Position numbers and translations under genes: made by a program | In this document: piece by piece, positions 1 to 64,000 of the stretch | Layout of the letters: each line of letters starts with the position of its first letter | Position numbering within the stretch: position 1 is the stretch's first letter | The notes under the pieces: model-generated | Seen by the model: the letters and a program-made list of their open reading frames with translations, nothing else | The model's database searches: none | Told to the model about the DNA's origin: nothing | Source: Escherichia coli | GTDB lineage: Bacteria > Pseudomonadota > Gammaproteobacteria > Enterobacterales > Enterobacteriaceae | DNA length: 64,000 bases | Direction: 5' to 3' (one strand) | Assembly (NCBI RefSeq): GCF_024223415.1 | Contig: NZ_CP100500.1

Positions 1-72
1 GCGAAGCGCGTAACCGTTGCCCGTCCGGTTGTGTCGCTGTATTCGCCGCCCGTATCCGTCAGGGGGAAACCT

Positions 73-303
73 ATGCACAATAAAACAACACCGGACGCAG
101 CAGAAGAAGCAATGCAAATACTGATACGTGCGCTCGTTGATGTTACCCACATGGTGGAGATTATGGAGAGAAAATCACAGTCGGAGCACGACAAAAGAAA
201 ACTTAAAACAATAAAAATAATTGCCAAAAACTCGCTGATAAAAGTTACAGACATCCTTAATGAGGACATTAAAAGAATCAGGGAGAAAGTGTGTGATGCA
301 TAA
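73..303 (+). CDS. hypothetical small protein of satellite-like element (about 77 aa)
   Basis: ORF 31..303 in track; ATG at 73 preceded by AGGGGG RBS; no recognisable family. Confidence 0.35.
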   Translation: MHNKTTPDAAEEAMQILIRALVDVTHMVEIMERKSQSEHDKRKLKTIKIIAKNSLIKVTDILNEDIKRIREKVCDA

Positions 304-523
304 AATACCTTTTGATGTTCTTATTCATTCTGAAAACGCATTAATCCGTGCAAAGGAAATGGACGCATTACTACTTAAGTTAATTGATGTGCCGGAAAGT
401 GGCGATGAATCTGATTCAATAATGTTTTCTGCCGTGCGTACGCTATTAACGCATGTTATTAATGAATTAAATACAGTGATGGCAATTCACGAGAATAATA
501 AAGCGCAGCACACCGGAGAATAA
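296..523 (+). CDS. hypothetical small protein (about 75 aa)
   Basis: ORF in track; internal ATG at 296 (MHKIPF...) with GGGAGAAAG RBS, overlaps stop of upstream ORF; no recognisable family. Confidence 0.35.
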   Translation: MHKIPFDVLIHSENALIRAKEMDALLLKLIDVPESGDESDSIMFSAVRTLLTHVINELNTVMAIHENNKAQHTGE

Positions 524-528
524 AAACC

Positions 529-828
529 ATGAAAAATAAAAATTCTGGCGTTAATGCCAGCGGCCCCGCTCGGCCTGAATTTATGAACGGCGATATTTAC
601 CGCGACCAGTACGGCGGCACGGTAACGATTAAAGGCGTGGAGGAACGGCGCATCACTTACCGCCGTGAAGGCTACGAATATGATTGCGTGATGCCTGTTT
701 ATCAGTTCCGGCGTGATTTTTCTCTGGTACAGGCAGCGCCCCGCAGTAAACCAACCAGCAGGGAGAAAGCACGCGCCAATATTCAGGAAATAAAAAAGAT
801 GCTTAACGTATTCAGGGGTAAAAAATGA
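529..828 (+). CDS. hypothetical protein (99 aa)
   Basis: ORF in track, stop overlaps start of primase gene (operon-like coupling); no recognisable family. Confidence 0.4.
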   Translation: MKNKNSGVNASGPARPEFMNGDIYRDQYGGTVTIKGVEERRITYRREGYEYDCVMPVYQFRRDFSLVQAAPRSKPTSREKARANIQEIKKMLNVFRGKK

Positions 829-2573
829 AACTGGCACCGAACGTAAAAAAACAGCCGCGTGGAATAAAACACAAAGACACAGAGGTGATTATCTTTGCGG
901 GTAGTGATGCCTGGGCGCACGCGAAACAGTGGCAGGAACAGGACGGCCCCGCATCCGGCGATGATGTGCCGCCTGTGTGGCTCGGGCCAAATCAGCTTGC
1001 TGAACTGGATGCACTGAAAATTGTACCGGAGGGAAAAAAACGCGTAAGGCTGTACAGGGCCGGAGAACTGGATTTGGTGGAGACCAAAAAGATTGGTCAG
1101 AAGCTGGCGGCGGCAGATATTCAGGATGCGAATTTTTACTCTGAAGGAATGCACGGCCAGAAGGTGCAGAACTGGCGGCGCTATCTGAGTGCTGAGCGTG
1201 AAAATATTGCCGCAGGGCTTACCATGCCGGAACAGAAAAAAGCACAACTTTCACAGATGGCAGACAGTGAACGGGCACAGCTTCTTTCTTCCCGCTTTGA
1301 TGGTGTCTGCGTCCATGCAGAAAGTGAAATCGTTCACGTATGGCGCGGCGGGGTATGGTGTCCGGTCAGCACAATGGAACTTAGCCGCGAAATGGTGGCG
1401 ATCTATTCAGAGCACAGGGCCACTTTCAGCAAGCGCGTAATCAATAACGCCGTGGAAGCGTTAAAAGTTATTGCCGAACCAATGGGCGAGCCGTCCGGCG
1501 ATTTGCTGCCGTTCGCCAATGGTGCGCTTGACCTGAAAACGGGGGAATTTTCCCCGCACACGCCGGAGAACTGGATCACCACGCACAACGGCATTGAGTA
1601 CACGCCACCAGCACCAGGGGAGAATATCTGCGACAACGCGCCAAACTTTCATAAATGGCTTGAGCACGCAGCCGGAAAAGACCCGCGCAAGATGATGCGT
1701 ATATGTGCCGCGCTGTACATGATTATGGCGAACCGGTACGACTGGCAGATGTTTATTGAGGCCACCGGAGACGGCGGGAGCGGCAAAAGTACATTCACAC
1801 ACATAGCCAGCCTTCTGGCAGGGAAACAGAACACGGTAAGCGCTGAGATGACATCGCTTGATGATGCTGGTGGGCGTGCGCAGGTTGTCGGGAGTCGGCT
1901 TATTGTCCTGGCAGACCAGCCGAAATATACAGGCGAAGGAACGGGCATCAAGAAAATCACGGGCGGAGACCCCGTGGAAATAAACCCGAAATATGAGAAG
2001 CGTTTTACGGCGGTAATCAGGGCGGTGGTGCTGGCTACCAACAATAACCCGATGATATTCACCGAACGGGCCGGAGGTGTGTCACGTCGTCGCGTAATTT
2101 TCCGTTTCGACAATATCGTCAGTGAGGCTGAAAAAGACAGGGAGCTACCGGAAAAGATTGCGGCTGAAATCCCTGTCATTATCCGCCGCTTGCTGGCGAA
2201 CTTTGCCGACCCTGAAAAGGCACGGGCTTTACTCATTGAACAGCGAGACGGTGATGAAGCTCTGGCAATAAAGCAACAGACGGATCCGGTTATTGAGTTT
2301 TGCCAGTTTCTGAATTTTCTGGAGGAAGCGCGCGGCCTGATGATGGGCGGCGGCGGTGACTCTTCCAGGTACACGACCAGAAACAGCCTTTACCGCGTCT
2401 ATCTGGCGTTTATGGCGTATGCAGGCAGGAGCAAACCGCTAAACGTAAATGACTTTGGCAAGGCTATGAAGCCAGCGGCGAAAGTTTACGGACATGAATA
2501 TATAACGCGCAGGATTAAAGGGTTTACGCAAACCAACGTGACAACAACAGACGACTGCGACGCGTTTTTATAA
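825..2573 (+). CDS. phage/plasmid primase-helicase, P4/D5 family C-terminal domain with P-loop NTPase
   Basis: 582 aa ORF; Walker A motif GDGGSGKST followed by hydrophobic strand plus acidic Walker B-like LIVLADQ; architecture typical of satellite/PICI pri-rep proteins; iteron cluster immediately downstream. Confidence 0.75.
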   Translation: MKLAPNVKKQPRGIKHKDTEVIIFAGSDAWAHAKQWQEQDGPASGDDVPPVWLGPNQLAELDALKIVPEGKKRVRLYRAGELDLVETKKIGQKLAAADIQDANFYSEGMHGQKVQNWRRYLSAERENIAAGLTMPEQKKAQLSQMADSERAQLLSSRFDGVCVHAESEIVHVWRGGVWCPVSTMELSREMVAIYSEHRATFSKRVINNAVEALKVIAEPMGEPSGDLLPFANGALDLKTGEFSPHTPENWITTHNGIEYTPPAPGENICDNAPNFHKWLEHAAGKDPRKMMRICAALYMIMANRYDWQMFIEATGDGGSGKSTFTHIASLLAGKQNTVSAEMTSLDDAGGRAQVVGSRLIVLADQPKYTGEGTGIKKITGGDPVEINPKYEKRFTAVIRAVVLATNNNPMIFTERAGGVSRRRVIFRFDNIVSEAEKDRELPEKIAAEIPVIIRRLLANFADPEKARALLIEQRDGDEALAIKQQTDPVIEFCQFLNFLEEARGLMMGGGGDSSRYTTRNSLYRVYLAFMAYAGRSKPLNVNDFGKAMKPAAKVYGHEYITRRIKGFTQTNVTTTDDCDAFL

Positions 2574-2860
2574 TTTTTTGTAATTGCTGTCTACCCTGTC
2601 TACCTGAGTAAAGAAAAATACATTTAATTCAGTGCATTAAGTTAGGTAGATAGCCTTTTTTTACTGTCTACCCACTATCTACCCTCTCTACCTGATTTTA
2701 CCAGAATCAGACAGGGAGGTAGACACGGGGTAGATAGTGGATAAAAGCACTCTACCCCGCTGAAAGCCGCGCCATTACTGGCATGAGGGCCACTAAGGTA
2801 GGTAAGGTAGACAAGGGGAGGCACAACTCAAAACTTTTTAAACGAGGGGGTAAAAATAAA
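2574..2860. repeat. iteron cluster, putative replication origin (GTCTACC / GGTAGAC repeats)
   Basis: At least ten copies of 7-mer GTCTACC / GGTAGAC (and variants CTCTACC, GGTAGAT) in both orientations within about 290 bp, directly 3' of the primase gene. Confidence 0.6.
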
Positions 2861-2861
2861 A

Positions 2862-3119
2862 ATGCACACATCAGAAAAATTTAACAATCAGAAGAAATCA
2901 CATAACCGCGCCATTGACCTTACAGAGCACTGGCTGAGGGTGGCGATAAAAATCATCGACCGCAACGCGGGAGAAGGATACGCGAAAGCACATCCCGAAC
3001 TGATAAGCGCATTCATGACCACAGCGGCGGCAAACTTTGCCACGTTGACAGAACGGGAGATTGCCGAAGCGGAACAGGTGACAACCATCAATGTTAAAAC
3101 CGGAGAGCAGACAGCATGA
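2862..3119 (+). CDS. hypothetical protein (85 aa)
   Basis: ORF in track with GGGGG RBS upstream; stop overlaps next gene start. Confidence 0.4.
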   Translation: MHTSEKFNNQKKSHNRAIDLTEHWLRVAIKIIDRNAGEGYAKAHPELISAFMTTAAANFATLTEREIAEAEQVTTINVKTGEQTA

Positions 3120-3526
3120 CAGCACAGATAGCGGCTTACGGGCGGCTGGTGGACGACCCGCAGACAAAACAGACCAGCAAGGGAACACCGATGACGCTGG
3201 CACGTATGGCGGTATCGCTGCCATGCAGCCAGGCACAGGATGGACAGGCGACGTTATGGCTATCGGTCATCGCATTTGGTAAGCAGGCCGACTTCCTGGC
3301 TAAACATCAAAAAGGCGACGTTGCCAGCGTATCCGGCACGATGCAGGTCAGCCAGTGGACCGGACAGAACGGGGAAACGCGGCAGGGTTATCAGGTTATT
3401 GCAGACAGCGTAATCAGTGCCCGTGCGGCACGTCCTGGCGGGAACAGACGCAAAACCACAGGCACACAGGGTAATCAGCCACCAGCGGGAGGCGATGACC
3501 CTTACGGTGATGATATTCCGTTCTGA
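3116..3526 (+). CDS. single-stranded DNA-binding protein (SSB-like, OB fold with acidic DDIPF tail)
   Basis: 136 aa; N-terminal OB-fold-like region, Gly/Pro/Gln-rich linker and C-terminal ...DDPYGDDIPF characteristic of SSB tails. Confidence 0.6.
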   Translation: MTAQIAAYGRLVDDPQTKQTSKGTPMTLARMAVSLPCSQAQDGQATLWLSVIAFGKQADFLAKHQKGDVASVSGTMQVSQWTGQNGETRQGYQVIADSVISARAARPGGNRRKTTGTQGNQPPAGGDDPYGDDIPF

Positions 3527-3536
3527 GGGGGTGACG

Positions 3537-3809
3537 ATGGTACATGACCGGATAGCGGAGGAACTGGAGGCGAAAGGATTTTACCGGAGGGCGGCCGCGC
3601 GATGGGGTGAAGTTATGAGGCTGGTGAGCACTGACAAGGAGCGCGAACAGGTGGCAATGCGACGGCTGGAATGTTCACAGAAGGCACAGAGGCCACCGGA
3701 GCCGCCGGATGATTTAGGCGCTCTGAAAAGGTCAGTTAATCGCACTGAAAAACAAATGGGGATAGCTGGTATTGGCAAAGCAATATGGCGCAACTACCCG
3801 CAGAAGTGA
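3537..3809 (+). CDS. PerC-family-like transcriptional regulator (about 90 aa)
   Basis: Internal ATG at 3537 with GAGGGGG RBS; sequence MVHDRIAEELEAKGFYRRAAARWGEVM resembles N-terminal signature I recall for PerC/Pch-like activators; assignment from memory only. Confidence 0.45.
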   Translation: MVHDRIAEELEAKGFYRRAAARWGEVMRLVSTDKEREQVAMRRLECSQKAQRPPEPPDDLGALKRSVNRTEKQMGIAGIGKAIWRNYPQK

Positions 3810-3816
3810 GCACACA

Positions 3817-3839
3817 GCCGGAGCAATCCGGCTTTTTTG
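3817..3839 (+). terminator. rho-independent terminator
   Basis: GCCGGAGCAATCCGGC hairpin followed by TTTTTT. Confidence 0.6.
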
Positions 3840-3844
3840 CACCC

Positions 3845-3890
3845 AAAAAAAGCCCGATAAGTACAGGAGGCATCTTATCGGGCTTTTGCA
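3845..3890. terminator. second hairpin, possibly bidirectional terminator
   Basis: A-run, AGCCCGATAAG ... CTTATCGGGCT inverted repeat, then T-rich. Confidence 0.45.
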
Positions 3891-3966
3891 TATGAGGTTT
3901 TTTTTGGTGCACTGACACACATGATCGGGATAATCATTTCATAATTTGCAACGTAACTCAATATTG

Positions 3967-3994
3967 TTGCGCAAAATGCAATCATGATTATAAT
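3967..3994 (+). promoter_or_regulatory. sigma70-like promoter (-35 TTGCGC, 16 bp spacer, -10 TATAAT) upstream of capsid module
   Basis: Consensus -10 TATAAT at 3989-3994 with -35-like TTGCGC at 3967-3972; followed by perfect 8+2+8 palindrome CTGGATGAACATCCAG at about 4001-4016. Confidence 0.45.
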
Positions 3995-4050
3995 CAGGAC
4001 TGGATGAACATCCAGTTATGATTTTTTAAGTCAAAGAGGAATTTCTGACT

Positions 4051-4257
4051 ATGGCAGAAGAGAAAAAAGGCGGGGTGACGGTCTACATAAGCCCCGACAT
4101 CGTGGAGGCGCTCAAGGAACGCCACCAGCAGAATGTAAAAGCAGGCATTGCGGCAGGACTTGATCCGCTGGCGATGGTTGAGCCGTCAACAGGCTGGCAG
4201 GTGCGTACCTATTTACGTGCGGCGCTGGGTATCAATCAGGTTCACGGAGGTGAATAA
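4051..4257 (+). CDS. hypothetical small protein (68 aa), first gene of capsid module
   Basis: ORF in track with AAGAGGAA RBS; stop overlaps start of major capsid gene. Confidence 0.45.
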   Translation: MAEEKKGGVTVYISPDIVEALKERHQQNVKAGIAAGLDPLAMVEPSTGWQVRTYLRAALGINQVHGGE

Positions 4258-5312
4258 TGACAGGCAAAGCAACGGCACTTACAACTAACCAGCTTTTCGC
4301 GTACCTGAATCGCGGGGATATTTCGGAATTAAAATTCAGTCCGCTGTTTACCACGCTGTTTTTCCCGAACGTGGCGACCTTCAACACCCAAAACATCATG
4401 CTGGACACCCTGGACATTGAAGAGGTTACGATGTCAGCGTTCTGTTCGCCTATGGTGGGTAGTCAGGTCCAGCGCGATAAAGGGTACGAAACCAGCACAA
4501 TCAAACCTGGCTACATGAAGCCAAAGCACGAAATCGATCCAACAAAGACCATCATGCGCATGGCTGGAGAAGATCCGGCACAGCTTAACGACCCAACCTA
4601 TCGCCGTATGCGCCTGATTACTGGCAACATGCGCCGCCAGGTAAACGCCATTAAAGCGCGTGTTGAATGGCTGGCGGTGAATGCGGTAACGACCGGAAAA
4701 AACATCATTGAGGGCGAAGGCATAGAACGCTATGAAATCGACTGGAAAATACCGGAAAACTGCATCATACAGCAGGCCAGTGGTAAAAAATGGTCCCAGC
4801 AGGATAAAGACATGCACGACCCAATCTATGACATCGAGCTTTATGCTGATCAGGCAGGTTGCCCCGCCAACGTCATGATTATGGGCGGTGAGGTATGGCG
4901 CACATTACGCAGCTTTAAAAAATTCCGTGAACTGTACGATCTTTCCCGTGGATCAGAATCCGCCGCCGAGCTGGCCTGTAAAAACCTGGGCGAAGTGGTG
5001 AGCTTTAAAGGCTATCTTGGTGATCTGGCCCTTATCGTCTATTCCGGCAAATACACTGACAGCGACGGCACCGAAAAATATTTCCTTGAGCCTGATTTGC
5101 TGGTCCTGGGTAACACCAATAATAAAGGGCTGGTGGCATATGGTGCGATTATGGATCAGGAAGCGGTAAGAACGGGCGCAACGCAAAACATGTACTACCC
5201 GAAAAACTGGATTGAGGACGGCGATCCGGCGATTGAGTACGTGCAGACGCACAGCGCACCGCAGCCGGTACCGGCAGATATTCGCAAATTTGTTACCGTC
5301 AAAATTGCTTAA
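4257..5312 (+). CDS. major capsid protein, lambda gpE family
   Basis: 351 aa; segments FSPLFTTLFFPN and PGYMKPKHEIDP match lambda gpE (FDPLFLRLFFRES, PGYVKPKHEVNP) as I recall it; similar length (341 aa) and conserved C-terminal block. Confidence 0.8.
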   Translation: MTGKATALTTNQLFAYLNRGDISELKFSPLFTTLFFPNVATFNTQNIMLDTLDIEEVTMSAFCSPMVGSQVQRDKGYETSTIKPGYMKPKHEIDPTKTIMRMAGEDPAQLNDPTYRRMRLITGNMRRQVNAIKARVEWLAVNAVTTGKNIIEGEGIERYEIDWKIPENCIIQQASGKKWSQQDKDMHDPIYDIELYADQAGCPANVMIMGGEVWRTLRSFKKFRELYDLSRGSESAAELACKNLGEVVSFKGYLGDLALIVYSGKYTDSDGTEKYFLEPDLLVLGNTNNKGLVAYGAIMDQEAVRTGATQNMYYPKNWIEDGDPAIEYVQTHSAPQPVPADIRKFVTVKIA

Positions 5313-5323
5313 CGGGGGATTCT

Positions 5324-5659
5324 ATGGACGCTCCATATATTGAGTTATTTGCAGGCAGCCAGCAGGTATCCACGACGCTGGTACATTTTGCCGCTGATGC
5401 TGGCGTTATTCAGGAATTTACCCCGCTGATGCTGGCAGACAATGGCGAGTTTAAGGCGTGGGATGGTCAGGAATCTGGCAAAGCTGTTTATCTGACTTCG
5501 CACCCCGTGGACACGTCAAAGCAGAAATCAGCACAGTGTTACAAAACGGGGATATTCAATATTGCCGCCGTTAACTGGCCTGACAGCGTCGACACCGATG
5601 CGAAAAAATGCGCCGCCTTTGCGGGTTCCGGCGTATCCGTTCAGCCGCTGGCCCGATAA
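5324..5659 (+). CDS. head decoration protein, lambda gpD family
   Basis: 111 aa; TPLMLADNGEFKAWDG and YKTGIFN...AAFAGSGVSV match lambda gpD (TPLMLDTSSRKLVAWDG, YKSGTF...TAFAGTAISIV); same size as gpD. Confidence 0.7.
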   Translation: MDAPYIELFAGSQQVSTTLVHFAADAGVIQEFTPLMLADNGEFKAWDGQESGKAVYLTSHPVDTSKQKSAQCYKTGIFNIAAVNWPDSVDTDAKKCAAFAGSGVSVQPLAR

Positions 5660-5671
5660 GCAGGGGGAACG

Positions 5672-6085
5672 ATGGCAACGAATGAAAGTATCATGACGCT
5701 ACCGCTGGCGAGTAAATTTAAAGCCGAAGCGCGGGCAATGGCTGACAGAGGTTTATCAACCTACGAGGCCATACACCGACTAAACAAACTGGAAGAACAG
5801 GACAAGCCGCGCGCTGATGCGATTATGGCGCTTCATGAATCTGACGACTACCAGCCGCTGTTACGTGCAATGGCTAACGTGCCTTGTATCGATGTTGGTA
5901 CGGCTAAAAGCATCCTTAGCATGACCATAGAGCAGGAACGCCCGAAGGTTGCACCAGAGCTTACTTCAGCCTTTGAAAACTTTATGGACATGCACAGCCC
6001 GAAAGCCGTATCAGCTGGCATGGCATACGATGGCAGAACCCCGTGCGATGACGGCGACATCGACCGCATACTGAAAACCATCTGA
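5672..6085 (+). CDS. hypothetical protein (137 aa) of capsid/packaging module
   Basis: ORF in track with GGGGGA RBS; no family recognised. Confidence 0.45.
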   Translation: MATNESIMTLPLASKFKAEARAMADRGLSTYEAIHRLNKLEEQDKPRADAIMALHESDDYQPLLRAMANVPCIDVGTAKSILSMTIEQERPKVAPELTSAFENFMDMHSPKAVSAGMAYDGRTPCDDGDIDRILKTI

Positions 6086-6091
6086 GACAAG

Positions 6092-6115
6092 GCCGGAGAA
6101 ATCCGGCTTTTTTTG
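6092..6115 (+). terminator. rho-independent terminator
   Basis: GCCGGAGAAATCCGGC hairpin followed by TTTTTTT; same terminator module as at 3817. Confidence 0.6.
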
Positions 6116-6200
6116 CGGGTCCTTTCCGGCATGTGGACCCGTTACGGGGCGTCGACCTCGCACGTTTTCGCTATTTATGACGTTTTTCCGTGAAGGTGAC
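6110..6200 (+). other. lambda-type cos site 1 (cosQ-like, cosN GGGCGTCGACCT at 6147-6158, downstream segment)
   Basis: GGGTCCTTTCCGG...GTTACGGGGCGTCGACCTCGCACGTTTTCGCTATTTATGA closely matches the lambda cos region as I recall it (ACGGGTCCTTTCCGG...GTTACGGGGCGGCGACCTCGCGGGTTTTCGCTATTTATGAAAATTTTCCGG). Confidence 0.7.
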
Positions 6201-6247
6201 ACCACCACCACTTGATTAATATTTAACCATGTAGTTAAGGTAACATT

Positions 6248-6682
6248 ATGATTGATAAAGCTTGTTTTGTAAGTCAGCAGGAAATAGCTGAACATTTCAA
6301 TGTTAACAGAACCACTATTCGCGCATGGACCAAACAGGGGATGCCGTATCTTAATGCGGATCGCGGAAAGTCTGGCGGTTATCACATCGGGCATACATTG
6401 TTTTGGTATTCAGGTAAAAGCCATCTTCAGACCATCGGATATCACGTAGAAACCAGTGCGCTGGAAAAAATTATGTTTGCCAGGCTGCTTTCATCTGAGC
6501 GTGACGAGTACTCCAGTGAAGAAACAGAACATCGATTTGATGAAGGTTTGCAGATTTACGGCTATTCACCGGAAGATGTGAGCAAGGCACGAAATAAAAT
6601 GGCTGGCTTTCTGGCTGGGTGGCGTCATGCCGTAAGCGTTCGCCGTGCCAGCATGGAGCAATCAGCCGATACAGAACAGTAA
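6248..6682 (+). CDS. terminase small subunit, lambda Nu1-like (N-terminal winged HTH)
   Basis: 144 aa; QQEIAEHFNVNRTTIRAWTKQGMPYL...HTLFWYSGK aligns with lambda Nu1 KKQLADIFGASIRTIQNWQEQGMPVL...AVIKWYAER; about 90 bp downstream of cosN-like site as in lambda. Confidence 0.7.
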   Translation: MIDKACFVSQQEIAEHFNVNRTTIRAWTKQGMPYLNADRGKSGGYHIGHTLFWYSGKSHLQTIGYHVETSALEKIMFARLLSSERDEYSSEETEHRFDEGLQIYGYSPEDVSKARNKMAGFLAGWRHAVSVRRASMEQSADTEQ

Positions 6683-6729
6683 AGCCGATAACTTGTTAAT
6701 CACGCGCAGCAATGCGTGTGATTTTTGCA

Positions 6730-6850
6730 CACTTCCGGTTAACGGGTACGATGTCCGGTTTGTTTGTACATTTTTTGCACATGTCCGGTTCGCAGAAAGC
6801 ATGTTTTTATATTTTTCAGATAGTTAACTTGCAGAGAAACCGGACATGGA
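6730..6850. repeat. repeated TGTCCGGTT motifs (putative cosB-like terminase small-subunit binding sites)
   Basis: CACTTCCGGTT (6732), GATGTCCGGTT (6759), CATGTCCGGTT (6790) direct, and AACCGGACATG (6839) inverted. Confidence 0.5.
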
Positions 6851-6935
6851 TCCCGAAAAATTTTCATAAATAGTGAAAACGCGCGGGTTCGACGCCCCGT
6901 AACGGGCCATAATTCCAGAAGGACCCGACGACACC
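6830..6935 (-). other. lambda-type cos site 2, inverted relative to cos site 1
   Basis: Reverse complement reads GGGTCCTTCTGG...CCCGTTACGGGGCGTCGAACCCGCGCGTTTTCACTATTTATGAAAATTTTTCGGG, paralogous to site at 6110-6200 and to lambda cos. Confidence 0.65.
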
Positions 6936-6960
6936 AGACTATCAGAGCGATGGGGGCACA

Positions 6961-7242
6961 ATGACAGAAGCCGAACTACTGGGATTAATCCGCCGCGTTA
7001 CCGGAATCAGCCAGCAGCATGACGAACAGGCCACGCAGCCGGACAGCGTGACCGCCGAAAATTATGTGCGTGTTGTTGCGGAGGTGATGCGCCGTGACGG
7101 TATTGAGCTTAACGGCGTGGATATGCGCGACATACGGATCCGCGTTCTGGAAATGCTGGCATACCGTCGCCGCGTGCAGACGTACAGGGAAAAAGCAAAA
7201 ATAACGTACCACTGGAAGAAGCCGGAACGACTGCGTACGTAA
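6961..7242 (+). CDS. hypothetical protein (93 aa)
   Basis: ORF in track; weak RBS; last ORF of element before repeat-rich end. Confidence 0.3.
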   Translation: MTEAELLGLIRRVTGISQQHDEQATQPDSVTAENYVRVVAEVMRRDGIELNGVDMRDIRIRVLEMLAYRRRVQTYREKAKITYHWKKPERLRT

Positions 7243-7366
7243 TACGTACGGACATCGAGATAACGCAAAATTGCGCTGGCTACATCCCTCACATCTGAGG
7301 ACTGATAACAAGCTGCCTGAAAGACAGTCACAAACTACGAAATTTTCGCAGTTTAATTAATGGTCA

Positions 7367-7670
7367 GCTTAATCGCTAACCCGCTGATATTTTCGGAAAC
7401 ATCAATTTGAGGAAGTCGGCGCGGTAACTCGCTGAACTTAAAGCAAAGCGCAAAATTGCGCTGATTACTGGTTGGAATTGTTCCAGAGTGCAAATTTGCA
7501 CTCTGGCCTAACCCGTTGATTATTTCGAAAACCTGCAATGCAGGAAATCGGGGAAGTAAGCCTAAGCTATTGATTGTTTCGAAAACCACCATTGGGGGAT
7601 GTCGGGAAAGTAAGACTAACCCATTGATTCTTCCACAATCCTCAATGTGAGGAGGCCGGACATCGTGACA
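7367..7670. repeat. four imperfect direct repeats of about 54 bp (CTAACCCNTTGAT...GTAAG), three in tandem
   Basis: Units at about 7373-7427, 7507-7560, 7562-7615, 7616-7670 share CTAACCC(G/A)(C/T)TGAT ... TCGG..AAGTAAG and each contains a short internal inverted repeat. Confidence 0.6.
7483..7506. promoter_or_regulatory. 24-bp perfect palindrome CCAGAGTGCAAATTTGCACTCTGG
   Basis: Perfect dyad symmetry seen directly; nearby related inverted repeats GCGCAA-AA-TTGCGC at 7448-7461 and CGCAA-AA-TTGCG at 7264-7275. Confidence 0.5.
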
Positions 7671-7954
7671 GAGCGTGACAACCAGGTAACTAATCTCGCT
7701 GGTGGGCGTGATGTCGATATGGTGATCCCCATAACGGGTTATCCGTGATCATCCACCAGCTTCATGGCAGATAGCCGGAAAATGATAACGGTTAAGCAAA
7801 ACTGCCAGCAAATTTCCCTTTTGTTTGTTATTGTTCGTCGTTGTTCGTAGAGCTTCAACAAAATGTGTGGTCAGTTGTGTGGTCAGTTTTGAGGTTTTTA
7901 ATTCTTATGTGCTGAAAAACTTATTAATTATCAACTGATAACAAAAATTAGTAA

Positions 7955-8048
7955 GAAATACCCGTATCACCTGATCTGGATAATGCCAGCGTAGGGAAGT
8001 CACGGACCACCAGGTCATTGCTTCTTCACGTTATGGCAGGAGCAAACT
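7955..8048 (+). promoter_or_regulatory. 3' portion of thiM TPP riboswitch (thi-box) and expression platform; 5' half of aptamer absent
   Basis: GAAATACCCGTATCACCTGATCTGGATAATGCCAGCGTAGGGAAGT matches the well-studied E. coli thiM aptamer 3' half from memory; expected upstream GGGGTGCCCTTCTGCGTGAAGGCTGA is replaced by AT-rich unrelated sequence. Confidence 0.6.
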
Positions 8049-8837
8049 ATGCAAGTCGACCTGCTGGGTTCAGCGCAATCTGCGCACGCGTTACACCTTT
8101 TTCACCAACATTCCCCTCTTGTGCACTGCATGACCAATGATGTGGTGCAAACCTTTACCGCCAATACCTTGCTGGCGCTCGGTGCATCGCCAGCGATGGT
8201 TATCGAAACCGAAGAGGCCAGTCAGTTTGCGGCTATCGCCAGTGCCTTGTTGATTAACGTTGGCACACTGACGCAGCCACGCGCTCAGGCGATGCGTGCT
8301 GCCGTTGAGCAAGCAAAAAGCTCTCAAACACCCTGGACGCTTGATCCAGTAGCGGTGGGTGCGCTCGATTATCGCCGCCATTTTTGTCATGAACTTTTAT
8401 CTTTTAAACCGGCAGCGATACGTGGTAATGCTTCGGAAATCATGGCATTAGCTGGCATTGCTAATGGCGGACGGGGAGTGGATACCACTGACGCCGCAGC
8501 TAACGCGATACCCGCTGCACAAACACTGGCACGGGAAACTGGCGCAATCGTCGTGGTCACTGGCGAGATGGATTATGTTACCGATGGACATCGTATCATT
8601 GGTATTCACGGTGGTGATCCGTTAATGACCAAAGTGGTAGGAACTGGCTGTGCATTATCGGCGGTTGTCGCTGCCTGCTGTGCGTTACCAGGCGATACGC
8701 TGGAAAATGTCGCATCTGCCTGTCACTGGATGAAACAAGCCGGAGAACGCGCAGTCGCCAGAAGCGAGGGGCCAGGCAGTTTTGTTCCACATTTCCTTGA
8801 TGCGCTCTGGCAATTGACGCAGGAGGTGCAGGCATGA
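8049..8837 (+). CDS. thiM: hydroxyethylthiazole kinase
   Basis: 262 aa ORF, recognised ThiM sequence; overlaps thiD start. Confidence 0.95.
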
Positions 8838-9634
8838 AACGAATTAACGCTCTGACGATTGCCGGTACTGATCCGAGTGGTGGTGCGGGGATTCAGGCCG
8901 ATCTTAAAACCTTCTCGGCACTTGGCGCTTATGGTTGCTCAGTTATTACTGCACTGGTGGCGCAAAATACCCGTGGCGTACAGTCGGTGTATCGCATTGA
9001 GCCTGATTTTGTCGCCGCCCAGCTCGATTCGGTGTTCAGCGATGTGCGAATCGATACCACTAAAATCGGTATGCTGGCGGAAACCGATATTGTTGAAGCG
9101 GTGGCAGAACGGTTGCAACGTTATCAGATCCAAAACGTGGTACTCGACACCGTTATGCTGGCAAAAAGCGGCGACCCGCTGCTTTCACCTTCGGCGGTTG
9201 CTACGCTGCGCAGTCGATTATTGCCACAGGTTTCATTAATAACGCCAAACTTGCCCGAAGCTGCCGCCTTGCTCGACGCGCCACACGCGCGCACCGAACA
9301 GGAAATGCTGGAACAAGGGCGATCGCTGTTGGCGATGGGCTGTGGCGCAGTGCTAATGAAAGGTGGTCATCTGGATGATGAGCAAAGCCCGGACTGGCTG
9401 TTTACCCGCGAGGGTGAACAACGGTTTACCGCACCGCGCATTATGACCAAAAACACCCACGGCACTGGTTGTACACTCTCTGCGGCGTTGGCTGCACTAC
9501 GCCCGCGCCATACAAACTGGGCTGACACCGTACAGGAGGCAAAAAGCTGGCTTTCATCGGCGTTAGCCCAGGCCGACACGCTGGAAGTTGGTCACGGTAT
9601 TGGTCCGGTTCACCACTTCCACGCCTGGTGGTGA
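8834..9634 (+). CDS. thiD: hydroxymethylpyrimidine / phosphomethylpyrimidine kinase
   Basis: 266 aa ORF, recognised ThiD. Confidence 0.95.
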
Positions 9635-9689
9635 GCACCGTACTATAGCTGCTTTGGTTATTGTCAGCCTTTGGCACTGACATTCAGGG

Positions 9690-10517
9690 ATGAAACCAAT
9701 GCAGCTAAGAATTACCAGTCGAAAAAAACTCACCTCTCTATTATGCGCTCTTGGGCTAATTTCCATCGTTGCAATTTATCCGCGTCAGACGGTGAATTTT
9801 TTCTATTCGACAGCAGTTCAGATTACAGACTACATCCACTTCTACGGTTATCGCCCGGTTAAATCTTTCGCTATTCGCATTCCTGCCAGTTACACCATTC
9901 ACGGAATAGATGTTTCGCGCTGGCAGGAGCGGATCGACTGGCAGCGGGTGGCAAAAATGCGCGACAACGGTATCCGCTTACAGTTTGCTTTTATTAAGGC
10001 GACGGAAGGCGAAAAGCTGGTGGACCCCTATTTTTCGCGTAACTGGCAACTAAGCCGCGAAAATGGCCTGCTGCGTGGGGCGTATCATTATTTCTCCCCG
10101 TCGGTATCCGCTTCAGTTCAGGCGAGATTATTTCTGCAAACGGTGGATTTCTCACAAGGCGATTTCCCTGCCGTGCTGGACGTAGAAGAACGGGGAAAAT
10201 TATCGGCAAAAGAATTACGCAAGCGGGTAAGTCAGTGGCTAAAAATGGTCGAAAAAAGTACGGGGAAAAAGCCGATTATTTACTCAGGAGCCGTTTTTTA
10301 TCACACCAATCTGGCGGGCTATTTCAATGAATATCCGTGGTGGGTGGCTCACTACTATCAACGTCGTCCGGACAATGACGGAATGGCCTGGCGCTTCTGG
10401 CAGCATTCCGACCGTGGACAGGTAGATGGCATCAATGGTCCGGTGGATTTTAATGTATTTAATGGCACGGTGGAGGAGTTGCAGGCATTCGTTGATGGGA
10501 TTAAAGAAACGCCTTAA
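9690..10517 (+). CDS. yegX: glycoside hydrolase family 25 (lysozyme-like) protein
   Basis: 275 aa; N-terminal hydrophobic segment; GH25-like region (IHGIDVSRWQ...); conserved position next to thiD. Confidence 0.8.
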   Translation: MKPMQLRITSRKKLTSLLCALGLISIVAIYPRQTVNFFYSTAVQITDYIHFYGYRPVKSFAIRIPASYTIHGIDVSRWQERIDWQRVAKMRDNGIRLQFAFIKATEGEKLVDPYFSRNWQLSRENGLLRGAYHYFSPSVSASVQARLFLQTVDFSQGDFPAVLDVEERGKLSAKELRKRVSQWLKMVEKSTGKKPIIYSGAVFYHTNLAGYFNEYPWWVAHYYQRRPDNDGMAWRFWQHSDRGQVDGINGPVDFNVFNGTVEELQAFVDGIKETP

Positions 10518-10568
10518 ATAAGAAGCAGTGATATACTCCCACCAGACTCCCCGGCAGGAAAAAGACAA

Positions 10569-11315
10569 ATGGAACAAGCGCATACCCAGCTGATTGCCCA
10601 ACTGAACGAGCGTATTTTAGCGGCGGATAACACGCCGCTTTATATTAAGTTTGCCGAAACGGTAAAAAATGCCGTGCGCAGCGGGGTGCTGGAGCATGGC
10701 AATATTTTGCCCGGTGAGCGTGATTTAAGTCAGTTAACCGGCGTTTCGCGCATTACGGTGCGCAAGGCGATGCAGGCGCTGGAAGAAGAGGGTGTGGTGA
10801 CGCGTTCGCGCGGTTACGGCACGCAGATCAACAACATCTTCGAATACTCGTTGAAAGAAGCGCGAGGTTTTTCTCAGCAGGTGGTATTGCGCGGGAAAAA
10901 GCCCGATACGCTATGGGTTAACAAGCGTGTCGTGAAATGTCCCGAAGAAGTCGCGCAGCAGCTGGCGGTCGAAGCAGGAAGTGATGTCTTTTTGCTTAAG
11001 CGTATTCGCTATGTCGATGAAGAAGCGGTATCGATTGAGGAATCGTGGGTTCCGGCGCATTTAATTCATGATGTTGATGCCATCGGGATTTCACTTTATG
11101 ACTATTTCCGCAGCCAGCACATTTACCCACAACGTACGCGTTCCCGCGTTAGCGCCCGGATGCCAGATGCCGAGTTTCAGTCACATATTCAGTTAGATAG
11201 CAAAATACCGGTGCTGGTGATCAAGCAAGTGGCGCTTGACCAACAGCAACGGCCTATTGAATACAGCATTAGCCACTGTCGCAGCGATCTATACGTTTTT
11301 GTGTGCGAGGAGTAG
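10569..11315 (+). CDS. yegW: GntR-family transcriptional regulator
   Basis: 248 aa; N-terminal GntR-type HTH, UTRA-like C-terminus. Confidence 0.85.
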   Translation: MEQAHTQLIAQLNERILAADNTPLYIKFAETVKNAVRSGVLEHGNILPGERDLSQLTGVSRITVRKAMQALEEEGVVTRSRGYGTQINNIFEYSLKEARGFSQQVVLRGKKPDTLWVNKRVVKCPEEVAQQLAVEAGSDVFLLKRIRYVDEEAVSIEESWVPAHLIHDVDAIGISLYDYFRSQHIYPQRTRSRVSARMPDAEFQSHIQLDSKIPVLVIKQVALDQQQRPIEYSISHCRSDLYVFVCEE

Positions 11316-12254
11316 TTCCTCGCGCGTTGGCGCACAATCACCGCCCCGATGCCCGACAACCCACGACGCCACTGCATTGCCCAGTAATACGGCATCCGCC
11401 AGTGGCAGACCAGAGGCCAGCCCGGCAAGTACGCCACCGGCATGACTGTCGCCCGCCCCAATGGTGTCGACAACTTGCGTTGGAAATGCCGGAATGCAGC
11501 CAGAAGCGTCGTTGCTGAAATACCATGCGCCTTCTTTATCGAGACGAACGATCAACGGCGCGGCAAATTTCTCCTGCCATTGTTTGCCAAGTGTTGTTAT
11601 CTCTGCGGATAAAGCAAAACGTTCGGCGGCAATCTCAGCCTCTTGACGATTGAGCGACACTAAAGGTCGACAGGCCATGATCCGCGCCAGTAATGCATCC
11701 GGGATATCGCCAATACGTGGGCCAAAATCGATAAACGGCGTCACGTCTTGCAGCTTTTCCAGCCATTCCACTAATAATTCGCCGCAGGGCGAGGCCAGTT
11801 GATAACCGGAAAAATAGAGCAGGCTGCCAGGCGCAACGGTTAATCGCGCCAGACACTGGCGATTCCACTGATTTTCCACACCGCTGAATGACATAAAAGT
11901 GCGTTCGCCATCCGGCTCAACCAGCGCCAGACACCAGCCGTTATCACCTTCGGCGTTATCGATCAGGCTGATTAAGCCCTCTTTTGCCATCCGGTTGCGA
12001 ATAATCTCCGCCCACACGCCCTGACCGAGCGGCAAGGCATTACCCGCTTCGATGCCGAGGCGCTTTAACGCCACGGCAATATTCAGTGCGCAGCCGCCAA
12101 CGTTAACGCTCTGCTGTTTCAGTTCGATATCGCACCCACGCCAGGGGAGGGCATAAGCGTCGGCGATCACGTCAATGACCGCCGCGCCGACGACCATCAC
12201 CGACTGACGCGTGGTTAATTCAGGCAGCAGCGTGTGTAATCGAGCGCCGCTCAT
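11289..12254 (-). CDS. yegV: PfkB-family sugar/nucleoside kinase
   Basis: 321 aa; PfkB motifs (GGCALN, DTIGAGD); conserved synteny. Confidence 0.85.
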   Translation of the reverse strand: MSGARLHTLLPELTTRQSVMVVGAAVIDVIADAYALPWRGCDIELKQQSVNVGGCALNIAVALKRLGIEAGNALPLGQGVWAEIIRNRMAKEGLISLIDNAEGDNGWCLALVEPDGERTFMSFSGVENQWNRQCLARLTVAPGSLLYFSGYQLASPCGELLVEWLEKLQDVTPFIDFGPRIGDIPDALLARIMACRPLVSLNRQEAEIAAERFALSAEITTLGKQWQEKFAAPLIVRLDKEGAWYFSNDASGCIPAFPTQVVDTIGAGDSHAGGVLAGLASGLPLADAVLLGNAVASWVVGHRGGDCAPTREELLLAHKNV

Positions 12255-13255
12255 ACCGCCTCCCGTTGTTGACGATATTTCGCCAGCGCTGTGGCATAGC
12301 GGTTGAAATCAAGCTGATTTACCGCATCCAGCTCCGCCTTTAACGCAGGATCGATAGCGTTAATGCCATGCAACGCGCCGCAGATTGCCGTCGCCATAGC
12401 ACCGATGGTGTCTGTATCGCCGCCAAGGTTAGCGCACAGTACGGCGCAACGGTTCGGGTCGGTTTGTGCCAGTTCAACCAGCGCAATGGCGCACGGAACG
12501 GACTCAATAGTGCTGGTACCTGCGCCAACGACCTGGTAAAGCTGTTCGCTGGCGGATTCGGTGCCGTCGGCATTGCGCACAATTTTCAGCGCAATCTCCA
12601 ACCGCGCTGCCAGTGAGGCGCTGAACGTAGTGATGCGTTTTTGCTGTGCATGTCGCGCAATTGAAGGCAGGGAATCAACAATCGCTGACCAGCTTTCTCC
12701 GTCAATGGCACGAGAAATCGCCCATGCGATGACTACCGCGCCTGCAACCGCCAGATCGGATTTATGGGTCGGGCTGGACGCCAGCGCTACATCATCAATA
12801 AAGGAATCAACATCACGCGCCGGAAGCAAACAACCTAATGGCGAGACGCGCATCGCTGCGCCGTTGGTCACGCCGTTGTTTTCCAGTTCAGCAACGGGTT
12901 TACCGTCGCGAATGGCGTTAAGCGCAATCTTCGAGGTCGGACCTAGTACGTTTTTGTTAAAGGCGTCGAAACGCAGCGCCCAGTCGAGAATATTACGCCC
13001 AATCAGATCCGGATCGATCTTGCCTTCACGTTCCAGTAACGCATCCGCCAGACACAGCGCCATCGAGGTATCGTCGGTGAATTCGGCGCGGTTAAAATAA
13101 CAGGCCGCGTTATTCTCCTTTGGTCCAGGAAGAAAACGGTCAATCCAGCCAAAGTGTGCTTTAACGCGGCTGCGTGGCCAAAGCTCGGAGGGCATCCCCA
13201 TCGCATCCCCTAACGCCTGCCCATAAAGAGCACCGAGAATACGTTCTGTTTTCAT
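12251..13255 (-). CDS. yegU: ADP-ribosylglycohydrolase family protein
   Basis: 334 aa; ADP-ribosylglycohydrolase-like sequence; translationally coupled to yegT and yegV. Confidence 0.85.
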   Translation of the reverse strand: MKTERILGALYGQALGDAMGMPSELWPRSRVKAHFGWIDRFLPGPKENNAACYFNRAEFTDDTSMALCLADALLEREGKIDPDLIGRNILDWALRFDAFNKNVLGPTSKIALNAIRDGKPVAELENNGVTNGAAMRVSPLGCLLPARDVDSFIDDVALASSPTHKSDLAVAGAVVIAWAISRAIDGESWSAIVDSLPSIARHAQQKRITTFSASLAARLEIALKIVRNADGTESASEQLYQVVGAGTSTIESVPCAIALVELAQTDPNRCAVLCANLGGDTDTIGAMATAICGALHGINAIDPALKAELDAVNQLDFNRYATALAKYRQQREAV

Positions 13256-14529
13256 TTAACTTCCCCTTGTGTCAACGCAATATCGCGATCATCGACCTTG
13301 ATAGCCGTAATTTCGTTGTCGGATTCGCGGAAAAAAATCATGAACAGCACGGCGATAATGGCAATCATCACCGCGCCGAAAGTCCACATCCCGGACCAGT
13401 TGAAAGTCAGTCCGTTTACCGGTTCCTGATAAGCGAACATCTTTTCCATCATCACACCGCCAAGACGATAGCCGAGCAAACTGCCGAAGCCCTGGCAGCA
13501 GAGCGTGATCAGCCCCTGCGCAGCGGTACGCATATGCACGGGGGCTTTTTTATCGACATAGATGTAAGCGGTAACGTAGTAAAAATCGTAACTTACGCCG
13601 TGAAGCAAAATACCGAGGAACAGTAACGCGTAGGTGAAATATTCATCCGCACTACCGTAAATAAAGAAGCCATAGCGGATCGCAGCGGTGACCAGACCAA
13701 GCAATAATACCTTTTTGATACCAAAGCGTTTAGTGAAAAACGGCAATGCCAGCATAAAGAAGATTTCAGAGAACTGGCCGAGCGTCATCCAGCCGGTGGC
13801 GTTTTTCATGCCAACTTCGGTCAGATAACCGTTGGCAAAGATGTAATAGAACGCTAGTGGCATCGCAAACAGGAATGAACAGAAGAAAAAGACGAGGAAG
13901 TTTTTATCGCGCAGCAGGATCAGCGCATCCAGGCCGAGCATGACTTTAATATCCATTTTGCCGGTGCTTTTTGGTGGCGTGTCGGGCAGGAAAAACGCAA
14001 ACACACCGAGCAGAGCAGAACTTCCGGCGGTAATCAGCAGCGGGATGTTAGTCGGTGAGATATCGGCATACCCCAGTATTTGCGGCAAGAAACCACATGC
14101 CAGACCGGAGGCAATCCAGCCGATAGTGCCCATCACACGAATGCGCGGGAAATCACGCTCAACATCCGGCACGTTGGCAAAAGCGATGCTGTTAGTCAGC
14201 GCAATGGTCGGCATATAGGTTAGCGAGTAGGCCAGCAGTAACGGGAAGAACCCGGCAAAAGTGGTCTGTTGCGCAGCGAAATACATCAGCAGCGCGCCTG
14301 CGAACATCAATACCGCCAGCACTTTCTGCGCCGAGAAAAAGCGGTCAGTGATGGAGCCAACCAGAATTGGCGACAGGATCGCCGCAATGGCGGTACAGGC
14401 ATACGACCAGCCAATTTCTCCGGCACTAAAACCGCTTTTACTTAACCACAACCACAATGGCACAAACCACGCGCCCCAGATAAACCATTCAACAAACATC
14501 ATGAACGACAGCTTTGCTGTTGTTTTCAT
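13252..14529 (-). CDS. yegT: nucleoside:H+ symporter family MFS transporter
   Basis: 425 aa polytopic membrane protein. Confidence 0.85.
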   Translation of the reverse strand: MKTTAKLSFMMFVEWFIWGAWFVPLWLWLSKSGFSAGEIGWSYACTAIAAILSPILVGSITDRFFSAQKVLAVLMFAGALLMYFAAQQTTFAGFFPLLLAYSLTYMPTIALTNSIAFANVPDVERDFPRIRVMGTIGWIASGLACGFLPQILGYADISPTNIPLLITAGSSALLGVFAFFLPDTPPKSTGKMDIKVMLGLDALILLRDKNFLVFFFCSFLFAMPLAFYYIFANGYLTEVGMKNATGWMTLGQFSEIFFMLALPFFTKRFGIKKVLLLGLVTAAIRYGFFIYGSADEYFTYALLFLGILLHGVSYDFYYVTAYIYVDKKAPVHMRTAAQGLITLCCQGFGSLLGYRLGGVMMEKMFAYQEPVNGLTFNWSGMWTFGAVMIAIIAVLFMIFFRESDNEITAIKVDDRDIALTQGEVK

Positions 14530-14785
14530 CTTTTAATTCCTTCATGACAGGTAATGTAAGGTACGCGATGACAATACCACTTAATAATACCTTTTAAATA
14601 CCTTTGCGGTGAAAACTTGACCGCGCTAACATTTTTTCTGATGAATCGAGCCAACAGAAAACGCTGAAAAAACATCCAAAAGATGGAAAAACTCGCCCGT
14701 AACGACCAGGATTATGATTGCCCGCAAAAGGCGGGCCAGGAAAATCCATAGCCGATATCCAATCGGAATTTACGGGAGCATAGTA

Positions 14786-15838
14786 ATGACAGATATTGCG
14801 CAGTTGCTTGGCAAAGACGCCGACAACCTTTTACAGCACCGTTGTATGACTATTCCTTCTGACCAGCTTTATCTCCCCGGACATGACTACGTAGACCGCG
14901 TGATGATTGACAATAATCGCCCGCCTGCGGTGTTACGTAATATGCAGACGTTGTACAACACCGGGCGTCTGGCTGGCACAGGATATCTTTCTATTCTGCC
15001 GGTTGACCAGGGGGTTGAGCACTCTGCCGGAGCTTCATTTGCTGCTAACCCGCTCTACTTTGACCCGAAAAACATTGTTGAACTGGCGATCGAAGCGGGC
15101 TGTAACTGTGTGGCGTCAACTTACGGCGTGCTGGCGTCGGTATCGCGGCGTTATGCGCATCGCATTCCATTCCTCGTCAAACTTAATCACAACGAGACGC
15201 TAAGTTACCCAAACACCTACGATCAAACGCTGTATGCCAGCGTGGAGCAGGCGTTCAACATGGGCGCGGTGGCGGTTGGTGCGACTATCTATTTTGGCTC
15301 GGAAGAGTCACGTCGCCAGATTGAAGAAATTTCTGCGGCTTTTGAACGTGCGCACGAGCTGGGCATGGTGACAGTGCTGTGGGCCTATTTGCGTAACTCC
15401 GCCTTTAAGAAAGATGGCGTTGATTACCATGTCTCCGCCGACCTGACTGGTCAGGCGAACCATCTGGCGGCAACCATAGGTGCAGATATCGTCAAACAAA
15501 AAATGGCGGAAAATAACGGCGGCTATAAAGCGATTAATTACGGTTATACCGACGATCGCGTGTACAGCAAGTTAACCAGCGAAAACCCGATTGATCTGGT
15601 GCGTTATCAGTTAGCTAACTGCTATATGGGCCGGGCTGGGTTGATAAACTCCGGCGGTGCTGCGGGCGGTGAAACTGACCTCAGTGATGCAGTGCGTACT
15701 GCGGTTATCAACAAACGCGCTGGCGGAATGGGGCTGATTCTTGGACGTAAAGCGTTCAAGAAATCGATGGCTGACGGCGTGAAACTGATTAACGCCGTGC
15801 AGGACGTTTATCTCGATAGCAAAATTACTATCGCCTGA
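14786..15838 (+). CDS. fbaB: class I fructose-bisphosphate aldolase
   Basis: Start at internal ATG 14786 ([16 protein letters not shown]) giving 350 aa as in FbaB. Confidence 0.9.
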
Positions 15839-15841
15839 TAC

Positions 15842-15990
15842 GCCTTATACGGACAACACCACCCCGTAGGACGGATAAGGCGTTTACGCTGCATCCGGCA
15901 ACCTATGCCTGATGCGACGCTGAAGCGTCTTATCATGCCTACATAGCACTGCCACGTATGTTTACACCGCATCCGGCATAAAAACACGCG
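15842..15990. repeat. REP/BIME cluster
   Basis: Multiple GCCGGATGCGGCG / CGCATCCGGC-type palindromic units. Confidence 0.7.
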
Positions 15991-16000
15991 CACTTTGCTA

Positions 16001-16029
16001 CGGCTTCCCCCGGGAGGCCGTTTTTTTTG
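16001..16029 (+). terminator. rho-independent terminator
   Basis: CGGCTTCCCCCGGGAGGCCG hairpin followed by TTTTTTTT. Confidence 0.6.
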
Positions 16030-16089
16030 CCTGTCATTCTGGATTAATTTTCACATTGTCGTTTTTGTGATCGTTATCTCGACATTTAA

Positions 16090-18289
<2,200 letters not shown>

Positions 18290-18298
18290 GGACGGTAT

Positions 18299-18751
18299 AT
18301 GACTAACCTGTTTGTTCGTAGCGGAATTTCTTTTGTCGATCGTAGCGAAGTTTTAACCCATATCGGTAATGAGATGCTCGCCAAAGGTGTGGTTCATGAT
18401 ACCTGGCCACAGGCATTAATTGCCAGAGAAGCAGAATTCCCTACCGGGATAATGCTTGAGCAGCACGCTATTGCAATACCGCATTGTGAGGCGATTCATG
18501 CTAAGTCGTCAGCCATTTATCTGTTAAGGCCAACAAATAAAGTTCATTTTCAGCAAGCGGATGATGATAACGACGTGGCGGTATCGTTGGTTATTGCGTT
18601 GATTGTGGAAAATCCGCAGCAGCAATTGAAACTTTTACGCTGTTTATTTGGCAAGTTACAACAGCCCGATATCGTCGAGACACTAATCACTCTTCCTGAA
18701 ACCCAGTTAAAGGAATACTTCACAAAGTATGTTTTAGATTCAGACGAATAA
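18299..18751 (+). CDS. gatA: galactitol PTS EIIA component
   Basis: 150 aa, operon position. Confidence 0.9.
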   Translation: MTNLFVRSGISFVDRSEVLTHIGNEMLAKGVVHDTWPQALIAREAEFPTGIMLEQHAIAIPHCEAIHAKSSAIYLLRPTNKVHFQQADDDNDVAVSLVIALIVENPQQQLKLLRCLFGKLQQPDIVETLITLPETQLKEYFTKYVLDSDE

Positions 18752-18781
18752 ATCCCTCTGTAACAATAAAAAGGACTATTT

Positions 18782-19066
18782 ATGAAACGCAAGATTATTG
18801 TCGCTTGCGGAGGCGCGGTTGCGACCTCTACGATGGCGGCGGAAGAAATTAAAGAGTTGTGTCAGAATCATAATATTCCTGTTGAATTAATCCAGTGTCG
18901 GGTTAATGAAATAGAAACCTATATGGATGGTGTGCATTTGATATGCACCACTGCCAAAGTGGATCGTAGTTTTGGCGATATTCCGTTAGTTCACGGCATG
19001 CCTTTTATTTCTGGTATCGGTATCGAAGCATTACAAAATAAAATTCTGACTATCTTACAGGGGTGA
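18782..19066 (+). CDS. gatB: galactitol PTS EIIB component
   Basis: 94 aa, operon position. Confidence 0.9.
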
Positions 19067-19069
19067 CCT

Positions 19070-20425
19070 ATGTTTTCAGAAGTCATGCGTTATATTCTCG
19101 ACCTCGGCCCTACGGTGATGCTGCCGATTGTCATCATTATTTTTTCTAAAATATTAGGCATGAAGGCAGGCGATTGCTTTAAAGCGGGTCTGCATATCGG
19201 GATTGGCTTTGTTGGCATTGGCCTTGTGATTGGCTTAATGCTGGATTCCATTGGCCCGGCGGCGAAAGCGATGGCGGAAAATTTCGACCTGAATCTGCAT
19301 GTGGTCGATGTTGGCTGGCCGGGCTCTTCACCAATGACCTGGGCGTCGCAAATTGCGCTGGTGGCGATTCCGATTGCGATTCTGGTTAACGTGGCGATGT
19401 TACTGACCCGTATGACGCGGGTGGTAAATGTTGATATCTGGAATATCTGGCATATGACCTTCACCGGCGCGTTGCTGCATCTGGCAACCGGTTCATGGAT
19501 GATAGGGATGGCAGGTGTGGTAATTCACGCGGCGTTTGTTTATAAGCTCGGCGACTGGTTTGCCCGCGATACCCGAAATTTCTTTGAGCTGGAAGGTATT
19601 GCTATTCCGCACGGTACGTCGGCGTATATGGGGCCGATTGCGGTGCTGGTCGATGCTATCATCGAGAAAATCCCAGGCGTTAACCGAATTAAATTTAGCG
19701 CCGACGATATTCAGCGCAAATTTGGTCCATTTGGCGAGCCTGTCACCGTGGGTTTTGTGATGGGGCTGATTATCGGCATCCTCGCGGGTTACGATGTCAA
19801 AGGTGTATTGCAGCTGGCGGTAAAAACGGCGGCAGTGATGCTGCTAATGCCACGGGTGATTAAACCCATCATGGATGGTTTAACGCCCATCGCTAAGCAG
19901 GCTCGTAGTCGTTTACAGGCGAAGTTCGGCGGTCAGGAGTTCCTGATTGGCCTTGATCCGGCGTTGCTGCTGGGACATACGGCGGTGGTATCGGCAAGCC
20001 TGATTTTTATCCCACTCACCATTTTAATTGCTGTTTGTGTGCCGGGTAATCAGGTGCTGCCGTTTGGCGATCTTGCCACCATCGGCTTCTTCGTGGCGAT
20101 GGCGGTCGCCGTGCATCGTGGAAATCTGTTCCGCACCTTAATCTCGGGTGTCATCATTATGAGCATCACCCTGTGGATCGCGACGCAAACTATTGGTTTG
20201 CACACCCAACTGGCGGCTAATGCTGGGGCGTTAAAAGCCGGGGGTATGGTGGCTTCAATGGATCAGGGCGGTTCTCCCATTACCTGGTTACTGATTCAGG
20301 TTTTCTCCCCGCAAAATATTCCCGGTTTCATTATTATCGGTGCAATTTATCTGACCGGTATTTTCATGACCTGGCGTAGAGCGCGTGGCTTTATTAAACA
20401 AGAGAAAGTCGTTCTCGCAGAATAA
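19070..20425 (+). CDS. gatC: galactitol PTS EIIC component
   Basis: 451 aa polytopic membrane protein. Confidence 0.9.
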   Translation: MFSEVMRYILDLGPTVMLPIVIIIFSKILGMKAGDCFKAGLHIGIGFVGIGLVIGLMLDSIGPAAKAMAENFDLNLHVVDVGWPGSSPMTWASQIALVAIPIAILVNVAMLLTRMTRVVNVDIWNIWHMTFTGALLHLATGSWMIGMAGVVIHAAFVYKLGDWFARDTRNFFELEGIAIPHGTSAYMGPIAVLVDAIIEKIPGVNRIKFSADDIQRKFGPFGEPVTVGFVMGLIIGILAGYDVKGVLQLAVKTAAVMLLMPRVIKPIMDGLTPIAKQARSRLQAKFGGQEFLIGLDPALLLGHTAVVSASLIFIPLTILIAVCVPGNQVLPFGDLATIGFFVAMAVAVHRGNLFRTLISGVIIMSITLWIATQTIGLHTQLAANAGALKAGGMVASMDQGGSPITWLLIQVFSPQNIPGFIIIGAIYLTGIFMTWRRARGFIKQEKVVLAE

Positions 20426-20472
20426 TTTTTACCTGAGGGGGAGGTTATCCCCCTTAACAATCAGGAGTTTTT

Positions 20473-21513
20473 ATGAAATCAGTGGTGAATGATACTGATG
20501 GTATCGTGCGCGTTGCAGAAAGCGTCATTCCTGAAATTAAACATCAGGATGAGGTGCGGGTAAAAATTGCCAGCTCGGGCTTATGTGGTTCCGATTTACC
20601 CAGGATATTTAAAAATGGTGCACATTATTATCCAATAACGTTAGGCCATGAATTTAGCGGCTATATTGATGCGGTGGGATCCGGTGTTGATGATTTACAC
20701 CCTGGCGATGCGGTTGCCTGTGTGCCGTTATTACCCTGTTTTACTTGTCCAGAGTGTCTGAAAGGGTTTTATTCCCAGTGCGCAAAATATGATTTTATTG
20801 GCTCGCGGCGTGATGGTGGATTTGCTGAATATATTGTCGTTAAGCGAAAAAATGTCTTTGCTCTACCCACGGATATGCCTATTGAGGATGGGGCTTTTAT
20901 TGAGCCGATTACCGTTGGTCTGCATGCTTTTCATTTAGCGCAAGGTTGTGAGAATAAAAACGTTATTATTATTGGTGCCGGAACCATTGGCCTGCTGGCC
21001 ATTCAGTGCGCTGTCGCGCTGGGAGCAAAGAGTGTGACGGCGATCGACATTAGTTCAGAAAAACTGGCACTGGCAAAATCTTTCGGTGCGATGCAAACAT
21101 TTAACAGTAGCGAAATGAGCGCGCCGCAAATGCAGAGCGTTTTACGCGAACTGCGCTTTAATCAGCTTATCCTCGAGACGGCTGGCGTACCGCAAACTGT
21201 CGAACTGGCGGTAGAGATTGCCGGTCCTCATGCCCAACTGGCGCTGGTGGGCACGTTGCATCAGGATCTGCATTTAACATCGGCAACGTTTGGCAAAATA
21301 TTGCGTAAAGAGCTGACGGTTATCGGCAGTTGGATGAACTACTCCAGCCCTTGGCCGGGGCAGGAGTGGGAAACGGCGAGCCGGTTGCTGACAGAACGTA
21401 AGTTAAGCCTGGAGCCATTAATCGCTCACCGTGGAAGCTTTGAAAGCTTCGCCCAGGCGGTGCGTGACATCGCTCGTAATGCTATGCCGGGCAAAGTGTT
21501 GCTCATTCCCTGA
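20473..21513 (+). CDS. gatD: galactitol-1-phosphate 5-dehydrogenase (Zn-dependent MDR family)
   Basis: 346 aa; zinc ADH motifs (GHEFSG, GAGTIG). Confidence 0.9.
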   Translation: MKSVVNDTDGIVRVAESVIPEIKHQDEVRVKIASSGLCGSDLPRIFKNGAHYYPITLGHEFSGYIDAVGSGVDDLHPGDAVACVPLLPCFTCPECLKGFYSQCAKYDFIGSRRDGGFAEYIVVKRKNVFALPTDMPIEDGAFIEPITVGLHAFHLAQGCENKNVIIIGAGTIGLLAIQCAVALGAKSVTAIDISSEKLALAKSFGAMQTFNSSEMSAPQMQSVLRELRFNQLILETAGVPQTVELAVEIAGPHAQLALVGTLHQDLHLTSATFGKILRKELTVIGSWMNYSSPWPGQEWETASRLLTERKLSLEPLIAHRGSFESFAQAVRDIARNAMPGKVLLIP

Positions 21514-21612
21514 AACCGCGGGCCAGCGTGATGCTGGCCCGGTATTGTGCAAAACAGATCATTCACCAATGGTCCCCCTTCGTTTACACTAGCCACAATT
21601 GAATATGGGTAA

Positions 21613-22392
21613 ATGACGATGAATTCATTCGAGCGAAGGAATAAGATCATCCAATTAGTGAATGAACAGGGAACCGTGCTTGTTCAGGATCTGGCGGGAG
21701 TATTTGCTGCCTCGGAAGCGACAATCCGTGCCGATTTGCGCTTTCTCGAACAAAAAGGCGTGGTTACGCGCTTTCATGGCGGTGCGGCGAAAATAATGTC
21801 TGGTAATAGTGAAACCGAGACCCAGGAAGTCGGGTTTAAAGAGCGATTTCAGCTCGCCAGCGCGCCAAAAAACAGAATAGCGCAGGCGGCAGTCAAAATG
21901 ATCCACGAAGGGATGACCGTTATTCTCGACAGCGGAAGTACGACAATGCTTATCGCCGAAGGATTAATGACCGCCAAAAATATCACGGTGATTACCAACA
22001 GTCTCCCGGCAGCGTTTGCCCTTTCCGAAAATAAAGACATTACTCTGGTCGTCTGTGGTGGCACGGTCCGCCATAAAACGCGCTCGATGCATGGTTCCAT
22101 TGCCGAGCGTTCATTACAGGATATTAATGCCGATTTAATGTTTGTCGGTGCTGATGGTATTGATGCGGTTAATGGTATTACGACCTTTAATGAAGGTTAT
22201 TCTATTAGCGGTGCGATGGTCACAGCCGCTAATAAAGTGATTGCCGTTCTCGATTCATCGAAATTTAACCGTCGCGGTTTTAATCAGGTACTACCAATCG
22301 AAAAAATTGACATTATTATTACCGATGATGCTGTGTCAGAGGTGGATAAACTGGCATTGCAGAAGACGCGGGTAAAATTAATTACGGTGTAG
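21613..22392 (+). CDS. gatR: DeoR-family repressor of gat operon, apparently intact
   Basis: 259 aa DeoR-like HTH plus sugar-binding domain; uninterrupted ORF. Confidence 0.8.
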   Translation: MTMNSFERRNKIIQLVNEQGTVLVQDLAGVFAASEATIRADLRFLEQKGVVTRFHGGAAKIMSGNSETETQEVGFKERFQLASAPKNRIAQAAVKMIHEGMTVILDSGSTTMLIAEGLMTAKNITVITNSLPAAFALSENKDITLVVCGGTVRHKTRSMHGSIAERSLQDINADLMFVGADGIDAVNGITTFNEGYSISGAMVTAANKVIAVLDSSKFNRRGFNQVLPIEKIDIIITDDAVSEVDKLALQKTRVKLITV

Positions 22393-22396
22393 TATT

Positions 22397-22443
22397 GTTC
22401 TGTATGCCGGATAAGGTGTTTACACCGCATCCGGCATTACGGA
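22397..22443. repeat. REP element
   Basis: GCCGGATAAGG ... CGCATCCGGCA palindromic unit. Confidence 0.6.
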
Positions 22444-22473
22444 TTCTCCCTGGTTCAAGAGAGAATAGTTTGA

Positions 22474-23373
22474 TTAACGCAACAGTGGACAATCTGGTGG
22501 CAGACGGCAACGCAACGCTGCCGGAAGTATTTCAATATGAAAATTTTGCCCACTCAACGGTTCGCCATCAAGATTAAAGGTGATGTCGTGTGGTGCCTGA
22601 ATATCAAACCACGACGAAGCGCCTTCGATAATATTCGGGTTATCTTCGTCAGATTTTAAGGTTGATACGAGAGCCGGAAGTATTTCATCGCCGGTAAAAA
22701 TGCGCAGTTGCAGCAAGCCATCGTTAATTAACGCGTTCGGACACAATTGCTGACCGCCACCGGCCTGACGCCCGTTACCAATACCAATGACCAGGGCGTC
22801 ACCTTGCCAGTGAAAGTTTTCACCGCGGATTTCACAACGGTCCGGTTGCAGAGTATCCATGCGCATTAAGCCATGAATGATGTAAGAGACGCCACCCAGC
22901 GCGGCTTTTAATTTTTCCGGCGTTTCTGTGGTAATACGCGTCCCAAATCCGCCTGTCGCCATATTAATAAAACAGGTTTGTTTGTTGACCTGCGCCATAT
23001 CTATCGCAATGGCGTTACCGGCAATTGCCAGTTTCAGCGCCTTATCCAGTGCCTCAGGAATCCCTACACTGGTGGCAAAATCATTGGCGGTTCCTAATGG
23101 CAAAATTCCCAGCGCGGGTATGTCATCCCCCTCACACTGAATCAACGCCGTAGAAACTTCATTAATGGTGCCATCGCCACCACCGGCAATCACCGTTGCG
23201 ACGCCCAACTTCCGGGCCTCCTCTACATATCGTGCGGCATCGCCTTTCTCCCAGGTGACCCGCACATGGATCGTCATTCCTTCCTCACGCAACAGCATAA
23301 TTGCTTCGCGCAAGGGTAAATTGTCAGTACTTTTGCCATTAAGAATCAGTAAGCTGGCGGGAAATTCTGCCAT
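22474..23373 (-). CDS. yegS: lipid kinase (diacylglycerol kinase catalytic-domain family)
   Basis: Start at [15 protein letters not shown] (ATG at 23373) giving 299 aa; the 355 aa track ORF is an upstream in-frame extension. Confidence 0.9.
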
Positions 23374-23777
23374 GATCGTATGTGCCTTTATGATTGGTCT
23401 GTAGATAGTGTAGAGCAGAAAAGAAAAGGTGGAGTCAGAACAGGATGAAAGTCGGAGGATAAAAGTCAGTTCAAGTATGGAGGATTCAGTGGTTACCACC
23501 AGGAGCTTGCAATGGGGACAGCGAATACTAACGGCAGCCACCGATAAATTTCAAAAAAGAGAATATACCTAATATTCAACTAAACGGTGGCATCTTCAAT
23601 ATAATATATTAAAGCCCTCATGGAGTTACCCGGAAGGGCCTCCATGTCCGTAATTCCTACTTATGTAGGAAATGTTGTACAGAACATTTATTATAATCCT
23701 ATTCAATTATAATAATCATGCCATTATTATATTTAAACACTAGAGAGTGTCGTTGGTATTTAATGGGGGAAGGTGAG

Positions 23778-24095
23778 ATGAAAAAGATAGCTGCTATATC
23801 ATTAATTAGTATTTTTATTATGTCTGGTTGTGCTGTGCATAATGATGAGACAAGTATCGGTAAATTTGGTCTTGCATATAAAAGTAATATTCAGCGTAAA
23901 CTCGATAACCAATACTACACCGAAGCCGAAGCTTCTTTAGCCAGGGGTAGAATATCTGGTGCAGAAAATATAGTAAAAAATGATGCAACTCATTTCTGTG
24001 TTACTCAGGGCAAAAAAATGCAAATAGTTGAGCTGAAGACAGAAGGTGTAGGATTACATGGTGTCGCTCGTCTGACATTCAAATGTGGAGAGTGA
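23778..24095 (+). CDS. yegR: putative lipoprotein (105 aa)
   Basis: Start at MKKIAAISLISIFIMSGCAV (lipobox SGC) with GGAAGGTGAG RBS; AT-rich surroundings. Confidence 0.65.
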   Translation: MKKIAAISLISIFIMSGCAVHNDETSIGKFGLAYKSNIQRKLDNQYYTEAEASLARGRISGAENIVKNDATHFCVTQGKKMQIVELKTEGVGLHGVARLTFKCGE

Positions 24096-24425
24096 GAATA
24101 TTTTTTGGTAAGCGTCAAATATGCGCTTTCTGGCTGTGCGTAGCCGGAACCTGTGGGAGCACGATGCCGATAAGTGAAAGGCATCGTGCTATGAAGGAGG
24201 ATTCTATCGATGTGGTCAATGGAAGACGGTTACCAGAGATAGGGCTTATGCATAAAAAAATAAGCCCGTGTAAGGGAGATTACACAGGCTAAGGAGGTGG
24301 TTCCTGGTACAGCTAGCATTTTATGGGTTATGTTTTTCAGCGAAACGGATGATAACCTTAATAAATGCAGCTGTATGTGATCGGTTTCTAAGAATTTTCC
24401 ATCCGGGAAAAATAATCGAAATTAA

Positions 24426-25787
24426 TCACTTACCGTGTGGGTTACGCGTGGTTTCCCCGGAGAAATTACGCATCAGCAGAGCGTAATTGAGCTCAAGATC
24501 CTGCGGGACCGGGAGCCACACAGTATAACCATCGCCTGGTGCGACCGGCATCGCTTCACCTTTGGCGTTTTCCATGTGCTCAAGGGTAAAGTTAATGTTG
24601 CCTTGCGGCGTCATCAGCTCAAGGCTGTCGCCAACGGAGAATTTATTTTTCACCGCTACCGCCGCGAGGTCCCCCTTGCGCTCACCGGTAAACTCACCAA
24701 CAAACTGCTGGCGGTCAGAAACTGAATAACCGTATTCGTAGTTCTGATAATCGTCGTGAGTATGACGACGCAGGAAACCTTCGGTATAGCCACGATGCGC
24801 CAGACCTTCCAGAGTTTCCAGCAGGCTGGTATCGAACGGTTTGCCCGCAGCGGCGTCATCGATAGCTTTACGGTAAACCTGTGCGGTGCGTGCGCAATAG
24901 TAGAAAGATTTAGTACGGCCTTCGATTTTCAGCGAATGCACGCCCATTTTGGTCAGGCGTTCTACATGGGCGATGGCGCGCAGATCTTTCGAGTTCATGA
25001 TGTAAGTGCCGTGCTCATCTTCAAACGCGGTCATATACTCGCCCGGACGCTGGGCTTCTTCGATCATAAACACTTTGTCGGTTGGCGCGCCGATACCCAG
25101 CGTCGGCTCAACATTTTGCACCGGAATCGGCTCGTACTTGTGTACGATGTTGCCAACGTCATCTTCTTTCCCTTCCTGGACGTTGTACTCCCAGCGGCAG
25201 GCGTTGGTGCAGGTACCCTGGTTCGGATCGCGCTTGTTGATATAGCCAGAGAGCAGGCAGCGACCGGAGTAGGCCATGCACAGTGCGCCGTGAACGAAGA
25301 TCTCGATCTCCATATCCGGCACCTGATTGCGGATCTCTTCAATCTCTTCCAGCGACAGCTCGCGAGAGAGGATCACGCGGGTCAGGCCCATTTGCTGCCA
25401 GAATTTCACCGTCGCCCAGTTTACGGCGTTAGCCTGCACCGAGAGGTGGATCGGCATTTCAGGGAAGTGCTCACGCACCAGCATAATCAGCCCTGGATCG
25501 GACATAATCAGCGCATCCGGCCCCATTTCCACCACCGGTTTCAGGTCACGGATAAAGGTTTTCAGCTTGGCGTTGTGCGGTGCAATGTTGACCACGACAT
25601 AAAACTTTTTCCCCAGCGCGTGGGCTTCATTGATGCCGAGCTGAAGATTTTCGTGGTTGAATTCGTTGTTGCGCACACGCAGGGAGTAACGCGGCTGGCC
25701 CGCATAAACAGCATCTGCGCCATAAGCGAAAGCGTAACGCATATTTTTCAGCGTTCCCGCCGGGGAAAGGAGTTCCGGTTTAAACAT
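24426..25787 (-). CDS. yegQ: peptidase U32 family protein
   Basis: 453 aa, recognised U32 collagenase-like sequence. Confidence 0.9.
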   Translation of the reverse strand: MFKPELLSPAGTLKNMRYAFAYGADAVYAGQPRYSLRVRNNEFNHENLQLGINEAHALGKKFYVVVNIAPHNAKLKTFIRDLKPVVEMGPDALIMSDPGLIMLVREHFPEMPIHLSVQANAVNWATVKFWQQMGLTRVILSRELSLEEIEEIRNQVPDMEIEIFVHGALCMAYSGRCLLSGYINKRDPNQGTCTNACRWEYNVQEGKEDDVGNIVHKYEPIPVQNVEPTLGIGAPTDKVFMIEEAQRPGEYMTAFEDEHGTYIMNSKDLRAIAHVERLTKMGVHSLKIEGRTKSFYYCARTAQVYRKAIDDAAAGKPFDTSLLETLEGLAHRGYTEGFLRRHTHDDYQNYEYGYSVSDRQQFVGEFTGERKGDLAAVAVKNKFSVGDSLELMTPQGNINFTLEHMENAKGEAMPVAPGDGYTVWLPVPQDLELNYALLMRNFSGETTRNPHGK

Positions 25788-25933
25788 AATTCTCTCGTTC
25801 TGATGACAGGTCAGATCCGCTTCACCTGATGAAGCGGTTAGGGGAGTGCCCCCACTTTAAGGGCGGGCATTGTAGCGCTGTGGGGGGATCTGGTAAAGCG
25901 CCGGACGCCAACAACCCACGCCCGGCATCGTAA

Positions 25934-26266
25934 TTACGTATTGTCTTTCACCGTCTGGCTTGTGCCATTGGCTTTAACGGAGGCAATTCCGGTTTCACGA
26001 GATTGCGCGGTGGCGTACATCTGGCTGGAGCCGATAATTTGATGATTAGCGGCTTTCAGATTGAAATAGAATTTGCCGTTACTTGCCGTTTTTTTCTCAT
26101 AGCGTTCTTCTTGCGGGCTGTTGCTACGCACCGACGCGATGCCCTTTTCCGCAGAGGCTTTTGAGGTATAAAGCTCGCTGGTGAGGATAGTCTCACCATT
26201 GCCCGCTTTTAGCACAAACCGGAACTGATTATCACTGCTCTTACTGAGTTCAAACCAACCAGCCAT
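25934..26266 (-). CDS. yegP: UPF0339 family protein (110 aa)
   Basis: Start at MAGWFELSKSS; tandem duplicated motif; track ORF has 13-codon upstream extension. Confidence 0.8.
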   Translation of the reverse strand: MAGWFELSKSSDNQFRFVLKAGNGETILTSELYTSKASAEKGIASVRSNSPQEERYEKKTASNGKFYFNLKAANHQIIGSSQMYATAQSRETGIASVKANGTSQTVKDNT

Positions 26267-26456
26267 AATGACTCCTTGATTGAAATTGTGTATCGAAAAC
26301 AGCATCTAAAGGTGCTGTTTACCGATTAAAGTATGAGCGATTTTCTGATGCCTGCCAGGGCGGAGAGATAATGTCAGTTTGCTGACCATGCGTGGGATAA
26401 TGTTGCCGGATCTGGTCTGAACGCCATCTCCGGCTAACAAAATAATGTCGCTAAAA

Positions 26457-27179
26457 CTAAACGATGCGGCAGGCGTCGGCTTCCCAGCGGTAACCGACGC
26501 CATAAACGGCGCGGATAAATGACTGTTCGGCGTCGAGAGATTCCAGCTTGCGGCGCAGGTTTTTAATGTGGCTGTCGATGGTGCGGTCGGTTACTACGCG
26601 GTAGTCGTCATAAAGATGATTGAGCAATTGCTCGCGGGAGAACACTTTTCCTGGTTCGTGAGAGAGCGTTTTCAGCAGACGAAATTCCGCAGGCGTCAGG
26701 TCAAGCATTTTACCGCGCCATGAAGCCTGAAAACGACCTTCGTCGATAATCAACGGGCTTTCAGCATCCTGTTGCTGCAACTCGCGCTGCGGTTTGCAAC
26801 GGCGCAAAATGGTTTTGACGCGCGCTACCACTTCCCGTGGGCTGTACGGCTTACAGATATAATCATCTGCGCCAATCTCCAGCCCCAGCAGGCGATCGAT
26901 CTCTTCGATTTTTGCCGTCACCATCACGATCGGAATGTCAGAAAAACGACGAATTTCCCGGCACAGCGTCAGGCCATCGGTGCCAGGGAGCATCAGATCT
27001 AACAGGATCAGATCCGGTGGTGTCTGGCGCACATACGGCAGTACCTGATCGCCGTGGCTGATAAGCGTCGGCGCATAGCTCGCAGCACGCAGATAATCAA
27101 TGAGCAACTGCCCCAGCTTCGGTTCATCTTCCACGATCAAAATACGCGGTGTGTTTTCGTCGATTGGTAACTCGGTCAT
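26457..27179 (-). CDS. baeR: two-component response regulator (OmpR family)
   Basis: 240 aa; receiver domain plus winged helix. Confidence 0.95.
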
Positions 27180-28579
27180 ACTTCTCTCTGTAAATCCCGT
27201 TCCAGCGGTAACTCTACTGTAATGCTTACCCCGCCAAAAGGCGAATGGGCAGCAATAATGCGACCATTATGTGCTTCAACAATGTTCAGGCAAATCGCCA
27301 GCCCCAGCCCGGAACCGCCGCTGGCACGGTTGCGGGAACCTTCGGTGCGATAAAAACGTTCAAACAATTTTTGTAGCTGATCGTCACTGACACCTGGCGC
27401 ACTGTCGGCAAAGGTCAGGCGCACCGTTTTGTCGCGCTGCCCGGCAGAGATTTGCAGGCTGCCGCCGCTGTCAGTGTAGCGCAGGCTGTTTTCCAGTAAG
27501 TTATTGAATAACTGCATTAAACGGTCGCGATCGCCAAATACGGTAATACTGTCTGGCAGGGAAAATTGCAGTTTCAGGCCACGACTGGCGAATCGTTCGC
27601 GAAATGCGCCGCCCGCCACTTCCAGCAGTGGGATCAAATCTACCGGTGCTTTTTGATAGGCGAGAGCGCCTTCATCAGACATCGACAACTGATGGAGATC
27701 GTCAACCAGTTTGGTCAGTGTACCGACCTCCGCCTGTAAAGACGCCACCGTCTCCGGCGTGAATTTACGCACGCCATCCTGAATGGCTTCCAGTTCACCG
27801 CGCAGCACCGCTAATGGCGTACGCAGTTCGTGAGAAATATCGGCCATAAAATCGCGCCGCATTTGCTGGTTTTTCTCCAGTGTGCTGGCAAGCTGGTTGA
27901 AGTCTTGCGCCAGTTTGCCCAGTTCATCTTCACTGGTGGGCGTTACGCGGGTAGTGAAATCGCCCGCCGCCAGTTTGTGCGTGCCATCGACAAGTCGTTT
28001 TACCGGTGCCAGTAAACCGCGCGCCAGCAGAAAAGTGGCAAGTGCCGCGAGTAACGTTGCCAGGGCGACAATCAACCAGCTGGTTTGCCGCTGTTGTTTA
28101 TCGAAATTGATATCAGTATTGCGCGTTAACCGCTCAACGGGGGAGGCGATCACCGCGCCAACTTCCGCACCGTTGACCAGAATGGGTCGCCGTGTACCGT
28201 CAGGTGGAATCGGCGCTCGCGGACCAACCAGCACTTTGTTGTTTTGATCAACCACCCAGAACTGGGTACGCCAGCCGTGCGGTGGCATACCCGGGCCGGG
28301 TTTATCTTCCGAATTATCGTGTTCAAATGAACGCAGGATCTGAAAGACAAAGCGATCATTGTTGCGCAGGAAGCGCCAGTTGCCATGCTGCGCATACTGC
28401 TCGCCAAGCGCATCACTTAACAGTTGTAATCGCTGTTCATTACCATGCTTGATGTAATCAATAAAGCCACGCTCAAAACTGATACGCACCGCCCAGTGCA
28501 TACTGATCAGCAAGACAATGCAGGTGGCGAAAATCGCCAGAAACAGTTTGCCGGTAATACCGGGTCGCCAGAACTTCAT
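27176..28579 (-). CDS. baeS: envelope-stress sensor histidine kinase
   Basis: 467 aa; HAMP, HisKA (HELRTP) and HATPase domains. Confidence 0.95.
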
Positions 28580-29991
28580 TGCGCGCTCCTTTTTCGCCGC
28601 GAAATAGCTACATTTTGATGCGTATCGTTCGGCACTCTGGCAAAGATGAACGCCGGAAGGGCGATGATCAACGCCATGCTAAGCCAGGTGTACATAAAGA
28701 CGGTTTGTGTGGTGCCGCTGTCGACGCTGACATGCTGTGAACCAAAAAGTCCCAGCAACAGCCCGGCGATAGTGACGCCGATACTCATCGACAATTGCAT
28801 AATCATCGACAGCAGGCTGTTGCCGCTGCTCGCCAGATTGTCCGGGAGATCTTTCAGCGTCAGGGTGTTCATGGAGGAGAAACGCGTCGAGTTGACCATC
28901 CCTTGTAAAAACAGGACGAACGGCAAAACGTAGTACCAGCCCAGCAGGGCGGTAGTCATAAACAACAGGGTGACCAGCGACAGACCCAGCGTGGTCGCTA
29001 CCAGTACCCGACGATAACCAAAGCGATTCACCACCTGTACCACAATTCGCTTCATTCCCATGCTGCCAAGCACCATCGGGATCATCATCAGTCCGGCATG
29101 AAACGGCGAGAAACCGAGGCCAATTTGCAGGAAAACCGGTGTCATAAAGGGCAACATGCCACTGCCAATACGTCCGGCAAAGCTCCCCGCCAGGCCCAGC
29201 GAAAAGGTACGAGTACGGAACAGTTTCAGACTGAACAGGGCACGGTTGTTATTTCTGGCGTGCAGCAGATAAAGCACCAGTGCCACCACGCCAACTGCGA
29301 CCAGGCCTGCAATCGTCAGCGGCGATAAACCTGTACCTTTACTGCCGTCCAGCGCCAGGGTTAATACCGCCATGCCAACCGCCAGCAATAAAAATCCGGA
29401 GAGATCAAAGCGCCGCGTCTGCATGGTGTAGTTTGGCATTAACAGCAATGTGGCGATCGCACCGATAATCCCCACCGGAATGTTGATCAAAAAGATACAG
29501 TGCCACGATGCGTACTCCACCAGCAGACCGCCGAGCGCCGGACCGAGCAGCGGACCGACCTGACCGGGTAACGTGACAAAGGTCATCGCCGCCATATATT
29601 GCTCGCGCGGTACGATTTTCATCACCGTCAATCTGCCGACCGGCACCATCATCGCGCCGCCAACGCCCTGTAACGCGCGTGCCAGCAACAGTTCGTTCAG
29701 CGTGCCGGAAAGCGCGCAAAACAGTGAACCGAGAGTAAACAGCACGATGGCGGTAAAGAAAATATTGCGCACGCCGACTTTGTCCGCCAGCCAGCCGCTG
29801 GCGGGCAGCATCACCGCCACGGTCAGCACATAAGAGACAATGACCATGTGCATATGCAACGGACTTTCCCCGAGGCTTTGCGCCATTGAGGGAAGGGCGG
29901 TGTTTACGATGGTGGTGTCCAGCGACTGCATAAAGAAGCCGAAAGCCACAATCCACAATTGCCAACGGGTGCTGTCGGGAAGATCTGTCAT
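28576..29991 (-). CDS. mdtD: MFS efflux transporter
   Basis: 471 aa, 14-TMS MFS-like. Confidence 0.95.
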
Positions 29992-32900
29992 TTACTCGGT
30001 TACCGTTTGTTTAGGTTTACGCGAAAAACGCAGCCGCAGACGGTCGAAAAAGAGATACACCACCGGCGTGGTATACAGCGTAAGGAGCTGGCTCATTACC
30101 AGTCCGCCGACAATGGTGATCCCCAGGGGTTGCCGCAGCTCCGAGCCGTCGCCGCCCGACAATACCAGCGGCAGCGCACCAAACAGCGCCGCCAGGGTAG
30201 TCATCATAATCGGGCGAAAACGCAGCAGACAGGCCTGGAAAATAGCTTCCTGCGGCGTCAGGTTACCGTGCCGTTGGGCTTCAAGCGCAAAATCGACCAT
30301 CATAATGGCGTTTTTCTTCACGATGCCGATTAATAGCATGATCCCTATCAGGGCGATTAGGCTGAACGGGGCATTGAACAGCTCCAGCGCCAACAGCGCT
30401 CCAACGCCCGCCGAGGGCAGGGTGGAGAGAATCGTCAGCGGATGTACGTAACTCTCGTAAAGGATACCCAGCACGATATACACCGTGGCGATGGCGGCGA
30501 TAATCAGGATCACCTGCGAGTTCATCGTCTCCTGGAACACCTGCGCCGTGCCGGCAAAACTGCCGCGCACCGTCGAAGGCACACCAAGCTGGGTCATTGC
30601 GCGATCGATCGCCGCACTGGCGTCCGAGAGCGATTTTCCGGTCGGCAGGTTAAACGAAATGGTCGAGGCCGCCGATAATCCCTGATGATTCACCGATAGT
30701 GGGGCATTCGCCGGTTGCCATTTAGCGAAATACGACAGCGGGATCGCTTTGCCTTCGTTATTGATAACGAACATTTTTTCCAGCGCACTGATGTCCTGGG
30801 TATAGCGCGGATCCACTTCCATCACCACTTTATACTGGTTCATCGGCTGGTAAATGGTCGAGATTTGCCGCTGACCGAAGGCGTTATTTAACAGACTGTT
30901 GGCGGCTTGTACGTCGATTCCCAGCCGTGCCATGGTGTCGCGGTCGTAAACCAGATTCATCTCCGCGCCGTTATCCTGCTGATCGGAGTTCACGTCCGCC
31001 AGTTCCGGCAACGTCGCCAGTTTTTTGCGGATTTTCGGCTCCCATTCTCGCAGTGCCGCCAGGTCGTCGGATAACAACGTGTACTGGTAGCTGGCGTTCG
31101 ACTGACGCCCACCAACGCGAATATCCTGTACCGCCATCAGGAACAGATTCGCCCCCGGTTCTTTCGCCAGTTTTACGCGCAGACGGTCGATAATTTGCTG
31201 CGCCGTTTCGCTGCGTTCGTCGCGTGGCTTGAGGGTGATAAACATCATCCCGCTGTTCACTCGCGAACCGCCTGTAAAGCCGGTGACATTATCCACTGCC
31301 GGATCGTCACGGATAATTTTCATGAAATCCTGCAACTTACCGCGCATCGCCTGAAACGAAATACTCTGATCCGCCTGAATCCCGCCCATCAACACGCCAG
31401 TGTCCTGCTCCGGGAAGAAGGTTTTCGGGATCGAGATATACAGCCAGATATTCAGCGCAATGGTGCCAAGCAGCACCACGCCCACCAGACGGGTATGATT
31501 GAGCACCCATTTCAGTGACTTGCCGTAGCCTTGTTGCAGGGCTACCAACATGCGACCAAAACCACGCAGTCGCTTTTGCTCGCGCGGCTTGCTGGCTTTC
31601 AGCATCCAGCCACACATCATTGGCGTTAATGTCAGAGAAACCAGCAACGATATACCAATGGCGACAGAAAGCGTCACGGCAAATTCGCGTAACAGTCGGC
31701 CCGGCAATCCGCCCATCAACAGCAGCGGCAGGAACACCGCCACCAGTGACAGACTCATCGACAGCACCGTAAAACCGACTTCGCGAGTACCTTGCAGTGC
31801 GGCTTGCAACGGTTTCATTCCCGCTTCCAGATGACGTGCAATGTTTTCCAGCACCACGATGGCGTCATCCACCACGAAACCAGTAGCGATGGTGAGCGCC
31901 ATTAACGAAAGGTTATTGAGACTGAATCCGCACAGGTACATCGCCGCAAACGTACCAATCAGCGAAACCGGCACCGAAACGGCGGGAATAATAGTGGCGC
32001 GACCCGAGCGCAGGAATAAAAACACCACCAGAATCACCAGCGCCACCGAGATAATCAGCGTTTGCTCGACTTCTTCCAGCGAGGCGCGAATGGTGGGGGA
32101 GCGATCCTGGGCAATTTGCAGATCAATCGCCGCCGGAATGGTTTCCTGCAACTCCGGTAATTTTGCCCGGATGCTGTCAACCGTCTGGATAATATTGGCT
32201 TCCGGCAGTTTGCGGATCATCAGTAAAATAGCCGGTTTGGCGTTGGTCATCCCGGCGTTGCGCACATCCTGCACTGAGTCGGTCACCGTCGCCACATCGC
32301 CCAGACGAACCGCGCCGCCGTTGTTGTAGTGAATAATCAACGGCTGATATTCAGCGGCGGTTTTTAGCTCATCATTGGTCTGGATCTGCCAGCGGTGAGT
32401 GCCATCTTCCAGCGCGCCCTGCGGTTTACGCACGTTGGCATTGCTGACGGCGGTGCGTACGTCGTCCAGCGACACGCCCTGATTAAACAGCGCCTGCGGA
32501 TTCAGCCCGACGCGTACGGCGGGCAGTGAGCTGCCTCCGACATCGACATCACCAACACCGTCGATTTGCGAAATCGTCGGAGCCAGCTGCGTCGAGGCGA
32601 AATCGTACAGTTCACCCTGCGAATAAGTATCGGACGTCAGCGTGAGGATCATAATTGGTGCATCCGACGGGTTCGCTTTGCGATAGGTCGGGCGGCTGGG
32701 CATCCCACTGGGCAGCAAACTTTGTGCAGCGTTGATCGCCGCCTGCACATCACGCGCTGCGCCGTTGATATCCCGGTCAAAATCAAACTGCAAAATAATA
32801 CGCGTGCTGCCGAGCGAACTGCTGGAGGTCATTTCACTGACTCCGGCAATGCGCCCAAGTGAGCGCTCCAGCGGCGTGGCAACGGAAGACGCCATTGTTT

Positions 32901-33069
32901 CTGGTGACGCACCGGGCAGCGAGGCGCTGACCATAATCACCGGAAAATCGACCTGCGGCAGCGGGGCGACCGGCAGCATACGGAAGCCCAGTATGCCGCA
33001 CAGGGTAATGGCAACCGACAGTAAAATCGTCGCCACCGGACGGTAAATGAAGAGGGCAAAAAACTTCAC
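29992..33069 (-). CDS. mdtC: RND multidrug efflux pump subunit
   Basis: 1025 aa RND permease. Confidence 0.95.
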
Positions 33070-36000
33070 TTACGCCTCCTCTTCATGACGGGCAAAGCGG
33101 CTTTTGGTCCACAATGCCAGGCGGTCGAACAGCAGATAAATCACCGGCGTGGTGAACAGCGTCAGCACCTGGCTGACAATCAGGCCGCCGACCATGCCGA
33201 TACCTAACGGACGACGCAGTTCCGCGCCGACCCCGGTACTCAACATCAGCGGCAGCGCGCCAAGCAGAGCCGCCAGGGTGGTCATCAGGATCGGACGAAA
33301 ACGCAACAGACAAGCCTGGTAGATTGCCTCGCGCGGCGACATGCCTTGCTCGCGCTCGGCAGCCAGCGCGAAGTCGATCATCATGATGGCGTTCTTCTTC
33401 ACGATACCGATCAGCAAAATAATGCCGATAATCGCAATCACATCCAGTTCGCTACCAGCAATCAGCAACGCCAGCAGTGCGCCAACCCCTGCGGTGGGTA
33501 GCGTCGAGAGAATGGTGATCGGGTGAATAAAGCTCTCGTACAGAATGCCGAGCACGATATACATCGCCACCACCGCCGCGACAATCAGCCAGACAGTGCT
33601 GCCCAGCGCCGACTGGAAGGCGAGGGTGCTGCCCTGGAACTGCGTGGTGATATCCACCGGCAGATTCAGCGTCTTTTCGGTGTCCATAATCGCCTGCACC
33701 GCATCGCCCAGCGAATAGTTATCCGGCACGTTAAAGGAGATGGTCGTTACCGGGAACTGATCCAGATGGTTGATGGAGAGCGGCGCAAAACGCTGCTCAA
33801 TTTTGGCAATTGAGCTTAGCGGCACCACGCCGCCGTCGCTGCTGGTCAGGCGAATGGTATCCAGCGCCGCGAGGCCTGGGGTATTTTCGGTGTTGTGCTC
33901 CAGCACCACGCGATACTGGTTGGCCTGAGTATAAATAGTGGAAATCAGCCGCTGACCAAACGCGTTGTACAGGGCGTTATCGACATCCGCCATGCTGATC
34001 CCCAGACGGCTGGCGCTGTCGCGATCAACATTGACATACGCCACCAGCCCTTTGTCCTGCCAGTCGCTGGAGACATCAGAAAGCTGTGGCAGTTGCTGGA
34101 GTTTTTCCATCAACTGTGGCACCCAGGTACTGAGCGCATCCAGTGACGTGGCCTGCAAGGTAAACTGGTACTGGGTGCGGCTGACCTGAGTATCAATAGT
34201 CAGATCCTGCGTTGGTTGCAGGAAGAGATCGACGCCCGGCACTTTATCTACCGCCGTTTGCAGACGGGCGATGACTTTTTGCACCCGATCATCACGTTCA
34301 TCCAACGGTTTGAGGTTGATTTGTAAACGTGCACTGTTCAGCGACGGGTTAGTGCCATCAACGCCAACAAATGAGGTCAGGCTTTGCACTGCCGGATCCT
34401 GCAAAATCACGTCCGCGACCTGGCGTTGTCGCTGGGCCATATTGGCAAAGGAGCTGGATTGCGGTGCCTGCAAAGTGCCCTGAATAATGCCATTGTCCTG
34501 TACCGGGAAGAAACCTTTCGGAATGAACACCCACAGCAGCACGCTAAGCAGCAGCGTGCTGAGTGCCACGCTTAAGGTCAGCCACGGATGATTCAGCACT
34601 TTCGCCAGTCCACGACCATAGGCGGCGATTATCCTGTCGAACATTTTTTCCGAGGCACGGGAGAAGCGGTTCTGTTTACGCAACGACTCCTGGCTGAGCA
34701 TCCGCGCGCACATCATCGGTGTCAGGGTCAGCGACACCACCGCTGAGATCAAAATCGCTACCGCCAGGGTAATAGCAAATTCGCGGAACAGTCGCCCGAC
34801 GATATCGCCCATAAACAGCAGTGGGATCAACACCGCAATCAGCGAGAAGGTCAGCGAGATAATGGTAAAGCCGATTTCACCTGCGCCCTTGAGCGCCGCC
34901 GCCAACGGTTTTTCGCCTTTTTCGATATAGCGGGAAATGTTTTCGATCACTACGATGGCGTCATCGACCACGAATCCGGTGGCGATAGTTAACGCCATCA
35001 GTGTCAGGTTATTGATTGAAAAATCGAGAAACACCATAACCGCAAAAGTGCCGATTAACGACAGCGGTACAGCAACACCGGGAATGATGGTCGCCGGAAT
35101 ATTGCGCAAAAACAGGTAGATAATCATGACTACCAGCGCGATAGCCATCATCAATTCAAACTGAGTATCATCGACGGATGCGCGGATATTGGTGGTGCGA
35201 TCGGAAAGCACTGTCACCTTCACCGATTTCGGCAGACTCTCAGTGAGCTGTGGCAGCATCTGCCGAATGCTGTCGGCGGTGGAGATAATGTTAGCACCGG
35301 GCTGGCGCTGAACATTCATCACAATGGCCTGTTCTTTGTTCGCCCACGCGCCGAGCCAGCTGTTTTCTGCACCTTGCTCTACAGTTGCGACATCGCCCAG
35401 ACGAATTGGCGCGCCGTTCTGGTAGGCGATGATTAGCTGGCGATACTCTTCGGCGGATTGCATCTGGTCGTTCGCGGAAAGCGTGACCGCACGGGAAGGG
35501 CCGTCGAGGCTACCTTTTGCCGAGTTAACGTTAGCGCCGGTAATGGCGGTGCGCACGGTTTCGCTGGTCAGGCCGAGGGCGGCAATCGCCTGAGCGTTAA
35601 GTTTGACGCGAACAGCCGGACGCTGACCGCCGGAAAGCGTCACCAGGCCGACGCCGGAAATCTGCGAGATTTTCTGCGCGACGCGGGTTTCCACCATATC
35701 TTCCACTTGCGTCATCGGCATGGCGGTTGAGGTGACGGCGAGCGTCATGATCGGCGGATCTGCCGGGTTCACTTTGCTGTAAACCGGCGGGTTAGGCAGA
35801 TCGCTCGGTAGCAGGTTAGTGGCGGCGTTAATCGCGGCCTGCACTTCCTGCTCGGCGACATCGAGCGGTAATGTTAGCTGGAACTGTAAGGTGATAACTG
35901 ACGCACCGCCGGAACTTTGCGACGACATCTGTTTCAGGCCAGACATCTGCCCGAACTGGCGCTCGAGCGGCGCGGTAACGGCAGAGGTCATGACATCCGG

Positions 36001-36192
36001 GCTTGCACCTGGGTAAAGCGTGACTACCTGAATGGTCGGATAGTCCACTTCCGGCAGCGCCGAAACGGGCAGGGCGCGATAACCGATAATCCCGGCGAGT
36101 AAGATCGCCACCATCAGCAGCGTGGTGGCGACAGGACGCATAATAAACAGGCGAGACGGGCCGCCTGTGCTGCTCGGGGGTAACACCTGCAT
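33070..36192 (-). CDS. mdtB: RND multidrug efflux pump subunit
   Basis: 1040 aa RND permease. Confidence 0.95.
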
Positions 36193-37439
36193 CAGGAGCG
36201 TGCTCCTTTTTTCGCGTATTCGCGGCTGGTGGCTTTCTCTTCTGGAGTGGTGGCGCTCTGGGCTTCCACCACTTCCACTTTCGCCCCTTCGGTCAGGCGA
36301 TCAATGCCGTCTGTCACCACGCGATCGCCCGCAGAAATACCTGCACGGATCACCACTTTCTGACTGTCCTGAATGCCCGGCGTCACCAGATGTTTGCTGA
36401 CCTTGTTTTCACTATTCAGCACCCAGACAAAATGGCCTTCATTGCCCATTTGCAGGGCGGCTGATGGGATCACTACGGCGTTTTGTTCGGTGTCGACTAA
36501 CATGCGCGCGTTAACAAACTGATTGGGAAACAGCGCATCATCCTGATTATTAAAGCGTGCTTTCACTTTAATCGTACCGGTTGTGGCATCGATTTGGTTA
36601 TCGAGACTTAACAGCGTGCCTTCACTTAATTTCTTCGAGTTGGTGCGATCCCAGGCTTCTACCACCAGCGGTTTTCCGGCTTTCTGCGCCTGCACTACGG
36701 TAGCGATATCGCTTTCCGGCAGGGTAAAGACTAAATCGATAGGATGCGTCTGGGTGATCACCACGATCCCGGTGGTATCACCACTGGAGATTTGGTTACC
36801 AACATCAACCTGCTTGAGACCAACGCGACCATCGACTGGTGCGGTAATCCGGCTCCAGTCGAGTTGCAGCTGCGCGCTGGCAACGCTTGCTTCATCAGCC
36901 TTAATGGTGCCTTCGGTTTCACTGACCAGCGCCTGTTGGGCATCCAGCTCCTGGCGGGAAACGAGATTGGTTTTTGCCAGTTGTTGATAACGCGCCAGGT
37001 CACGGCGGGCGTTGGCAAGCGTGGCTTTATCTTTTGCCAGTTGGCCCTGGGCTTGTGCTAATGCAACTTTGAACTGGCTGGGGTCAATTTCTGCCAGTAA
37101 ATCGCCTGCTTTGACCTGCTGGCCTTCCTGGAAATGTAACGCTATCAGTTGGCCGTCCACGCGGCTGCGCACCGTAACGGTATTAGCGGCGGTAATGGTG
37201 CCAAGCCCGGTGAGGTAACGCGGAACTGCCTGTTCTACGGCGGTCGCCGCCTGAACCGGGGCTAATGGGCCGGAACGCATACCACGGCGACCACCCGCTG
37301 GCGATTGCTGCGCTTGTTTCGTCGCCCCTGGGGCTGCACTCCGGGAGTCATTGCGGCCTTGCCAGAACCAGAATGCGGCGATGGCGGCGATAACCACCAC
37401 GATTACGATTACCCAACGGGATTTATAACTGCCTTTCAT
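36192..37439 (-). CDS. mdtA: RND efflux membrane fusion protein
   Basis: Start at [12 protein letters not shown] (ATG at 37439) giving 415 aa; track ORF is an upstream extension. Confidence 0.9.
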
Positions 37440-37669
37440 CGTTAAGAGTTTCTCTTCCTGAAACGTTTCGCGGAATGATACTAGTGTAGCCAGCCAATAA
37501 GGGAGAAAAATGGAGGAATTATGAAACACTATCGGGAATCGTCTGAATGGCGGGCACATTTGCGAGCACGCATCCAGTAATAACACAGGAAACTATTTTA
37601 TCTACGCGTTAGCGATAGACTGCATACAGGGCGAAAGGAGGTAAGCCGCAGATTTCAGCCGGATGCTGA

Positions 37670-37810
37670 AACGGGAAAGCCCCTCCCGAGGAAGGGGCCT
37701 TAAATAAGGAAAGGGTCATGATGAAGCTACTCATCATCGTGGTGCTCTTAGTGATTAGCTACCCAGCATACTAAGACTACCAGGGCGGGGGAAACCCCGC
37801 TCTACCCTCA
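37670..37810 (-). ncRNA. Sib-family antisense sRNA (antitoxin), copy 1, approximate bounds
   Basis: On minus strand: -35 TTGACA (rc of 37839-37844) and -10-like CATACT downstream of ibs stop; hairpin GCCCCTCCCGAGGAAGGGGC at 37679-37699 as terminator; bounds inferred. Confidence 0.45.
37718..37774 (+). CDS. Ibs-family type I toxin peptide (MMKLLIIVVLLVISYPAY)
   Basis: 18-codon hydrophobic ORF with AAGG RBS, below six-frame track length cutoff; resembles IbsA-E peptides. Confidence 0.7.
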   Translation: MMKLLIIVVLLVISYPAY

Positions 37811-37997
37811 CTCCTGAAAGTATGCCTTCACGATAAGATTGTCAATCCGCAGGATTTGCCGTCTGCGATCCTGCCAGCAAAAATTCTTTGCGAGACGTTA
37901 CGCAATAATCACACTGGAAACTATTTTATCTGCAAGTCAGCGATAGACTAAGTGCATGGCGAAAGGAGGTAAGCCGACGATTTCAGCGGGACGCTGA

Positions 37998-38138
37998 AAC
38001 GGGAAAGCCCCTCCCGAGGAAGGGGCCTTAAATAAGGAAAGGGTCATGATGAAGCTACTCATCATCGTGGTGCTCTTAGTCATAAGCTTCCCCGCTTACT
38101 AAGACTACCAGGGCGGGGGAAACCCCGCTCTACCCTCA
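37998..38138 (-). ncRNA. Sib-family antisense sRNA, copy 2, approximate bounds
   Basis: Same promoter and hairpin elements as copy 1 within repeat 2. Confidence 0.45.
38046..38102 (+). CDS. Ibs-family type I toxin peptide (MMKLLIIVVLLVISFPAY)
   Basis: Second repeat copy, 18-codon hydrophobic ORF. Confidence 0.7.
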   Translation: MMKLLIIVVLLVISFPAY

Positions 38139-38327
38139 CTCCTGAAAGTATGCCTTCACGATAAGATTGTCAATCCGCAGGCTTTGTAGTCTGCGATCCT
38201 GCCAGCAAATATTCTTTGCGAGTCGTTACGCAATAATCACAGAGGAAACTATTTTATTCACGCGTTAGCGATAGCCTGCATTCAGGGCGAAAGGAGGTAA
38301 GCCGATGATTTCAGCGGGACGCTGAAA

Positions 38328-38470
38328 CGGGAAAGCCTCTCCCGGAGAAGAGGGCTTTTAATAAGGAAAGGGTTATGATGAAGCACGTCATCATACTGGT
38401 GATACTCTTAGTGATTAGCTTCCAGGCTTACTAAGAACACCAGGGGGAGGGGGAAACCTCTCCCTAACCC
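38328..38470 (-). ncRNA. Sib-family antisense sRNA, copy 3, approximate bounds
   Basis: Divergent copy; hairpin AGCCTCTCCCGGAGAAGAGGGCTTT at about 38335-38358. Confidence 0.4.
38375..38434 (+). CDS. Ibs-family type I toxin peptide (MMKHVIILVILLVISFQAY)
   Basis: Third, more divergent repeat copy, 19-codon hydrophobic ORF. Confidence 0.7.
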   Translation: MMKHVIILVILLVISFQAY

Positions 38471-38654
38471 TCACTCCTGAAATTATGTCACTCCGCCCTT
38501 AGTGTCAATCGACGGCTCTCCGTTCTTGCGAGGCGAATAGCAAAATTTTCTGCGCCGCCGGGCCTAATTCTGAAAGTTTCTTCGTTTGCTCTTATTTCAT
38601 TATTGCAGTCGGTATGATACCGGACCTCAATAATTCTCTAAGAAAGGATTTCTT

Positions 38655-39314
38655 ATGAGCGAACAAATCACGTTTGCCACCAGCGATTTTGCCAGTAACC
38701 CGGAACCACGTTGCCCCTGCATTTTGCTGCTGGATGTTTCTAGCTCGATGAGCGGCAGACCCATTAATGAACTTAACGCCGGATTGGTTACCTTTCGCGA
38801 TGAGCTGCTTGCCGATTCGCTGGCCTTAAAAAGAGTGGAACTCGGTATTGTGACGTTCGGCCCGGTGCATGTGGAACAACCCTTTACCAGCGCCGCTAAC
38901 TTTTTCCCGCCCATCCTGTTTGCCCAGGGGGATACGCCAATGGGGGCCGCCATTACCAAAGCCCTGGATATGGTTGAAGAGAGGAAACGTGAGTACCGCG
39001 CAAATGGTATTTCGTATTATCGCCCGTGGATTTTCCTGATCACCGATGGCGCTCCAACCGATGAGTGGCAGGCTGCCGCCAACAAAGTGTTTCAGGGGGA
39101 AGAAGATAAGAAATTTGCCTTCTTTTCCATCGCTGTTCAGGGGGCGGATATGAAGACGCTGGCACAAATCAGCGTTCGTCAGCCTTTGCCTCTGCAAGGA
39201 TTACAATTCCGTGAACTGTTTAGCTGGTTATCCAGTTCGCTGCGTTCGGTTTCCCGCTCCACGCCGGGAACGGAAGTTGTGCTGGAAGCGCCAAAAGGCT
39301 GGACGTCAGTGTGA
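38655..39314 (+). CDS. yegL: von Willebrand factor A (vWA / TerY-like) domain protein
   Basis: 219 aa; MIDAS motif [11 protein letters not shown]; overlaps start of next gene. Confidence 0.85.
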
Positions 39315-40072
39315 GCTGGCGTCTGGTTTATGCATCCGCTGTTGGAACGTCGCACATTAGCGCTGATTTACCTTGTCAGGATGCCTGCCAGATGCAGGTT
39401 GCCTGGTTAAACGATCAGCAACCATTACTGGTGATGTTTCTTGCTGATGGTGCAGGCAGCGTCTCGCAGGGTGGCGAAGGCGCGATGCTCGCCGTCAATG
39501 AAGCGATGGCTTATATGTCGCAAAAAGTGCAGGGTGGGGAATTGGGGCTTAATGATATCCTCGCCACGGATATTGTGCTGACTATTCGTCAGCGACTTTT
39601 TGCCGAGGCGGAAGCCAAAGAATTAGCAGTTCGCGATTTTGCCTGCACGTTTCTGGGATTGATTTCATCGGCTAATGGCACCTTGATTATGCAGATTGGC
39701 GATGGCGGCGTGGTGGTGGATTTTGGTCACGGTCTGCAATTGCCGCTTACGCCGATGGTGGGTGAATATGACAATATGACGCACTTCATTACCGATGAAG
39801 ATGCCGTTTCCAGACTGGAAACTTTCACCAGCACTGAGCGTGTGCATAAAGTTGCAGCATTTACGGATGGTATCCAGCGACTGGCGTTAAATATGCTGGA
39901 TAATTCTCCTCATGTACCTTTCTTTACCCCGTTTTTCAATGGACTGGCGTCAGCAACGCAGGAACAACTCGATTTATTACCTGAATTGTTAAAGCAGTTT
40001 TTGTCCAGCCCGGCGGTAAACGAGCGTACGGATGATGATAAAACGTTGGCACTGGCGCTGTGGTTACCATGA
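39311..40072 (+). CDS. yegK: PP2C-family Ser/Thr protein phosphatase
   Basis: 253 aa; PP2C-like acidic metal-binding motifs ([14 protein letters not shown]); overlaps kinase start. Confidence 0.8.
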
Positions 40073-42009
40073 AACCCACTTTATATACTGCTACTGGTGA
40101 GTGCGTTACGCCAGGCCGTGAACTGGGCAAAGGCGGTGAAGGCGCGGTTTATGATATCAATGAGTTTGTCGATAGCGTCGCCAAGATTTATCACACGCCG
40201 CCACCCGCCTTAAAACAGGACAAACTTGCCTTTATGGCTGCGACAGCTGACGCGCAATTGTTGAATTATGTCGCCTGGCCGCAGGCAACGCTTCACGGTG
40301 GACGAGGCGGAAAAGTTATCGGTTTTATGATGCCAAAAGTTTCTGGTAAAGAACCGATTCATATGATCTATAGCCCGGCACATCGTCGTCAACGTTACCC
40401 TCATTGTGCGTGGGATTTTCTACTCTATGTTGCGCGCAATATTGCTTCATCTTTTGCTACGGTTCACGAGCACGGGCACGTCGTGGGTGACGTAAACCAG
40501 AACAGTTTTATGGTAGGTCGCGACAGCAAAGTGGTACTGATTGATAGCGACTCCTTTCAGATTAACGCCAATGGCACACTGCATTTATGCGAAGTCGGCG
40601 TGTCGCATTTTACGCCGCCAGAGCTACAAACCTTGTCGTCATTTGTCGGCTTTGAACGCACAGAAAATCACGATAATTTTGGCCTTGCGTTGCTGATTTT
40701 TCACGTCTTGTTTGGTGGCCGGCATCCTTATTCTGGTGTGCCGCTTATCTCTGATGCGGGTAATGCGCTGGAGACGGATATTACCCATTTCCGTTATGCC
40801 TACGCGTCAGATAATCAGCGACGTGGTTTAAAACCGCCGCCACGATCGATTCCGCTATCGATGTTACCGAGTGATGTTGAAGCCATGTTTCAGCAGGCAT
40901 TCACGGAAAGTGGCGTGGCAACCGGGCGTCCGACGGCTAAAGCGTGGGTAGCGGCACTTGATTCTCTGCGCCAACAGTTAAAGAAATGTCCCGTTTCGGC
41001 AATGCATGTTTATCCCGCTCATTTGACCGACTGCCCGTGGTGTGCGCTGGATAATCAAGGCGTTATCTATTTTATTGATCTCGGCGAAGAGGTCATTACC
41101 ACCGGCGGGGATTTTGTGCTGGCAAAAGTCTGGGCGATGGTGATGGCGTCAGTAGCACCGCCAGCATTGCAACTGCCATTACCCGATCATTTCCAACCGA
41201 CTGGCAGGCCGCTTCCTTTAGGCCTGTTACGGCGCGAATACATCATTCTGCTTGAGATCGCACTGTCAGCATTATCGCTGCTGCTTTGCGGCCTTCAGGC
41301 AGAACCGCGTTATATTATTTTGGTTCCTGTGCTGGCGGCTATCTGGATTATTGGCAGTCTGACAAGCAAAGCGTACAAAGCAGAAGTTCAGCAACGCCGT
41401 GAGGCATTTAATCGTGCGAAAATGGACTATGACCATTTAGTCCGCCAGATCCAGCAGGTAGGCGGCCTGGAAGGTTTTATCGCCAAACGGACGATGCTCG
41501 AAAAAATGAAGGACGAAATTCTCGGGTTACCGGAAGAAGAGAAACGCGCTCTGGCAGCACTTCATGACACTGCAAGGGAACGGCAGAAGCAGAAGTTTCT
41601 GGAGGGATTTTTTATTGATGTTGCCTCTATTCCCGGCGTTGGCCCTGCGCGTAAAGCGGCGTTACGGTCTTTTGGTATTGAAACAGCCGCAGATGTTACC
41701 CGTCGTGGCGTTAAGCAAGTGAAAGGGTTTGGCGACCATCTGACCCAGGCGGTTATCGACTGGAAAGCGAGCTGTGAACGCCGTTTTGTGTTCAGGCCGA
41801 ATGAAGCGATAACGCCAGCAGACAGACAAGCGGTAATGGCGAAAATGACCGCCAAACGACATCGGCTGGAATCGACGTTGACTGTCGGCGCGACAGAGTT
41901 GCAGCGATTCCGCCTTCATGCTCCAGCACGGACCATGCCGTTGATGGAACCTTTACGTCAGGCGGCAGAAAAACTGGCTCAGGCGCAGGCAGATTTAAGC
42001 CGCTGCTGA
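40060..42009 (+). CDS. yegI: Ser/Thr protein kinase-like protein with C-terminal helix-hairpin-helix region
   Basis: 649 aa; glycine-rich loop GKGGEGAVY, VAKIY lysine, HGHVVGDVNQNS catalytic loop, predicted TM segments, HhH-like GxG repeats near C-terminus. Confidence 0.85.
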   Translation: MVTMKPTLYTATGECVTPGRELGKGGEGAVYDINEFVDSVAKIYHTPPPALKQDKLAFMAATADAQLLNYVAWPQATLHGGRGGKVIGFMMPKVSGKEPIHMIYSPAHRRQRYPHCAWDFLLYVARNIASSFATVHEHGHVVGDVNQNSFMVGRDSKVVLIDSDSFQINANGTLHLCEVGVSHFTPPELQTLSSFVGFERTENHDNFGLALLIFHVLFGGRHPYSGVPLISDAGNALETDITHFRYAYASDNQRRGLKPPPRSIPLSMLPSDVEAMFQQAFTESGVATGRPTAKAWVAALDSLRQQLKKCPVSAMHVYPAHLTDCPWCALDNQGVIYFIDLGEEVITTGGDFVLAKVWAMVMASVAPPALQLPLPDHFQPTGRPLPLGLLRREYIILLEIALSALSLLLCGLQAEPRYIILVPVLAAIWIIGSLTSKAYKAEVQQRREAFNRAKMDYDHLVRQIQQVGGLEGFIAKRTMLEKMKDEILGLPEEEKRALAALHDTARERQKQKFLEGFFIDVASIPGVGPARKAALRSFGIETAADVTRRGVKQVKGFGDHLTQAVIDWKASCERRFVFRPNEAITPADRQAVMAKMTAKRHRLESTLTVGATELQRFRLHAPARTMPLMEPLRQAAEKLAQAQADLSRC

Positions 42010-42020
42010 GCCATTTTCTT

Positions 42021-43373
42021 TTAACGAAACACCACTTCCGCCCAGCGTGCCAGCCCGGCGGTGACGGAGCCAAAGTCATCGCCGCCTGCAATCGGAATTC
42101 CCGGCAACTGTTCTGCCAGCGCTTTTTTAATCAGCGGCGAACGGGCGCTACCGCCGGTCAGGTAGATAACGTCCGGTTTTTCCTGGGCGTTATCCAGGGC
42201 CAGTTGCACCTGTTCCAGAATCCGCGCCAGTGGCTGGCTGAGGGCGCTTTCCAGCCCTTGCTGGCTAATCAGCGTAGCCAGTTCATCGCTGATAAACGGC
42301 AGTGAGGCGCGGGTTTCCGCTACGCTTGAAAGAGCAATTTTGCACTCTTCTGCGCTACGCACCAGGCGATAGCTTAAACGCTGACGCCAGACTTTCTGTA
42401 GCAGGGCCACTTTTTCCGGTTCGCGGGCATCGCGTACCAGATCGTTAAGCAGACGACCGTTGGCACTACTGTAGAAATCACTCTGCGCAGGTACGTCGTT
42501 GATGGCAACCGCATTCCACCACGGCAGAATCGGCAGGGCGATGCCTTTTTCGGTTTCGCCACCCATGCCCAGTAACGGCATCAGGTTTTTAAACGCCAGT
42601 GCGATGTCCAGATCGTTACCGCCAATACGGCAACCACTGTGACCCAGCAGGCTGGCTTCACGATCGAGACGCGAACGCCACTGCGGCCCCATCAGCAGCA
42701 ATGAACAGTCAGTCGTACCACCGCCGATATCCACCACCAGCACCCGTTTTTCTTCCTGCAAGGTGGCTTCGTAATCCAGCCCAGCCGCGACCGGCTCGTA
42801 CTGGAATACCACGTCCCTGAATCCGGCACGCTTCGCCGCGCGTTCCAGAATCCCTTGCGCCTGGGCGTTTGCTTCATCGCCGCCCAGCCCCTGGAAGTTG
42901 ATCGGGCGACCAATCACCGCCTGAGTAATCGCTTCTGGCAGCTGCGCCTGCGCCTGCTGGCGAATGTGCAACATCATTGCGCAGACCAGATCCTCAAACA
43001 GCGCTACCTGCTGCGGTTTTAAGCCGCTGGCACCGAGGAACGATTTTGGTGATTTCACAAACCACACTTCTTCTGGATCATCAATGTACTGTGCCAGTGA
43101 GGAAAGACCGAACTGCACGCTTTTCGCCGTAACATCGATATCTTCTTCGCGGTTATAACGAATCGCCCGACGTAACAGCGCCTGCGTTTCATCGTCGTCT
43201 GCCGGAACATCATGATGGCGGTACAGCCATTCACTTACTGCTTCACGCGTTGGCGCGCAAAGCATTGAAGGCAGCAGCGTGCTGTCGTTTTCCATTTTCA
43301 GTAATTGCGGTTTACCGTCACGCATGACCGCCACTGAACAGTTTGCTGTACCGTAATCAAAACCAATAAACAC
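42021..43373 (-). CDS. yegD: Hsp70/actin-like ATPase chaperone
   Basis: 450 aa; Hsp70-family NBD motifs (IGFDYGTAN, DIGGGTTD). Confidence 0.9.
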   Translation of the reverse strand: MFIGFDYGTANCSVAVMRDGKPQLLKMENDSTLLPSMLCAPTREAVSEWLYRHHDVPADDDETQALLRRAIRYNREEDIDVTAKSVQFGLSSLAQYIDDPEEVWFVKSPKSFLGASGLKPQQVALFEDLVCAMMLHIRQQAQAQLPEAITQAVIGRPINFQGLGGDEANAQAQGILERAAKRAGFRDVVFQYEPVAAGLDYEATLQEEKRVLVVDIGGGTTDCSLLLMGPQWRSRLDREASLLGHSGCRIGGNDLDIALAFKNLMPLLGMGGETEKGIALPILPWWNAVAINDVPAQSDFYSSANGRLLNDLVRDAREPEKVALLQKVWRQRLSYRLVRSAEECKIALSSVAETRASLPFISDELATLISQQGLESALSQPLARILEQVQLALDNAQEKPDVIYLTGGSARSPLIKKALAEQLPGIPIAGGDDFGSVTAGLARWAEVVFR

Positions 43374-43506
43374 GAATTAATCCCCATGCCGGTGAAGAAG
43401 GGGCGTGACTTTAGCGAAATGTTGCCGTCGCGACAACCGGAATATGAAAGCAAAGCGTAGCGTCTGAATAACGTTTATGCTGAAAGCGGATGAATAAGGA
43501 GATGCG

Positions 43507-44355
43507 ATGTATACCCTGAACTGGCAGCCGCCGTATGACTGGTCGTGGATGTTGGGATTTCTCGCCGCCCGTGCGGTGAGTGGTGTGGAAACGGTCGCTG
43601 AGGATTATTATGCCCGTAGTCTGGCGGTGGGCGAATATCGCGGCGTGGTGACTGCTATTCCGGATATAGCCCGCCATACTCTGCACATAAATTTAAGTGC
43701 AGGTTTAGAACCCGTTGCCGCTGAGTGTCTGGCGAAAATGAGCCGCCTGTTTGATCTGCAATGTAACCCGCAGATTGTTAACGGTGCGTTGGGCAAGTTA
43801 GGCGCGGCGCGGCCCGGATTGCGTTTACCCGGCTGTATTGATGCTTTTGAGCAGGGTGTGCGGGCGATTTTAGGCCAACTGGTGAGCGTGGCGATGGCGG
43901 CAAAATTGACTGCCAAAGTTGTACAGCTTTATGGCGAACGGCTGGATGATTTTCCGGAGTATATCTGCTTCCCCACGCCTCAGCGGCTGGCAGCAGCCGA
44001 CCCGCAGGCATTAAAAGCGTTAGGCATGCCGTTGAAACGGGCAGAGGCACTGATTCATCTGGCAAATGCGGCGCTGGAGGGCAGCTTACCAATGACAATT
44101 CCGGGCGATGTGGAGCAGGCGATGAAAACGCTGCAAACTTTTCCGGGTATCGGGCGCTGGACGGCGAATTATTTCGCTTTGCGTGGCTGGCAGGCGAAAG
44201 ATGTTTTTCTGCCGGATGATTATCTGATTAAACAGCGATTTCCGGGGATGACACCGGCACAAATCCGCCGTTATGCCGAGCGCTGGAAGCCCTGGCGTTC
44301 TTATGCGCTGTTGCATATCTGGTATACGGAAGGCTGGCAACCAGACGAAGCATGA
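43507..44355 (+). CDS. alkA: 3-methyladenine DNA glycosylase II
   Basis: 282 aa, recognised AlkA with HhH-GPD region. Confidence 0.95.
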   Translation: MYTLNWQPPYDWSWMLGFLAARAVSGVETVAEDYYARSLAVGEYRGVVTAIPDIARHTLHINLSAGLEPVAAECLAKMSRLFDLQCNPQIVNGALGKLGAARPGLRLPGCIDAFEQGVRAILGQLVSVAMAAKLTAKVVQLYGERLDDFPEYICFPTPQRLAAADPQALKALGMPLKRAEALIHLANAALEGSLPMTIPGDVEQAMKTLQTFPGIGRWTANYFALRGWQAKDVFLPDDYLIKQRFPGMTPAQIRRYAERWKPWRSYALLHIWYTEGWQPDEA

Positions 44356-44359
44356 CGTT

Positions 44360-44445
44360 GGTCGCCGGATGCGGTGCGAGCGCCTTATCCGGCCTGGGGA
44401 ATGAGCGATTTGTAGGCATGATAAGACGCGTTAGCGTCGCATCAG
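44360..44445. repeat. REP elements
   Basis: GCCGGATGCGG / GACGCATCAGGC-type palindromic units. Confidence 0.65.
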
Positions 44446-44463
44446 GCGATGGGGAAGCACGCC

Positions 44464-47400
44464 TCAGTTAATCGCGAAATAACTACTATTCACCAGCAAA
44501 TCCAGCGGTTGGGCATCGGCAATCACCTCACCATAAATCAGATCGACGCCGATGCCAGAAAGCGTATCCATCACTAAGGGTAAAACGACTGGCCCGGCGA
44601 TGGTTTTCATCCCGAGTCGCTGAGCGTGCCCCTGAATAATCGTAATCAGCATCTCATCCATCAAATTACCCTGCACGTTGGCGCATAACTCACCATCAAG
44701 TAGCAGGTAATCTGCCATATTCGCTTTCAGCGAGTTGAAGATTTGCAGATCGCGGCCCACCTGGCTGAGCACTATCCGACATCCCGCCAGCCGCAGTTTT
44801 TGCACGCTTTCTGCGTGATCTAAAATCGCTTCAGCCGGAATAATCAGATGTAATAACCGTGGTGGTAGAGGGCTATTTTCCAGCTGCTCAAGCAGATCAT
44901 TCACCAGCGTGGCGCTACTCAAACCGGCAACGGAAAGGGGGAGGGAGATGCTTATGCCTTTACTGGCAACCGCTTTTGCGGCCTGCTGGAAAAATTCGTG
45001 GAATACCCGGCGGTCAAGAGCATGGCTAAGCGCCGGATCGCTGAAGCTACGACGAAATGTTTGTTCATCAATAATCTCGCCTTCGCAACTCCAGAGCTTA
45101 AGTGAAATCAGCCACAAATTACGCGCTTCCGGGATCCGTGGCGAAGCGACACCGTGGGCGAGCATCATCAACTGATTCTCTTTAATCATCCGCCACTGTT
45201 CATCAAGCGACATCGCCGCCCGTTCGCTATGTGCGGCAGCTTGCTGCGGTTCGTAAACCGTCACCCGGCCCCGGCCACCATTTTTGGAGGCATAACAGGC
45301 GATATCAGCCTGCGACATCACTTCTGCCGCCTGATGATTGTTGTCATCAATCAAGGTAATCCCGGCACTGGCACCTACCCGATGCACACGGCCTTCCCAT
45401 ATAAAGTGATAGTCATTCACGGCACTGATAATGCGTGTAGCGATAAAACGCGCGCTTTCAACATTACAGTCTGGTAGCAGCAGACCAAATTCATCCCCAC
45501 CGAGTCGCGCCAGCACGTCGCTGGAACGCAGCATACTCAGCATTAACGACGCCAGTTCGCGCAGCAAAGCGTCACCCGCCGCATGCCCGGCGCTGTCATT
45601 CACCGCTTTAAAGCGATCAAGATCGATAAACACCAGGGCATGTCGCTGATGTGTACTGTTTACCGTTTGCAGCAGGATACGCAGTTGTTTCTCAAAACTG
45701 GCGCGGTTGGCGAGATGCGTCAGTGCATCATGGGAGGCGCTGTAGCTCAGCTGGCGCAGCATTTTGCGTGATTCGGTAACGTCCTGAATCACCAGAACCG
45801 AACCAATATTGCTGCCGTCCAGAGTACTTAACGGCGTAATACAGTAATGCACGTCGTAACTGCCGCCGCTCCGACAGTGCAACACCACATCTTGCTCGAT
45901 CGCGGAACGTGAGGTGTCGGCACTGTAAATGTTCTCCATTAATGGTCCGTTGTCGCCAAAAGTAATATGCAACACCGTCAGGAGCGGAACACCTAACGCT
46001 TCTTCCTGCGTCCAGCCGCTCATCTTCTCCGCCACTGGATTCATAAAGGTAATTTTCATCGCCATATCAATACAGACCACGGCTTCACCGATGGAATCAA
46101 GCGTAATGTGCAGGCGCTCTTTTTCCTGAAACAATGCCTCGTTAAGCTGTTTAACCTCAGTCATATCCATATTAATGCCGAGCAGGCGTTCGACTTCGCC
46201 TTCTTTATTCAGTACCCGGTTGGCGAGGGCGCGGATATGGCGGATGCCATCTTTCACGGCAATGCGAAATTCCAGCTTAAAGGGCGAGCGTGATTGCAAC
46301 GAATCACGAATCACTTTTTCGGCGTGTTGGCGATCTTCCGGCAATACACACTCGTACCACACCTGCCAGTTCGGTTTGATATGCGGAGGAATTTCATACA
46401 GCTCGAACATCCGCTTATCCCAGCTAAAAATATTCGGCTTCAACTCCCACTCCCAGATGCCAATCCCGCCCGCTTCGTTAGCCAGCGTGATGCGCTCCAT
46501 CAGTTGCTGATTGACCTGTTCGGTGCGTTTTAGCTCGTTAATGTCTTCAATCTGAGCGATAAAATAGAGCGGCGTGCCATCCGTGTGGCGCACCAGTGAG
46601 ACGGCAAGCAACGCCCAGACAACATCGCCATTGCGGTTGTAGTAGCGTTTTTCCATTGAATAGGTGTTTATTTCACCGCTTATCAGCTTTTCAACCTGTT
46701 GGAGATCTTTATTGAGATCCTCCGGCCAGGTCAGTTGCTGAAAGGTGAGTCCGCGCAGCTCTTCCTGACTGTACCCGAGAAACTGGCAGAGCGCTTTGTT
46801 GGTTTGCAGCCATTGTCCCTCGGTGCCCACTAACGCCATACCGATAGCGGAATATTCCATCGCGTTCCGAAAGTGGGTTTCGCTTTCGGAAATGTGTTTG
46901 CGTTCCGCACGAAAGGCATACATCACCATGGTCATGATGTTGGCGGGCAGCAGGATCAGCAAAAACGGTAGCCACGGCATATGGCTCATCAGGTACGTAC
47001 GCGGCGTAGCAAGCAGGGAGGGATCCGCGGCCATCATCAGCGACACCATCATCACCGTGGTAAGGAAGATCAAAAAGGCTTCCATTCGTGGCAGACGCAC
47101 GGCGCTCCACATCAACAGCACAATAATGAAAGTAAAAGGCCACGGCAGATACAGCATCGAAAGCCAGCTTAACGTCAGTGTGATGGCTAACGTGAGCAGC
47201 GACTCAAAAAGCAACCGTGGGTTGCGATGGCGCAGCAGATAGTGTGGTTTAAATAACAATCCCAGCGGCACCAGTGCCAGAGCGCCGATGGATTCTGACA
47301 GTACCCATATCAAAAATGCCCTGAGAGGATCGTCTCCGGGCGTCAGCAGGACAACCAGAACACCCCCCAACAGAGGCGGAACAATGGCGCTGCCGAGTGC

Positions 47401-47781
47401 CAGACGCAGCCAGTCAGCCAGATTTTGCAAGGGGTTATACCACGGCAGCAATTTACGTAGCAGCACTGCCCCGACCACGGCTTCAACAATATTGATGGTC
47501 GTCCAGGTCATGTTCAGCGAGCTGGTGGAAAAAAGCAGGATGGATGCGGCGATATTTCCCAGCGAACAGCTCAGCGCAATTCCCGGCCACATGCGCCCGG
47601 CATGGCGATAAAACGCCACCATCATGATGGACGTCGGGAACCACAGTGGGGCGAGTTGGGTGCCAAACTGCGAAAGCTCAAGCGAGAAAAGGGTAAAGAT
47701 AAACGAGACTAAACCTAAACTGACCAGGTGAAGCAGCGGGTGGGGCAGGGCAATTAATACATGCTGTGATTGTTTGCTCAT
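44464..47781 (-). CDS. dgcE: multidomain diguanylate cyclase (MASE1 - PAS - GGDEF - EAL)
   Basis: 1105 aa; N-terminal polytopic domain, PAS region, GGDEF motif (RLGGDEFGLL), C-terminal EAL-like domain. Confidence 0.9.
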   Translation of the reverse strand: MSKQSQHVLIALPHPLLHLVSLGLVSFIFTLFSLELSQFGTQLAPLWFPTSIMMVAFYRHAGRMWPGIALSCSLGNIAASILLFSTSSLNMTWTTINIVEAVVGAVLLRKLLPWYNPLQNLADWLRLALGSAIVPPLLGGVLVVLLTPGDDPLRAFLIWVLSESIGALALVPLGLLFKPHYLLRHRNPRLLFESLLTLAITLTLSWLSMLYLPWPFTFIIVLLMWSAVRLPRMEAFLIFLTTVMMVSLMMAADPSLLATPRTYLMSHMPWLPFLLILLPANIMTMVMYAFRAERKHISESETHFRNAMEYSAIGMALVGTEGQWLQTNKALCQFLGYSQEELRGLTFQQLTWPEDLNKDLQQVEKLISGEINTYSMEKRYYNRNGDVVWALLAVSLVRHTDGTPLYFIAQIEDINELKRTEQVNQQLMERITLANEAGGIGIWEWELKPNIFSWDKRMFELYEIPPHIKPNWQVWYECVLPEDRQHAEKVIRDSLQSRSPFKLEFRIAVKDGIRHIRALANRVLNKEGEVERLLGINMDMTEVKQLNEALFQEKERLHITLDSIGEAVVCIDMAMKITFMNPVAEKMSGWTQEEALGVPLLTVLHITFGDNGPLMENIYSADTSRSAIEQDVVLHCRSGGSYDVHYCITPLSTLDGSNIGSVLVIQDVTESRKMLRQLSYSASHDALTHLANRASFEKQLRILLQTVNSTHQRHALVFIDLDRFKAVNDSAGHAAGDALLRELASLMLSMLRSSDVLARLGGDEFGLLLPDCNVESARFIATRIISAVNDYHFIWEGRVHRVGASAGITLIDDNNHQAAEVMSQADIACYASKNGGRGRVTVYEPQQAAAHSERAAMSLDEQWRMIKENQLMMLAHGVASPRIPEARNLWLISLKLWSCEGEIIDEQTFRRSFSDPALSHALDRRVFHEFFQQAAKAVASKGISISLPLSVAGLSSATLVNDLLEQLENSPLPPRLLHLIIPAEAILDHAESVQKLRLAGCRIVLSQVGRDLQIFNSLKANMADYLLLDGELCANVQGNLMDEMLITIIQGHAQRLGMKTIAGPVVLPLVMDTLSGIGVDLIYGEVIADAQPLDLLVNSSYFAIN

Positions 47782-48098
47782 TACCGCTTTATCCGCAAGA
47801 CCTGGTCGCCAGTATTCGTTTCTGTGTTTATGCTAGTACAAAAGTTTTACATTTTATATGCGAATTGCTCATAAAGTGACGTAAAGGCGGATAATTTGCG
47901 CAACTGCGTATAACATTTTTTACCTTACATAAAACTGATCAACGTAATTTGCCCCCGGGAATTCTTTGTCAACAATTAACTCTGAGCGCGCGGCAACGCT
48001 ATTCGACTGGTATCAGACGGATGAAATCCCTATAATTGCCGCGTTTGGCGCTTCGTCGCCCCCTTCCTAACATCCAGGTTAATCAGGTCGCTAAATAT

Positions 48099-48740
48099 AT
48101 GACTGATCAGTCTCATCAGTGCGTCATTATCGGTATCGCTGGCGCATCGGCTTCCGGCAAGAGTCTTATTGCCAGTACCCTTTATCGTGAATTGCGTGAG
48201 CAAGTCGGTGATGAACACATCGGCGTAATTCCCGAAGACTGCTATTACAAAGATCAAAGCCATCTGTCGATGGAAGAACGCGTTAAGACCAACTACGACC
48301 ATCCCAGCGCGATGGATCACAGTCTGCTGCTTGAGCATTTACAAGCGTTGAAACGCGGCTCGGCAATTGACCTGCCGGTTTACAGCTATGTTGAACATAC
48401 GCGTATGAAAGAAACGGTGACGGTTGAGCCGAAGAAGGTCATCATTCTCGAAGGCATTTTGTTGCTGACGGATGCGCGTTTGCGTGACGAACTTAACTTC
48501 TCCATTTTCGTTGATACCCCGCTGGATATCTGCCTGATGCGCCGCATCAAGCGTGACGTTAACGAGCGTGGGCGTTCAATGGATTCAGTGATGGCGCAAT
48601 ATCAAAAAACCGTGCGCCCGATGTTCCTGCAATTCATTGAGCCTTCTAAACAATATGCGGACATTATCGTGCCGCGCGGCGGGAAAAACCGCATCGCGAT
48701 CGATATATTGAAAGCGAAAATAAGTCAGTTCTTTGAATAA
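48099..48740 (+). CDS. udk: uridine/cytidine kinase
   Basis: Start at [22 protein letters not shown] (213 aa, P-loop). Confidence 0.95.
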
Positions 48741-48831
48741 GCTTGATAAATTGTGTACCGTTCAGTGATAACCTGGTATGCCCTTGACGTAATTGGCGTT
48801 AAGGGAGTGATGCGCGAAAGGAGAAAATGCC

Positions 48832-49413
48832 ATGCGTCTGTGTGACCGAGATATTGAAGCCTGGCTTGATGAAGGCCGTTTGTCGATCAACCCACGTCCG
48901 CCAGTGGAGCGTATTAACGGCGCGACGGTGGATGTACGCCTGGGCAATAAATTTCGTACCTTCCGTGGTCACACGGCAGCGTTTATCGATCTGAGCGGTC
49001 CCAAAGATGAAGTGAGCGCCGCGCTTGACCGCGTGATGAGCGATGAGATCGTTCTCGACGAGGGCGAGGCGTTCTATCTTCACCCAGGAGAGCTGGCGCT
49101 GGCGGTGACGCTGGAGTCGGTGACGCTGCCAGCCGATCTGGTGGGCTGGCTGGACGGGCGTTCCTCACTGGCGCGTCTGGGGCTGATGGTGCACGTCACC
49201 GCGCACCGCATCGATCCGGGCTGGTCTGGTTGCATTGTGCTGGAGTTCTACAACTCCGGTAAGCTGCCGCTGGCGCTGCGTCCGGGCATGTTAATTGGTG
49301 CGCTGAGCTTTGAGCCGCTTTCCGGCCCGGCGGCGCGACCTTACAACCGCCGTGAAGATGCGAAATATCGCAACCAGCAGGGCGCGGTAGCCAGCCGAAT
49401 CGATAAAGACTAA
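48832..49413 (+). CDS. dcd: dCTP deaminase
   Basis: 193 aa, recognised Dcd. Confidence 0.95.
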
Positions 49414-49434
49414 TTCAGGCCCATTGAGGATACC

Positions 49435-51288
49435 ATGAGACGATTTCTGACGACGCTGATGATACTCCTGGTCGTGCTGGTGGCCGGGTTATCTGCGTTA
49501 GTGTTGCTGGTGAATCCGAATGATTTCCGCGACTATATGGTCAAGCAAGTTGCTGCACGTAGCGGTTATCAATTGCAGCTCGACGGGCCACTGCGTTGGC
49601 ACGTCTGGCCGCAGCTTAGTATCCTCTCCGGGCGAATGTCTCTCACCGCCCAGGGCGCAAGCCAGCCACTGGTTCGCGCCGACAACATGCGTCTGGACGT
49701 GGCGCTTTTACCACTACTGAGTCATCAACTGAGCGTTAAGCAGGTGATGCTAAAAGGGGCAGTGATCCAACTGACGCCGCAGACGGAAGCGGTGCGCAGT
49801 GAAGACGCTCCGGTTGCACCGCGCGACAATACCTTGCCGGATCTGTCAGACGATCGCGGATGGTCGTTTGATATATCCAGTCTTAAGGTGGCGGACAGCG
49901 TTCTGGTGTTCCAGCATGAAGATGACGAGCAGGTGACAATCCGCAATATCCGCCTGCAAATGGAACAAGATCCCCAACATCGTGGCTCATTTGAGTTTTC
50001 TGGGCGGGTTAATCGCGATCAGCGCGATCTCACGATATCCCTTAACGGTACGGTAGATGCTTCTGATTATCCGCATGATTTAACGGCGGCTATTGAACAA
50101 ATTAACTGGCAGTTGCAGGGTGCCGATTTACCAAAACAAGGTATTCAGGGGCAGGGGAGTTTCCAGGCCCAGTGGCAGGAGTCACATAAACGCCTTTCAT
50201 TTAACCAAATCAGCTTGACCGCCAATGACAGTACGCTGAGCGGGCAAGCACAGGTTACGCTGACAGAGAAACCGGAATGGCAGCTGAGGCTGCAATTCCC
50301 GCAACTGAATCTTGACAACCTCATCCCGCTTAATGAAACAGCGAATGGTGAAAACGGTGCCGCGCAGCAGGGGCAGAGCCAATCAACGTTGCCGCGCCCG
50401 GTTATTTCTTCGCGTATTGATGAACCGGCCTATCAGGGACTGCAAGGCTTTACGGCTGATATTTTGTTGCAGGTCAGTAACGTGCGCTGGCGCGGAATGA
50501 ATTTTACAGATGTTGCCACGCAAATGACCAACAAGTCGGGTTTGCTGGAAATTACTCAACTGCAGGGCAAGCTTAACGGTGGACAGGTTTCACTGCCGGG
50601 CACGCTGGACGCGACATCAATAAATCCGCGGATAAACTTCCAGCCACGGCTGGAAAACGTTGAGATTGGTACCATTCTGAAGGCGTTTAACTATCCGATT
50701 TCGTTGACCGGAAAAATGTCACTGGCTGGTGATTTCTCCGGTGCTGACATAGATGCCGACGCATTCCGCCACAACTGGCAAGGACAGGCACATGTCGAAA
50801 TGACCGACACGCGCATGGAAGGGATGAACTTCCAGCAGATGATTCAGCAAGCGGTAGAGCGTAATGGCGGTGATGTGAAGGCCGCTGAAAACTTTGATAA
50901 CGTGACGCGGCTTGACCGCTTTACCACCGATTTGACGTTGAAGGATGGCGTCGTGACGTTAAACGACATGCAAGGTCAATCGCCTGTGCTGGCGCTGACA
51001 GGGGAAGGCATGTTGAATCTGGCAGATCAAACCTGCGACACCCAGTTTGATATTCGGGTCGTGGGTGGCTGGAACGGGGAAAGCAAACTGATTGATTTCC
51101 TGAAAGAAACGCCAGTACCGCTGCGGGTTTATGGCAACTGGCAGCAACTCAATTACAGCCTGCAAGTGGATCAGTTACTGCGCAAACATCTACAGGACGA
51201 AGCGAAACGTCGCCTGAATGACTGGGCCGAGCGGAATAAAGATTCCCGTAATGGCAAAGATGTGAAGAAGTTGCTTGAGAAGATGTAG
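49435..51288 (+). CDS. asmA: outer-membrane assembly protein AsmA
   Basis: 617 aa, N-terminal TM anchor. Confidence 0.95.
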   Translation: MRRFLTTLMILLVVLVAGLSALVLLVNPNDFRDYMVKQVAARSGYQLQLDGPLRWHVWPQLSILSGRMSLTAQGASQPLVRADNMRLDVALLPLLSHQLSVKQVMLKGAVIQLTPQTEAVRSEDAPVAPRDNTLPDLSDDRGWSFDISSLKVADSVLVFQHEDDEQVTIRNIRLQMEQDPQHRGSFEFSGRVNRDQRDLTISLNGTVDASDYPHDLTAAIEQINWQLQGADLPKQGIQGQGSFQAQWQESHKRLSFNQISLTANDSTLSGQAQVTLTEKPEWQLRLQFPQLNLDNLIPLNETANGENGAAQQGQSQSTLPRPVISSRIDEPAYQGLQGFTADILLQVSNVRWRGMNFTDVATQMTNKSGLLEITQLQGKLNGGQVSLPGTLDATSINPRINFQPRLENVEIGTILKAFNYPISLTGKMSLAGDFSGADIDADAFRHNWQGQAHVEMTDTRMEGMNFQQMIQQAVERNGGDVKAAENFDNVTRLDRFTTDLTLKDGVVTLNDMQGQSPVLALTGEGMLNLADQTCDTQFDIRVVGGWNGESKLIDFLKETPVPLRVYGNWQQLNYSLQVDQLLRKHLQDEAKRRLNDWAERNKDSRNGKDVKKLLEKM

Positions 51289-51305
51289 GTTACCAGGTGA
51301 CCAGT

Positions 51306-51346
51306 CCTGTAGGCCTGATAAGACACGTAAAGCGTCGCATCAGGCG
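51306..51346. repeat. REP element
   Basis: GCCTGATAAGAC ... GCGTCGCATCAGGC palindrome. Confidence 0.65.
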
Positions 51347-51580
51347 TTCGTGGCGGCATCATTATATTCTGAATATGTAAGATCGAAGGCTGTGCCGTTC
51401 ACTTGATGTTCCTCGTTACTATGGAACGCTCAAGCCGGTGAACGTGCCAGGGTGGCTCAATCGCCACCACCCTGGCAACCCGGGCCCACACCCCCGCTGT
51501 GATGTCCATGTACCACAGACAACGCTTCATTGCTGAAGTTATAAGGCGTTACGCAGCATCGGGTAAAATGACCGATACCA

Positions 51581-53164
51581 TCACACCTCGTACTCCATCT
51601 CGCCATCCTTACGCAGCGGTATAATCTGCACCTTCTGCACGCGATGGCTTTCTACCTGCAACGTTTTAAGCAAATAATCCCCCACCTGAACTTCTTCGCC
51701 AGGTTTTGGAATACGCTGCAAATACTCCATCAACAGCCCGGCAATGGTGTGATATTCACGTTTTTCATCCAGCGGCAGCGGCACATATTGCACCAGATCC
51801 TCCAGCGGCATATGACCATTCGCCGTCCAGGAACCGTCCGCATTCTTCTGAATATCATGGCGGGCGTCGATCTCTTCCACTTCGTTCGGTAAGTTACCGG
51901 CAATGGTTTCAGTGACGTCACTTAATGTCACAATCCCTTCCACCGAGCCAAACTCATCCACCACAAAAGCAAAGTGCGTGCGGGCATTACGGAACTGCTC
52001 CAGGGCAGGTAACAACGGCAAGGTTTCCGGGAACACCAGCGGCTGGCGAATCAACACCCGCAGGTTGAGCGGTTCGCCGCGCAGAGACTGTTGTAGCAGG
52101 TCGATAACGTGAACAACACCGAGCAAATCTTCTGCGTCATCACCGTCGGTAACCACCAGCCGCGTATGCTGATTTCGCTCCAGCAACTGGCGGATCTCGT
52201 CTTCCGGCGCGTTGAGATCGATATGCTCAATATCGTGGCGCGACGTCATAATGCTGCTGACGGTACGCTGGTTAAGATTTAGTACCCGCTCAATCATCCG
52301 CCGTTCCTGCGGATTAAAGATCTGCTGGTTACCATGATCCACCAGCATGGACGCGGTTTCGGCGTCCAGTTCCGCATCTTCTTTTTGCCCGCTAAGCAGG
52401 CGCATTACCGCTTCGGTAGTCCGCTGGCGCAGCGTCTGGTTAGCGGAAAGAAAACGTCGCCGGTTAAAGATAGCCAACTGATTGAGCGCCTCGATCATCA
52501 CCGAGAAACCAATGGCAGCGTACAGGTAGCCTTTCGGAATGACGAAGCCGAAACCTTCTGCCACCAGGCTAAAGCCAATCATCAACAGGAAGCTTAAGCA
52601 GAGAATAACGATCGTCGGGTGACTGTTAACAAATTGCGTTAACGGCTTGCTGGCCATCAACATCAGGCTGATAGCGATAACCACGGCGGCCATCATGACC
52701 AGTAAATGGTCGACCATCCCGACGGCGGTAATCACTGAGTCGAGTGAGAAAATGGCGTCCAGTACCACAATTTGCGTCACCACGCCCCAGAACTTCGCAC
52801 CTTTGCGTTGTGTGGGATTATTGCTGTCTTTCCCTTCCAGCCGTTCGTTCAGCTCCATCGTGGCTTTGAACAACAGGAAGAAACCACCAAACAGCATGAT
52901 TAAGTCGCGGGCGCTAAAGGTAAACGAGCGGAAGCTGAACAGCGGTTGAGTCAGGGTGACCAGCCAGGAGATTGACGCCAGCAGTAACAGGCGCATTAAC
53001 ATTGCCAGCAGCAGCCCGGTAACCCGTGCGCGGTCACGCTGCTTCGGCGGTAGTTTTTCGGCGAGGATGGCAATAAAGACCAGGTTATCAATGCCGAGGA
53101 CCAGTTCGATCACAATCAGCGTGATTAACCCGGCCCAGATAGACGGATCGGCAATCCATTCCAT
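51581..53164 (-). CDS. yegH: TerC-family membrane protein with CBS and CorC domains
   Basis: Start at [13 protein letters not shown] giving 527 aa. Confidence 0.9.
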
Positions 53165-53632
53165 AGTAAGTACAAAACCTATTCGTTGTATGACAAATGT
53201 CACAATTCGATCATGGATAAATCGGGGCAAAAATGCAATGTTGCAGCACTATTTATCTCATATTATTTGAGGGTAATAACCTCACATTATCCCTGAATTA
53301 AAAGTGGTAATAATAAAACATTATTTAAGAAATATCGCATGTGGAGGCGCAATATTAAATATTGTCAACCTAAAGAAACTCCTAAAAACCATATTGAATG
53401 ACACTTAATATAATTCTTAAAAATAGCCAATTGCCGAATTGTTACCTTGCCTGCTATTCCGTTAGCTGTAACACTTCCTCCTGCATTATTGGAGAGCCAA
53501 TATTCAATTACCATAATGTCACCTTATATTCGGAAGTTAATTTCCGCAATAACCCTTTCTCATCAACGATTGTATGCAGAGAGGGTTTGAAAAATTAAGC
53601 TAAATCAGTGTATTGGTAGCTAAAAAGCCAGG

Positions 53633-53644
53633 GGCGGTAGCGTG
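53633..53644 (+). promoter_or_regulatory. ops element (GGCGGTAGCGTG) / JUMPstart, RfaH recruitment site in cps leader
   Basis: Exact ops consensus in long AT-rich leader about 180 bp upstream of wza. Confidence 0.75.
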
Positions 53645-53822
53645 TCTGGATGCCTGAAAGACCAGTCTGAATTATTCTGTCAATAGCCTGCGGATGAAAT
53701 CAATTTTTTTAGGACTGATGCCAGTTAAATTTGTATTCAATTAACTGCAAGGTAAATGTGCATGGCGACATTGCTATTAATAGTGCACAGGATAATTACT
53801 CTGCCAAAGTGATAAATAAACA

Positions 53823-54962
53823 ATGATGAAATCCAAAATGAAATTGATGCCATTATTGGTGTCAGTAACCTTGATAAGCGGTTGCACAGTACTTCCGGGC
53901 AGCAATATGTCGACGATGGGCAAAGACGTCATCAAACAGCAGGACGCTGATTTCGATCTCGACAAAATGGTGAATGTTTATCCGCTGACCCCGCGCCTGA
54001 TTGACCAATTACGCCCACGCCCGAATGTAGCGCGCCCCAATATGACGCTGGAAAGTGAGATCGCGAATTACCAGTATCGCGTCGGGCCGGGCGACGTTCT
54101 GAATGTCACCGTCTGGGATCACCCGGAACTCACCACGCCAGCCGGTCAGTACCGCAGCTCCAGCGACACCGGCAACTGGGTACAGCCTGACGGCACTATG
54201 TTTTACCCGTATATCGGCAAGGTCCACGTAGTCGGGAAAACGCTCGCTGAAATCCGCAGTGATATTACCGGGCGCTTAGCGACGTACATCGTTGACCCGC
54301 AGGTGGATGTTAATATCGCCGCCTTCCGCTCGCAAAAGGCCTATATCTCAGGTCAGGTGAATAAATCCGGTCAACAGGCGATCACCAACGTACCACTGAC
54401 CATTCTCGACGCCATCAACGCCGCAGGTGGCCTGACCGACACCGCTGACTGGCGCAACGTGGTGCTAACACACAATGGTCGTGAAGAACGCATTTCTTTG
54501 CAGGCGCTGATGCAAAACGGCGACCTCAATCAGAACCGACTGCTTTACCCCGGCGATATTCTCTACGTGCCGCGTAATGATGATCTGAAAGTGTTTGTGA
54601 TGGGTGAAGTGAAGAAACAGAGCACCCTGAAAATGGACTTTAGCGGCATGACCCTGACTGAAGCCCTGGGCAATGCCGAAGGTATCGACATGACCACCTC
54701 CAACGCCAGCGGCATCTTTGTCATTCGTCCGCTGAAAGGCGAGGGCGGGCGTAACGGCAAGATTGCCAATATCTACCAGCTGGATATGTCCGATGCCACG
54801 TCGCTGGTGATGGCGACAGAATTCCGCCTGCAACCTTATGACGTGGTGTATGTCACCACCGCCCCGGTTTCCCGCTGGAACCGTCTGATCAATCAGTTGC
54901 TGCCAACTATTAGCGGTGTCCGTTACATGACGGATACAGCCAGCGACATTCATAACTGGTAA
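53823..54962 (+). CDS. wza: outer-membrane polysaccharide export lipoprotein
   Basis: 379 aa; lipobox ISGC. Confidence 0.95.
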
Positions 54963-54967
54963 TCGTC

Positions 54968-55411
54968 ATGTTTAACAACATCTTAGTTGTCTGTGTCGGC
55001 AATATTTGCCGTTCCCCGACGGCGGAACGCTTACTGCAACGTTATCACCCGGAGCTGAAAGTGGAGTCCGCTGGACTCGGCGCGCTGGTCGGTAAGGGCG
55101 CTGATCCTACCGCTATCAGCGTCGCCGCAGAACATCAACTGTCTCTGGAAGGTCACTGTGCCCGTCAAATCAGCCGCCGTCTGTGTCGCAACTACGACCT
55201 GATTTTGACCATGGAAAAGCGCCATATCGAACGCTTATGCGAGATGGCACCGGAGATGCGCGGCAAAGTGATGCTGTTTGGTCACTGGGATAACGAATGT
55301 GAAATCCCCGATCCGTATCGCAAAAGCCGGGAAACGTTTGCAGCGGTGTACACATTACTTGAACGGTCTGCCCGCCAGTGGGCGCAGGCATTGAACGCAG
55401 AGCAGGTATAA
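54968..55411 (+). CDS. wzb: low-molecular-weight protein-tyrosine phosphatase
   Basis: 147 aa; CVGNICRS P-loop. Confidence 0.95.
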   Translation: MFNNILVVCVGNICRSPTAERLLQRYHPELKVESAGLGALVGKGADPTAISVAAEHQLSLEGHCARQISRRLCRNYDLILTMEKRHIERLCEMAPEMRGKVMLFGHWDNECEIPDPYRKSRETFAAVYTLLERSARQWAQALNAEQV

Positions 55412-55413
55412 GA

Positions 55414-57576
55414 ATGACAGAAAAAGTAAAACAACATGCCGCTCCGGTAACGGGCAGTGATGAAATCGATATTGGTCGCCTGGTCGGCACCGTCATTGAA
55501 GCGCGCTGGTGGGTGATTGGCATCACCACCGTATTCGCCCTCTGTGCCGTGGTTTACACCTTCTTCGCCACGCCGATTTATAGTGCCGACGCACTGGTAC
55601 AAATCGAGCAAAACAGCGGCAATTCGTTAGTGCAGGACATTGGTTCGGCATTAGCCAACAAACCGCCTGCATCGGACGCCGAGATCCAGTTGATTCGTTC
55701 GCGTCTGGTGCTTGGTAAAACGGTGGACGATCTCGACCTCGATATTGCAGTGAGCAAAAACACGTTCCCGATTTTCGGTGCGGGCTGGGATCGCCTGATG
55801 GGACGTCAGAACGAGACGGTGAAAGTGACCACCTTTAACCGCCCGAAAGAGATGGCGGATCAGGTGTTTACGCTTAATGTGCTGGACAACAAAAACTACA
55901 CCCTGAGCAGCGACGGCGGCTTTAGCGCCCGGGGGCAAGCGGGCCAGATGCTGAAAAAAGAAGGCGTCACGCTGATGGTTGAAGCCATTCACGCCAGCCC
56001 GGGCAGTGAGTTTACCGTCACCAAATACTCCACGCTGGGGATGATCAACCAACTGCAAAACAGCCTGACGGTAACGGAGAACGGCAAAGACGCTGGCGTT
56101 TTGAGCCTGACTTATACCGGTGAAGATCGTGAACAGATCCGCGACATTCTTAACAGCATCGCCCGTAACTATCAGGAACAAAATATTGAGCGCAAATCGG
56201 CGGAAGCGTCGAAAAGCCTCGCCTTCCTCGCGCAACAGTTACCGGAAGTACGTAGCCGCTTGGATGTTGCCGAAAACAAACTGAATGCCTTCCGTCAGGA
56301 TAAAGATTCTGTTGATCTGCCGCTGGAAGCAAAAGCGGTGCTCGATTCGATGGTGAACATCGATGCGCAGTTGAACGAACTGACCTTTAAAGAGGCGGAA
56401 ATCTCCAAGCTGTACACCAAAGTTCACCCGGCGTACCGCACGCTGCTGGAGAAACGTCAGGCGCTGGAAGACGAAAAAGCCAAACTTAACGGTCGCGTAA
56501 CGGCGATGCCGAAAACCCAGCAGGAGATTGTCCGTCTGACCCGCGATGTCGAGTCTGGTCAGCAGGTCTATATGCAACTGCTGAATAAAGAGCAGGAGCT
56601 GAAAATCACCGAGGCCAGCACCGTCGGCGATGTGCGCATTGTTGACCCGGCAATCACTCAGCCTGGCGTGCTGAAACCGAAGAAAGGGCTGATTATCCTT
56701 GGGGCGATTATTCTTGGCCTGATGCTCTCTATCGTGGGTGTGCTGCTGCGCTCGTTGTTTAATCGTGGCATCGAAAGCCCGCAGGTGCTGGAAGAACACG
56801 GTATCAGCGTCTATGCCAGCATCCCGTTGTCGGAATGGCAGAAAGCGCGCGATAGCGTCAAAACCATCAAAGGAGTTAAACGCTATAAACAGAGCCAGCT
56901 ACTGGCGGTGGGGAATCCAACCGATCTGGCGATTGAAGCCATCCGCAGTCTTCGTACCAGTTTGCACTTCGCGATGATGCAGGCGCAGAACAATGTGTTG
57001 ATGATGACCGGGGTTAGCCCGTCAATCGGTAAAACCTTTGTCTGCGCCAACCTGGCGGCGGTGATCAGCCAGACCAATAAACGGGTGTTGTTGATCGACT
57101 GCGATATGCGCAAAGGCTACACCCACGAGCTGTTGGGCACCAATAACGTCAATGGCCTGTCGGAAATTCTGATTGGTCAGGGCGATATTACTACCGCTGC
57201 TAAACCCACTTCGATTGCCAAATTTGACCTGATCCCGCGCGGTCAGGTACCGCCAAATCCTTCTGAACTGTTGATGAGCGAACGCTTTGCCGAACTGGTG
57301 AACTGGGCGAGTAAAAACTACGACCTGGTGTTGATTGATACGCCGCCGATTCTGGCAGTGACCGATGCGGCAATTGTTGGTCGTCATGTCGGAACCACGT
57401 TAATGGTGGCGCGTTATGCGGTCAACACATTGAAAGAAGTGGAAACCAGTCTGAGCCGCTTTGAGCAAAATGGTATTCCGGTGAAAGGGGTGATTCTGAA
57501 CTCCATCTTCCGCCGCGCCAGCGCGTATCAGGATTATGGCTATTACGAATACGAATATAAGTCGGATGCGAAATAA
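55414..57576 (+). CDS. wzc: tyrosine autokinase / polysaccharide co-polymerase
   Basis: Start MTEKVKQHAAP (720 aa); Walker A and C-terminal Tyr-rich tail YYEYEY. Confidence 0.95.
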   Translation: MTEKVKQHAAPVTGSDEIDIGRLVGTVIEARWWVIGITTVFALCAVVYTFFATPIYSADALVQIEQNSGNSLVQDIGSALANKPPASDAEIQLIRSRLVLGKTVDDLDLDIAVSKNTFPIFGAGWDRLMGRQNETVKVTTFNRPKEMADQVFTLNVLDNKNYTLSSDGGFSARGQAGQMLKKEGVTLMVEAIHASPGSEFTVTKYSTLGMINQLQNSLTVTENGKDAGVLSLTYTGEDREQIRDILNSIARNYQEQNIERKSAEASKSLAFLAQQLPEVRSRLDVAENKLNAFRQDKDSVDLPLEAKAVLDSMVNIDAQLNELTFKEAEISKLYTKVHPAYRTLLEKRQALEDEKAKLNGRVTAMPKTQQEIVRLTRDVESGQQVYMQLLNKEQELKITEASTVGDVRIVDPAITQPGVLKPKKGLIILGAIILGLMLSIVGVLLRSLFNRGIESPQVLEEHGISVYASIPLSEWQKARDSVKTIKGVKRYKQSQLLAVGNPTDLAIEAIRSLRTSLHFAMMQAQNNVLMMTGVSPSIGKTFVCANLAAVISQTNKRVLLIDCDMRKGYTHELLGTNNVNGLSEILIGQGDITTAAKPTSIAKFDLIPRGQVPPNPSELLMSERFAELVNWASKNYDLVLIDTPPILAVTDAAIVGRHVGTTLMVARYAVNTLKEVETSLSRFEQNGIPVKGVILNSIFRRASAYQDYGYYEYEYKSDAK

Positions 57577-57597
57577 CGACGCCTGCATTCGCACCGC

Positions 57598-57636
57598 CCC
57601 GTAGGCCGGATAAGGCGCTCACGCCGCATCCGGCAA
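57598..57636. repeat. REP element
   Basis: GCCGGATAAGGCG ... CGCATCCGGC palindrome. Confidence 0.65.
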
Positions 57637-57668
57637 GTAAACCAGCTCATAAGCCGGGAGTACAACCT

Positions 57669-58508
57669 ATGAAAGACAATCCGCTGATCTCAATCTATAT
57701 GCCAACCTGGAACCGCCAACAACTGGCGATTCGGGCAATAAAATCGGTTTTGCGCCAGGACTACAGCAACTGGGAGATGATCATCGTGGATGATTGCTCC
57801 ACCTCCTGGGAACAACTGCAACAGTACGTCACCACCCTCAACGATCCGCGTATCACTTACATTCACAACGACATTAACAGCGGGGCGTGCGCGGTACGTA
57901 ACCAGGCGATTATGCTGGCGCAAGGGGAATACATCACCGGGATCGATGATGATGATGAATGGACACCCAACCGTCTGAGCGTCTTCCTCGCCCATAAACA
58001 GCAACTGGTCACTCACGCCTTTTTGTACGCTAACGACTACGTTTGCCAGGGCGAAGTCTATTCCCAACCAGCAAGTTTGCCGCTGTATCCCAAATCGCCG
58101 TATTCACGCCGCCTGTTCTATAAACGCAATATCATTGGCAATCAGGTCTTTACCTGGGCGTGGCGTTTCAAAGAGTGTTTGTTCGATACCGAACTGAAAG
58201 CGGCACAGGATTACGACATCTTCCTGCGGATGGTGGTGGAGTATGGCGAACCGTGGAAAGTGGAAGAGGCGACGCAGATCCTGCATATCAATCACGGTGA
58301 AATGCAGATCACCTCGTCACCGAAAAAATTCTCCGGATACTTCCACTTTTACCGCAAGCACAAAGACAAATTCGACCGCGCCAGCAAAAAATATCAGCTG
58401 TTTACCCTCTACCAGATCCGCAATAAACGCATGACCTGGCGCACTTTGCTGACGCTGCTGTCGGTGCGTAACGGCAAACGTCTGGCTGATGGTATTCGGG
58501 GGCGCTAA
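57669..58508 (+). CDS. wcaA: colanic acid glycosyltransferase (GT2)
   Basis: 279 aa, operon position. Confidence 0.9.
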   Translation: MKDNPLISIYMPTWNRQQLAIRAIKSVLRQDYSNWEMIIVDDCSTSWEQLQQYVTTLNDPRITYIHNDINSGACAVRNQAIMLAQGEYITGIDDDDEWTPNRLSVFLAHKQQLVTHAFLYANDYVCQGEVYSQPASLPLYPKSPYSRRLFYKRNIIGNQVFTWAWRFKECLFDTELKAAQDYDIFLRMVVEYGEPWKVEEATQILHINHGEMQITSSPKKFSGYFHFYRKHKDKFDRASKKYQLFTLYQIRNKRMTWRTLLTLLSVRNGKRLADGIRGR

Positions 58509-58510
58509 AG

Positions 58511-58999
58511 ATGCTGGAAGATCTGCGCGCCAACAGCTGGAGTTTACGCCCGTGCTGCATGGTTCTTGCCTATCGCGTCGCTCATTTTTGTTCGGTGTGG
58601 CGCAAAAAGAACGTCCTCAACAATCTGTGGGCGGCCCCGCTGCTGGTGCTGTATCGCATTATCACCGAATGCTTTTTCGGTTATGAAATCCAGGCTGCCG
58701 CGACCATTGGCCGCCGCTTTACTATCCATCACGGTTACGCCGTAGTGATCAATAAAAACGTGGTAGCGGGGGATGATTTTACCATTCGCCACGGCGTCAC
58801 TATCGGCAATCGTGGTGCCGATAACATGGCATGTCCACACATTGGCAACGGCGTCGAACTCGGTGCCAACGTCATTATTCTTGGTGATATCACGCTTGGT
58901 AACAACGTCACCGTGGGCGCGGGTAGCGTGGTGCTCGACTCTGTCCCGGACAACGCGCTGGTGGTGGGAGAAAAAGCGCGAGTGAAGGTAATTAAATGA
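58511..58999 (+). CDS. wcaB: colanic acid acetyltransferase (hexapeptide repeat)
   Basis: 162 aa left-handed beta-helix repeats. Confidence 0.9.
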   Translation: MLEDLRANSWSLRPCCMVLAYRVAHFCSVWRKKNVLNNLWAAPLLVLYRIITECFFGYEIQAAATIGRRFTIHHGYAVVINKNVVAGDDFTIRHGVTIGNRGADNMACPHIGNGVELGANVIILGDITLGNNVTVGAGSVVLDSVPDNALVVGEKARVKVIK

Positions 59000-60213
59000 A
59001 TATTTTGCAATTTAATGTGCGACTGGCGGAAGGCGGGGCAGCAGGTGTGGCGTTAGATCTCCACCAGCGTGCGCTGCAACAGGGGCTGGCGTCACATTTT
59101 GTCTACGGTTACGGCAAAGGCGGCAAAGAGAGTGTCAGCCATCAAAACTATCCGCAGGTCATCAAACATACGCCGCGGATGACTGCAATGGCGAATATTG
59201 CCCTGTTTCGTCTGTTTAATCGCGATCTGTTTGGCAATTTCAATGAGTTATATTGCACCATTACTCGTACACCGGGTCCGGTGGTCCTGCATTTTCATGT
59301 GCTGCACAGCTACTGGCTAAATCTTAAGAGCGTGGTGCGCTTTTGCGAAAAGGTGAAAAACCACAAACCGGATGTCACTCTGGTCTGGACGCTGCACGAC
59401 CACTGGAGTGTAACCGGACGCTGCGCCTTTACCGACGGTTGCGAAGGCTGGAAAACGGGCTGCCAGAAATGCCCGACCTTAAATAACTATCCGCCGGTGA
59501 AGATTGATCGGGCGCACCTGCTGGTGGCGGGCAAACGCCAGTTATTCCGTGAGATGCTGGCGCTGGGCTGTCAGTTTATTTCCCCCAGCCAGCATGTGGC
59601 TGACGCTTTCAATAGCCTGTACGGTCCAGGGCGTTGCCGGATTATCAATAACGGTATTGATATGGCAACCGAAGCGATTCTGGCGGATCTGCCTCCGGTG
59701 CGCGAAACTCAGGGCAAGCCGAAAATCGCGGTGGTGGCGCATGACCTGCGTTACGACGGCAAGACTAACCAGCAACTGGTGCGTGAGATGATGGCGCTGG
59801 GCGACAAAATTGAACTGTATACCTTTGGTAAGTTCTCGCCGTTCACCGCTGGCAACGTGGTTAATCACGGCTTTGAAACTGACAAGCGCAAGTTGATGAG
59901 CGCGCTCAATCAGATGGATGCGCTGGTGTTCAGTTCTCGCGTCGATAACTACCCGCTGATTTTGTGTGAGGCGTTATCAATTGGCGTGCCGGTGATTGCC
60001 ACCCATAGCGACGCGGCGCGTGAAGTGTTGCAAAAATCCGGCGGTAAAACCGTCAGCGAAGAAGACGTGCTGCAACTGGTCCAGTTAAGCAAACCGGAAA
60101 TCGCGCAGGCGATATTTGGTACCACGCTGGCTGAGTTCAGCCAACGCAGCCGCGCGGCCTACAGTGGACAACAGATGCTGGAGGAGTATGTCAACTTCTA
60201 TCAGAATCTGTAG
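58996..60213 (+). CDS. wcaC: colanic acid glycosyltransferase (GT1)
   Basis: 405 aa. Confidence 0.9.
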   Translation: MNILQFNVRLAEGGAAGVALDLHQRALQQGLASHFVYGYGKGGKESVSHQNYPQVIKHTPRMTAMANIALFRLFNRDLFGNFNELYCTITRTPGPVVLHFHVLHSYWLNLKSVVRFCEKVKNHKPDVTLVWTLHDHWSVTGRCAFTDGCEGWKTGCQKCPTLNNYPPVKIDRAHLLVAGKRQLFREMLALGCQFISPSQHVADAFNSLYGPGRCRIINNGIDMATEAILADLPPVRETQGKPKIAVVAHDLRYDGKTNQQLVREMMALGDKIELYTFGKFSPFTAGNVVNHGFETDKRKLMSALNQMDALVFSSRVDNYPLILCEALSIGVPVIATHSDAAREVLQKSGGKTVSEEDVLQLVQLSKPEIAQAIFGTTLAEFSQRSRAAYSGQQMLEEYVNFYQNL

Positions 60214-61405
60214 CTACCTGCTGCTGCCGCTGATCTACCTGCTGGTTAACGTCAAAATCGCCCAGCTTGGCGAAAGTTTTCCCATCACCATCGTCACTTT
60301 TTTACCTGTCTTGTTACTGCTGTTTTTAGAACGCATCAGCGTTAAAAAATTGATGATTGCCTTAGGGATTGGCGCGGGACTCACGGCGTTTAACTACCTG
60401 TTTGGTCAGTCGTTGGATGCCAGTAAATACGTCACTTCAACCATGCTGTTTGTCTATATTGTGATCATTATTGGCATGGTGTGGAGTATTCGCTTTAAAA
60501 CGATTTCGCCACACAACCATCGTAAGATATTACGTTTCTTTTATCTGGTGGTCGGGCTGGTGGTGGCGCTGGCGGCGGTGGAGATGGCGCAAATTATCCT
60601 CACCGGTGGCAGCAGTATTATGGAGTCGATTTCGAAATATCTGATTTACAGCAATAGCTATGTGCTGAATTTCATCAAATTCGGCGGCAAGCGCACGACA
60701 GCACTTTATTTCGAACCGGCATTTTTCGCTCTGGCATTAATCTCAATTTGGCTCAGCATCAAACAGTTTGGTATCAAAACGCCTAAAACCGATGCTATGA
60801 TTCTCGCAGGGATAATATTATCCGGATCGTTTTCAGGGGTTATGACCTTTATCCTGTTTTATTTGCTGGAGTGGGCATTTCAATATCTGAATAAAGAGGC
60901 GATTAAGAAAAAGTTACCGTTAGCATTGATTTCTCTGGCTGTATTCCTGGTTGGTGTGGTAATCGCGTTTCCTTATATTTCCACCCGTCTGGGCGATTTA
61001 GGTACGGAAGGATCGTCATCGTATTATCGTATTGTCGGTCCGCTGGTGATGGTCGGTTATTCTTTGACCCATATTGACGGTGTAGTCAGATTTGGCTCAC
61101 TTTATGAATATGTTGCATCATTCGGAATATTTAACGGTGCGGATGTCGGAAAAACCATAGACAATGGTTTGTATCTGCTGATTATTTATTTTTCCTGGTT
61201 CGCGGTGTTTTTATCGCTGTGGTACATGGGGAAAGTGATAAAAATGATGATCAACGCTTTTGGTGATAACCGCAATTTTCGCGTGCAATTATATCTTTTT
61301 ACTCCGGTATCGCTGTTTTTTACCGGTTCGATATTTAGCCCGGAATATGCATTTTTAATCGTCTGTCCGTTTATTTTTCGAAAAGCGTTAAATATTACGA
61401 GGTAA
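60188..61405 (+). CDS. wcaD: colanic acid polymerase
   Basis: Start at [19 protein letters not shown]; polytopic membrane protein. Confidence 0.85.
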
Positions 61406-61415
61406 GAATAAGAAC

Positions 61416-62162
61416 ATGTTGCTTAGCATAATCACTGTCGCGTTTCGTAACCTCGAAGGGATAGTCAAAACACATGCCTCGCTGGCGCATCTGGCGCAGG
61501 CGGACGATATCAGCCTCGAATGGATTGTTGTCGATGGCGGTTCCAACGACGGTACCCGTGAGTATCTGGAAAATCTCAATGGTATCTATAATCTACGCTT
61601 TGTCAGCGAGCCAGATAACGGTATCTACGACGCCATGAACAAAGGCATTGCGATGGCACAAGGCAAGTTCGCGTTGTTTCTCAACTCGGGCGATATTTTT
61701 CATCAGGATGCCGCAAATTTTGTCCGTAAGTTAAAAATGCAAAAAGATAACGTGATGATCACCGGCGATGCGCTGCTGGATTTTGGCGACGGGCATAAAA
61801 TTAAGCGTAGCGCCAAACCGGGTTGGTATATTTATCACAGCCTGCCCGCCAGTCATCAGGCGATATTTTTCCCGGTATCCGGCTTGAAGAAATGGCGTTA
61901 TGACCTGGAATATAAAGTTTCTTCCGACTACGCGCTGGCGGCCAAAATGTATAAAGCCGGTTATGCATTTAAAAAACTCAATGGCCTGGTGTCTGAATTT
62001 TCCATGGGTGGGGTATCTACCACCAATAATATGGAATTGTGTGCTGACGCGAAAAAAGTCCAACGGCAAATATTACATGTGCCTGGCTTTTGGGCTGAAT
62101 TATCCTGGCATTTACGCCAACGTACTACCTCAAAGACGAAAGCCTTATATAACAAAAGCTGA
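61416..62162 (+). CDS. wcaE: colanic acid glycosyltransferase (GT2)
   Basis: 248 aa. Confidence 0.9.
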
Positions 62163-62177
62163 ATATAAGGGAAAACG

Positions 62178-62726
62178 ATGCAAGATTTAAGCGGTTTCTC
62201 GGTGCCGAAAGGGTTCCGGGGTGGCAACGCTATTAAAGTGCAATTGTGGTGGGCAGTACAGGCAACATTATTTGCCTGGTCGCCACAAGTATTGTATCGC
62301 TGGCGGGCATTTTTATTACGTTTATTCGGGGCAAAAATAGGAAAAAACGTAGTTATTCGTCCGTCAGTAAAAATTACCTATCCGTGGAAATTAAACTTAG
62401 GTGATTACGCGTGGGTCGGCGATGAGGTCAATTTATATACCCTCGGTGAAATAACCATTGGCGCACATTCGGTGATATCGCAAAAAAGTTATTTATGCAC
62501 CGGGAGCCACGACCATGCAAGTCAACATTTCACCATTAACGCCACGCCTATTGTGATTGGCGAGAAATGCTGGCTGGCAACCGATGTCTTTGTTGCCCCA
62601 GGCGTCACAATCGGCGACGGCACCGTCGTGGGTGCACGAAGCAGTGTTTTTAAATCGCTTCCGGCAAATGTGGTTTGCCGGGGGAATCCCGCAGTGGTGA
62701 TACGCGAACGCGTTGAAACTGAATAA
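62178..62726 (+). CDS. wcaF: colanic acid acetyltransferase (hexapeptide repeat)
   Basis: 182 aa. Confidence 0.9.
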   Translation: MQDLSGFSVPKGFRGGNAIKVQLWWAVQATLFAWSPQVLYRWRAFLLRLFGAKIGKNVVIRPSVKITYPWKLNLGDYAWVGDEVNLYTLGEITIGAHSVISQKSYLCTGSHDHASQHFTINATPIVIGEKCWLATDVFVAPGVTIGDGTVVGARSSVFKSLPANVVCRGNPAVVIRERVETE

Positions 62727-62752
62727 ATTCAAAAAATACAGAGGAATAAGAC

Positions 62753-63874
62753 ATGTCAAAAGTCGCTCTCATCACCGGTGTAACCGGACAAGACGGTTCT
62801 TACCTGGCAGAGTTTCTGCTGGAAAAAGGTTACGAGGTGCATGGTATTAAGCGTCGCGCATCGTCATTCAACACCGAACGCGTGGATCACATTTATCAGG
62901 ATCCGCACACCTGCAACCCGAAATTCCATCTGCATTATGGCGACCTGAGTGATACCTCCAACCTGACGCGCATTTTGCGTGAAGTGCAGCCGGATGAAGT
63001 CTACAACCTGGGCGCAATGAGCCACGTTGCGGTTTCTTTTGAGTCACCGGAATATACCGCTGACGTCGACGCGATGGGTACGCTGCGCCTGCTCGAGGCG
63101 ATCCGCTTCCTCGGTCTGGAAAAGAAAACCCGTTTCTATCAGGCTTCCACCTCTGAACTGTATGGTCTGGTGCAGGAAATTCCGCAGAAAGAAACCACGC
63201 CGTTCTACCCGCGATCTCCGTATGCGGTCGCCAAACTGTACGCCTACTGGATCACCGTTAACTACCGCGAATCCTACGGCATGTACGCCTGCAACGGTAT
63301 TCTCTTCAACCATGAATCCCCGCGCCGTGGCGAAACCTTCGTTACCCGCAAAATTACCCGCGCAATCGCCAACATCGCCCAGGGGCTGGAGTCGTGCCTG
63401 TACCTCGGCAATATGGATTCCCTGCGTGACTGGGGCCATGCCAAAGACTACGTAAAAATGCAGTGGATGATGCTGCAACAGGAACAGCCAGAAGATTTCG
63501 TTATCGCGACCGGCGTTCAGTACTCCGTACGTCAGTTCGTGGAAATGGCGGCGGCACAGCTGGGCATCAAACTGCGCTTTGAAGGCACGGGCGTTGAAGA
63601 GAAGGGCATTGTGGTTTCCGTCACCGGACATGACGCGCCGGGCGTTAAACCGGGTGATGTGATTATCGCCGTTGACCCGCGTTACTTCCGTCCGGCTGAA
63701 GTTGAAACGCTGCTCGGCGACCCGACCAAAGCGCACGAAAAACTGGGCTGGAAACCAGAAATCACCCTCAGAGAGATGGTGTCTGAAATGGTGGCTAATG
63801 ACCTCGAAGCGGCGAAAAAACACTCTCTGCTGAAATCTCACGGCTACGACGTGGCGATCGCGCTGGAGTCATAA
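62753..63874 (+). CDS. gmd: GDP-mannose 4,6-dehydratase
   Basis: 373 aa; SDR Rossmann motif [10 protein letters not shown]. Confidence 0.95.
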
Positions 63875-63876
63875 GC

Positions 63877-64000
63877 ATGAGTAGACAACGCATTTTTATT
63901 GCTGGCCATCGTGGGATGGTCGGTTCTGCCATCAGGCGGCAGCTCGAACAGCGCGGTGATGTGGAACTGGTATTACGCACCCGCGACGAGCTGAACCTGC
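63877..64000 (+). CDS. fcl: GDP-L-fucose synthase, 5' partial (runs off window end)
   Basis: MSRQRIFIAGHRGMVGSAIRRQLEQRGDVELVLRTRDELNL matches Fcl N-terminus. Confidence 0.9.
   Translation, partial: MSRQRIFIAGHRGMVGSAIRRQLEQRGDVELVLRTRDELNL

Follow-up and report, generated by a model that had tools for sequence, protein, structure and literature searches.

The yegL-pphC-yegI operon of Escherichia coli, a probable three-gene phospho-switch of the TerY-P class

Described TerY-P triads and their relation to yegL-pphC-yegI

Triads of the TerY-P class were originally proposed to sense metals or tellurite. In E. coli, yegL-pphC-yegI provides one of very few pairs of a Hanks-type kinase and a PP2C phosphatase. 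IncHI2 plasmids, for example, carry within their tellurite-resistance (ter) cluster a triad of a vWA protein with a TerY-C domain (346 aa), a PP2C phosphatase of 545 aa and a kinase of 499 aa. In another group, which is Cnu-linked, the kinase that accompanies the vWA protein and the PP2C phosphatase is a fusion with a zinc ribbon. TerY-P in the sense of Gao 2020 is a stand-alone three-gene cassette (vWA, PP2C, kinase) in defence islands, an arrangement of the yegL-pphC-yegI type, and TerY-P-like triads protect from T7-like phages (Gao 2020, as cited in PMC11090510 and PMC7699616).

The E. coli triad has already been described in RefSeq and in two preprints (bioRxiv 10.1101/303594 and 10.1101/819920) and is re-identified here. 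YegL, PphC and YegI as treated by Rajagopalan, Nagle and Dworkin (J Bacteriol 2018) and by Rajagopalan and Dworkin (FEBS Lett 2020) are encoded by the same genes; yegI analysed here has the REL606/O157-type arrangement on which those papers were based. What goes beyond the available parts of the two preprints is the zinc knuckle of YegI, the structural support for its (HhH)2 domain, the conserved tail of YegL and the wide distribution of the triad.

The initial annotation of the window (the whole stretch of 64,000 nucleotides that was analysed) had recognized the architecture of a TerY-phosphatase-kinase triad, and gene order as well as pairwise homology to the IncHI2 triad agree with this. 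The order vWA-PP2C-kinase is found without exception in the 75 related loci for which upstream DNA is present, and the IncHI2 ter cluster has it too. BLASTP shows homology between YegL and the TerY-C protein of this cluster (E = 7e-20); TerY-type matches were found in 2331 plasmid records, mostly ter-cluster carriers. The homology of PphC to the ter-cluster PP2C, with which it has PP2C motifs in common, is weak (E = 1e-5). YegI weakly matches the ter-cluster kinase (E = 3e-5) over a region including the zinc ribbon, which directly follows the kinase C-lobe in both; the invariant Cys/His knuckle at this position also links YegI to the zinc-ribbon-kinase triads.

The differences concern all three proteins. 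YegL (219 aa) lacks the TerY-C metal-binding domain of the plasmid protein, and PphC has half the size of its ter-cluster counterpart. YegI, by contrast, has additional parts, namely a membrane hairpin, a coiled coil and (HhH)2 at the C-terminus, whereas the TerY-P defence kinase has a C-terminal OB fold according to PMC11090510. Unlike in the ter clusters, no ter genes (terZABCDE, terW, TerD family) were found near the triad, neither in the window nor in the sampled relatives; likewise, the window and the sampled loci contain no CnuB, CnuC, CnuH or CnuE near the triad. The TerY-P models of PADLOC-DB 2.0 did not detect the triad: YegL matched ‘TerY’ only over a partial region (E = 0.013), PphC had no match and YegI matched only generic kinase regions of PD-T4-6 and MkoA. 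Three distant triads of the family were also negative with these models.

The locus conforms to the TerY-P triad definition with respect to the vWA protein, the PP2C phosphatase, the kinase with zinc ribbon and the gene order; the linkage to ter, DNA-processing or restriction modules that also belongs to this definition was not found in the window. In our preferred reading, the locus is very probably the ancestral, yegJ-free form of the operon and encodes a Ser/Thr phospho-switch of the TerY-P class that is complete with its three genes.

The operon in the window and in other E. coli genomes

Three open reading frames on the + strand, in the order vWA, PP2C and kinase, occupy positions 38655–42009. 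Their neighbours in the window are mdtA, three ibs/sib modules, yegD and alkA.

38655..39314, + strand: yegL, cytosolic TerY-type vWA protein of 219 aa (ORF and RefSeq name)
39311..40072, + strand: pphC (yegK), 253-aa PP2C-like Ser/Thr phosphatase (Pfam PP2C_2 and RefSeq name)
40069..42009, + strand: yegI, 646-aa inner-membrane Ser/Thr kinase (ORF and RefSeq name)
39311..39314, + strand: GTGA overlap of the yegL stop and the pphC GTG start, read from the sequence, TCAGTGTGAGC
40069..40072, + strand: ATGA overlap of the pphC stop and the yegI ATG start, read from the sequence TTACCATGAAA and in accordance with the RefSeq start

The longest ORF for yegI (40060–42009, 649 aa) would imply a 13-nt overlap with pphC, which was rejected because its start is unlikely. 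The ATG at 40069, which gives 646 aa and an overlap of 4 nt, matches the RefSeq start in NZ_CP059907 (strain 181.1); this sequence differs from the window by 1 base in 9.7 kb and carries the RefSeq names yegL, pphC and yegI. As the junctions read GTGA and ATGA, both overlaps are 4-nt stop/start overlaps. Of 73 related loci, 63 share the 4-nt overlap of the yegL/pphC type, and the ATGA overlap is also reported for REL606 and O157:H7 (bioRxiv 10.1101/819920). Such overlaps favour co-translation of the three genes in fixed proportions. Together with the uniform gene order (75/75) and the lack of a conserved fourth gene beside the triad across the sampled loci, the frequent overlap (63/73) indicates that the triad is a single functional unit.

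Among 5426 complete E. coli genomes, 5417 (99.8%) contain the locus; the operon is core in this species and has a fixed position in the chromosome. The dN/dS values of the operon genes (0.06–0.19) are as low as those of the flanking housekeeping genes. It follows from these two results that the operon is maintained by selection. Being long, conserved and under purifying selection, the three reading frames are not chance ORFs.

Strains of the K-12 type have the operon split by yegJ, which the preprints describe as K-12-specific (bioRxiv 10.1101/303594 and 10.1101/819920). We looked for a yegJ ORF between pphC and yegI in the window and found none. Since yegJ occurs in only 1933 of the complete genomes and the locus in 5417, its absence is the commoner and apparently the ancestral state; the yegJ-free arrangement is the majority state, not an oddity. 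The initial annotation had claimed three genes with overlapping frames and no yegJ-like ORF between the phosphatase and kinase genes: the ORF list confirms the latter, and the former holds in the form of the two 4-nt overlaps listed above.

Expression data could be taken to mean that the operon is a silenced relic of evolution, which no longer has a function although its enzymes retain residual activity in vitro. PphC has an abundance of 0.004 ppm (PMC9841429), operon transcription was not detected in standard conditions (bioRxiv 10.1101/303594), H-NS is marked at the yegI-yegJ intergenic region of K-12, and the insertion of yegJ would fit as well. We consider this very improbable, however, as it is opposed by the low dN/dS values, by three frames that are intact in the window at a locus conserved across the species, and by the invariance of the catalytic and MIDAS residues. 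A phospho-switch that would be kept silent under laboratory conditions is the reading that we prefer.

The three proteins and the proposed switch

YegL matches the Pfam families VWA (E = 1e-8) and VWA_2 (E = 1e-6).

38733..38747, + strand: MIDAS metal-site motif D27-V-S29-S-S31 of YegL, from alignment columns; T94 and D131 also belong to the MIDAS
39228..39272, + strand: Ser/Thr-rich C-terminal segment of YegL (aa 192–206), conserved, candidate phospho-acceptor

The MIDAS residues D27, S29, S31, T94 and D131 are invariant or nearly so in two homologue alignments. One of these comprises 74 sequences from Bacteria and Archaea, with a median identity of 64.5%. The tail has the family consensus WLS-S--svSrS-PGtev, which is kept across Bacteria and Archaea, and its core W-[IL]-[ST]-[AS]-S...SRS can also be aligned with plasmid TerY. 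This conservation makes residues 192–206 a candidate phospho-acceptor segment.

PphC matches Pfam PP2C_2 (E = 3.2e-50) over model positions 1–204 of 209. Asp-46 is located in an invariant ADGAGS motif of the family alignment, and the protein has a PP2C catalytic domain with metal-binding Asp. According to bioRxiv 10.1101/303594, PphC has Mn-dependent activity and dephosphorylates YegI, and the D46N mutant is inactive.

In YegI, a kinase domain is combined with a Cys/His knuckle, a hairpin of two membrane helices, a coiled coil and, at the C-terminus, (HhH)2.

40069..40968, + strand: Hanks-type kinase domain of YegI (aa 1–300) with K39, D141, the D159-S-D161 loop and S162
40987..41043, + strand: zinc-knuckle-like motif C307-x5-H313-x8-C322-P-W-C325 of YegI, with invariant Cys/His and presumed metal binding
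41233..41373, + strand: transmembrane hairpin of YegI (about aa 389–409 and 415–435), Kyte-Doolittle peaks >1.6 and helices in the model
41611..41793, + strand: (HhH)2 domain of YegI (aa ~515–575) with hairpins G523-V-G525 and G553-F-G555

The AlphaFold2 model of YegI (pLDDT 94.1, pTM 0.81) was compared with known structures by Foldseek and matched BRAF, Aurora B and PknB (E about 1e-7, target-normalized TM-score 0.65–0.73). Pfam Pkinase does not match YegI of the window on its own; 64 of 78 family members are matched. The canonical HRD...N loop and the DFG motif are absent from YegI, which has V-G-D141-V-N-Q-N-S and D159-S-D161 instead (family consensus GDVNQGN and DCDSFQ). K39, D141, N143, D159, D161 and S162 do not vary among the 78 sequences, and the bilobed fold of the model with catalytic Lys and Asp is that of a Hanks-type kinase. 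Biochemical data are given in bioRxiv 10.1101/819920: YegI autophosphorylates with a preference for Mn2+, K39D and D141N are inactive in vitro, and changing DSD to DFG abolishes activity. Autophosphorylation affects activation-loop serines and follows second-order kinetics (bioRxiv 10.1101/303594 and 10.1101/819920), which points to a dimer.

The residues C307, H313, C322, W324 and C325 of the knuckle are invariant in the 78 sequences, which share ~35–60% identity, and the knuckle can be aligned with C...CPYC in the TerY-P kinase of the tellurite cluster. The two hydrophobic helices further downstream are joined by the short loop QAEPR. PhoA-LacZ fusions indicate two membrane passes with both termini in the cytoplasm (bioRxiv 10.1101/303594 and 10.1101/819920).

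For the (HhH)2 domain, single tests are statistically weak. Together they agree on a compact unit of five helices with two HhH motifs, and the assignment, made from sequence and model, is considered probable. Pfam HHH_5 matches YegI with E = 0.0025 and 24 of 78 family members at E ≤ 0.1; GVG 523–525 and GFG 553–555 are conserved in the family alignment. A PDB profile search retrieved HhH proteins throughout (top: UvrC, REV1, Pol IV, RAD51 and L32e, E 0.015–0.1). A model of residues 498–585 (pLDDT 90) superimposes with 1.4–2.8 Å on (HhH)2 of Dmc1/Rad51, Hjm, RNA polymerase alpha-CTD, LigA and DisA, with Foldseek E-values of 0.43 or above. DisA shares with YegI the succession of a catalytic domain, a long helical spine and a C-terminal HhH domain. 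This is a functional analogy only, as DisA is a diadenylate cyclase unrelated to the kinase, soluble and octameric, with a fold-match probability of only 0.4–0.6.

The description of the products as a MIDAS-containing vWA protein, a PP2C-like phosphatase and a eukaryotic-like kinase with TM segments and C-terminal HhH repeats is borne out by the Pfam matches to VWA, PP2C_2 and HHH_5, by the conserved MIDAS, by the Foldseek and family-wide Pkinase matches, by hydrophobicity and model, and by the published activity of PphC. Kinase-dead-like behaviour, which the initial annotation had named as a refuting outcome, is excluded by the published kinase activity; of the kinase and phosphatase assays proposed there, the part on YegI activity and on the action of PphC upon YegI had already been published.

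With regard to function, it is improbable that the triad is a metal- or tellurite-type stress sensor, in which the MIDAS of YegL would read a divalent cation or an oxyanion-induced metal imbalance. The intact, invariant MIDAS, the homology of YegL to ter-cluster TerY and the Mn2+ dependence of both PphC and YegI would be compatible with such a role, but ter genes near the triad are missing in the window and the sampled relatives, as is the TerY-C metal-binding domain from YegL (219 versus 346 aa).

For the phospho-switch that we favour, we suggest the following mechanism. The cytoplasmic (HhH)2 domain of YegI, held near the membrane on a coiled-coil stalk, would bind DNA without sequence specificity. 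A DNA cue, possibly incoming or damaged DNA at the membrane, would cause dimerization and activation of YegI. YegL, the most conserved component, would be an adaptor or substrate; phosphorylation of its invariant Ser/Thr-rich C-terminal helix and tail may switch the state of the MIDAS and ligand binding. As already shown, PphC strips the activation-loop phosphates from YegI and thereby resets the kinase. Two points weigh against this mechanism: YegI and PphC themselves are the only substrates on record, and the HhH domain, for which DNA binding is predicted, has a net charge of only about +3.

Distribution, genomic neighbours and possible output

The same-order cassette is present in at least 511 species, Archaea included, and also on megaplasmids; the family comprises more than 3000 clusters at 50% identity. 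The distribution, which includes conjugative or mega-plasmids, is patchy and looks horizontally transferred. Among the 80 best-scoring species genomes of the scan, Enterobacterales are represented by Escherichia and Klebsiella spallanzanii only.

Known defence or restriction genes adjoin the triad in roughly 40% of the sampled loci. These include Gabija, Wadjet, BrxR/WYL, AbiH, KAP NTPase, GmrSD, type I and II restriction-modification systems, Mrr and PDC-S01. Strong defence neighbours were found in 4–5 of 17 loci by PADLOC and in three of three long contigs by Pfam annotation. A conflict or stress response is the most probable output of the switch; it would be directed against phages or mobile DNA or lead to growth arrest. 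However, the PADLOC TerY-P models remain unmatched, in about 60% of the sampled relatives no defence neighbour can be recognized, and a core gene set at a fixed site in E. coli is atypical for defence systems.

One form of this output is a cryptic anti-phage or anti-plasmid module, possibly acting by abortive infection, that would represent a distinct (HhH)2/membrane branch of the TerY-P defence systems fixed in the genus Escherichia. We regard this as a tentative possibility. It is suggested by the strong defence neighbours, by the patchy range extending to Archaea and plasmids with few Enterobacterales among the 80 best genomes, and by the protection from T7-like phages through TerY-P-like triads (PMC11090510 and PMC7699616). 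Overproduced YegL and YegI each raise endogenous DNA damage (bioRxiv 10.1101/354589), and the long-term evolution experiment repeatedly yielded mutations in yegI (bioRxiv 10.1101/303594), which would also fit. On the other hand, PADLOC is blind to the triad, many loci are devoid of defence neighbours, the genes are core in E. coli (5417/5426), and no link of yegL-pphC-yegI to phage was found in the literature searched.

A more specific version is unlikely as a whole: the operon would belong, as a silent member, to a very large TerY-P conflict branch that is missed by current defence-finding tools, its membrane kinase would sense foreign or damaged DNA through (HhH)2 and phosphorylate the YegL tail, and YegL, with its MIDAS switched, would then engage a universally conserved cellular target and halt infection or growth. 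If true, this would show that immune modules can be encoded by loci that are core throughout a species. Any DNA-sensing switch at this locus, whether for defence or stress, would make it a tractable entry to the TerY-P class in a model organism.

Alternatively, the triad could serve the host rather than defence by signalling DNA-integrity or damage stress, with a DisA-like HhH sensor on a helical stalk. This appears rather unlikely to us, since alkA/yegD adjacency is not conserved outside Escherichia among the sampled loci, expression was not detected in standard conditions and the triad is so rare in Enterobacterales among the best 80 species genomes. The resemblance of the (HhH)2 fold to DNA-binding modules of Rad51/Dmc1, UvrC, LigA and DisA nevertheless speaks for such a role, as do the DNA damage upon overproduction of YegL and YegI and the stable retention in E. 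coli under purifying selection. The neighbours point in the same direction, with alkA in E. coli and, on Pseudomonas megaplasmids, genes for a Y-family polymerase, an S24 peptidase, RNase HII and HU.

Organization and allele history of the operon

The locus is already known and partly characterised, and the initial annotation had read it correctly: reading frames, domains, overlaps and triad class were all checked, the observation is confirmed and its interpretation is supported. The three overlapping frames are present, with both junctions read directly from the sequence.

38655–42009, + strand: yegL, pphC (yegK) and yegI ORFs (219, 253 and 646–649 aa)
39311–39314, + strand: GTGA junction of yegL and pphC
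40069–40072, + strand: ATGA junction of pphC and yegI
37703–37845, − strand: Sib RNA (Rfam RF00113)
38031–38173, − strand: Sib RNA (RF00113)
38360–38508, − strand: Sib RNA (RF00113; 142–150 bits for the three)

In RefSeq and in published work, YegI starts with the ATG at 40069 (646 aa). The upstream GTG at 40060, chosen by the longest-ORF rule, was set aside in favour of this start. By megablast the triad segment occurs in 5417 of 5426 complete E. coli genomes. It is 100% identical in strain 181.1 (NZ_CP059907), whose RefSeq annotation lists the three genes as yegL, pphC and yegI; a single base differs across 9.7 kb. The dgcE gene (yegE) is an unbroken ORF of 1105 aa in the window (44464–47781, − strand), which is discrepant with its annotation in strain 181.1 as a RefSeq pseudogene with an internal stop.

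The gene order is mdtB and mdtA (−), three tandem Ibs/Sib modules, the triad (+), yegD (−), alkA (+) and dgcE (−). The modules are 328-bp repeats directly upstream of yegL (37559–38508), each encoding an Ibs toxin on the + strand and a full-length Sib antitoxin RNA on the − strand; K-12 BW25113 has two copies at this site, the window three. A scan of 37500–42200 for promoters and terminators gave counts not above those of shuffled sequence, and Rfam revealed no RNA families within the operon. Only 11 bp separate the stop codons of the convergently oriented yegI (+) and yegD (−) (42009–42021). As no terminator-like hairpin was detected in this gap, transcription of either gene may run into the opposite one.

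The initial annotation had seen no yegJ between phosphatase and kinase genes, and indeed pphC and yegI share the ATGA directly. A preprint describes the same overlap for REL606 and O157:H7, and yegJ in between for K-12 strains (bioRxiv 10.1101/819920). Overexpression of yegJ is reported to induce yegD (2026 paper). The arrangement without yegJ is the majority form among 5426 complete E. coli genomes, 1933 of which contain yegJ DNA. It also looks ancestral, since pphC and yegI abut or overlap in Escherichia whittamii, another Escherichia species and Klebsiella spallanzanii. Alignment of K-12 with the window revealed that the yegJ segment is not a clean insertion but a replacement of about 790 bp (4660–5450 of the BW25113 locus versus window 40060–40120), which swaps the last two pphC codons (LP to AE) and approximately the first 15 yegI codons. 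The resulting K-12 YegI amino terminus is different yet recognisably related (MKTNIKVFTSTGELTTL versus a 15-residue window counterpart).

Divergence between window and K-12 has its hot spot in yegL-pphC (window 38655–40072 versus 3256–4673 of the BW25113 locus). There dS is about 0.20, compared with 0.02–0.05 in yegI, yegD and mdtA, and PphC carries 18 amino acid changes. This excess suggests that a divergent yegL-pphC allele was imported by recombination. Strain N1229 combines yegJ with a window-like allele (99.5% identity); yegJ and allele class are therefore not strictly linked. The dN/dS ratios between window and K-12 (0.06, 0.19 and 0.12 for yegL, pphC and yegI) are similar to those of the flanking genes, and selection maintains the triad genes. 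Published work gives yegL-pphC-yegI expression as undetectable for either group, and PphC abundance is listed at 0.004 ppm (PMC9841429). That the operon is a silent remnant is highly improbable in our view.

Domain composition and proposed mechanism

The domain description in the initial annotation is correct, as Pfam, alignment, model and profile checks agree. YegL, described as a vWA protein with a MIDAS metal site, matches Pfam VWA (1e-8), and its MIDAS residues (D27-x-S29-x-S31, T94, D131) are invariant among homologues. PphC matches PP2C_2 at 3.2e-50, in line with the proposed phosphatase. Searched alone against Pfam, YegI gave no kinase (Pkinase) match and HHH_5 only (E = 0.0025). The missing kinase match was resolved by a scan of family members, 64 of 78 of which match Pkinase, and by fold comparison: the AlphaFold2 model (pLDDT 94.1, pTM 0.81) has a Hanks-type fold, as its matches to BRAF, Aurora B and PknB show (target-normalised TM-scores 0.65–0.73). 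K39, D141, N143, D159, D161 and S162 are invariant in the 78-sequence alignment. So are C307, H313, C322, W324 and C325, immediately carboxy-terminal of the kinase domain, where the Cys/His residues form what looks like a zinc knuckle.

The predicted membrane segments were recovered as two helices at about residues 389–409 and 415–435 (hydropathy and model), consistent with the published PhoA-LacZ topology. The carboxy-terminal HhH repeats also hold: residues ~515–575 contain two conserved G-h-G hairpins, and a PDB profile search with this region returned HhH proteins only (UvrC, REV1, Pol IV, RAD51, L32e; E 0.015–0.1). Modelled separately (pLDDT 90), residues 498–585 superpose at 1.4–2.8 Å on the (HhH)2 domains of Dmc1/Rad51, Hjm, RNA polymerase alpha-CTD, LigA and DisA, with non-significant Foldseek E-values (≥0.43), as is common with so small a domain. 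NCBIfam gave sub-threshold matches only (cobaltochelatase, Stp1, lanthionine synthetase kinases), and PDB sequence searches with each triad protein nothing significant (best: NleH1 kinase, E = 0.043).

Two preprints cover part of the biochemistry. YegK/PphC is described as an active PP2C-like phosphatase that dephosphorylates autophosphorylated YegI, and its inactive mutant PphC-D46N as phosphorylated by YegI (Rajagopalan, Nagle and Dworkin; bioRxiv 10.1101/303594). YegI is reported as an active, Mn2+-preferring kinase requiring K39, D141 and the DSD loop, with serine autophosphorylation of second-order kinetics and a two-pass inner-membrane topology (Rajagopalan and Dworkin; bioRxiv 10.1101/819920). 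This reset loop between kinase and phosphatase and the topology are the published part of the mechanism. Beyond it, we propose that the (HhH)2 domain, on a coiled-coil stalk, would sense DNA near the membrane and thereby activate the kinase dimer. YegL would serve as adaptor or substrate; phosphorylation of its carboxy-terminal segment might switch the state of the MIDAS site, and the output could be a conflict or DNA-stress response. When overproduced, YegL and YegI were each scored as increasing DNA damage (bioRxiv 10.1101/354589). A role of the operon in DNA-integrity signalling is possible, though on the unlikely side.

Relation to TerY-P triads

The prediction of TerY-P triads (vWA protein, PP2C phosphatase and Ser/Thr kinase) is credited to Anantharaman et al. 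(2012), and Gao et al. (2020) are reported to have validated TerY-P-like cassettes against T7-like phages (cited in PMC11090510 and PMC7699616). A search with YegL finds TerY paralogues in plasmid tellurite-resistance clusters. One IncHI2 plasmid has the order terW, vWA, TerD-family gene, vWA, TerY-C vWA, PP2C, kinase, ending in the same gene order as the operon. BLASTP aligns the two triads at 7e-20 (vWA), 1e-5 (phosphatases) and 3e-5 (kinases), the kinase alignment spanning C-lobe and zinc ribbon. This homology supports the proposed TerY-phosphatase-kinase reading and places yegL-pphC-yegI in the TerY-P architectural class. Metal sensing as the role of the operon is improbable.

The PADLOC TerY-P models matched neither the three window proteins (E ≤ 0.01 and E ≤ 10) nor three distant triads; the triad is therefore not filed under PADLOC's TerY-P, and that label was dropped. 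Validated TerY-P systems have an OB fold by the description in PMC11090510, whereas YegI has the membrane hairpin and (HhH)2 there instead. The operon is a separate branch of the class.

Distribution and genomic neighbourhood

The wide phylogenetic distribution of the cassette is new here. YegI relatives form 3249 clusters at E ≤ 1e-30 in a 50%-identity representative library, most of them full-length (~640–660 aa), and at least 511 species have one (one genome per species scanned). Hosts include Burkholderiales, Pseudomonas, Desulfocapsa, Planctomycetota, Acidobacteria, Frankia, Georgenia, Clostridiales, Synergistaceae and cyanobacteria, and the archaeon Methanoregula. Among the best-scoring 80 of these at least 511 species genomes, Enterobacterales are represented by Escherichia and Klebsiella spallanzanii only. 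Complete triads occur in metagenome-assembled genomes of Methanoregula and other Methanomicrobiales (loci L047–L051, L056, L057, L061, L076, L077, L080 and L082), with kinases ~35% identical to YegI and vWA proteins matching a YegL-family profile at E ~1e-95 to 1e-99, which implies that the cassette has moved between domains of life.

All 75 loci retaining upstream DNA have the one-strand order vWA, PP2C, kinase, and the 4-nt vWA/PP2C overlap is found in 63 of 73. Conservation is by far the highest in YegL, at a median identity of 64.5% to the E. coli protein compared with ~37% for the kinase. The conserved segments of YegL are an 11-residue amino-terminal one and the carboxy-terminal WLSxSxxSVSRSxPGTEV, the core of which also aligns with plasmid TerY. 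Clustering of flanking ORFs across 80 loci revealed no conserved fourth gene, so that yegD and alkA were rejected as partners; apart from the triad itself, the biggest clusters spanned 8 loci and reflect Burkholderia/Paraburkholderia synteny or antisense shadow ORFs.

INPHARED phage genomes contained no YegI relatives beyond one partial kinase match. In PHROGs, the families phrog_28389, phrog_37072 and phrog_37888 match YegL, PphC and YegI over their full length at close to the maximal score; they probably represent E. coli chromosomal genes that were included in predicted prophages.

Defence-related genes accompany several loci (Pfam): SNase, an McrA-like protein, BrxR/WYL and JetB in Piscinibacter; AbiH, a KAP NTPase and a Tn7-like transposon in Chromobacterium; GmrSD, SymE and type I restriction-modification in Klebsiella spallanzanii; Mrr_cat and PLDc_2 on short metagenome contigs. 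PADLOC was also run on the closest large neighbouring genes at 17 additional loci; as raw counts, matches were strong in 4–5, weak in 2 and absent in 10. The strong ones were Gabija GajA/GajB, Wadjet JetC with WYL, a type II methyltransferase, PDC-S01 and a Fic-type protein. The defence-island link is real but partial, and a role in defence is plausible, if short of probable.

The cassette also resides on Pseudomonas megaplasmids and on Agrobacterium and Rhizobium plasmids. On pQBR103 and pZXPA-20-602k (loci L090 and L091, ~5580–8950) it lies amid DNA-metabolism genes, namely an S24 peptidase with Y-family polymerase, RNase HII, HU and TraR/DksA. Some 4–7 kb downstream of the triad, these megaplasmids encode a second large protein with a helix-hairpin-helix annotation.

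What the first reader, a model, noticed from the sequence alone, without database searches (positions are those of the whole stretch)
44464..47781. dgcE: very large MASE1-PAS-GGDEF-EAL signalling protein
Known multidomain c-di-GMP enzyme; noted because the long N-terminal membrane and PAS region has no defined ligand. Ordinary conserved gene.
Basis: established knowledge. Interest (0 to 1): 0.2.

Follow-up and report, generated by a model that had tools for sequence, protein, structure and literature searches.

The report
Intact E. coli dgcE diguanylate cyclase gene
This is the ordinary, intact copy of dgcE, the well-studied main enzyme that makes the biofilm signal c-di-GMP in E. coli; the only extra is a computed hint that its membrane sensor domain is built like a vitamin-binding transporter subunit.

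The parts
44464..47781 (-). dgcE coding sequence, 1105 codons plus stop, intact
   Evidence: ORF list and translation. NF007298 equivalog 2069 bits. 100% DNA identity to annotated dgcE. 1103/1105 aa identical to K-12 b2067.
46900..47727 (-). MASE1 membrane domain (aa 19-294): ten predicted helices, docking site for RdcA, needed for activity and for proteolytic turnover in K-12
   Evidence: Pfam PF05231, 124-129 bits. AF2 model pLDDT 91.7, pTM 0.90, 10 long helices. Function from PMC6510439.
47254..47739 (-). MASE1 helices 1-6 (aa 15-176): predicted six-helix bundle resembling ECF-transporter S-components. Conserved W47, N97, E100, W159 and E163 lie here.
46540..46875 (-). PAS1 (aa 303-414)
   Evidence: Pfam PAS/PAS_9/PAS_3. 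Only marginal PDB sequence hits.
46171..46428 (-). PAS2 (aa 452-537). Contains the T508A difference from K-12 (window base 46260).
   Evidence: Pfam PAS_3. PDB hits 3mr0 and FixL 8js5. SNP.
45766..46101 (-). PAS3 (aa 561-672). Contains S647C (window base 45843), a minority allele.
   Evidence: Pfam PAS_4. Best PDB relative is the RbdA PAS, 5xgb. The Cys allele is in 73 of 5426 genomes and the Ser allele in at least 5032.
45268..45738 (-). GGDEF diguanylate cyclase domain (aa 682-838), with GGDEF at 761-765 (45487-45501) and the RxxD I-site RSSD at 752-755 (45517-45528)
   Evidence: Pfam PF00990, 155.7 bits. Motifs located and invariant in the five other intact alleles compared (K-12 plus four). 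D763A/E764A abolishes function in K-12.
44518..45090 (-). Degenerate EAL domain (aa 898-1088), inhibitory and not catalytic
   Evidence: Partial Pfam EAL match, profile positions 39-234. Alignment to RbdA shows the catalytic residues replaced: the EAL-motif Glu aligns to a gap before I892, N->P948, the ExxE Glu residues align to a gap and P982, DD->S1006/Q1007, K->L1027, E..E->G1063/V1066, Q->Y1083. Role from PMC6510439.
47782..48098 (.). 317-bp divergent udk-dgcE intergenic region holding the dgcE promoter and 5' UTR
   Evidence: Differs from K-12 at one base, -129 A->T. No strong sigma-70 consensus on the gene strand, which fits the reported sigma-S control.
44356..44463 (.). 108-bp dgcE-alkA convergent spacer: an inverted pair of REP-like elements forming a long hairpin, a likely transcript end or stabiliser
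   Evidence: RNA fold -42.3 kcal/mol, z -3.84. Weak naRNA4/REP hits. Identical to K-12.

Best explanation
The feature is the intact chromosomal dgcE (formerly yegE) gene of E. coli, encoding the organism's main diguanylate cyclase. Shown here: the protein has a ten-helix MASE1 membrane domain, three cytoplasmic PAS domains, a GGDEF domain with an intact active site and inhibitory I-site, and an EAL domain that has lost its catalytic residues. Inferred from K-12 genetics, on 99.8% identity: the gene is under sigma-S control and is induced further in the post-exponential phase. The dynamin-like GTPase RdcA, with RdcB, docks on MASE1 and, dependent on its GTP hydrolysis, promotes alignment and dimerisation of the PAS and GGDEF domains so that two GTP are joined into c-di-GMP. 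The dead EAL domain counteracts oligomer formation. A membrane-associated protease degrades the protein continuously from the N-terminus. The c-di-GMP triggers the PdeR-DgcM-MlrA module and so csgD, curli and pEtN-cellulose production. Activity also rises when membrane potential falls. My added inference: MASE1 helices 1-6 form an ordered bundle like an ECF S-component, and mid-membrane E100 and E163 are candidate sites where a proton or small ligand could be sensed.
Against: Nothing argues against the gene identity. Function is transferred from K-12, not measured in this strain. The partners rdcA and rdcB lie outside the window, so their presence is unchecked. The rare S647C change in PAS3 has unknown effect. 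The S-component reading rests on predicted models only. Foldseek found no significant PDB match. Profile comparison with E. coli BtsS and MreD was not significant. The 2019 paper argues that MASE1 is relatively disordered.
Confidence: 0.96

Rival explanations
1. The gene is a silently inactivated or altered-function allele. The two substitutions relative to K-12 (T508A in PAS2, S647C in PAS3) would disable or rewire signalling although the reading frame is intact.
For: S647C is rare: 73 of 5426 genomes, against at least 5032 with Ser. The PAS region is required for activity and dimerisation in K-12. dgcE is lost in some lineages: frameshifted in O157:H7 F7386 and IS1-truncated in strain 35.
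Against: A508 is shared with two of the five other intact alleles compared. C647 is carried by 73 genomes from varied hosts, so it persists in nature. Neither change touches a catalytic or I-site residue. The synonymous:nonsynonymous ratio indicates continued purifying selection.
Confidence: 0.03
2. The protein is a bifunctional cyclase/phosphodiesterase, with the C-terminal EAL domain hydrolysing c-di-GMP as in RbdA or MorA.
For: Pfam EAL hit above the gathering score (76 bits against 31.3). The nearest solved relative, RbdA (PA0861, 5xgb), has the same PAS-GGDEF-EAL layout.
Against: The Pfam match misses the N-terminal part of the profile that holds the EAL motif. All residues aligned to RbdA's catalytic E, N, ExxE, DD, K, E..E and Q are replaced. 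Deleting the domain in K-12 raises output by a non-enzymatic route. The other sequence-similar EAL domains are FimX-type degenerate domains.
Confidence: 0.01
3. MASE1 is only a loosely folded membrane anchor. It would serve as an RdcA docking surface and as an entry point for quality-control proteases, with no ligand or proton site of its own. The S-component resemblance would then be a generic helical-bundle coincidence or an AlphaFold artefact.
For: The 2019 study notes many Gly and Pro residues in the helices and rapid turnover. Replacing MASE1 with two LacY helices still allows degradation. G+P make up 11.5% of residues 1-295. There is no significant sequence link to S-components, BtsS or MreD. 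Foldseek found nothing.
Confidence: 0.35

Closest known systems
E. coli K-12 DgcE (YegE, b2067), NCBIfam NF007298
   Same: Same gene. 1103/1105 residues identical, same length and same neighbours. The upstream region differs by one base and the downstream spacer is identical.
   Different: T508A (PAS2) and S647C (PAS3). The Cys allele is found in only 73 of 5426 complete genomes.
Pseudomonas aeruginosa RbdA (PA0861; PDB 5xgb), PAS-GGDEF-EAL
   Same: Closest solved structure for residues 545-1090 (E 2.5e-74), with the same PAS-GGDEF-EAL order.
   Different: The residues of RbdA's EAL catalytic motifs are replaced in this protein. The 5xgb construct has no MASE1 domain and only one PAS.
Other E. 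coli MASE1 proteins (PdeA, PdeF) and MASE1 sensor kinases
   Same: Same N-terminal Pfam MASE1 domain. PdeA shows a similar proteolytic ladder (PMC6510439). Relatives found here carry MASE1 in front of kinase, SpoIIE, HD, EAL or GGDEF outputs.
   Different: PdeA and PdeF are MASE1-GGDEF(degenerate)-EAL phosphodiesterases, whereas DgcE is the reverse: active GGDEF and dead EAL.
ECF-transporter S-components (RibU, ThiT, FolT, BioY, BtuM, CbiM) and the S-component-fold receptors 5TMR-LYT (BtsS/YpdA) and MreD
   Different: No significant sequence similarity. Helix 1 has no AxxxA motif (sequence). Four extra C-terminal helices are present, instead of the extra N-terminal helix H0 of 5TMR-LYT. No ligand is known. 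MASE1 is not mentioned in that paper or in its held supplements.

Membership tests
DgcE orthologue group (NCBIfam NF007298, equivalog) | Full-length match above the curated cutoff | tested here: met
   2069.4 bits against a cutoff of 1135, residues 1-1105 on profile positions 1-1111
DgcE orthologue group (NCBIfam NF007298, equivalog) | Near-identity to the experimentally studied K-12 protein, in conserved chromosomal context (asmA-dcd-udk / dgcE / alkA / yegD) | tested here: met
   1103/1105 identical. Same neighbours in the window, in 14EC007 and in K-12.
GGDEF diguanylate cyclases (PF00990) | Intact GG(D/E)EF active-site motif | tested here: met
   GGDEF at 761-765. Pfam 155.7 bits.
GGDEF diguanylate cyclases (PF00990) | RxxD allosteric I-site five residues upstream of the A-site | tested here: met
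   RSSD at 752-755, followed by VLARL and then GGDEF
GGDEF diguanylate cyclases (PF00990) | c-di-GMP synthesis from GTP | not testable with these tools
   Shown genetically for K-12 DgcE: the GGAAF mutant behaves as a null. Inferred here from identity.
EAL c-di-GMP phosphodiesterases (PF00563) | Catalytic and metal-binding residues: the Glu of the EAL motif, Asn, ExxE, DD, Lys, E..E and Gln | tested here: not met
   Aligned to RbdA: gap/I892, P948, gap/P982, S1006/Q1007, L1027, G1063/V1066, Y1083. The Pfam match starts only at profile position 39. The fold is retained and the enzyme function lost.
MASE1 (PF05231) | Pfam match above the gathering score across the N-terminal roughly 300-aa hydrophobic region | tested here: met
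   124-129 bits against 29.8, residues 19-294 on profile positions 2-298. Ten helices in the AF2 model, as proposed in PMC6510439.
PAS sensor domains | Three PAS folds between the membrane domain and GGDEF | tested here: met
   Separate Pfam hits for fragments 296-425, 426-552 and 553-685. TIGR00229 matches three stretches.
PAS sensor domains | Recognisable cofactor or ligand class (haem, flavin, etc.) | tested here: inconclusive
   PDB sequence hits to LOV kinase and DosP are only at E 4e-4 to 1e-2. The best specific hits are uncharacterised PAS domains and RbdA. No residue-level test was done.
ECF-transporter S-component fold | Six-helix membrane bundle superposable on solved S-components | tested here: met
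ECF-transporter S-component fold | Detectable sequence or profile homology to S-components or to known S-fold receptors | tested here: inconclusive
   hhalign of the MASE1 profile against BtsS gave probability 1.2% and against MreD 0.2%. One of the 42 domains hit Pfam QueT at E 1.2e-4, but this did not reappear in full-length scans of 39 of the 41 relatives, P0001 and P0003 not being rescanned at that threshold. S-components themselves share only about 15% identity.
ECF-transporter S-component (as a working transporter subunit) | AxxxA motif in helix 1, associated with docking on the ECF module | tested here: not met
   Helix 1 (aa 15-38, PLLHLVSLGLVSFIFTLFSLELSQ) contains no alanine. The motif's role is taken from the heading of section 10 of PMC11109136. 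So this is at most a receptor-type relative, not a transporter.

The most novel reading that the evidence does not exclude
MASE1, a widespread bacterial membrane input domain whose signal is still undefined, would be a derived ECF S-component-type six-helix module (helices 1-6) with four added helices. In this reading DgcE is a 'transceptor' relative. Its conserved mid-membrane polar cluster (W47, N97, E100, W159, E163) would bind a small ligand or titrate with the proton-motive force. That would give a physical basis for the unexplained membrane-potential dependence of DgcE and for signal perception in MASE1 kinases and phosphodiesterases in general.
Probability: 0.2. Interest if true: 0.6.

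Novelty: already known. Interest (0 to 1): 0.15.

Why it matters
As a genome feature it matters little. It is a core E. coli gene, correctly named, intact and almost identical to the laboratory reference. Its product sits at the top of the c-di-GMP cascade that switches on curli and cellulose biofilm matrix, so an intact copy implies that this strain keeps that switch, unlike lineages where dgcE is frameshifted or cut by IS1. The open question is how the MASE1 and PAS region perceives signals. The predicted S-component-like architecture of MASE1 gives specific residues to mutate and would tie in with the recently reported membrane-potential control. That is a property of the whole domain family and not of this locus.

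Tried and rejected
(1) Pseudogene or variant allele: rejected. The frame is intact, the motifs are intact and the synonymous:nonsynonymous ratio shows purifying selection.

(2) Active EAL phosphodiesterase: rejected on a residue-by-residue alignment to RbdA.

(3) Hidden RNA elements in or beside the gene: a permissive Rfam scan of 44300-48150 gave only weak REP/naRNA4 hits in the downstream spacer. The gathering-level scan found nothing in the gene.

(4) Promoter and terminator consensus scan: no sigma-70-like site on the gene strand upstream and no more sites than in shuffles. No promoter was mapped.

(5) Cofactor class of the PAS domains from PDB sequence neighbours: uninformative.

(6) A solved MASE1 structure by sequence: none, even at E <= 10.

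(8) Sequence-level support for the S-component link: hhalign against BtsS and MreD was not significant. The single QueT hit was not recovered in four further Pfam calls, which covered 39 of the 41 relatives, so it is not used as evidence.

(9) Literature: no paper in the searchable library links MASE1 to the S-component fold. I could not check Pfam clan or InterPro groupings, which may already record the link.

Full report
**Observation.** Window 44464..47781 holds a single ATG-to-stop ORF of 1105 codons on the minus strand. Composition is unremarkable for the region, at about 50-55% G+C. Pfam places MASE1 at residues 19-294, GGDEF at 682-838 (155.7 bits) and a partial EAL match at 898-1088 covering profile positions 39-234 only. 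Scanning the linker in three pieces resolves three PAS domains, at about 303-414, 452-537 and 561-672. The NCBIfam equivalog model NF007298 matches residues 1-1105 at 2069 bits against a curated cutoff of 1135.

**Identity.** The DNA is 100% identical to genes annotated dgcE in many complete E. coli genomes. 5416 of 5426 complete genomes carry a match, and 5400 of them cover at least 80% of the query. In strain 14EC007 and in K-12 MG1655 the neighbours are the same as in the window: asmA, dcd and udk lie upstream and divergent, alkA lies downstream and convergent, followed by yegD. The protein is 1103/1105 identical to K-12 DgcE (b2067), differing by T508A in PAS2 and S647C in PAS3. At the DNA level there are 20 differences, 18 in synonymous codons. 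Against more distant alleles the counts are 33-95 synonymous and 11-23 nonsynonymous codons, which indicates clear purifying selection. The 317-bp upstream intergenic region differs from K-12 at one base, and the 108-bp downstream spacer is identical.

**Allele details.** A508 is shared with two of the five other intact alleles compared (K-12 plus four from the spread list). C647 is shared with none of them. A 41-nt probe centred on that SNP, in which every 28-mer seed must span the SNP, finds the Cys codon in 73 of 5426 genomes. The Ser version is found in at least 5032. S647C is therefore a minority natural polymorphism in PAS3. Its effect is unknown, and it touches no catalytic residue. By contrast, dgcE is frameshifted in O157:H7 strain F7386, with a stop at codon 178, and is truncated by IS1 in strain 35. 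The window copy is intact.

**Residues that the mechanism depends on.** GGDEF lies at 761-765. An RxxD I-site (RSSD, 752-755) sits five residues upstream of it. Both are invariant in all the intact alleles compared. The D763A/E764A mutant of K-12 behaves as a null (PMC6510439). The EAL domain, aligned to the PAS-GGDEF-EAL protein RbdA (5xgb), has lost the catalytic set. The Glu of the EAL motif falls in a gap before I892. Asn becomes P948. The ExxE glutamates align to a gap and to P982. DD becomes S1006/Q1007, Lys becomes L1027, the two later Glu become G1063 and V1066, and Gln becomes Y1083. This agrees with the published statement that the domain lacks all key residues. The protein is a cyclase only.

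**How it works (literature on the K-12 protein, transferred by 99.8% identity).** DgcE is the top-level trigger for matrix production, and its c-di-GMP acts on the PdeR-DgcM-MlrA/csgD module. MASE1 and the PAS region are both essential for activity. The PAS region dimerises. The dead EAL domain is inhibitory and counteracts oligomer formation. [quoted passage not shown] DgcE is degraded rapidly and processively from the N-terminus. This requires membrane localisation, and the protease is still unidentified (PMC12974527). A 2026 genome-wide screen recovered dgcE, rdcA, rdcB and ynjH as mutants with reduced c-di-GMP. [quoted passage not shown] So 'no defined ligand' is correct for small molecules. 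The 2019 authors explicitly leave PAS ligands open. A protein input and a physical input are nevertheless defined. The partner genes lie outside the window and could not be checked.

**PAS domains.** Compared separately with PDB sequences, none of the three is close to a PAS with a known cofactor. PAS1 gives a structural-genomics sensor at E 3.6e-6, with LOV kinase and DosP at E 4e-4 to 1e-2. PAS2 matches 3mr0 and a FixL PAS, and PAS3 matches the RbdA PAS. No ligand class can be inferred from this.

**Limits of the lead.** It rests on predicted models. Profile comparison of the MASE1 alignment with E. coli BtsS and MreD, two proteins described as S-component-fold, is not significant (probability 1.2% and 0.2%). 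One of the 42 domains hit Pfam QueT, which to my knowledge is an ECF S-component family, at E 1.2e-4. I could not recover that hit in full-length scans of 39 of the 41 relatives, so I do not count it. Helix 1 has no AxxxA motif, the feature associated with docking on an ECF module, so this is at most a receptor-type relative and not a transporter subunit. The link between the S-component fold and receptors is already published for 5TMR-LYT kinases and MreD (PMC11109136). That paper and its held supplements do not mention MASE1. No paper in the searchable library connects the two. Curated domain databases may already group them, and I could not check this. The same Pfam scans show MASE1 in front of histidine-kinase, SpoIIE-phosphatase, HD, EAL-only and GGDEF outputs, which is typical of a modular input domain.

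**Flanks.** No sigma-70 consensus is found upstream on the gene strand, consistent with sigma-S dependence. I did not map a promoter. The dgcE-alkA spacer is an inverted pair of REP-like elements. It folds at -42.3 kcal/mol (z -3.84) and gives weak naRNA4/REP hits.

**Verdict.** The feature is already known, and interest is low. The most novel reading the evidence leaves open is that MASE1 is an S-component-derived sensing module with a buried carboxylate site. I give this about 0.2 probability. It concerns the domain family, not this locus.

Noticed in passing
window 37703-38508 (-): Three Sib RNA/ibs toxin-antitoxin repeats (Rfam SIB_RNA, 141.6-149.5 bits) lie between mdtA and yegL, where K-12 has only two (sibA, sibB). 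Copy 3 is sibA-like, copy 2 is sibB-like, and copy 1 is an extra sibB-like copy with a few differences.
   Followed up: partly
window 39311-42009 (+): yegJ is absent. The yegI kinase ORF (40060-42009) overlaps the pphC phosphatase ORF (39311-40072) by 13 bases, as in strain 14EC007. K-12 has yegJ on the opposite strand between them.
   Followed up: partly
window 45843 (codon 647 of dgcE): The S647C substitution in PAS3 is a minority allele: 73 of 5426 complete E. coli genomes carry it, including O145 strain RM9872, against at least 5032 with Ser. A new cysteine in a PAS domain could matter for redox sensing or dimer contacts; this was not tested.
   Followed up: partly
window 44356-44463: The dgcE-alkA convergent spacer is an inverted pair of REP-like elements forming a -42.3 kcal/mol hairpin (z -3.84). 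It is identical to K-12. The alkA end lies closer to dgcE in strains 83972 and STS63-1-E, so the spacer varies in length between strains.
   Followed up: partly
L003 401-3719 (O157:H7 F7386); L008 4001-5128 (strain 35): dgcE is not universally intact. It is annotated as frameshifted in an O157:H7 genome, with the first stop at codon 178. In a bovine isolate it is truncated after the MASE1 region by an IS1 insertion that also removes most of alkA.
   Followed up: partly
window 24258-24343 (-), 15869-15939 (+), 53606-53644 (+): Rfam gathering-level hits elsewhere in the window: CyaR sRNA (100.7 bits), a naRNA4/REP325-type element (64.5 bits), and a JUMPstart element upstream of the wza colanic-acid genes (57.3 bits).
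   Followed up: no
protein relatives P0006-P0057 (not in window): In the closest relatives of DgcE the EAL domain scores weakly and matches only part of the Pfam profile (46-101 bits). A more distant MASE1-PAS-GGDEF-EAL relative (P0057) has a full-scoring EAL (213.8 bits). This suggests EAL degeneration happened within the DgcE lineage.
   Followed up: no

Follow-up and report, generated by a model that had tools for sequence, protein, structure and literature searches.

JUMPstart, the 39-bp element of Hobbs and Reeves, and ops have been known from published work on the colanic acid (cps/wca) operon of Escherichia coli since the 1990s. At ops, RNA polymerase pauses and a small hairpin of the non-template strand is recognized by RfaH, which from then on accompanies the elongation complex instead of NusG and lowers both pausing and Rho-dependent termination. 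Ribosomal protein S10 can be bound by the refolded C-terminal domain of RfaH. In the other operons controlled by RfaH (rfb/wzx for O antigen, waaQ/rfaQ for the LPS core, kps for group 2 capsule, hlyCABD, and tra), ops likewise lies on the non-template strand in a leader, ahead of many genes that together specify a surface structure, and the 12-mer GGCGGTAGCGTG reported below is also present at wzx, rfaQ, and tssH in strain CFT073 (PMC9765446). The distance from ops to the first gene is 71 nt at wzx and 60 nt at tssH of CFT073, compared with 190 nt in the locus analyzed here. Unlike rfa and rfb, which are active in rich medium, cps has a promoter that is ordinarily silent and requires activation by Rcs (PMC9765446). 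Group 1 capsule loci (K30 and Klebsiella K antigens) have homologous wza-wzb-wzc export genes together with JUMPstart and RfaH, and their JUMPstart is located between galF and wzi (PMC6128206); here, in contrast, the element is located between yegH and wza, wzi is absent, and the operon ends in wcaM. Transcription of cps has been described as dependent on JUMPstart and RfaH (PMC9976346), and such control is also stated in PMC3101779. RfaH was reported to be needed for the genes downstream of wzc, and elsewhere the same paper says "presumably cps" (PMC3673037).

The stretch of E. coli DNA analyzed here (the window, 64 kb) contains asmA (+ strand, 49435-51288) and yegH (− strand), followed by wza, wzb, and wzc (+ strand). 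An ops sequence, GGCGGTAGCGTG, is present at 53633-53644 as an exact 12-mer on the + strand, as the sequence-only reading of this DNA had claimed. It agrees with the 12-nt consensus GGCGGTAGnnTG, is carried by the non-template strand (the same strand as wza), and is intergenic, outside coding sequence, at 190 nt from the wza ATG. It was the sole match in the window even when one mismatch was allowed; a simple calculation gives ~0.008 exact chance occurrences of a 12-mer in the 128 kb of two-strand sequence. The ops sequence forms the 3′ end of a 39-nt JUMPstart element (53606-53644, + strand) that matched Rfam family RF01707 over its full length (model positions 1 to 38 of 38), scoring 57.3 bits where the gathering threshold is 35, with an E value of 2.5e-12. 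A scan of the whole window (E = 1.6e-10 for this element) gave no second JUMPstart, and no other Rfam family was found in 53000-54000 at E values up to 1. Very probably, this is the JUMPstart/ops of the E. coli colanic acid operon, where the element is already known, ordinary, and expected. The pause is presumably at T11 of ops (53643), which, from established RfaH/ops biochemistry, we take to be the loading point of RfaH.

Comparison with the K-12 wza leader, which had been proposed as a check, revealed a JUMPstart identical to that of K-12 BW25113. The supplementary table for CFT073 lists GGCGGTAGCGTG at 190 nt upstream of wza, i.e., the same sequence and the same distance as in the window (PMC9765446), so that the element itself does not differ from that of either strain. 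The 43 nt at 53606-53648 were shared without change by 4140 complete E. coli genomes, and 448 more had a single base difference. Relatives of Wza were searched with one genome per species, which yielded 80 loci (79 with upstream sequence) from Escherichia, Citrobacter, Salmonella, Enterobacter, Lelliottia, Kosakonia, Phytobacter, Franconibacter, Atlantibacter, Trabulsiella, Cedecea, Buttiauxella, and other genera. Of the 79 loci, 74 had the core GGCGGTAG upstream of wza. Its distance from the wza ATG was 186 to 199 nt in 73 loci with the exact core and in one locus with a single substitution (74/79); the latter, Citrobacter sp. On2M (L006), has the G2-to-A ops variant GACGGTAGCGTG (about 2312). 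In Citrobacter amalonaticus S646 (L048), ops was found at 308 nt from the ATG, the variable part of the leader between ops and wza having gained 118 nt by an insertion that is probably a repeat element. The ops/JUMPstart was missing from the leader (about 2130-2474) in three species of the Pseudescherichia vulneris group (L031, L038, and L040), which keep the promoter, the other leader blocks, and wza. The upstream region of one locus (L073) had diverged; it was counted among the 79 and assigned to neither the ops-bearing nor the ops-less set. The ops core was kept in 75/79 loci, one of them with the single substitution; mutation of ops in functional homologues was what would have told against the earlier reading.

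In an alignment of 67 loci, ops and the 3′ half of JUMPstart had a mean identity to the window of 0.90 to 0.94, compared with 0.03 to 0.4 for the neighboring leader, in which flanking stretches had diverged to 20 to 40% identity. This contrast points to selection on the element itself, not to recent shared ancestry. The element is present, exact, on the correct strand, nearly constant in position, and deeply conserved. That ops would be a chance 12-mer in intergenic DNA is hardly conceivable: one-mismatch matches did arise in 24 of 100 shuffles, but the match in the window is exact and lies within a full 39-nt JUMPstart (E = 2.5e-12), and this explanation is already refuted by the correct strand and by the position conserved across genera. 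In some lineages the element is dispensable, because three species of the P. vulneris group are without ops and one Citrobacter species carries GACGGTAGCGTG.

JUMPstart contains a 5-bp stem, in which 53613-53617 pairs with 53627-53631. This stem was recovered by RNAalifold (54 sequences), its bases being nearly invariant across genera, and Rfam places JUMPstart, with this stem, among the cis-regulatory RNAs. Both observations would fit selection of the upstream half of JUMPstart for the role of an RNA stem-loop (in processing, stability, or protein binding) instead of for recognition of ops at the DNA level. We consider this explanation unlikely. No compensatory changes were found in the stem among the 54 sequences, in which changes were one-sided only (U-G to U-A); moreover, the ops 12-mer was the most strongly conserved part of the element (0.94 mean identity), and RfaH occupancy at the wza ops has been published (PMC9765446). 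A role of the RNA stem and the role of ops in RfaH recruitment are mutually compatible.

Start codons were taken from the RefSeq annotation of identical or ~98%-identical genomes and are at 53164 for yegH and at 53823 for wza. With yegH starting at 53164, the intergenic region comprises 53165-53822 (658 bp) and contains the cps (wza) promoter, activator sites, and the leader. The sequence-only reading had described it as an AT-rich untranslated region of ~590 bp between yegH and wza. Its AT richness was borne out, with a GC content of 0.31 to 0.40 over 53100-53900 versus 0.51 to 0.60 in yegH and wza, which is consistent with H-NS binding. Its length was not: the left edge of 53230 used in that reading marks where a TTG-extended ORF ends. 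Nor is the region one single, wholly untranslated leader, because an Rcs-dependent promoter and activator sites are located within it; the transcribed leader would be ~400 nt. Of 5426 complete E. coli genomes, 4818 had the 658-bp region, several of them with 100% identity. The region of K-12 BW25113 was 98% identical, and none of the 13 differences (of 658 positions) fell in JUMPstart, the RcsAB-like boxes, or the −10 block. At 80% coverage, 608 of the 5426 genomes (~11%) were without the region, and one E. coli genome had a copy on a plasmid. Immediately 5′ of the yegH start codon, a conserved block (53185-53240; e.g., GATCATGGATAAAT) was found, which presumably is the yegH promoter or 5′ untranslated region and which had no Rfam match on either strand. 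In one locus (L083, NZ_CP024134.1), an IS1A insertion (420-1117, corresponding to about 53235-53245 of the window) separates yegH from the RcsAB-box-like sites, and the same insertion was found in NZ_CP142044.1. A 49-aa ORF on the − strand (53365-53514), which overlaps the wza promoter and is annotated by PGAP as a "hypothetical protein" in many E. coli genomes (WP_162829205.1), was rejected as spurious, since just one of 67 relatives has it intact and a stop interrupts it in another E. coli genome.

Candidate activator sites were compared by eye with the RcsAB box consensus, TaAGaatatTCctA, taken from two papers. The distal site, TAAGAAATATCGCA (53328-53341, + strand), has 6 of the 6 capital positions of the consensus and is conserved in most genera as TA(A/G)GA(A/T)ATATCGCA. 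Closer to the promoter, the conserved block TTGTCAACC-TAAAGAAACTCCTA-AAAA (53362-53388, + strand) includes a further RcsAB/RcsB-box-like site (53370-53383), which has 5 of the 6 capital positions and is likewise conserved across genera. Both are candidate RcsAB boxes, and either could be the published wza box; Wehland and Bernhard reportedly defined the RcsAB box at the K-12 wza promoter in 2000, including binding by RcsA-RcsB and its requirement for activation. Further downstream, a perfect −10 hexamer, TATAAT (53409-53414, + strand), is located within the conserved block CTTAATATAATTCTTAAAAA (53404-53423), which had a mean identity of 0.81 to 0.88 across the 67 loci. Reading of the sequence upstream of this hexamer gave no usable −35 hexamer, as is expected for an activator-dependent promoter. 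The conserved RcsAB-like sites, in combination with a TATAAT that has no −35 hexamer, point to an activator-dependent promoter at which transcription would start near 53421, placing ops at about +212. The transcription start of cps (wza) is said to have been mapped by Stout in 1996. The single match of a sigma-70 scan (53490-53517) was set aside, since it lies in a poorly conserved stretch, unlike the conserved TATAAT at 53409-53414. With a start near 53421, ops would be inside the wza transcript, which agrees with the published sigma-70 and RfaH ChIP signals at wza.

The start of the colanic acid operon occupies 53823-63874 (+ strand) of the window, with wza, wzb, wzc, wcaA, wcaB, wcaC, wcaD, wcaE, wcaF, and gmd as uninterrupted ORFs. 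Gene names were taken from a genome with a 100% identical intergenic region, in which wza to wcaM comprise 20 genes in ~22.8 kb; the operon thus extends past the end of the window, to wcaM. The regulatory architecture, earlier described as intact, is so for the content of the window (wza, wzb, wzc, wcaA to wcaF, and gmd being uninterrupted); rfaH lies outside the window. No convincing intrinsic terminators were found within the part of the operon covered by the window, in which 10 terminator-like sites were counted compared with 13 expected from shuffles. The barrier overcome by RfaH is thereby more likely to be Rho or H-NS dependent, and most likely it is one of these, not a hairpin terminator, that is antiterminated in the cps operon. 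The only notable hairpin-forming sequence in this part of the operon was a REP-like palindromic element, GCCGGATAAGGCGCTCACGCCGCATCCGGC, in the gap of 92 nt between wzc and wcaA (57577-57668), which may act as a partial terminator or as an mRNA-stabilizing hairpin between wza-wzb-wzc and the biosynthetic genes. In the genome of a close relative, wzc and wcaA are 177 nt apart.

In E. coli CFT073 with hns and stpA deleted (Δhns ΔstpA), an RfaH ChIP-seq signal was observed at the wza ops that was absent in ΔrfaH (PMC9765446). In wild-type CFT073, the wza promoter was covered by H-NS and silent, the RfaH signal appearing only after the loss of both hns and stpA, and in other RfaH operons, RfaH enables polymerase to progress through H-NS filaments (PMC9765446). 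The exact ops, the identity to K-12, the near-fixed distance to wza, and these ChIP data support the earlier reading of RfaH-dependent antitermination of the colanic acid operon, in which RfaH would load at ops and carry RNA polymerase through the ~23-kb wza-wcaM operon. In the mechanism that we propose, transcription would start near 53421, at an Rcs-activated, H-NS-silenced promoter downstream of the two RcsAB-box-like sites. About 210 nt into the leader, the polymerase would pause at ops (53633-53644), and RfaH would bind the exposed non-template strand. RfaH would then move with the polymerase to the exclusion of NusG, suppressing pausing, Rho-dependent termination, and H-NS blocks to elongation, and may also aid ribosome loading at the weak wza start site. 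The outcome would be expression of all 20 genes of the ~23-kb operon once the promoter fires. The start site, the pause position, and the share of each of the downstream effects in the cps operon are those that we infer.

The absence of ops from an otherwise conserved leader in the P. vulneris group, the G2-to-A variant in one Citrobacter species, the silence of the promoter under standard conditions, and the lack of an evident intrinsic terminator in the window part of the operon would also be compatible with ops being a relic, with colanic acid expression set at initiation (by RcsAB and H-NS) and RfaH adding nothing measurable. This we hold to be very improbable. Of 79 species, 74 keep both the sequence of ops and its distance to wza although the flanks have diverged, which argues for ongoing selection. 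In addition, a 2014 paper in FEBS Letters reportedly found that RfaH promotes cps expression. That paper, on RfaH control of colanic acid synthesis in E. coli K92, is among the references of PMC9765446, according to which RfaH is recruited at the wza ops when the promoter is active. The capsule operon of this strain retains its known control region, the coordinates of which are now fixed for annotation.

Besides ops, four leader blocks on the + strand had a conservation equal to that of ops, with 75 to 99% identity over many genera of Enterobacteriaceae, whereas the sequence between them had diverged. The first, an early-leader block at 53445-53482, had a mean identity of 0.73 to 0.92 per 10-nt bin, was retained in the species without JUMPstart, and showed no three-base periodicity in its conservation. 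Two late-leader blocks, ATTATTCTGTCAAT (53671-53684) and TTTTTAGGACTGATGCCAGTTAAATTT (53706-53732), reached 0.92 to 0.94 in their core bins, and an inverted repeat, CAGTTAA-N12-TTAACTG, was found at 53722-53747. The fourth comprises the 38 nt directly 5′ of the wza start codon, GCACAGGATAATTACTCTGCCAAAGTGATAAATAAACA (53785-53822), and is the near-invariant translation initiation region (0.88 to 0.99). All but the block at 53671-53684 survive in the P. vulneris lineage that lost JUMPstart. The Shine-Dalgarno sequence of wza is weak; its anti-Shine-Dalgarno pairing energy, −2.3 kcal/mol, falls in the weakest 18% when 50 ORFs of the window are compared. This fits, but does not test, the proposal of RfaH-aided ribosome recruitment. 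For the four blocks, an Rfam match, covariation, and a conserved ORF were all absent. It is possible, albeit doubtful, that the leader holds regulatory information beyond ops and that these blocks form an undescribed cis-regulatory element of wza. They could serve as a translation initiation region independent of Shine-Dalgarno pairing, as a target of an sRNA or protein, or, at the inverted repeat, as the site of a DNA-binding regulator. The blocks are the sole part of the locus that may hold something undescribed; with them, the constrained parts of the leader across genera are now recorded, and the PGAP call of the 49-aa gene is exposed as spurious.

Several candidates for function in the leader were rejected. 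A structured RNA downstream of ops was not supported, as RNAalifold (54 sequences) yielded no structures other than the JUMPstart stem and a weak hairpin at ops, and a single-sequence fold of the leader was no better than that of shuffled sequences (z = −0.27). In the predicted fold of the full-leader alignment, ops RNA (53636-53648) paired with 53788-53805, and 53719-53731 formed a hairpin with 53739-53749. In both cases the pairs were invariant or changed on one side only; the hairpin had no compensatory covariation, and 53797-53805 was also kept in leaders without ops. Two + strand ORFs (53398-53598 and 53447-53590) were dismissed as leader peptides, codon periodicity being absent from their conservation, and so was an 8-codon ORF (53718-53744), whose ATG was missing from 11 of 63 sequences. 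Because the start regions of wza and ompF are similar, pairing of MicF with that of wza was predicted as well. The duplex (−18.5 kcal/mol, compared with −27.4 kcal/mol for ompF) was equaled by just 11 of 1000 shuffles, but it was set aside as weak, being no better than third among 50 start regions in the window.

Elsewhere in the window, other RNA elements were identified. SIB RNAs are the antitoxin RNAs of the Ibs/Sib type I toxin-antitoxin pairs, and three tandem SIB RNA genes (Rfam RF00113, 142 to 150 bits) were found on the − strand, at 37703-37845, 38031-38173, and 38360-38508. K-12 presumably has two SIB genes at the corresponding locus, so strains appear to differ in the number of copies. 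A match to the repeat-derived naRNA4 (RF02564, 64.5 bits) was located at 15869-15939 on the + strand, and the sRNA CyaR (RF00112, 100.7 bits) was located at 24258-24343 on the − strand.
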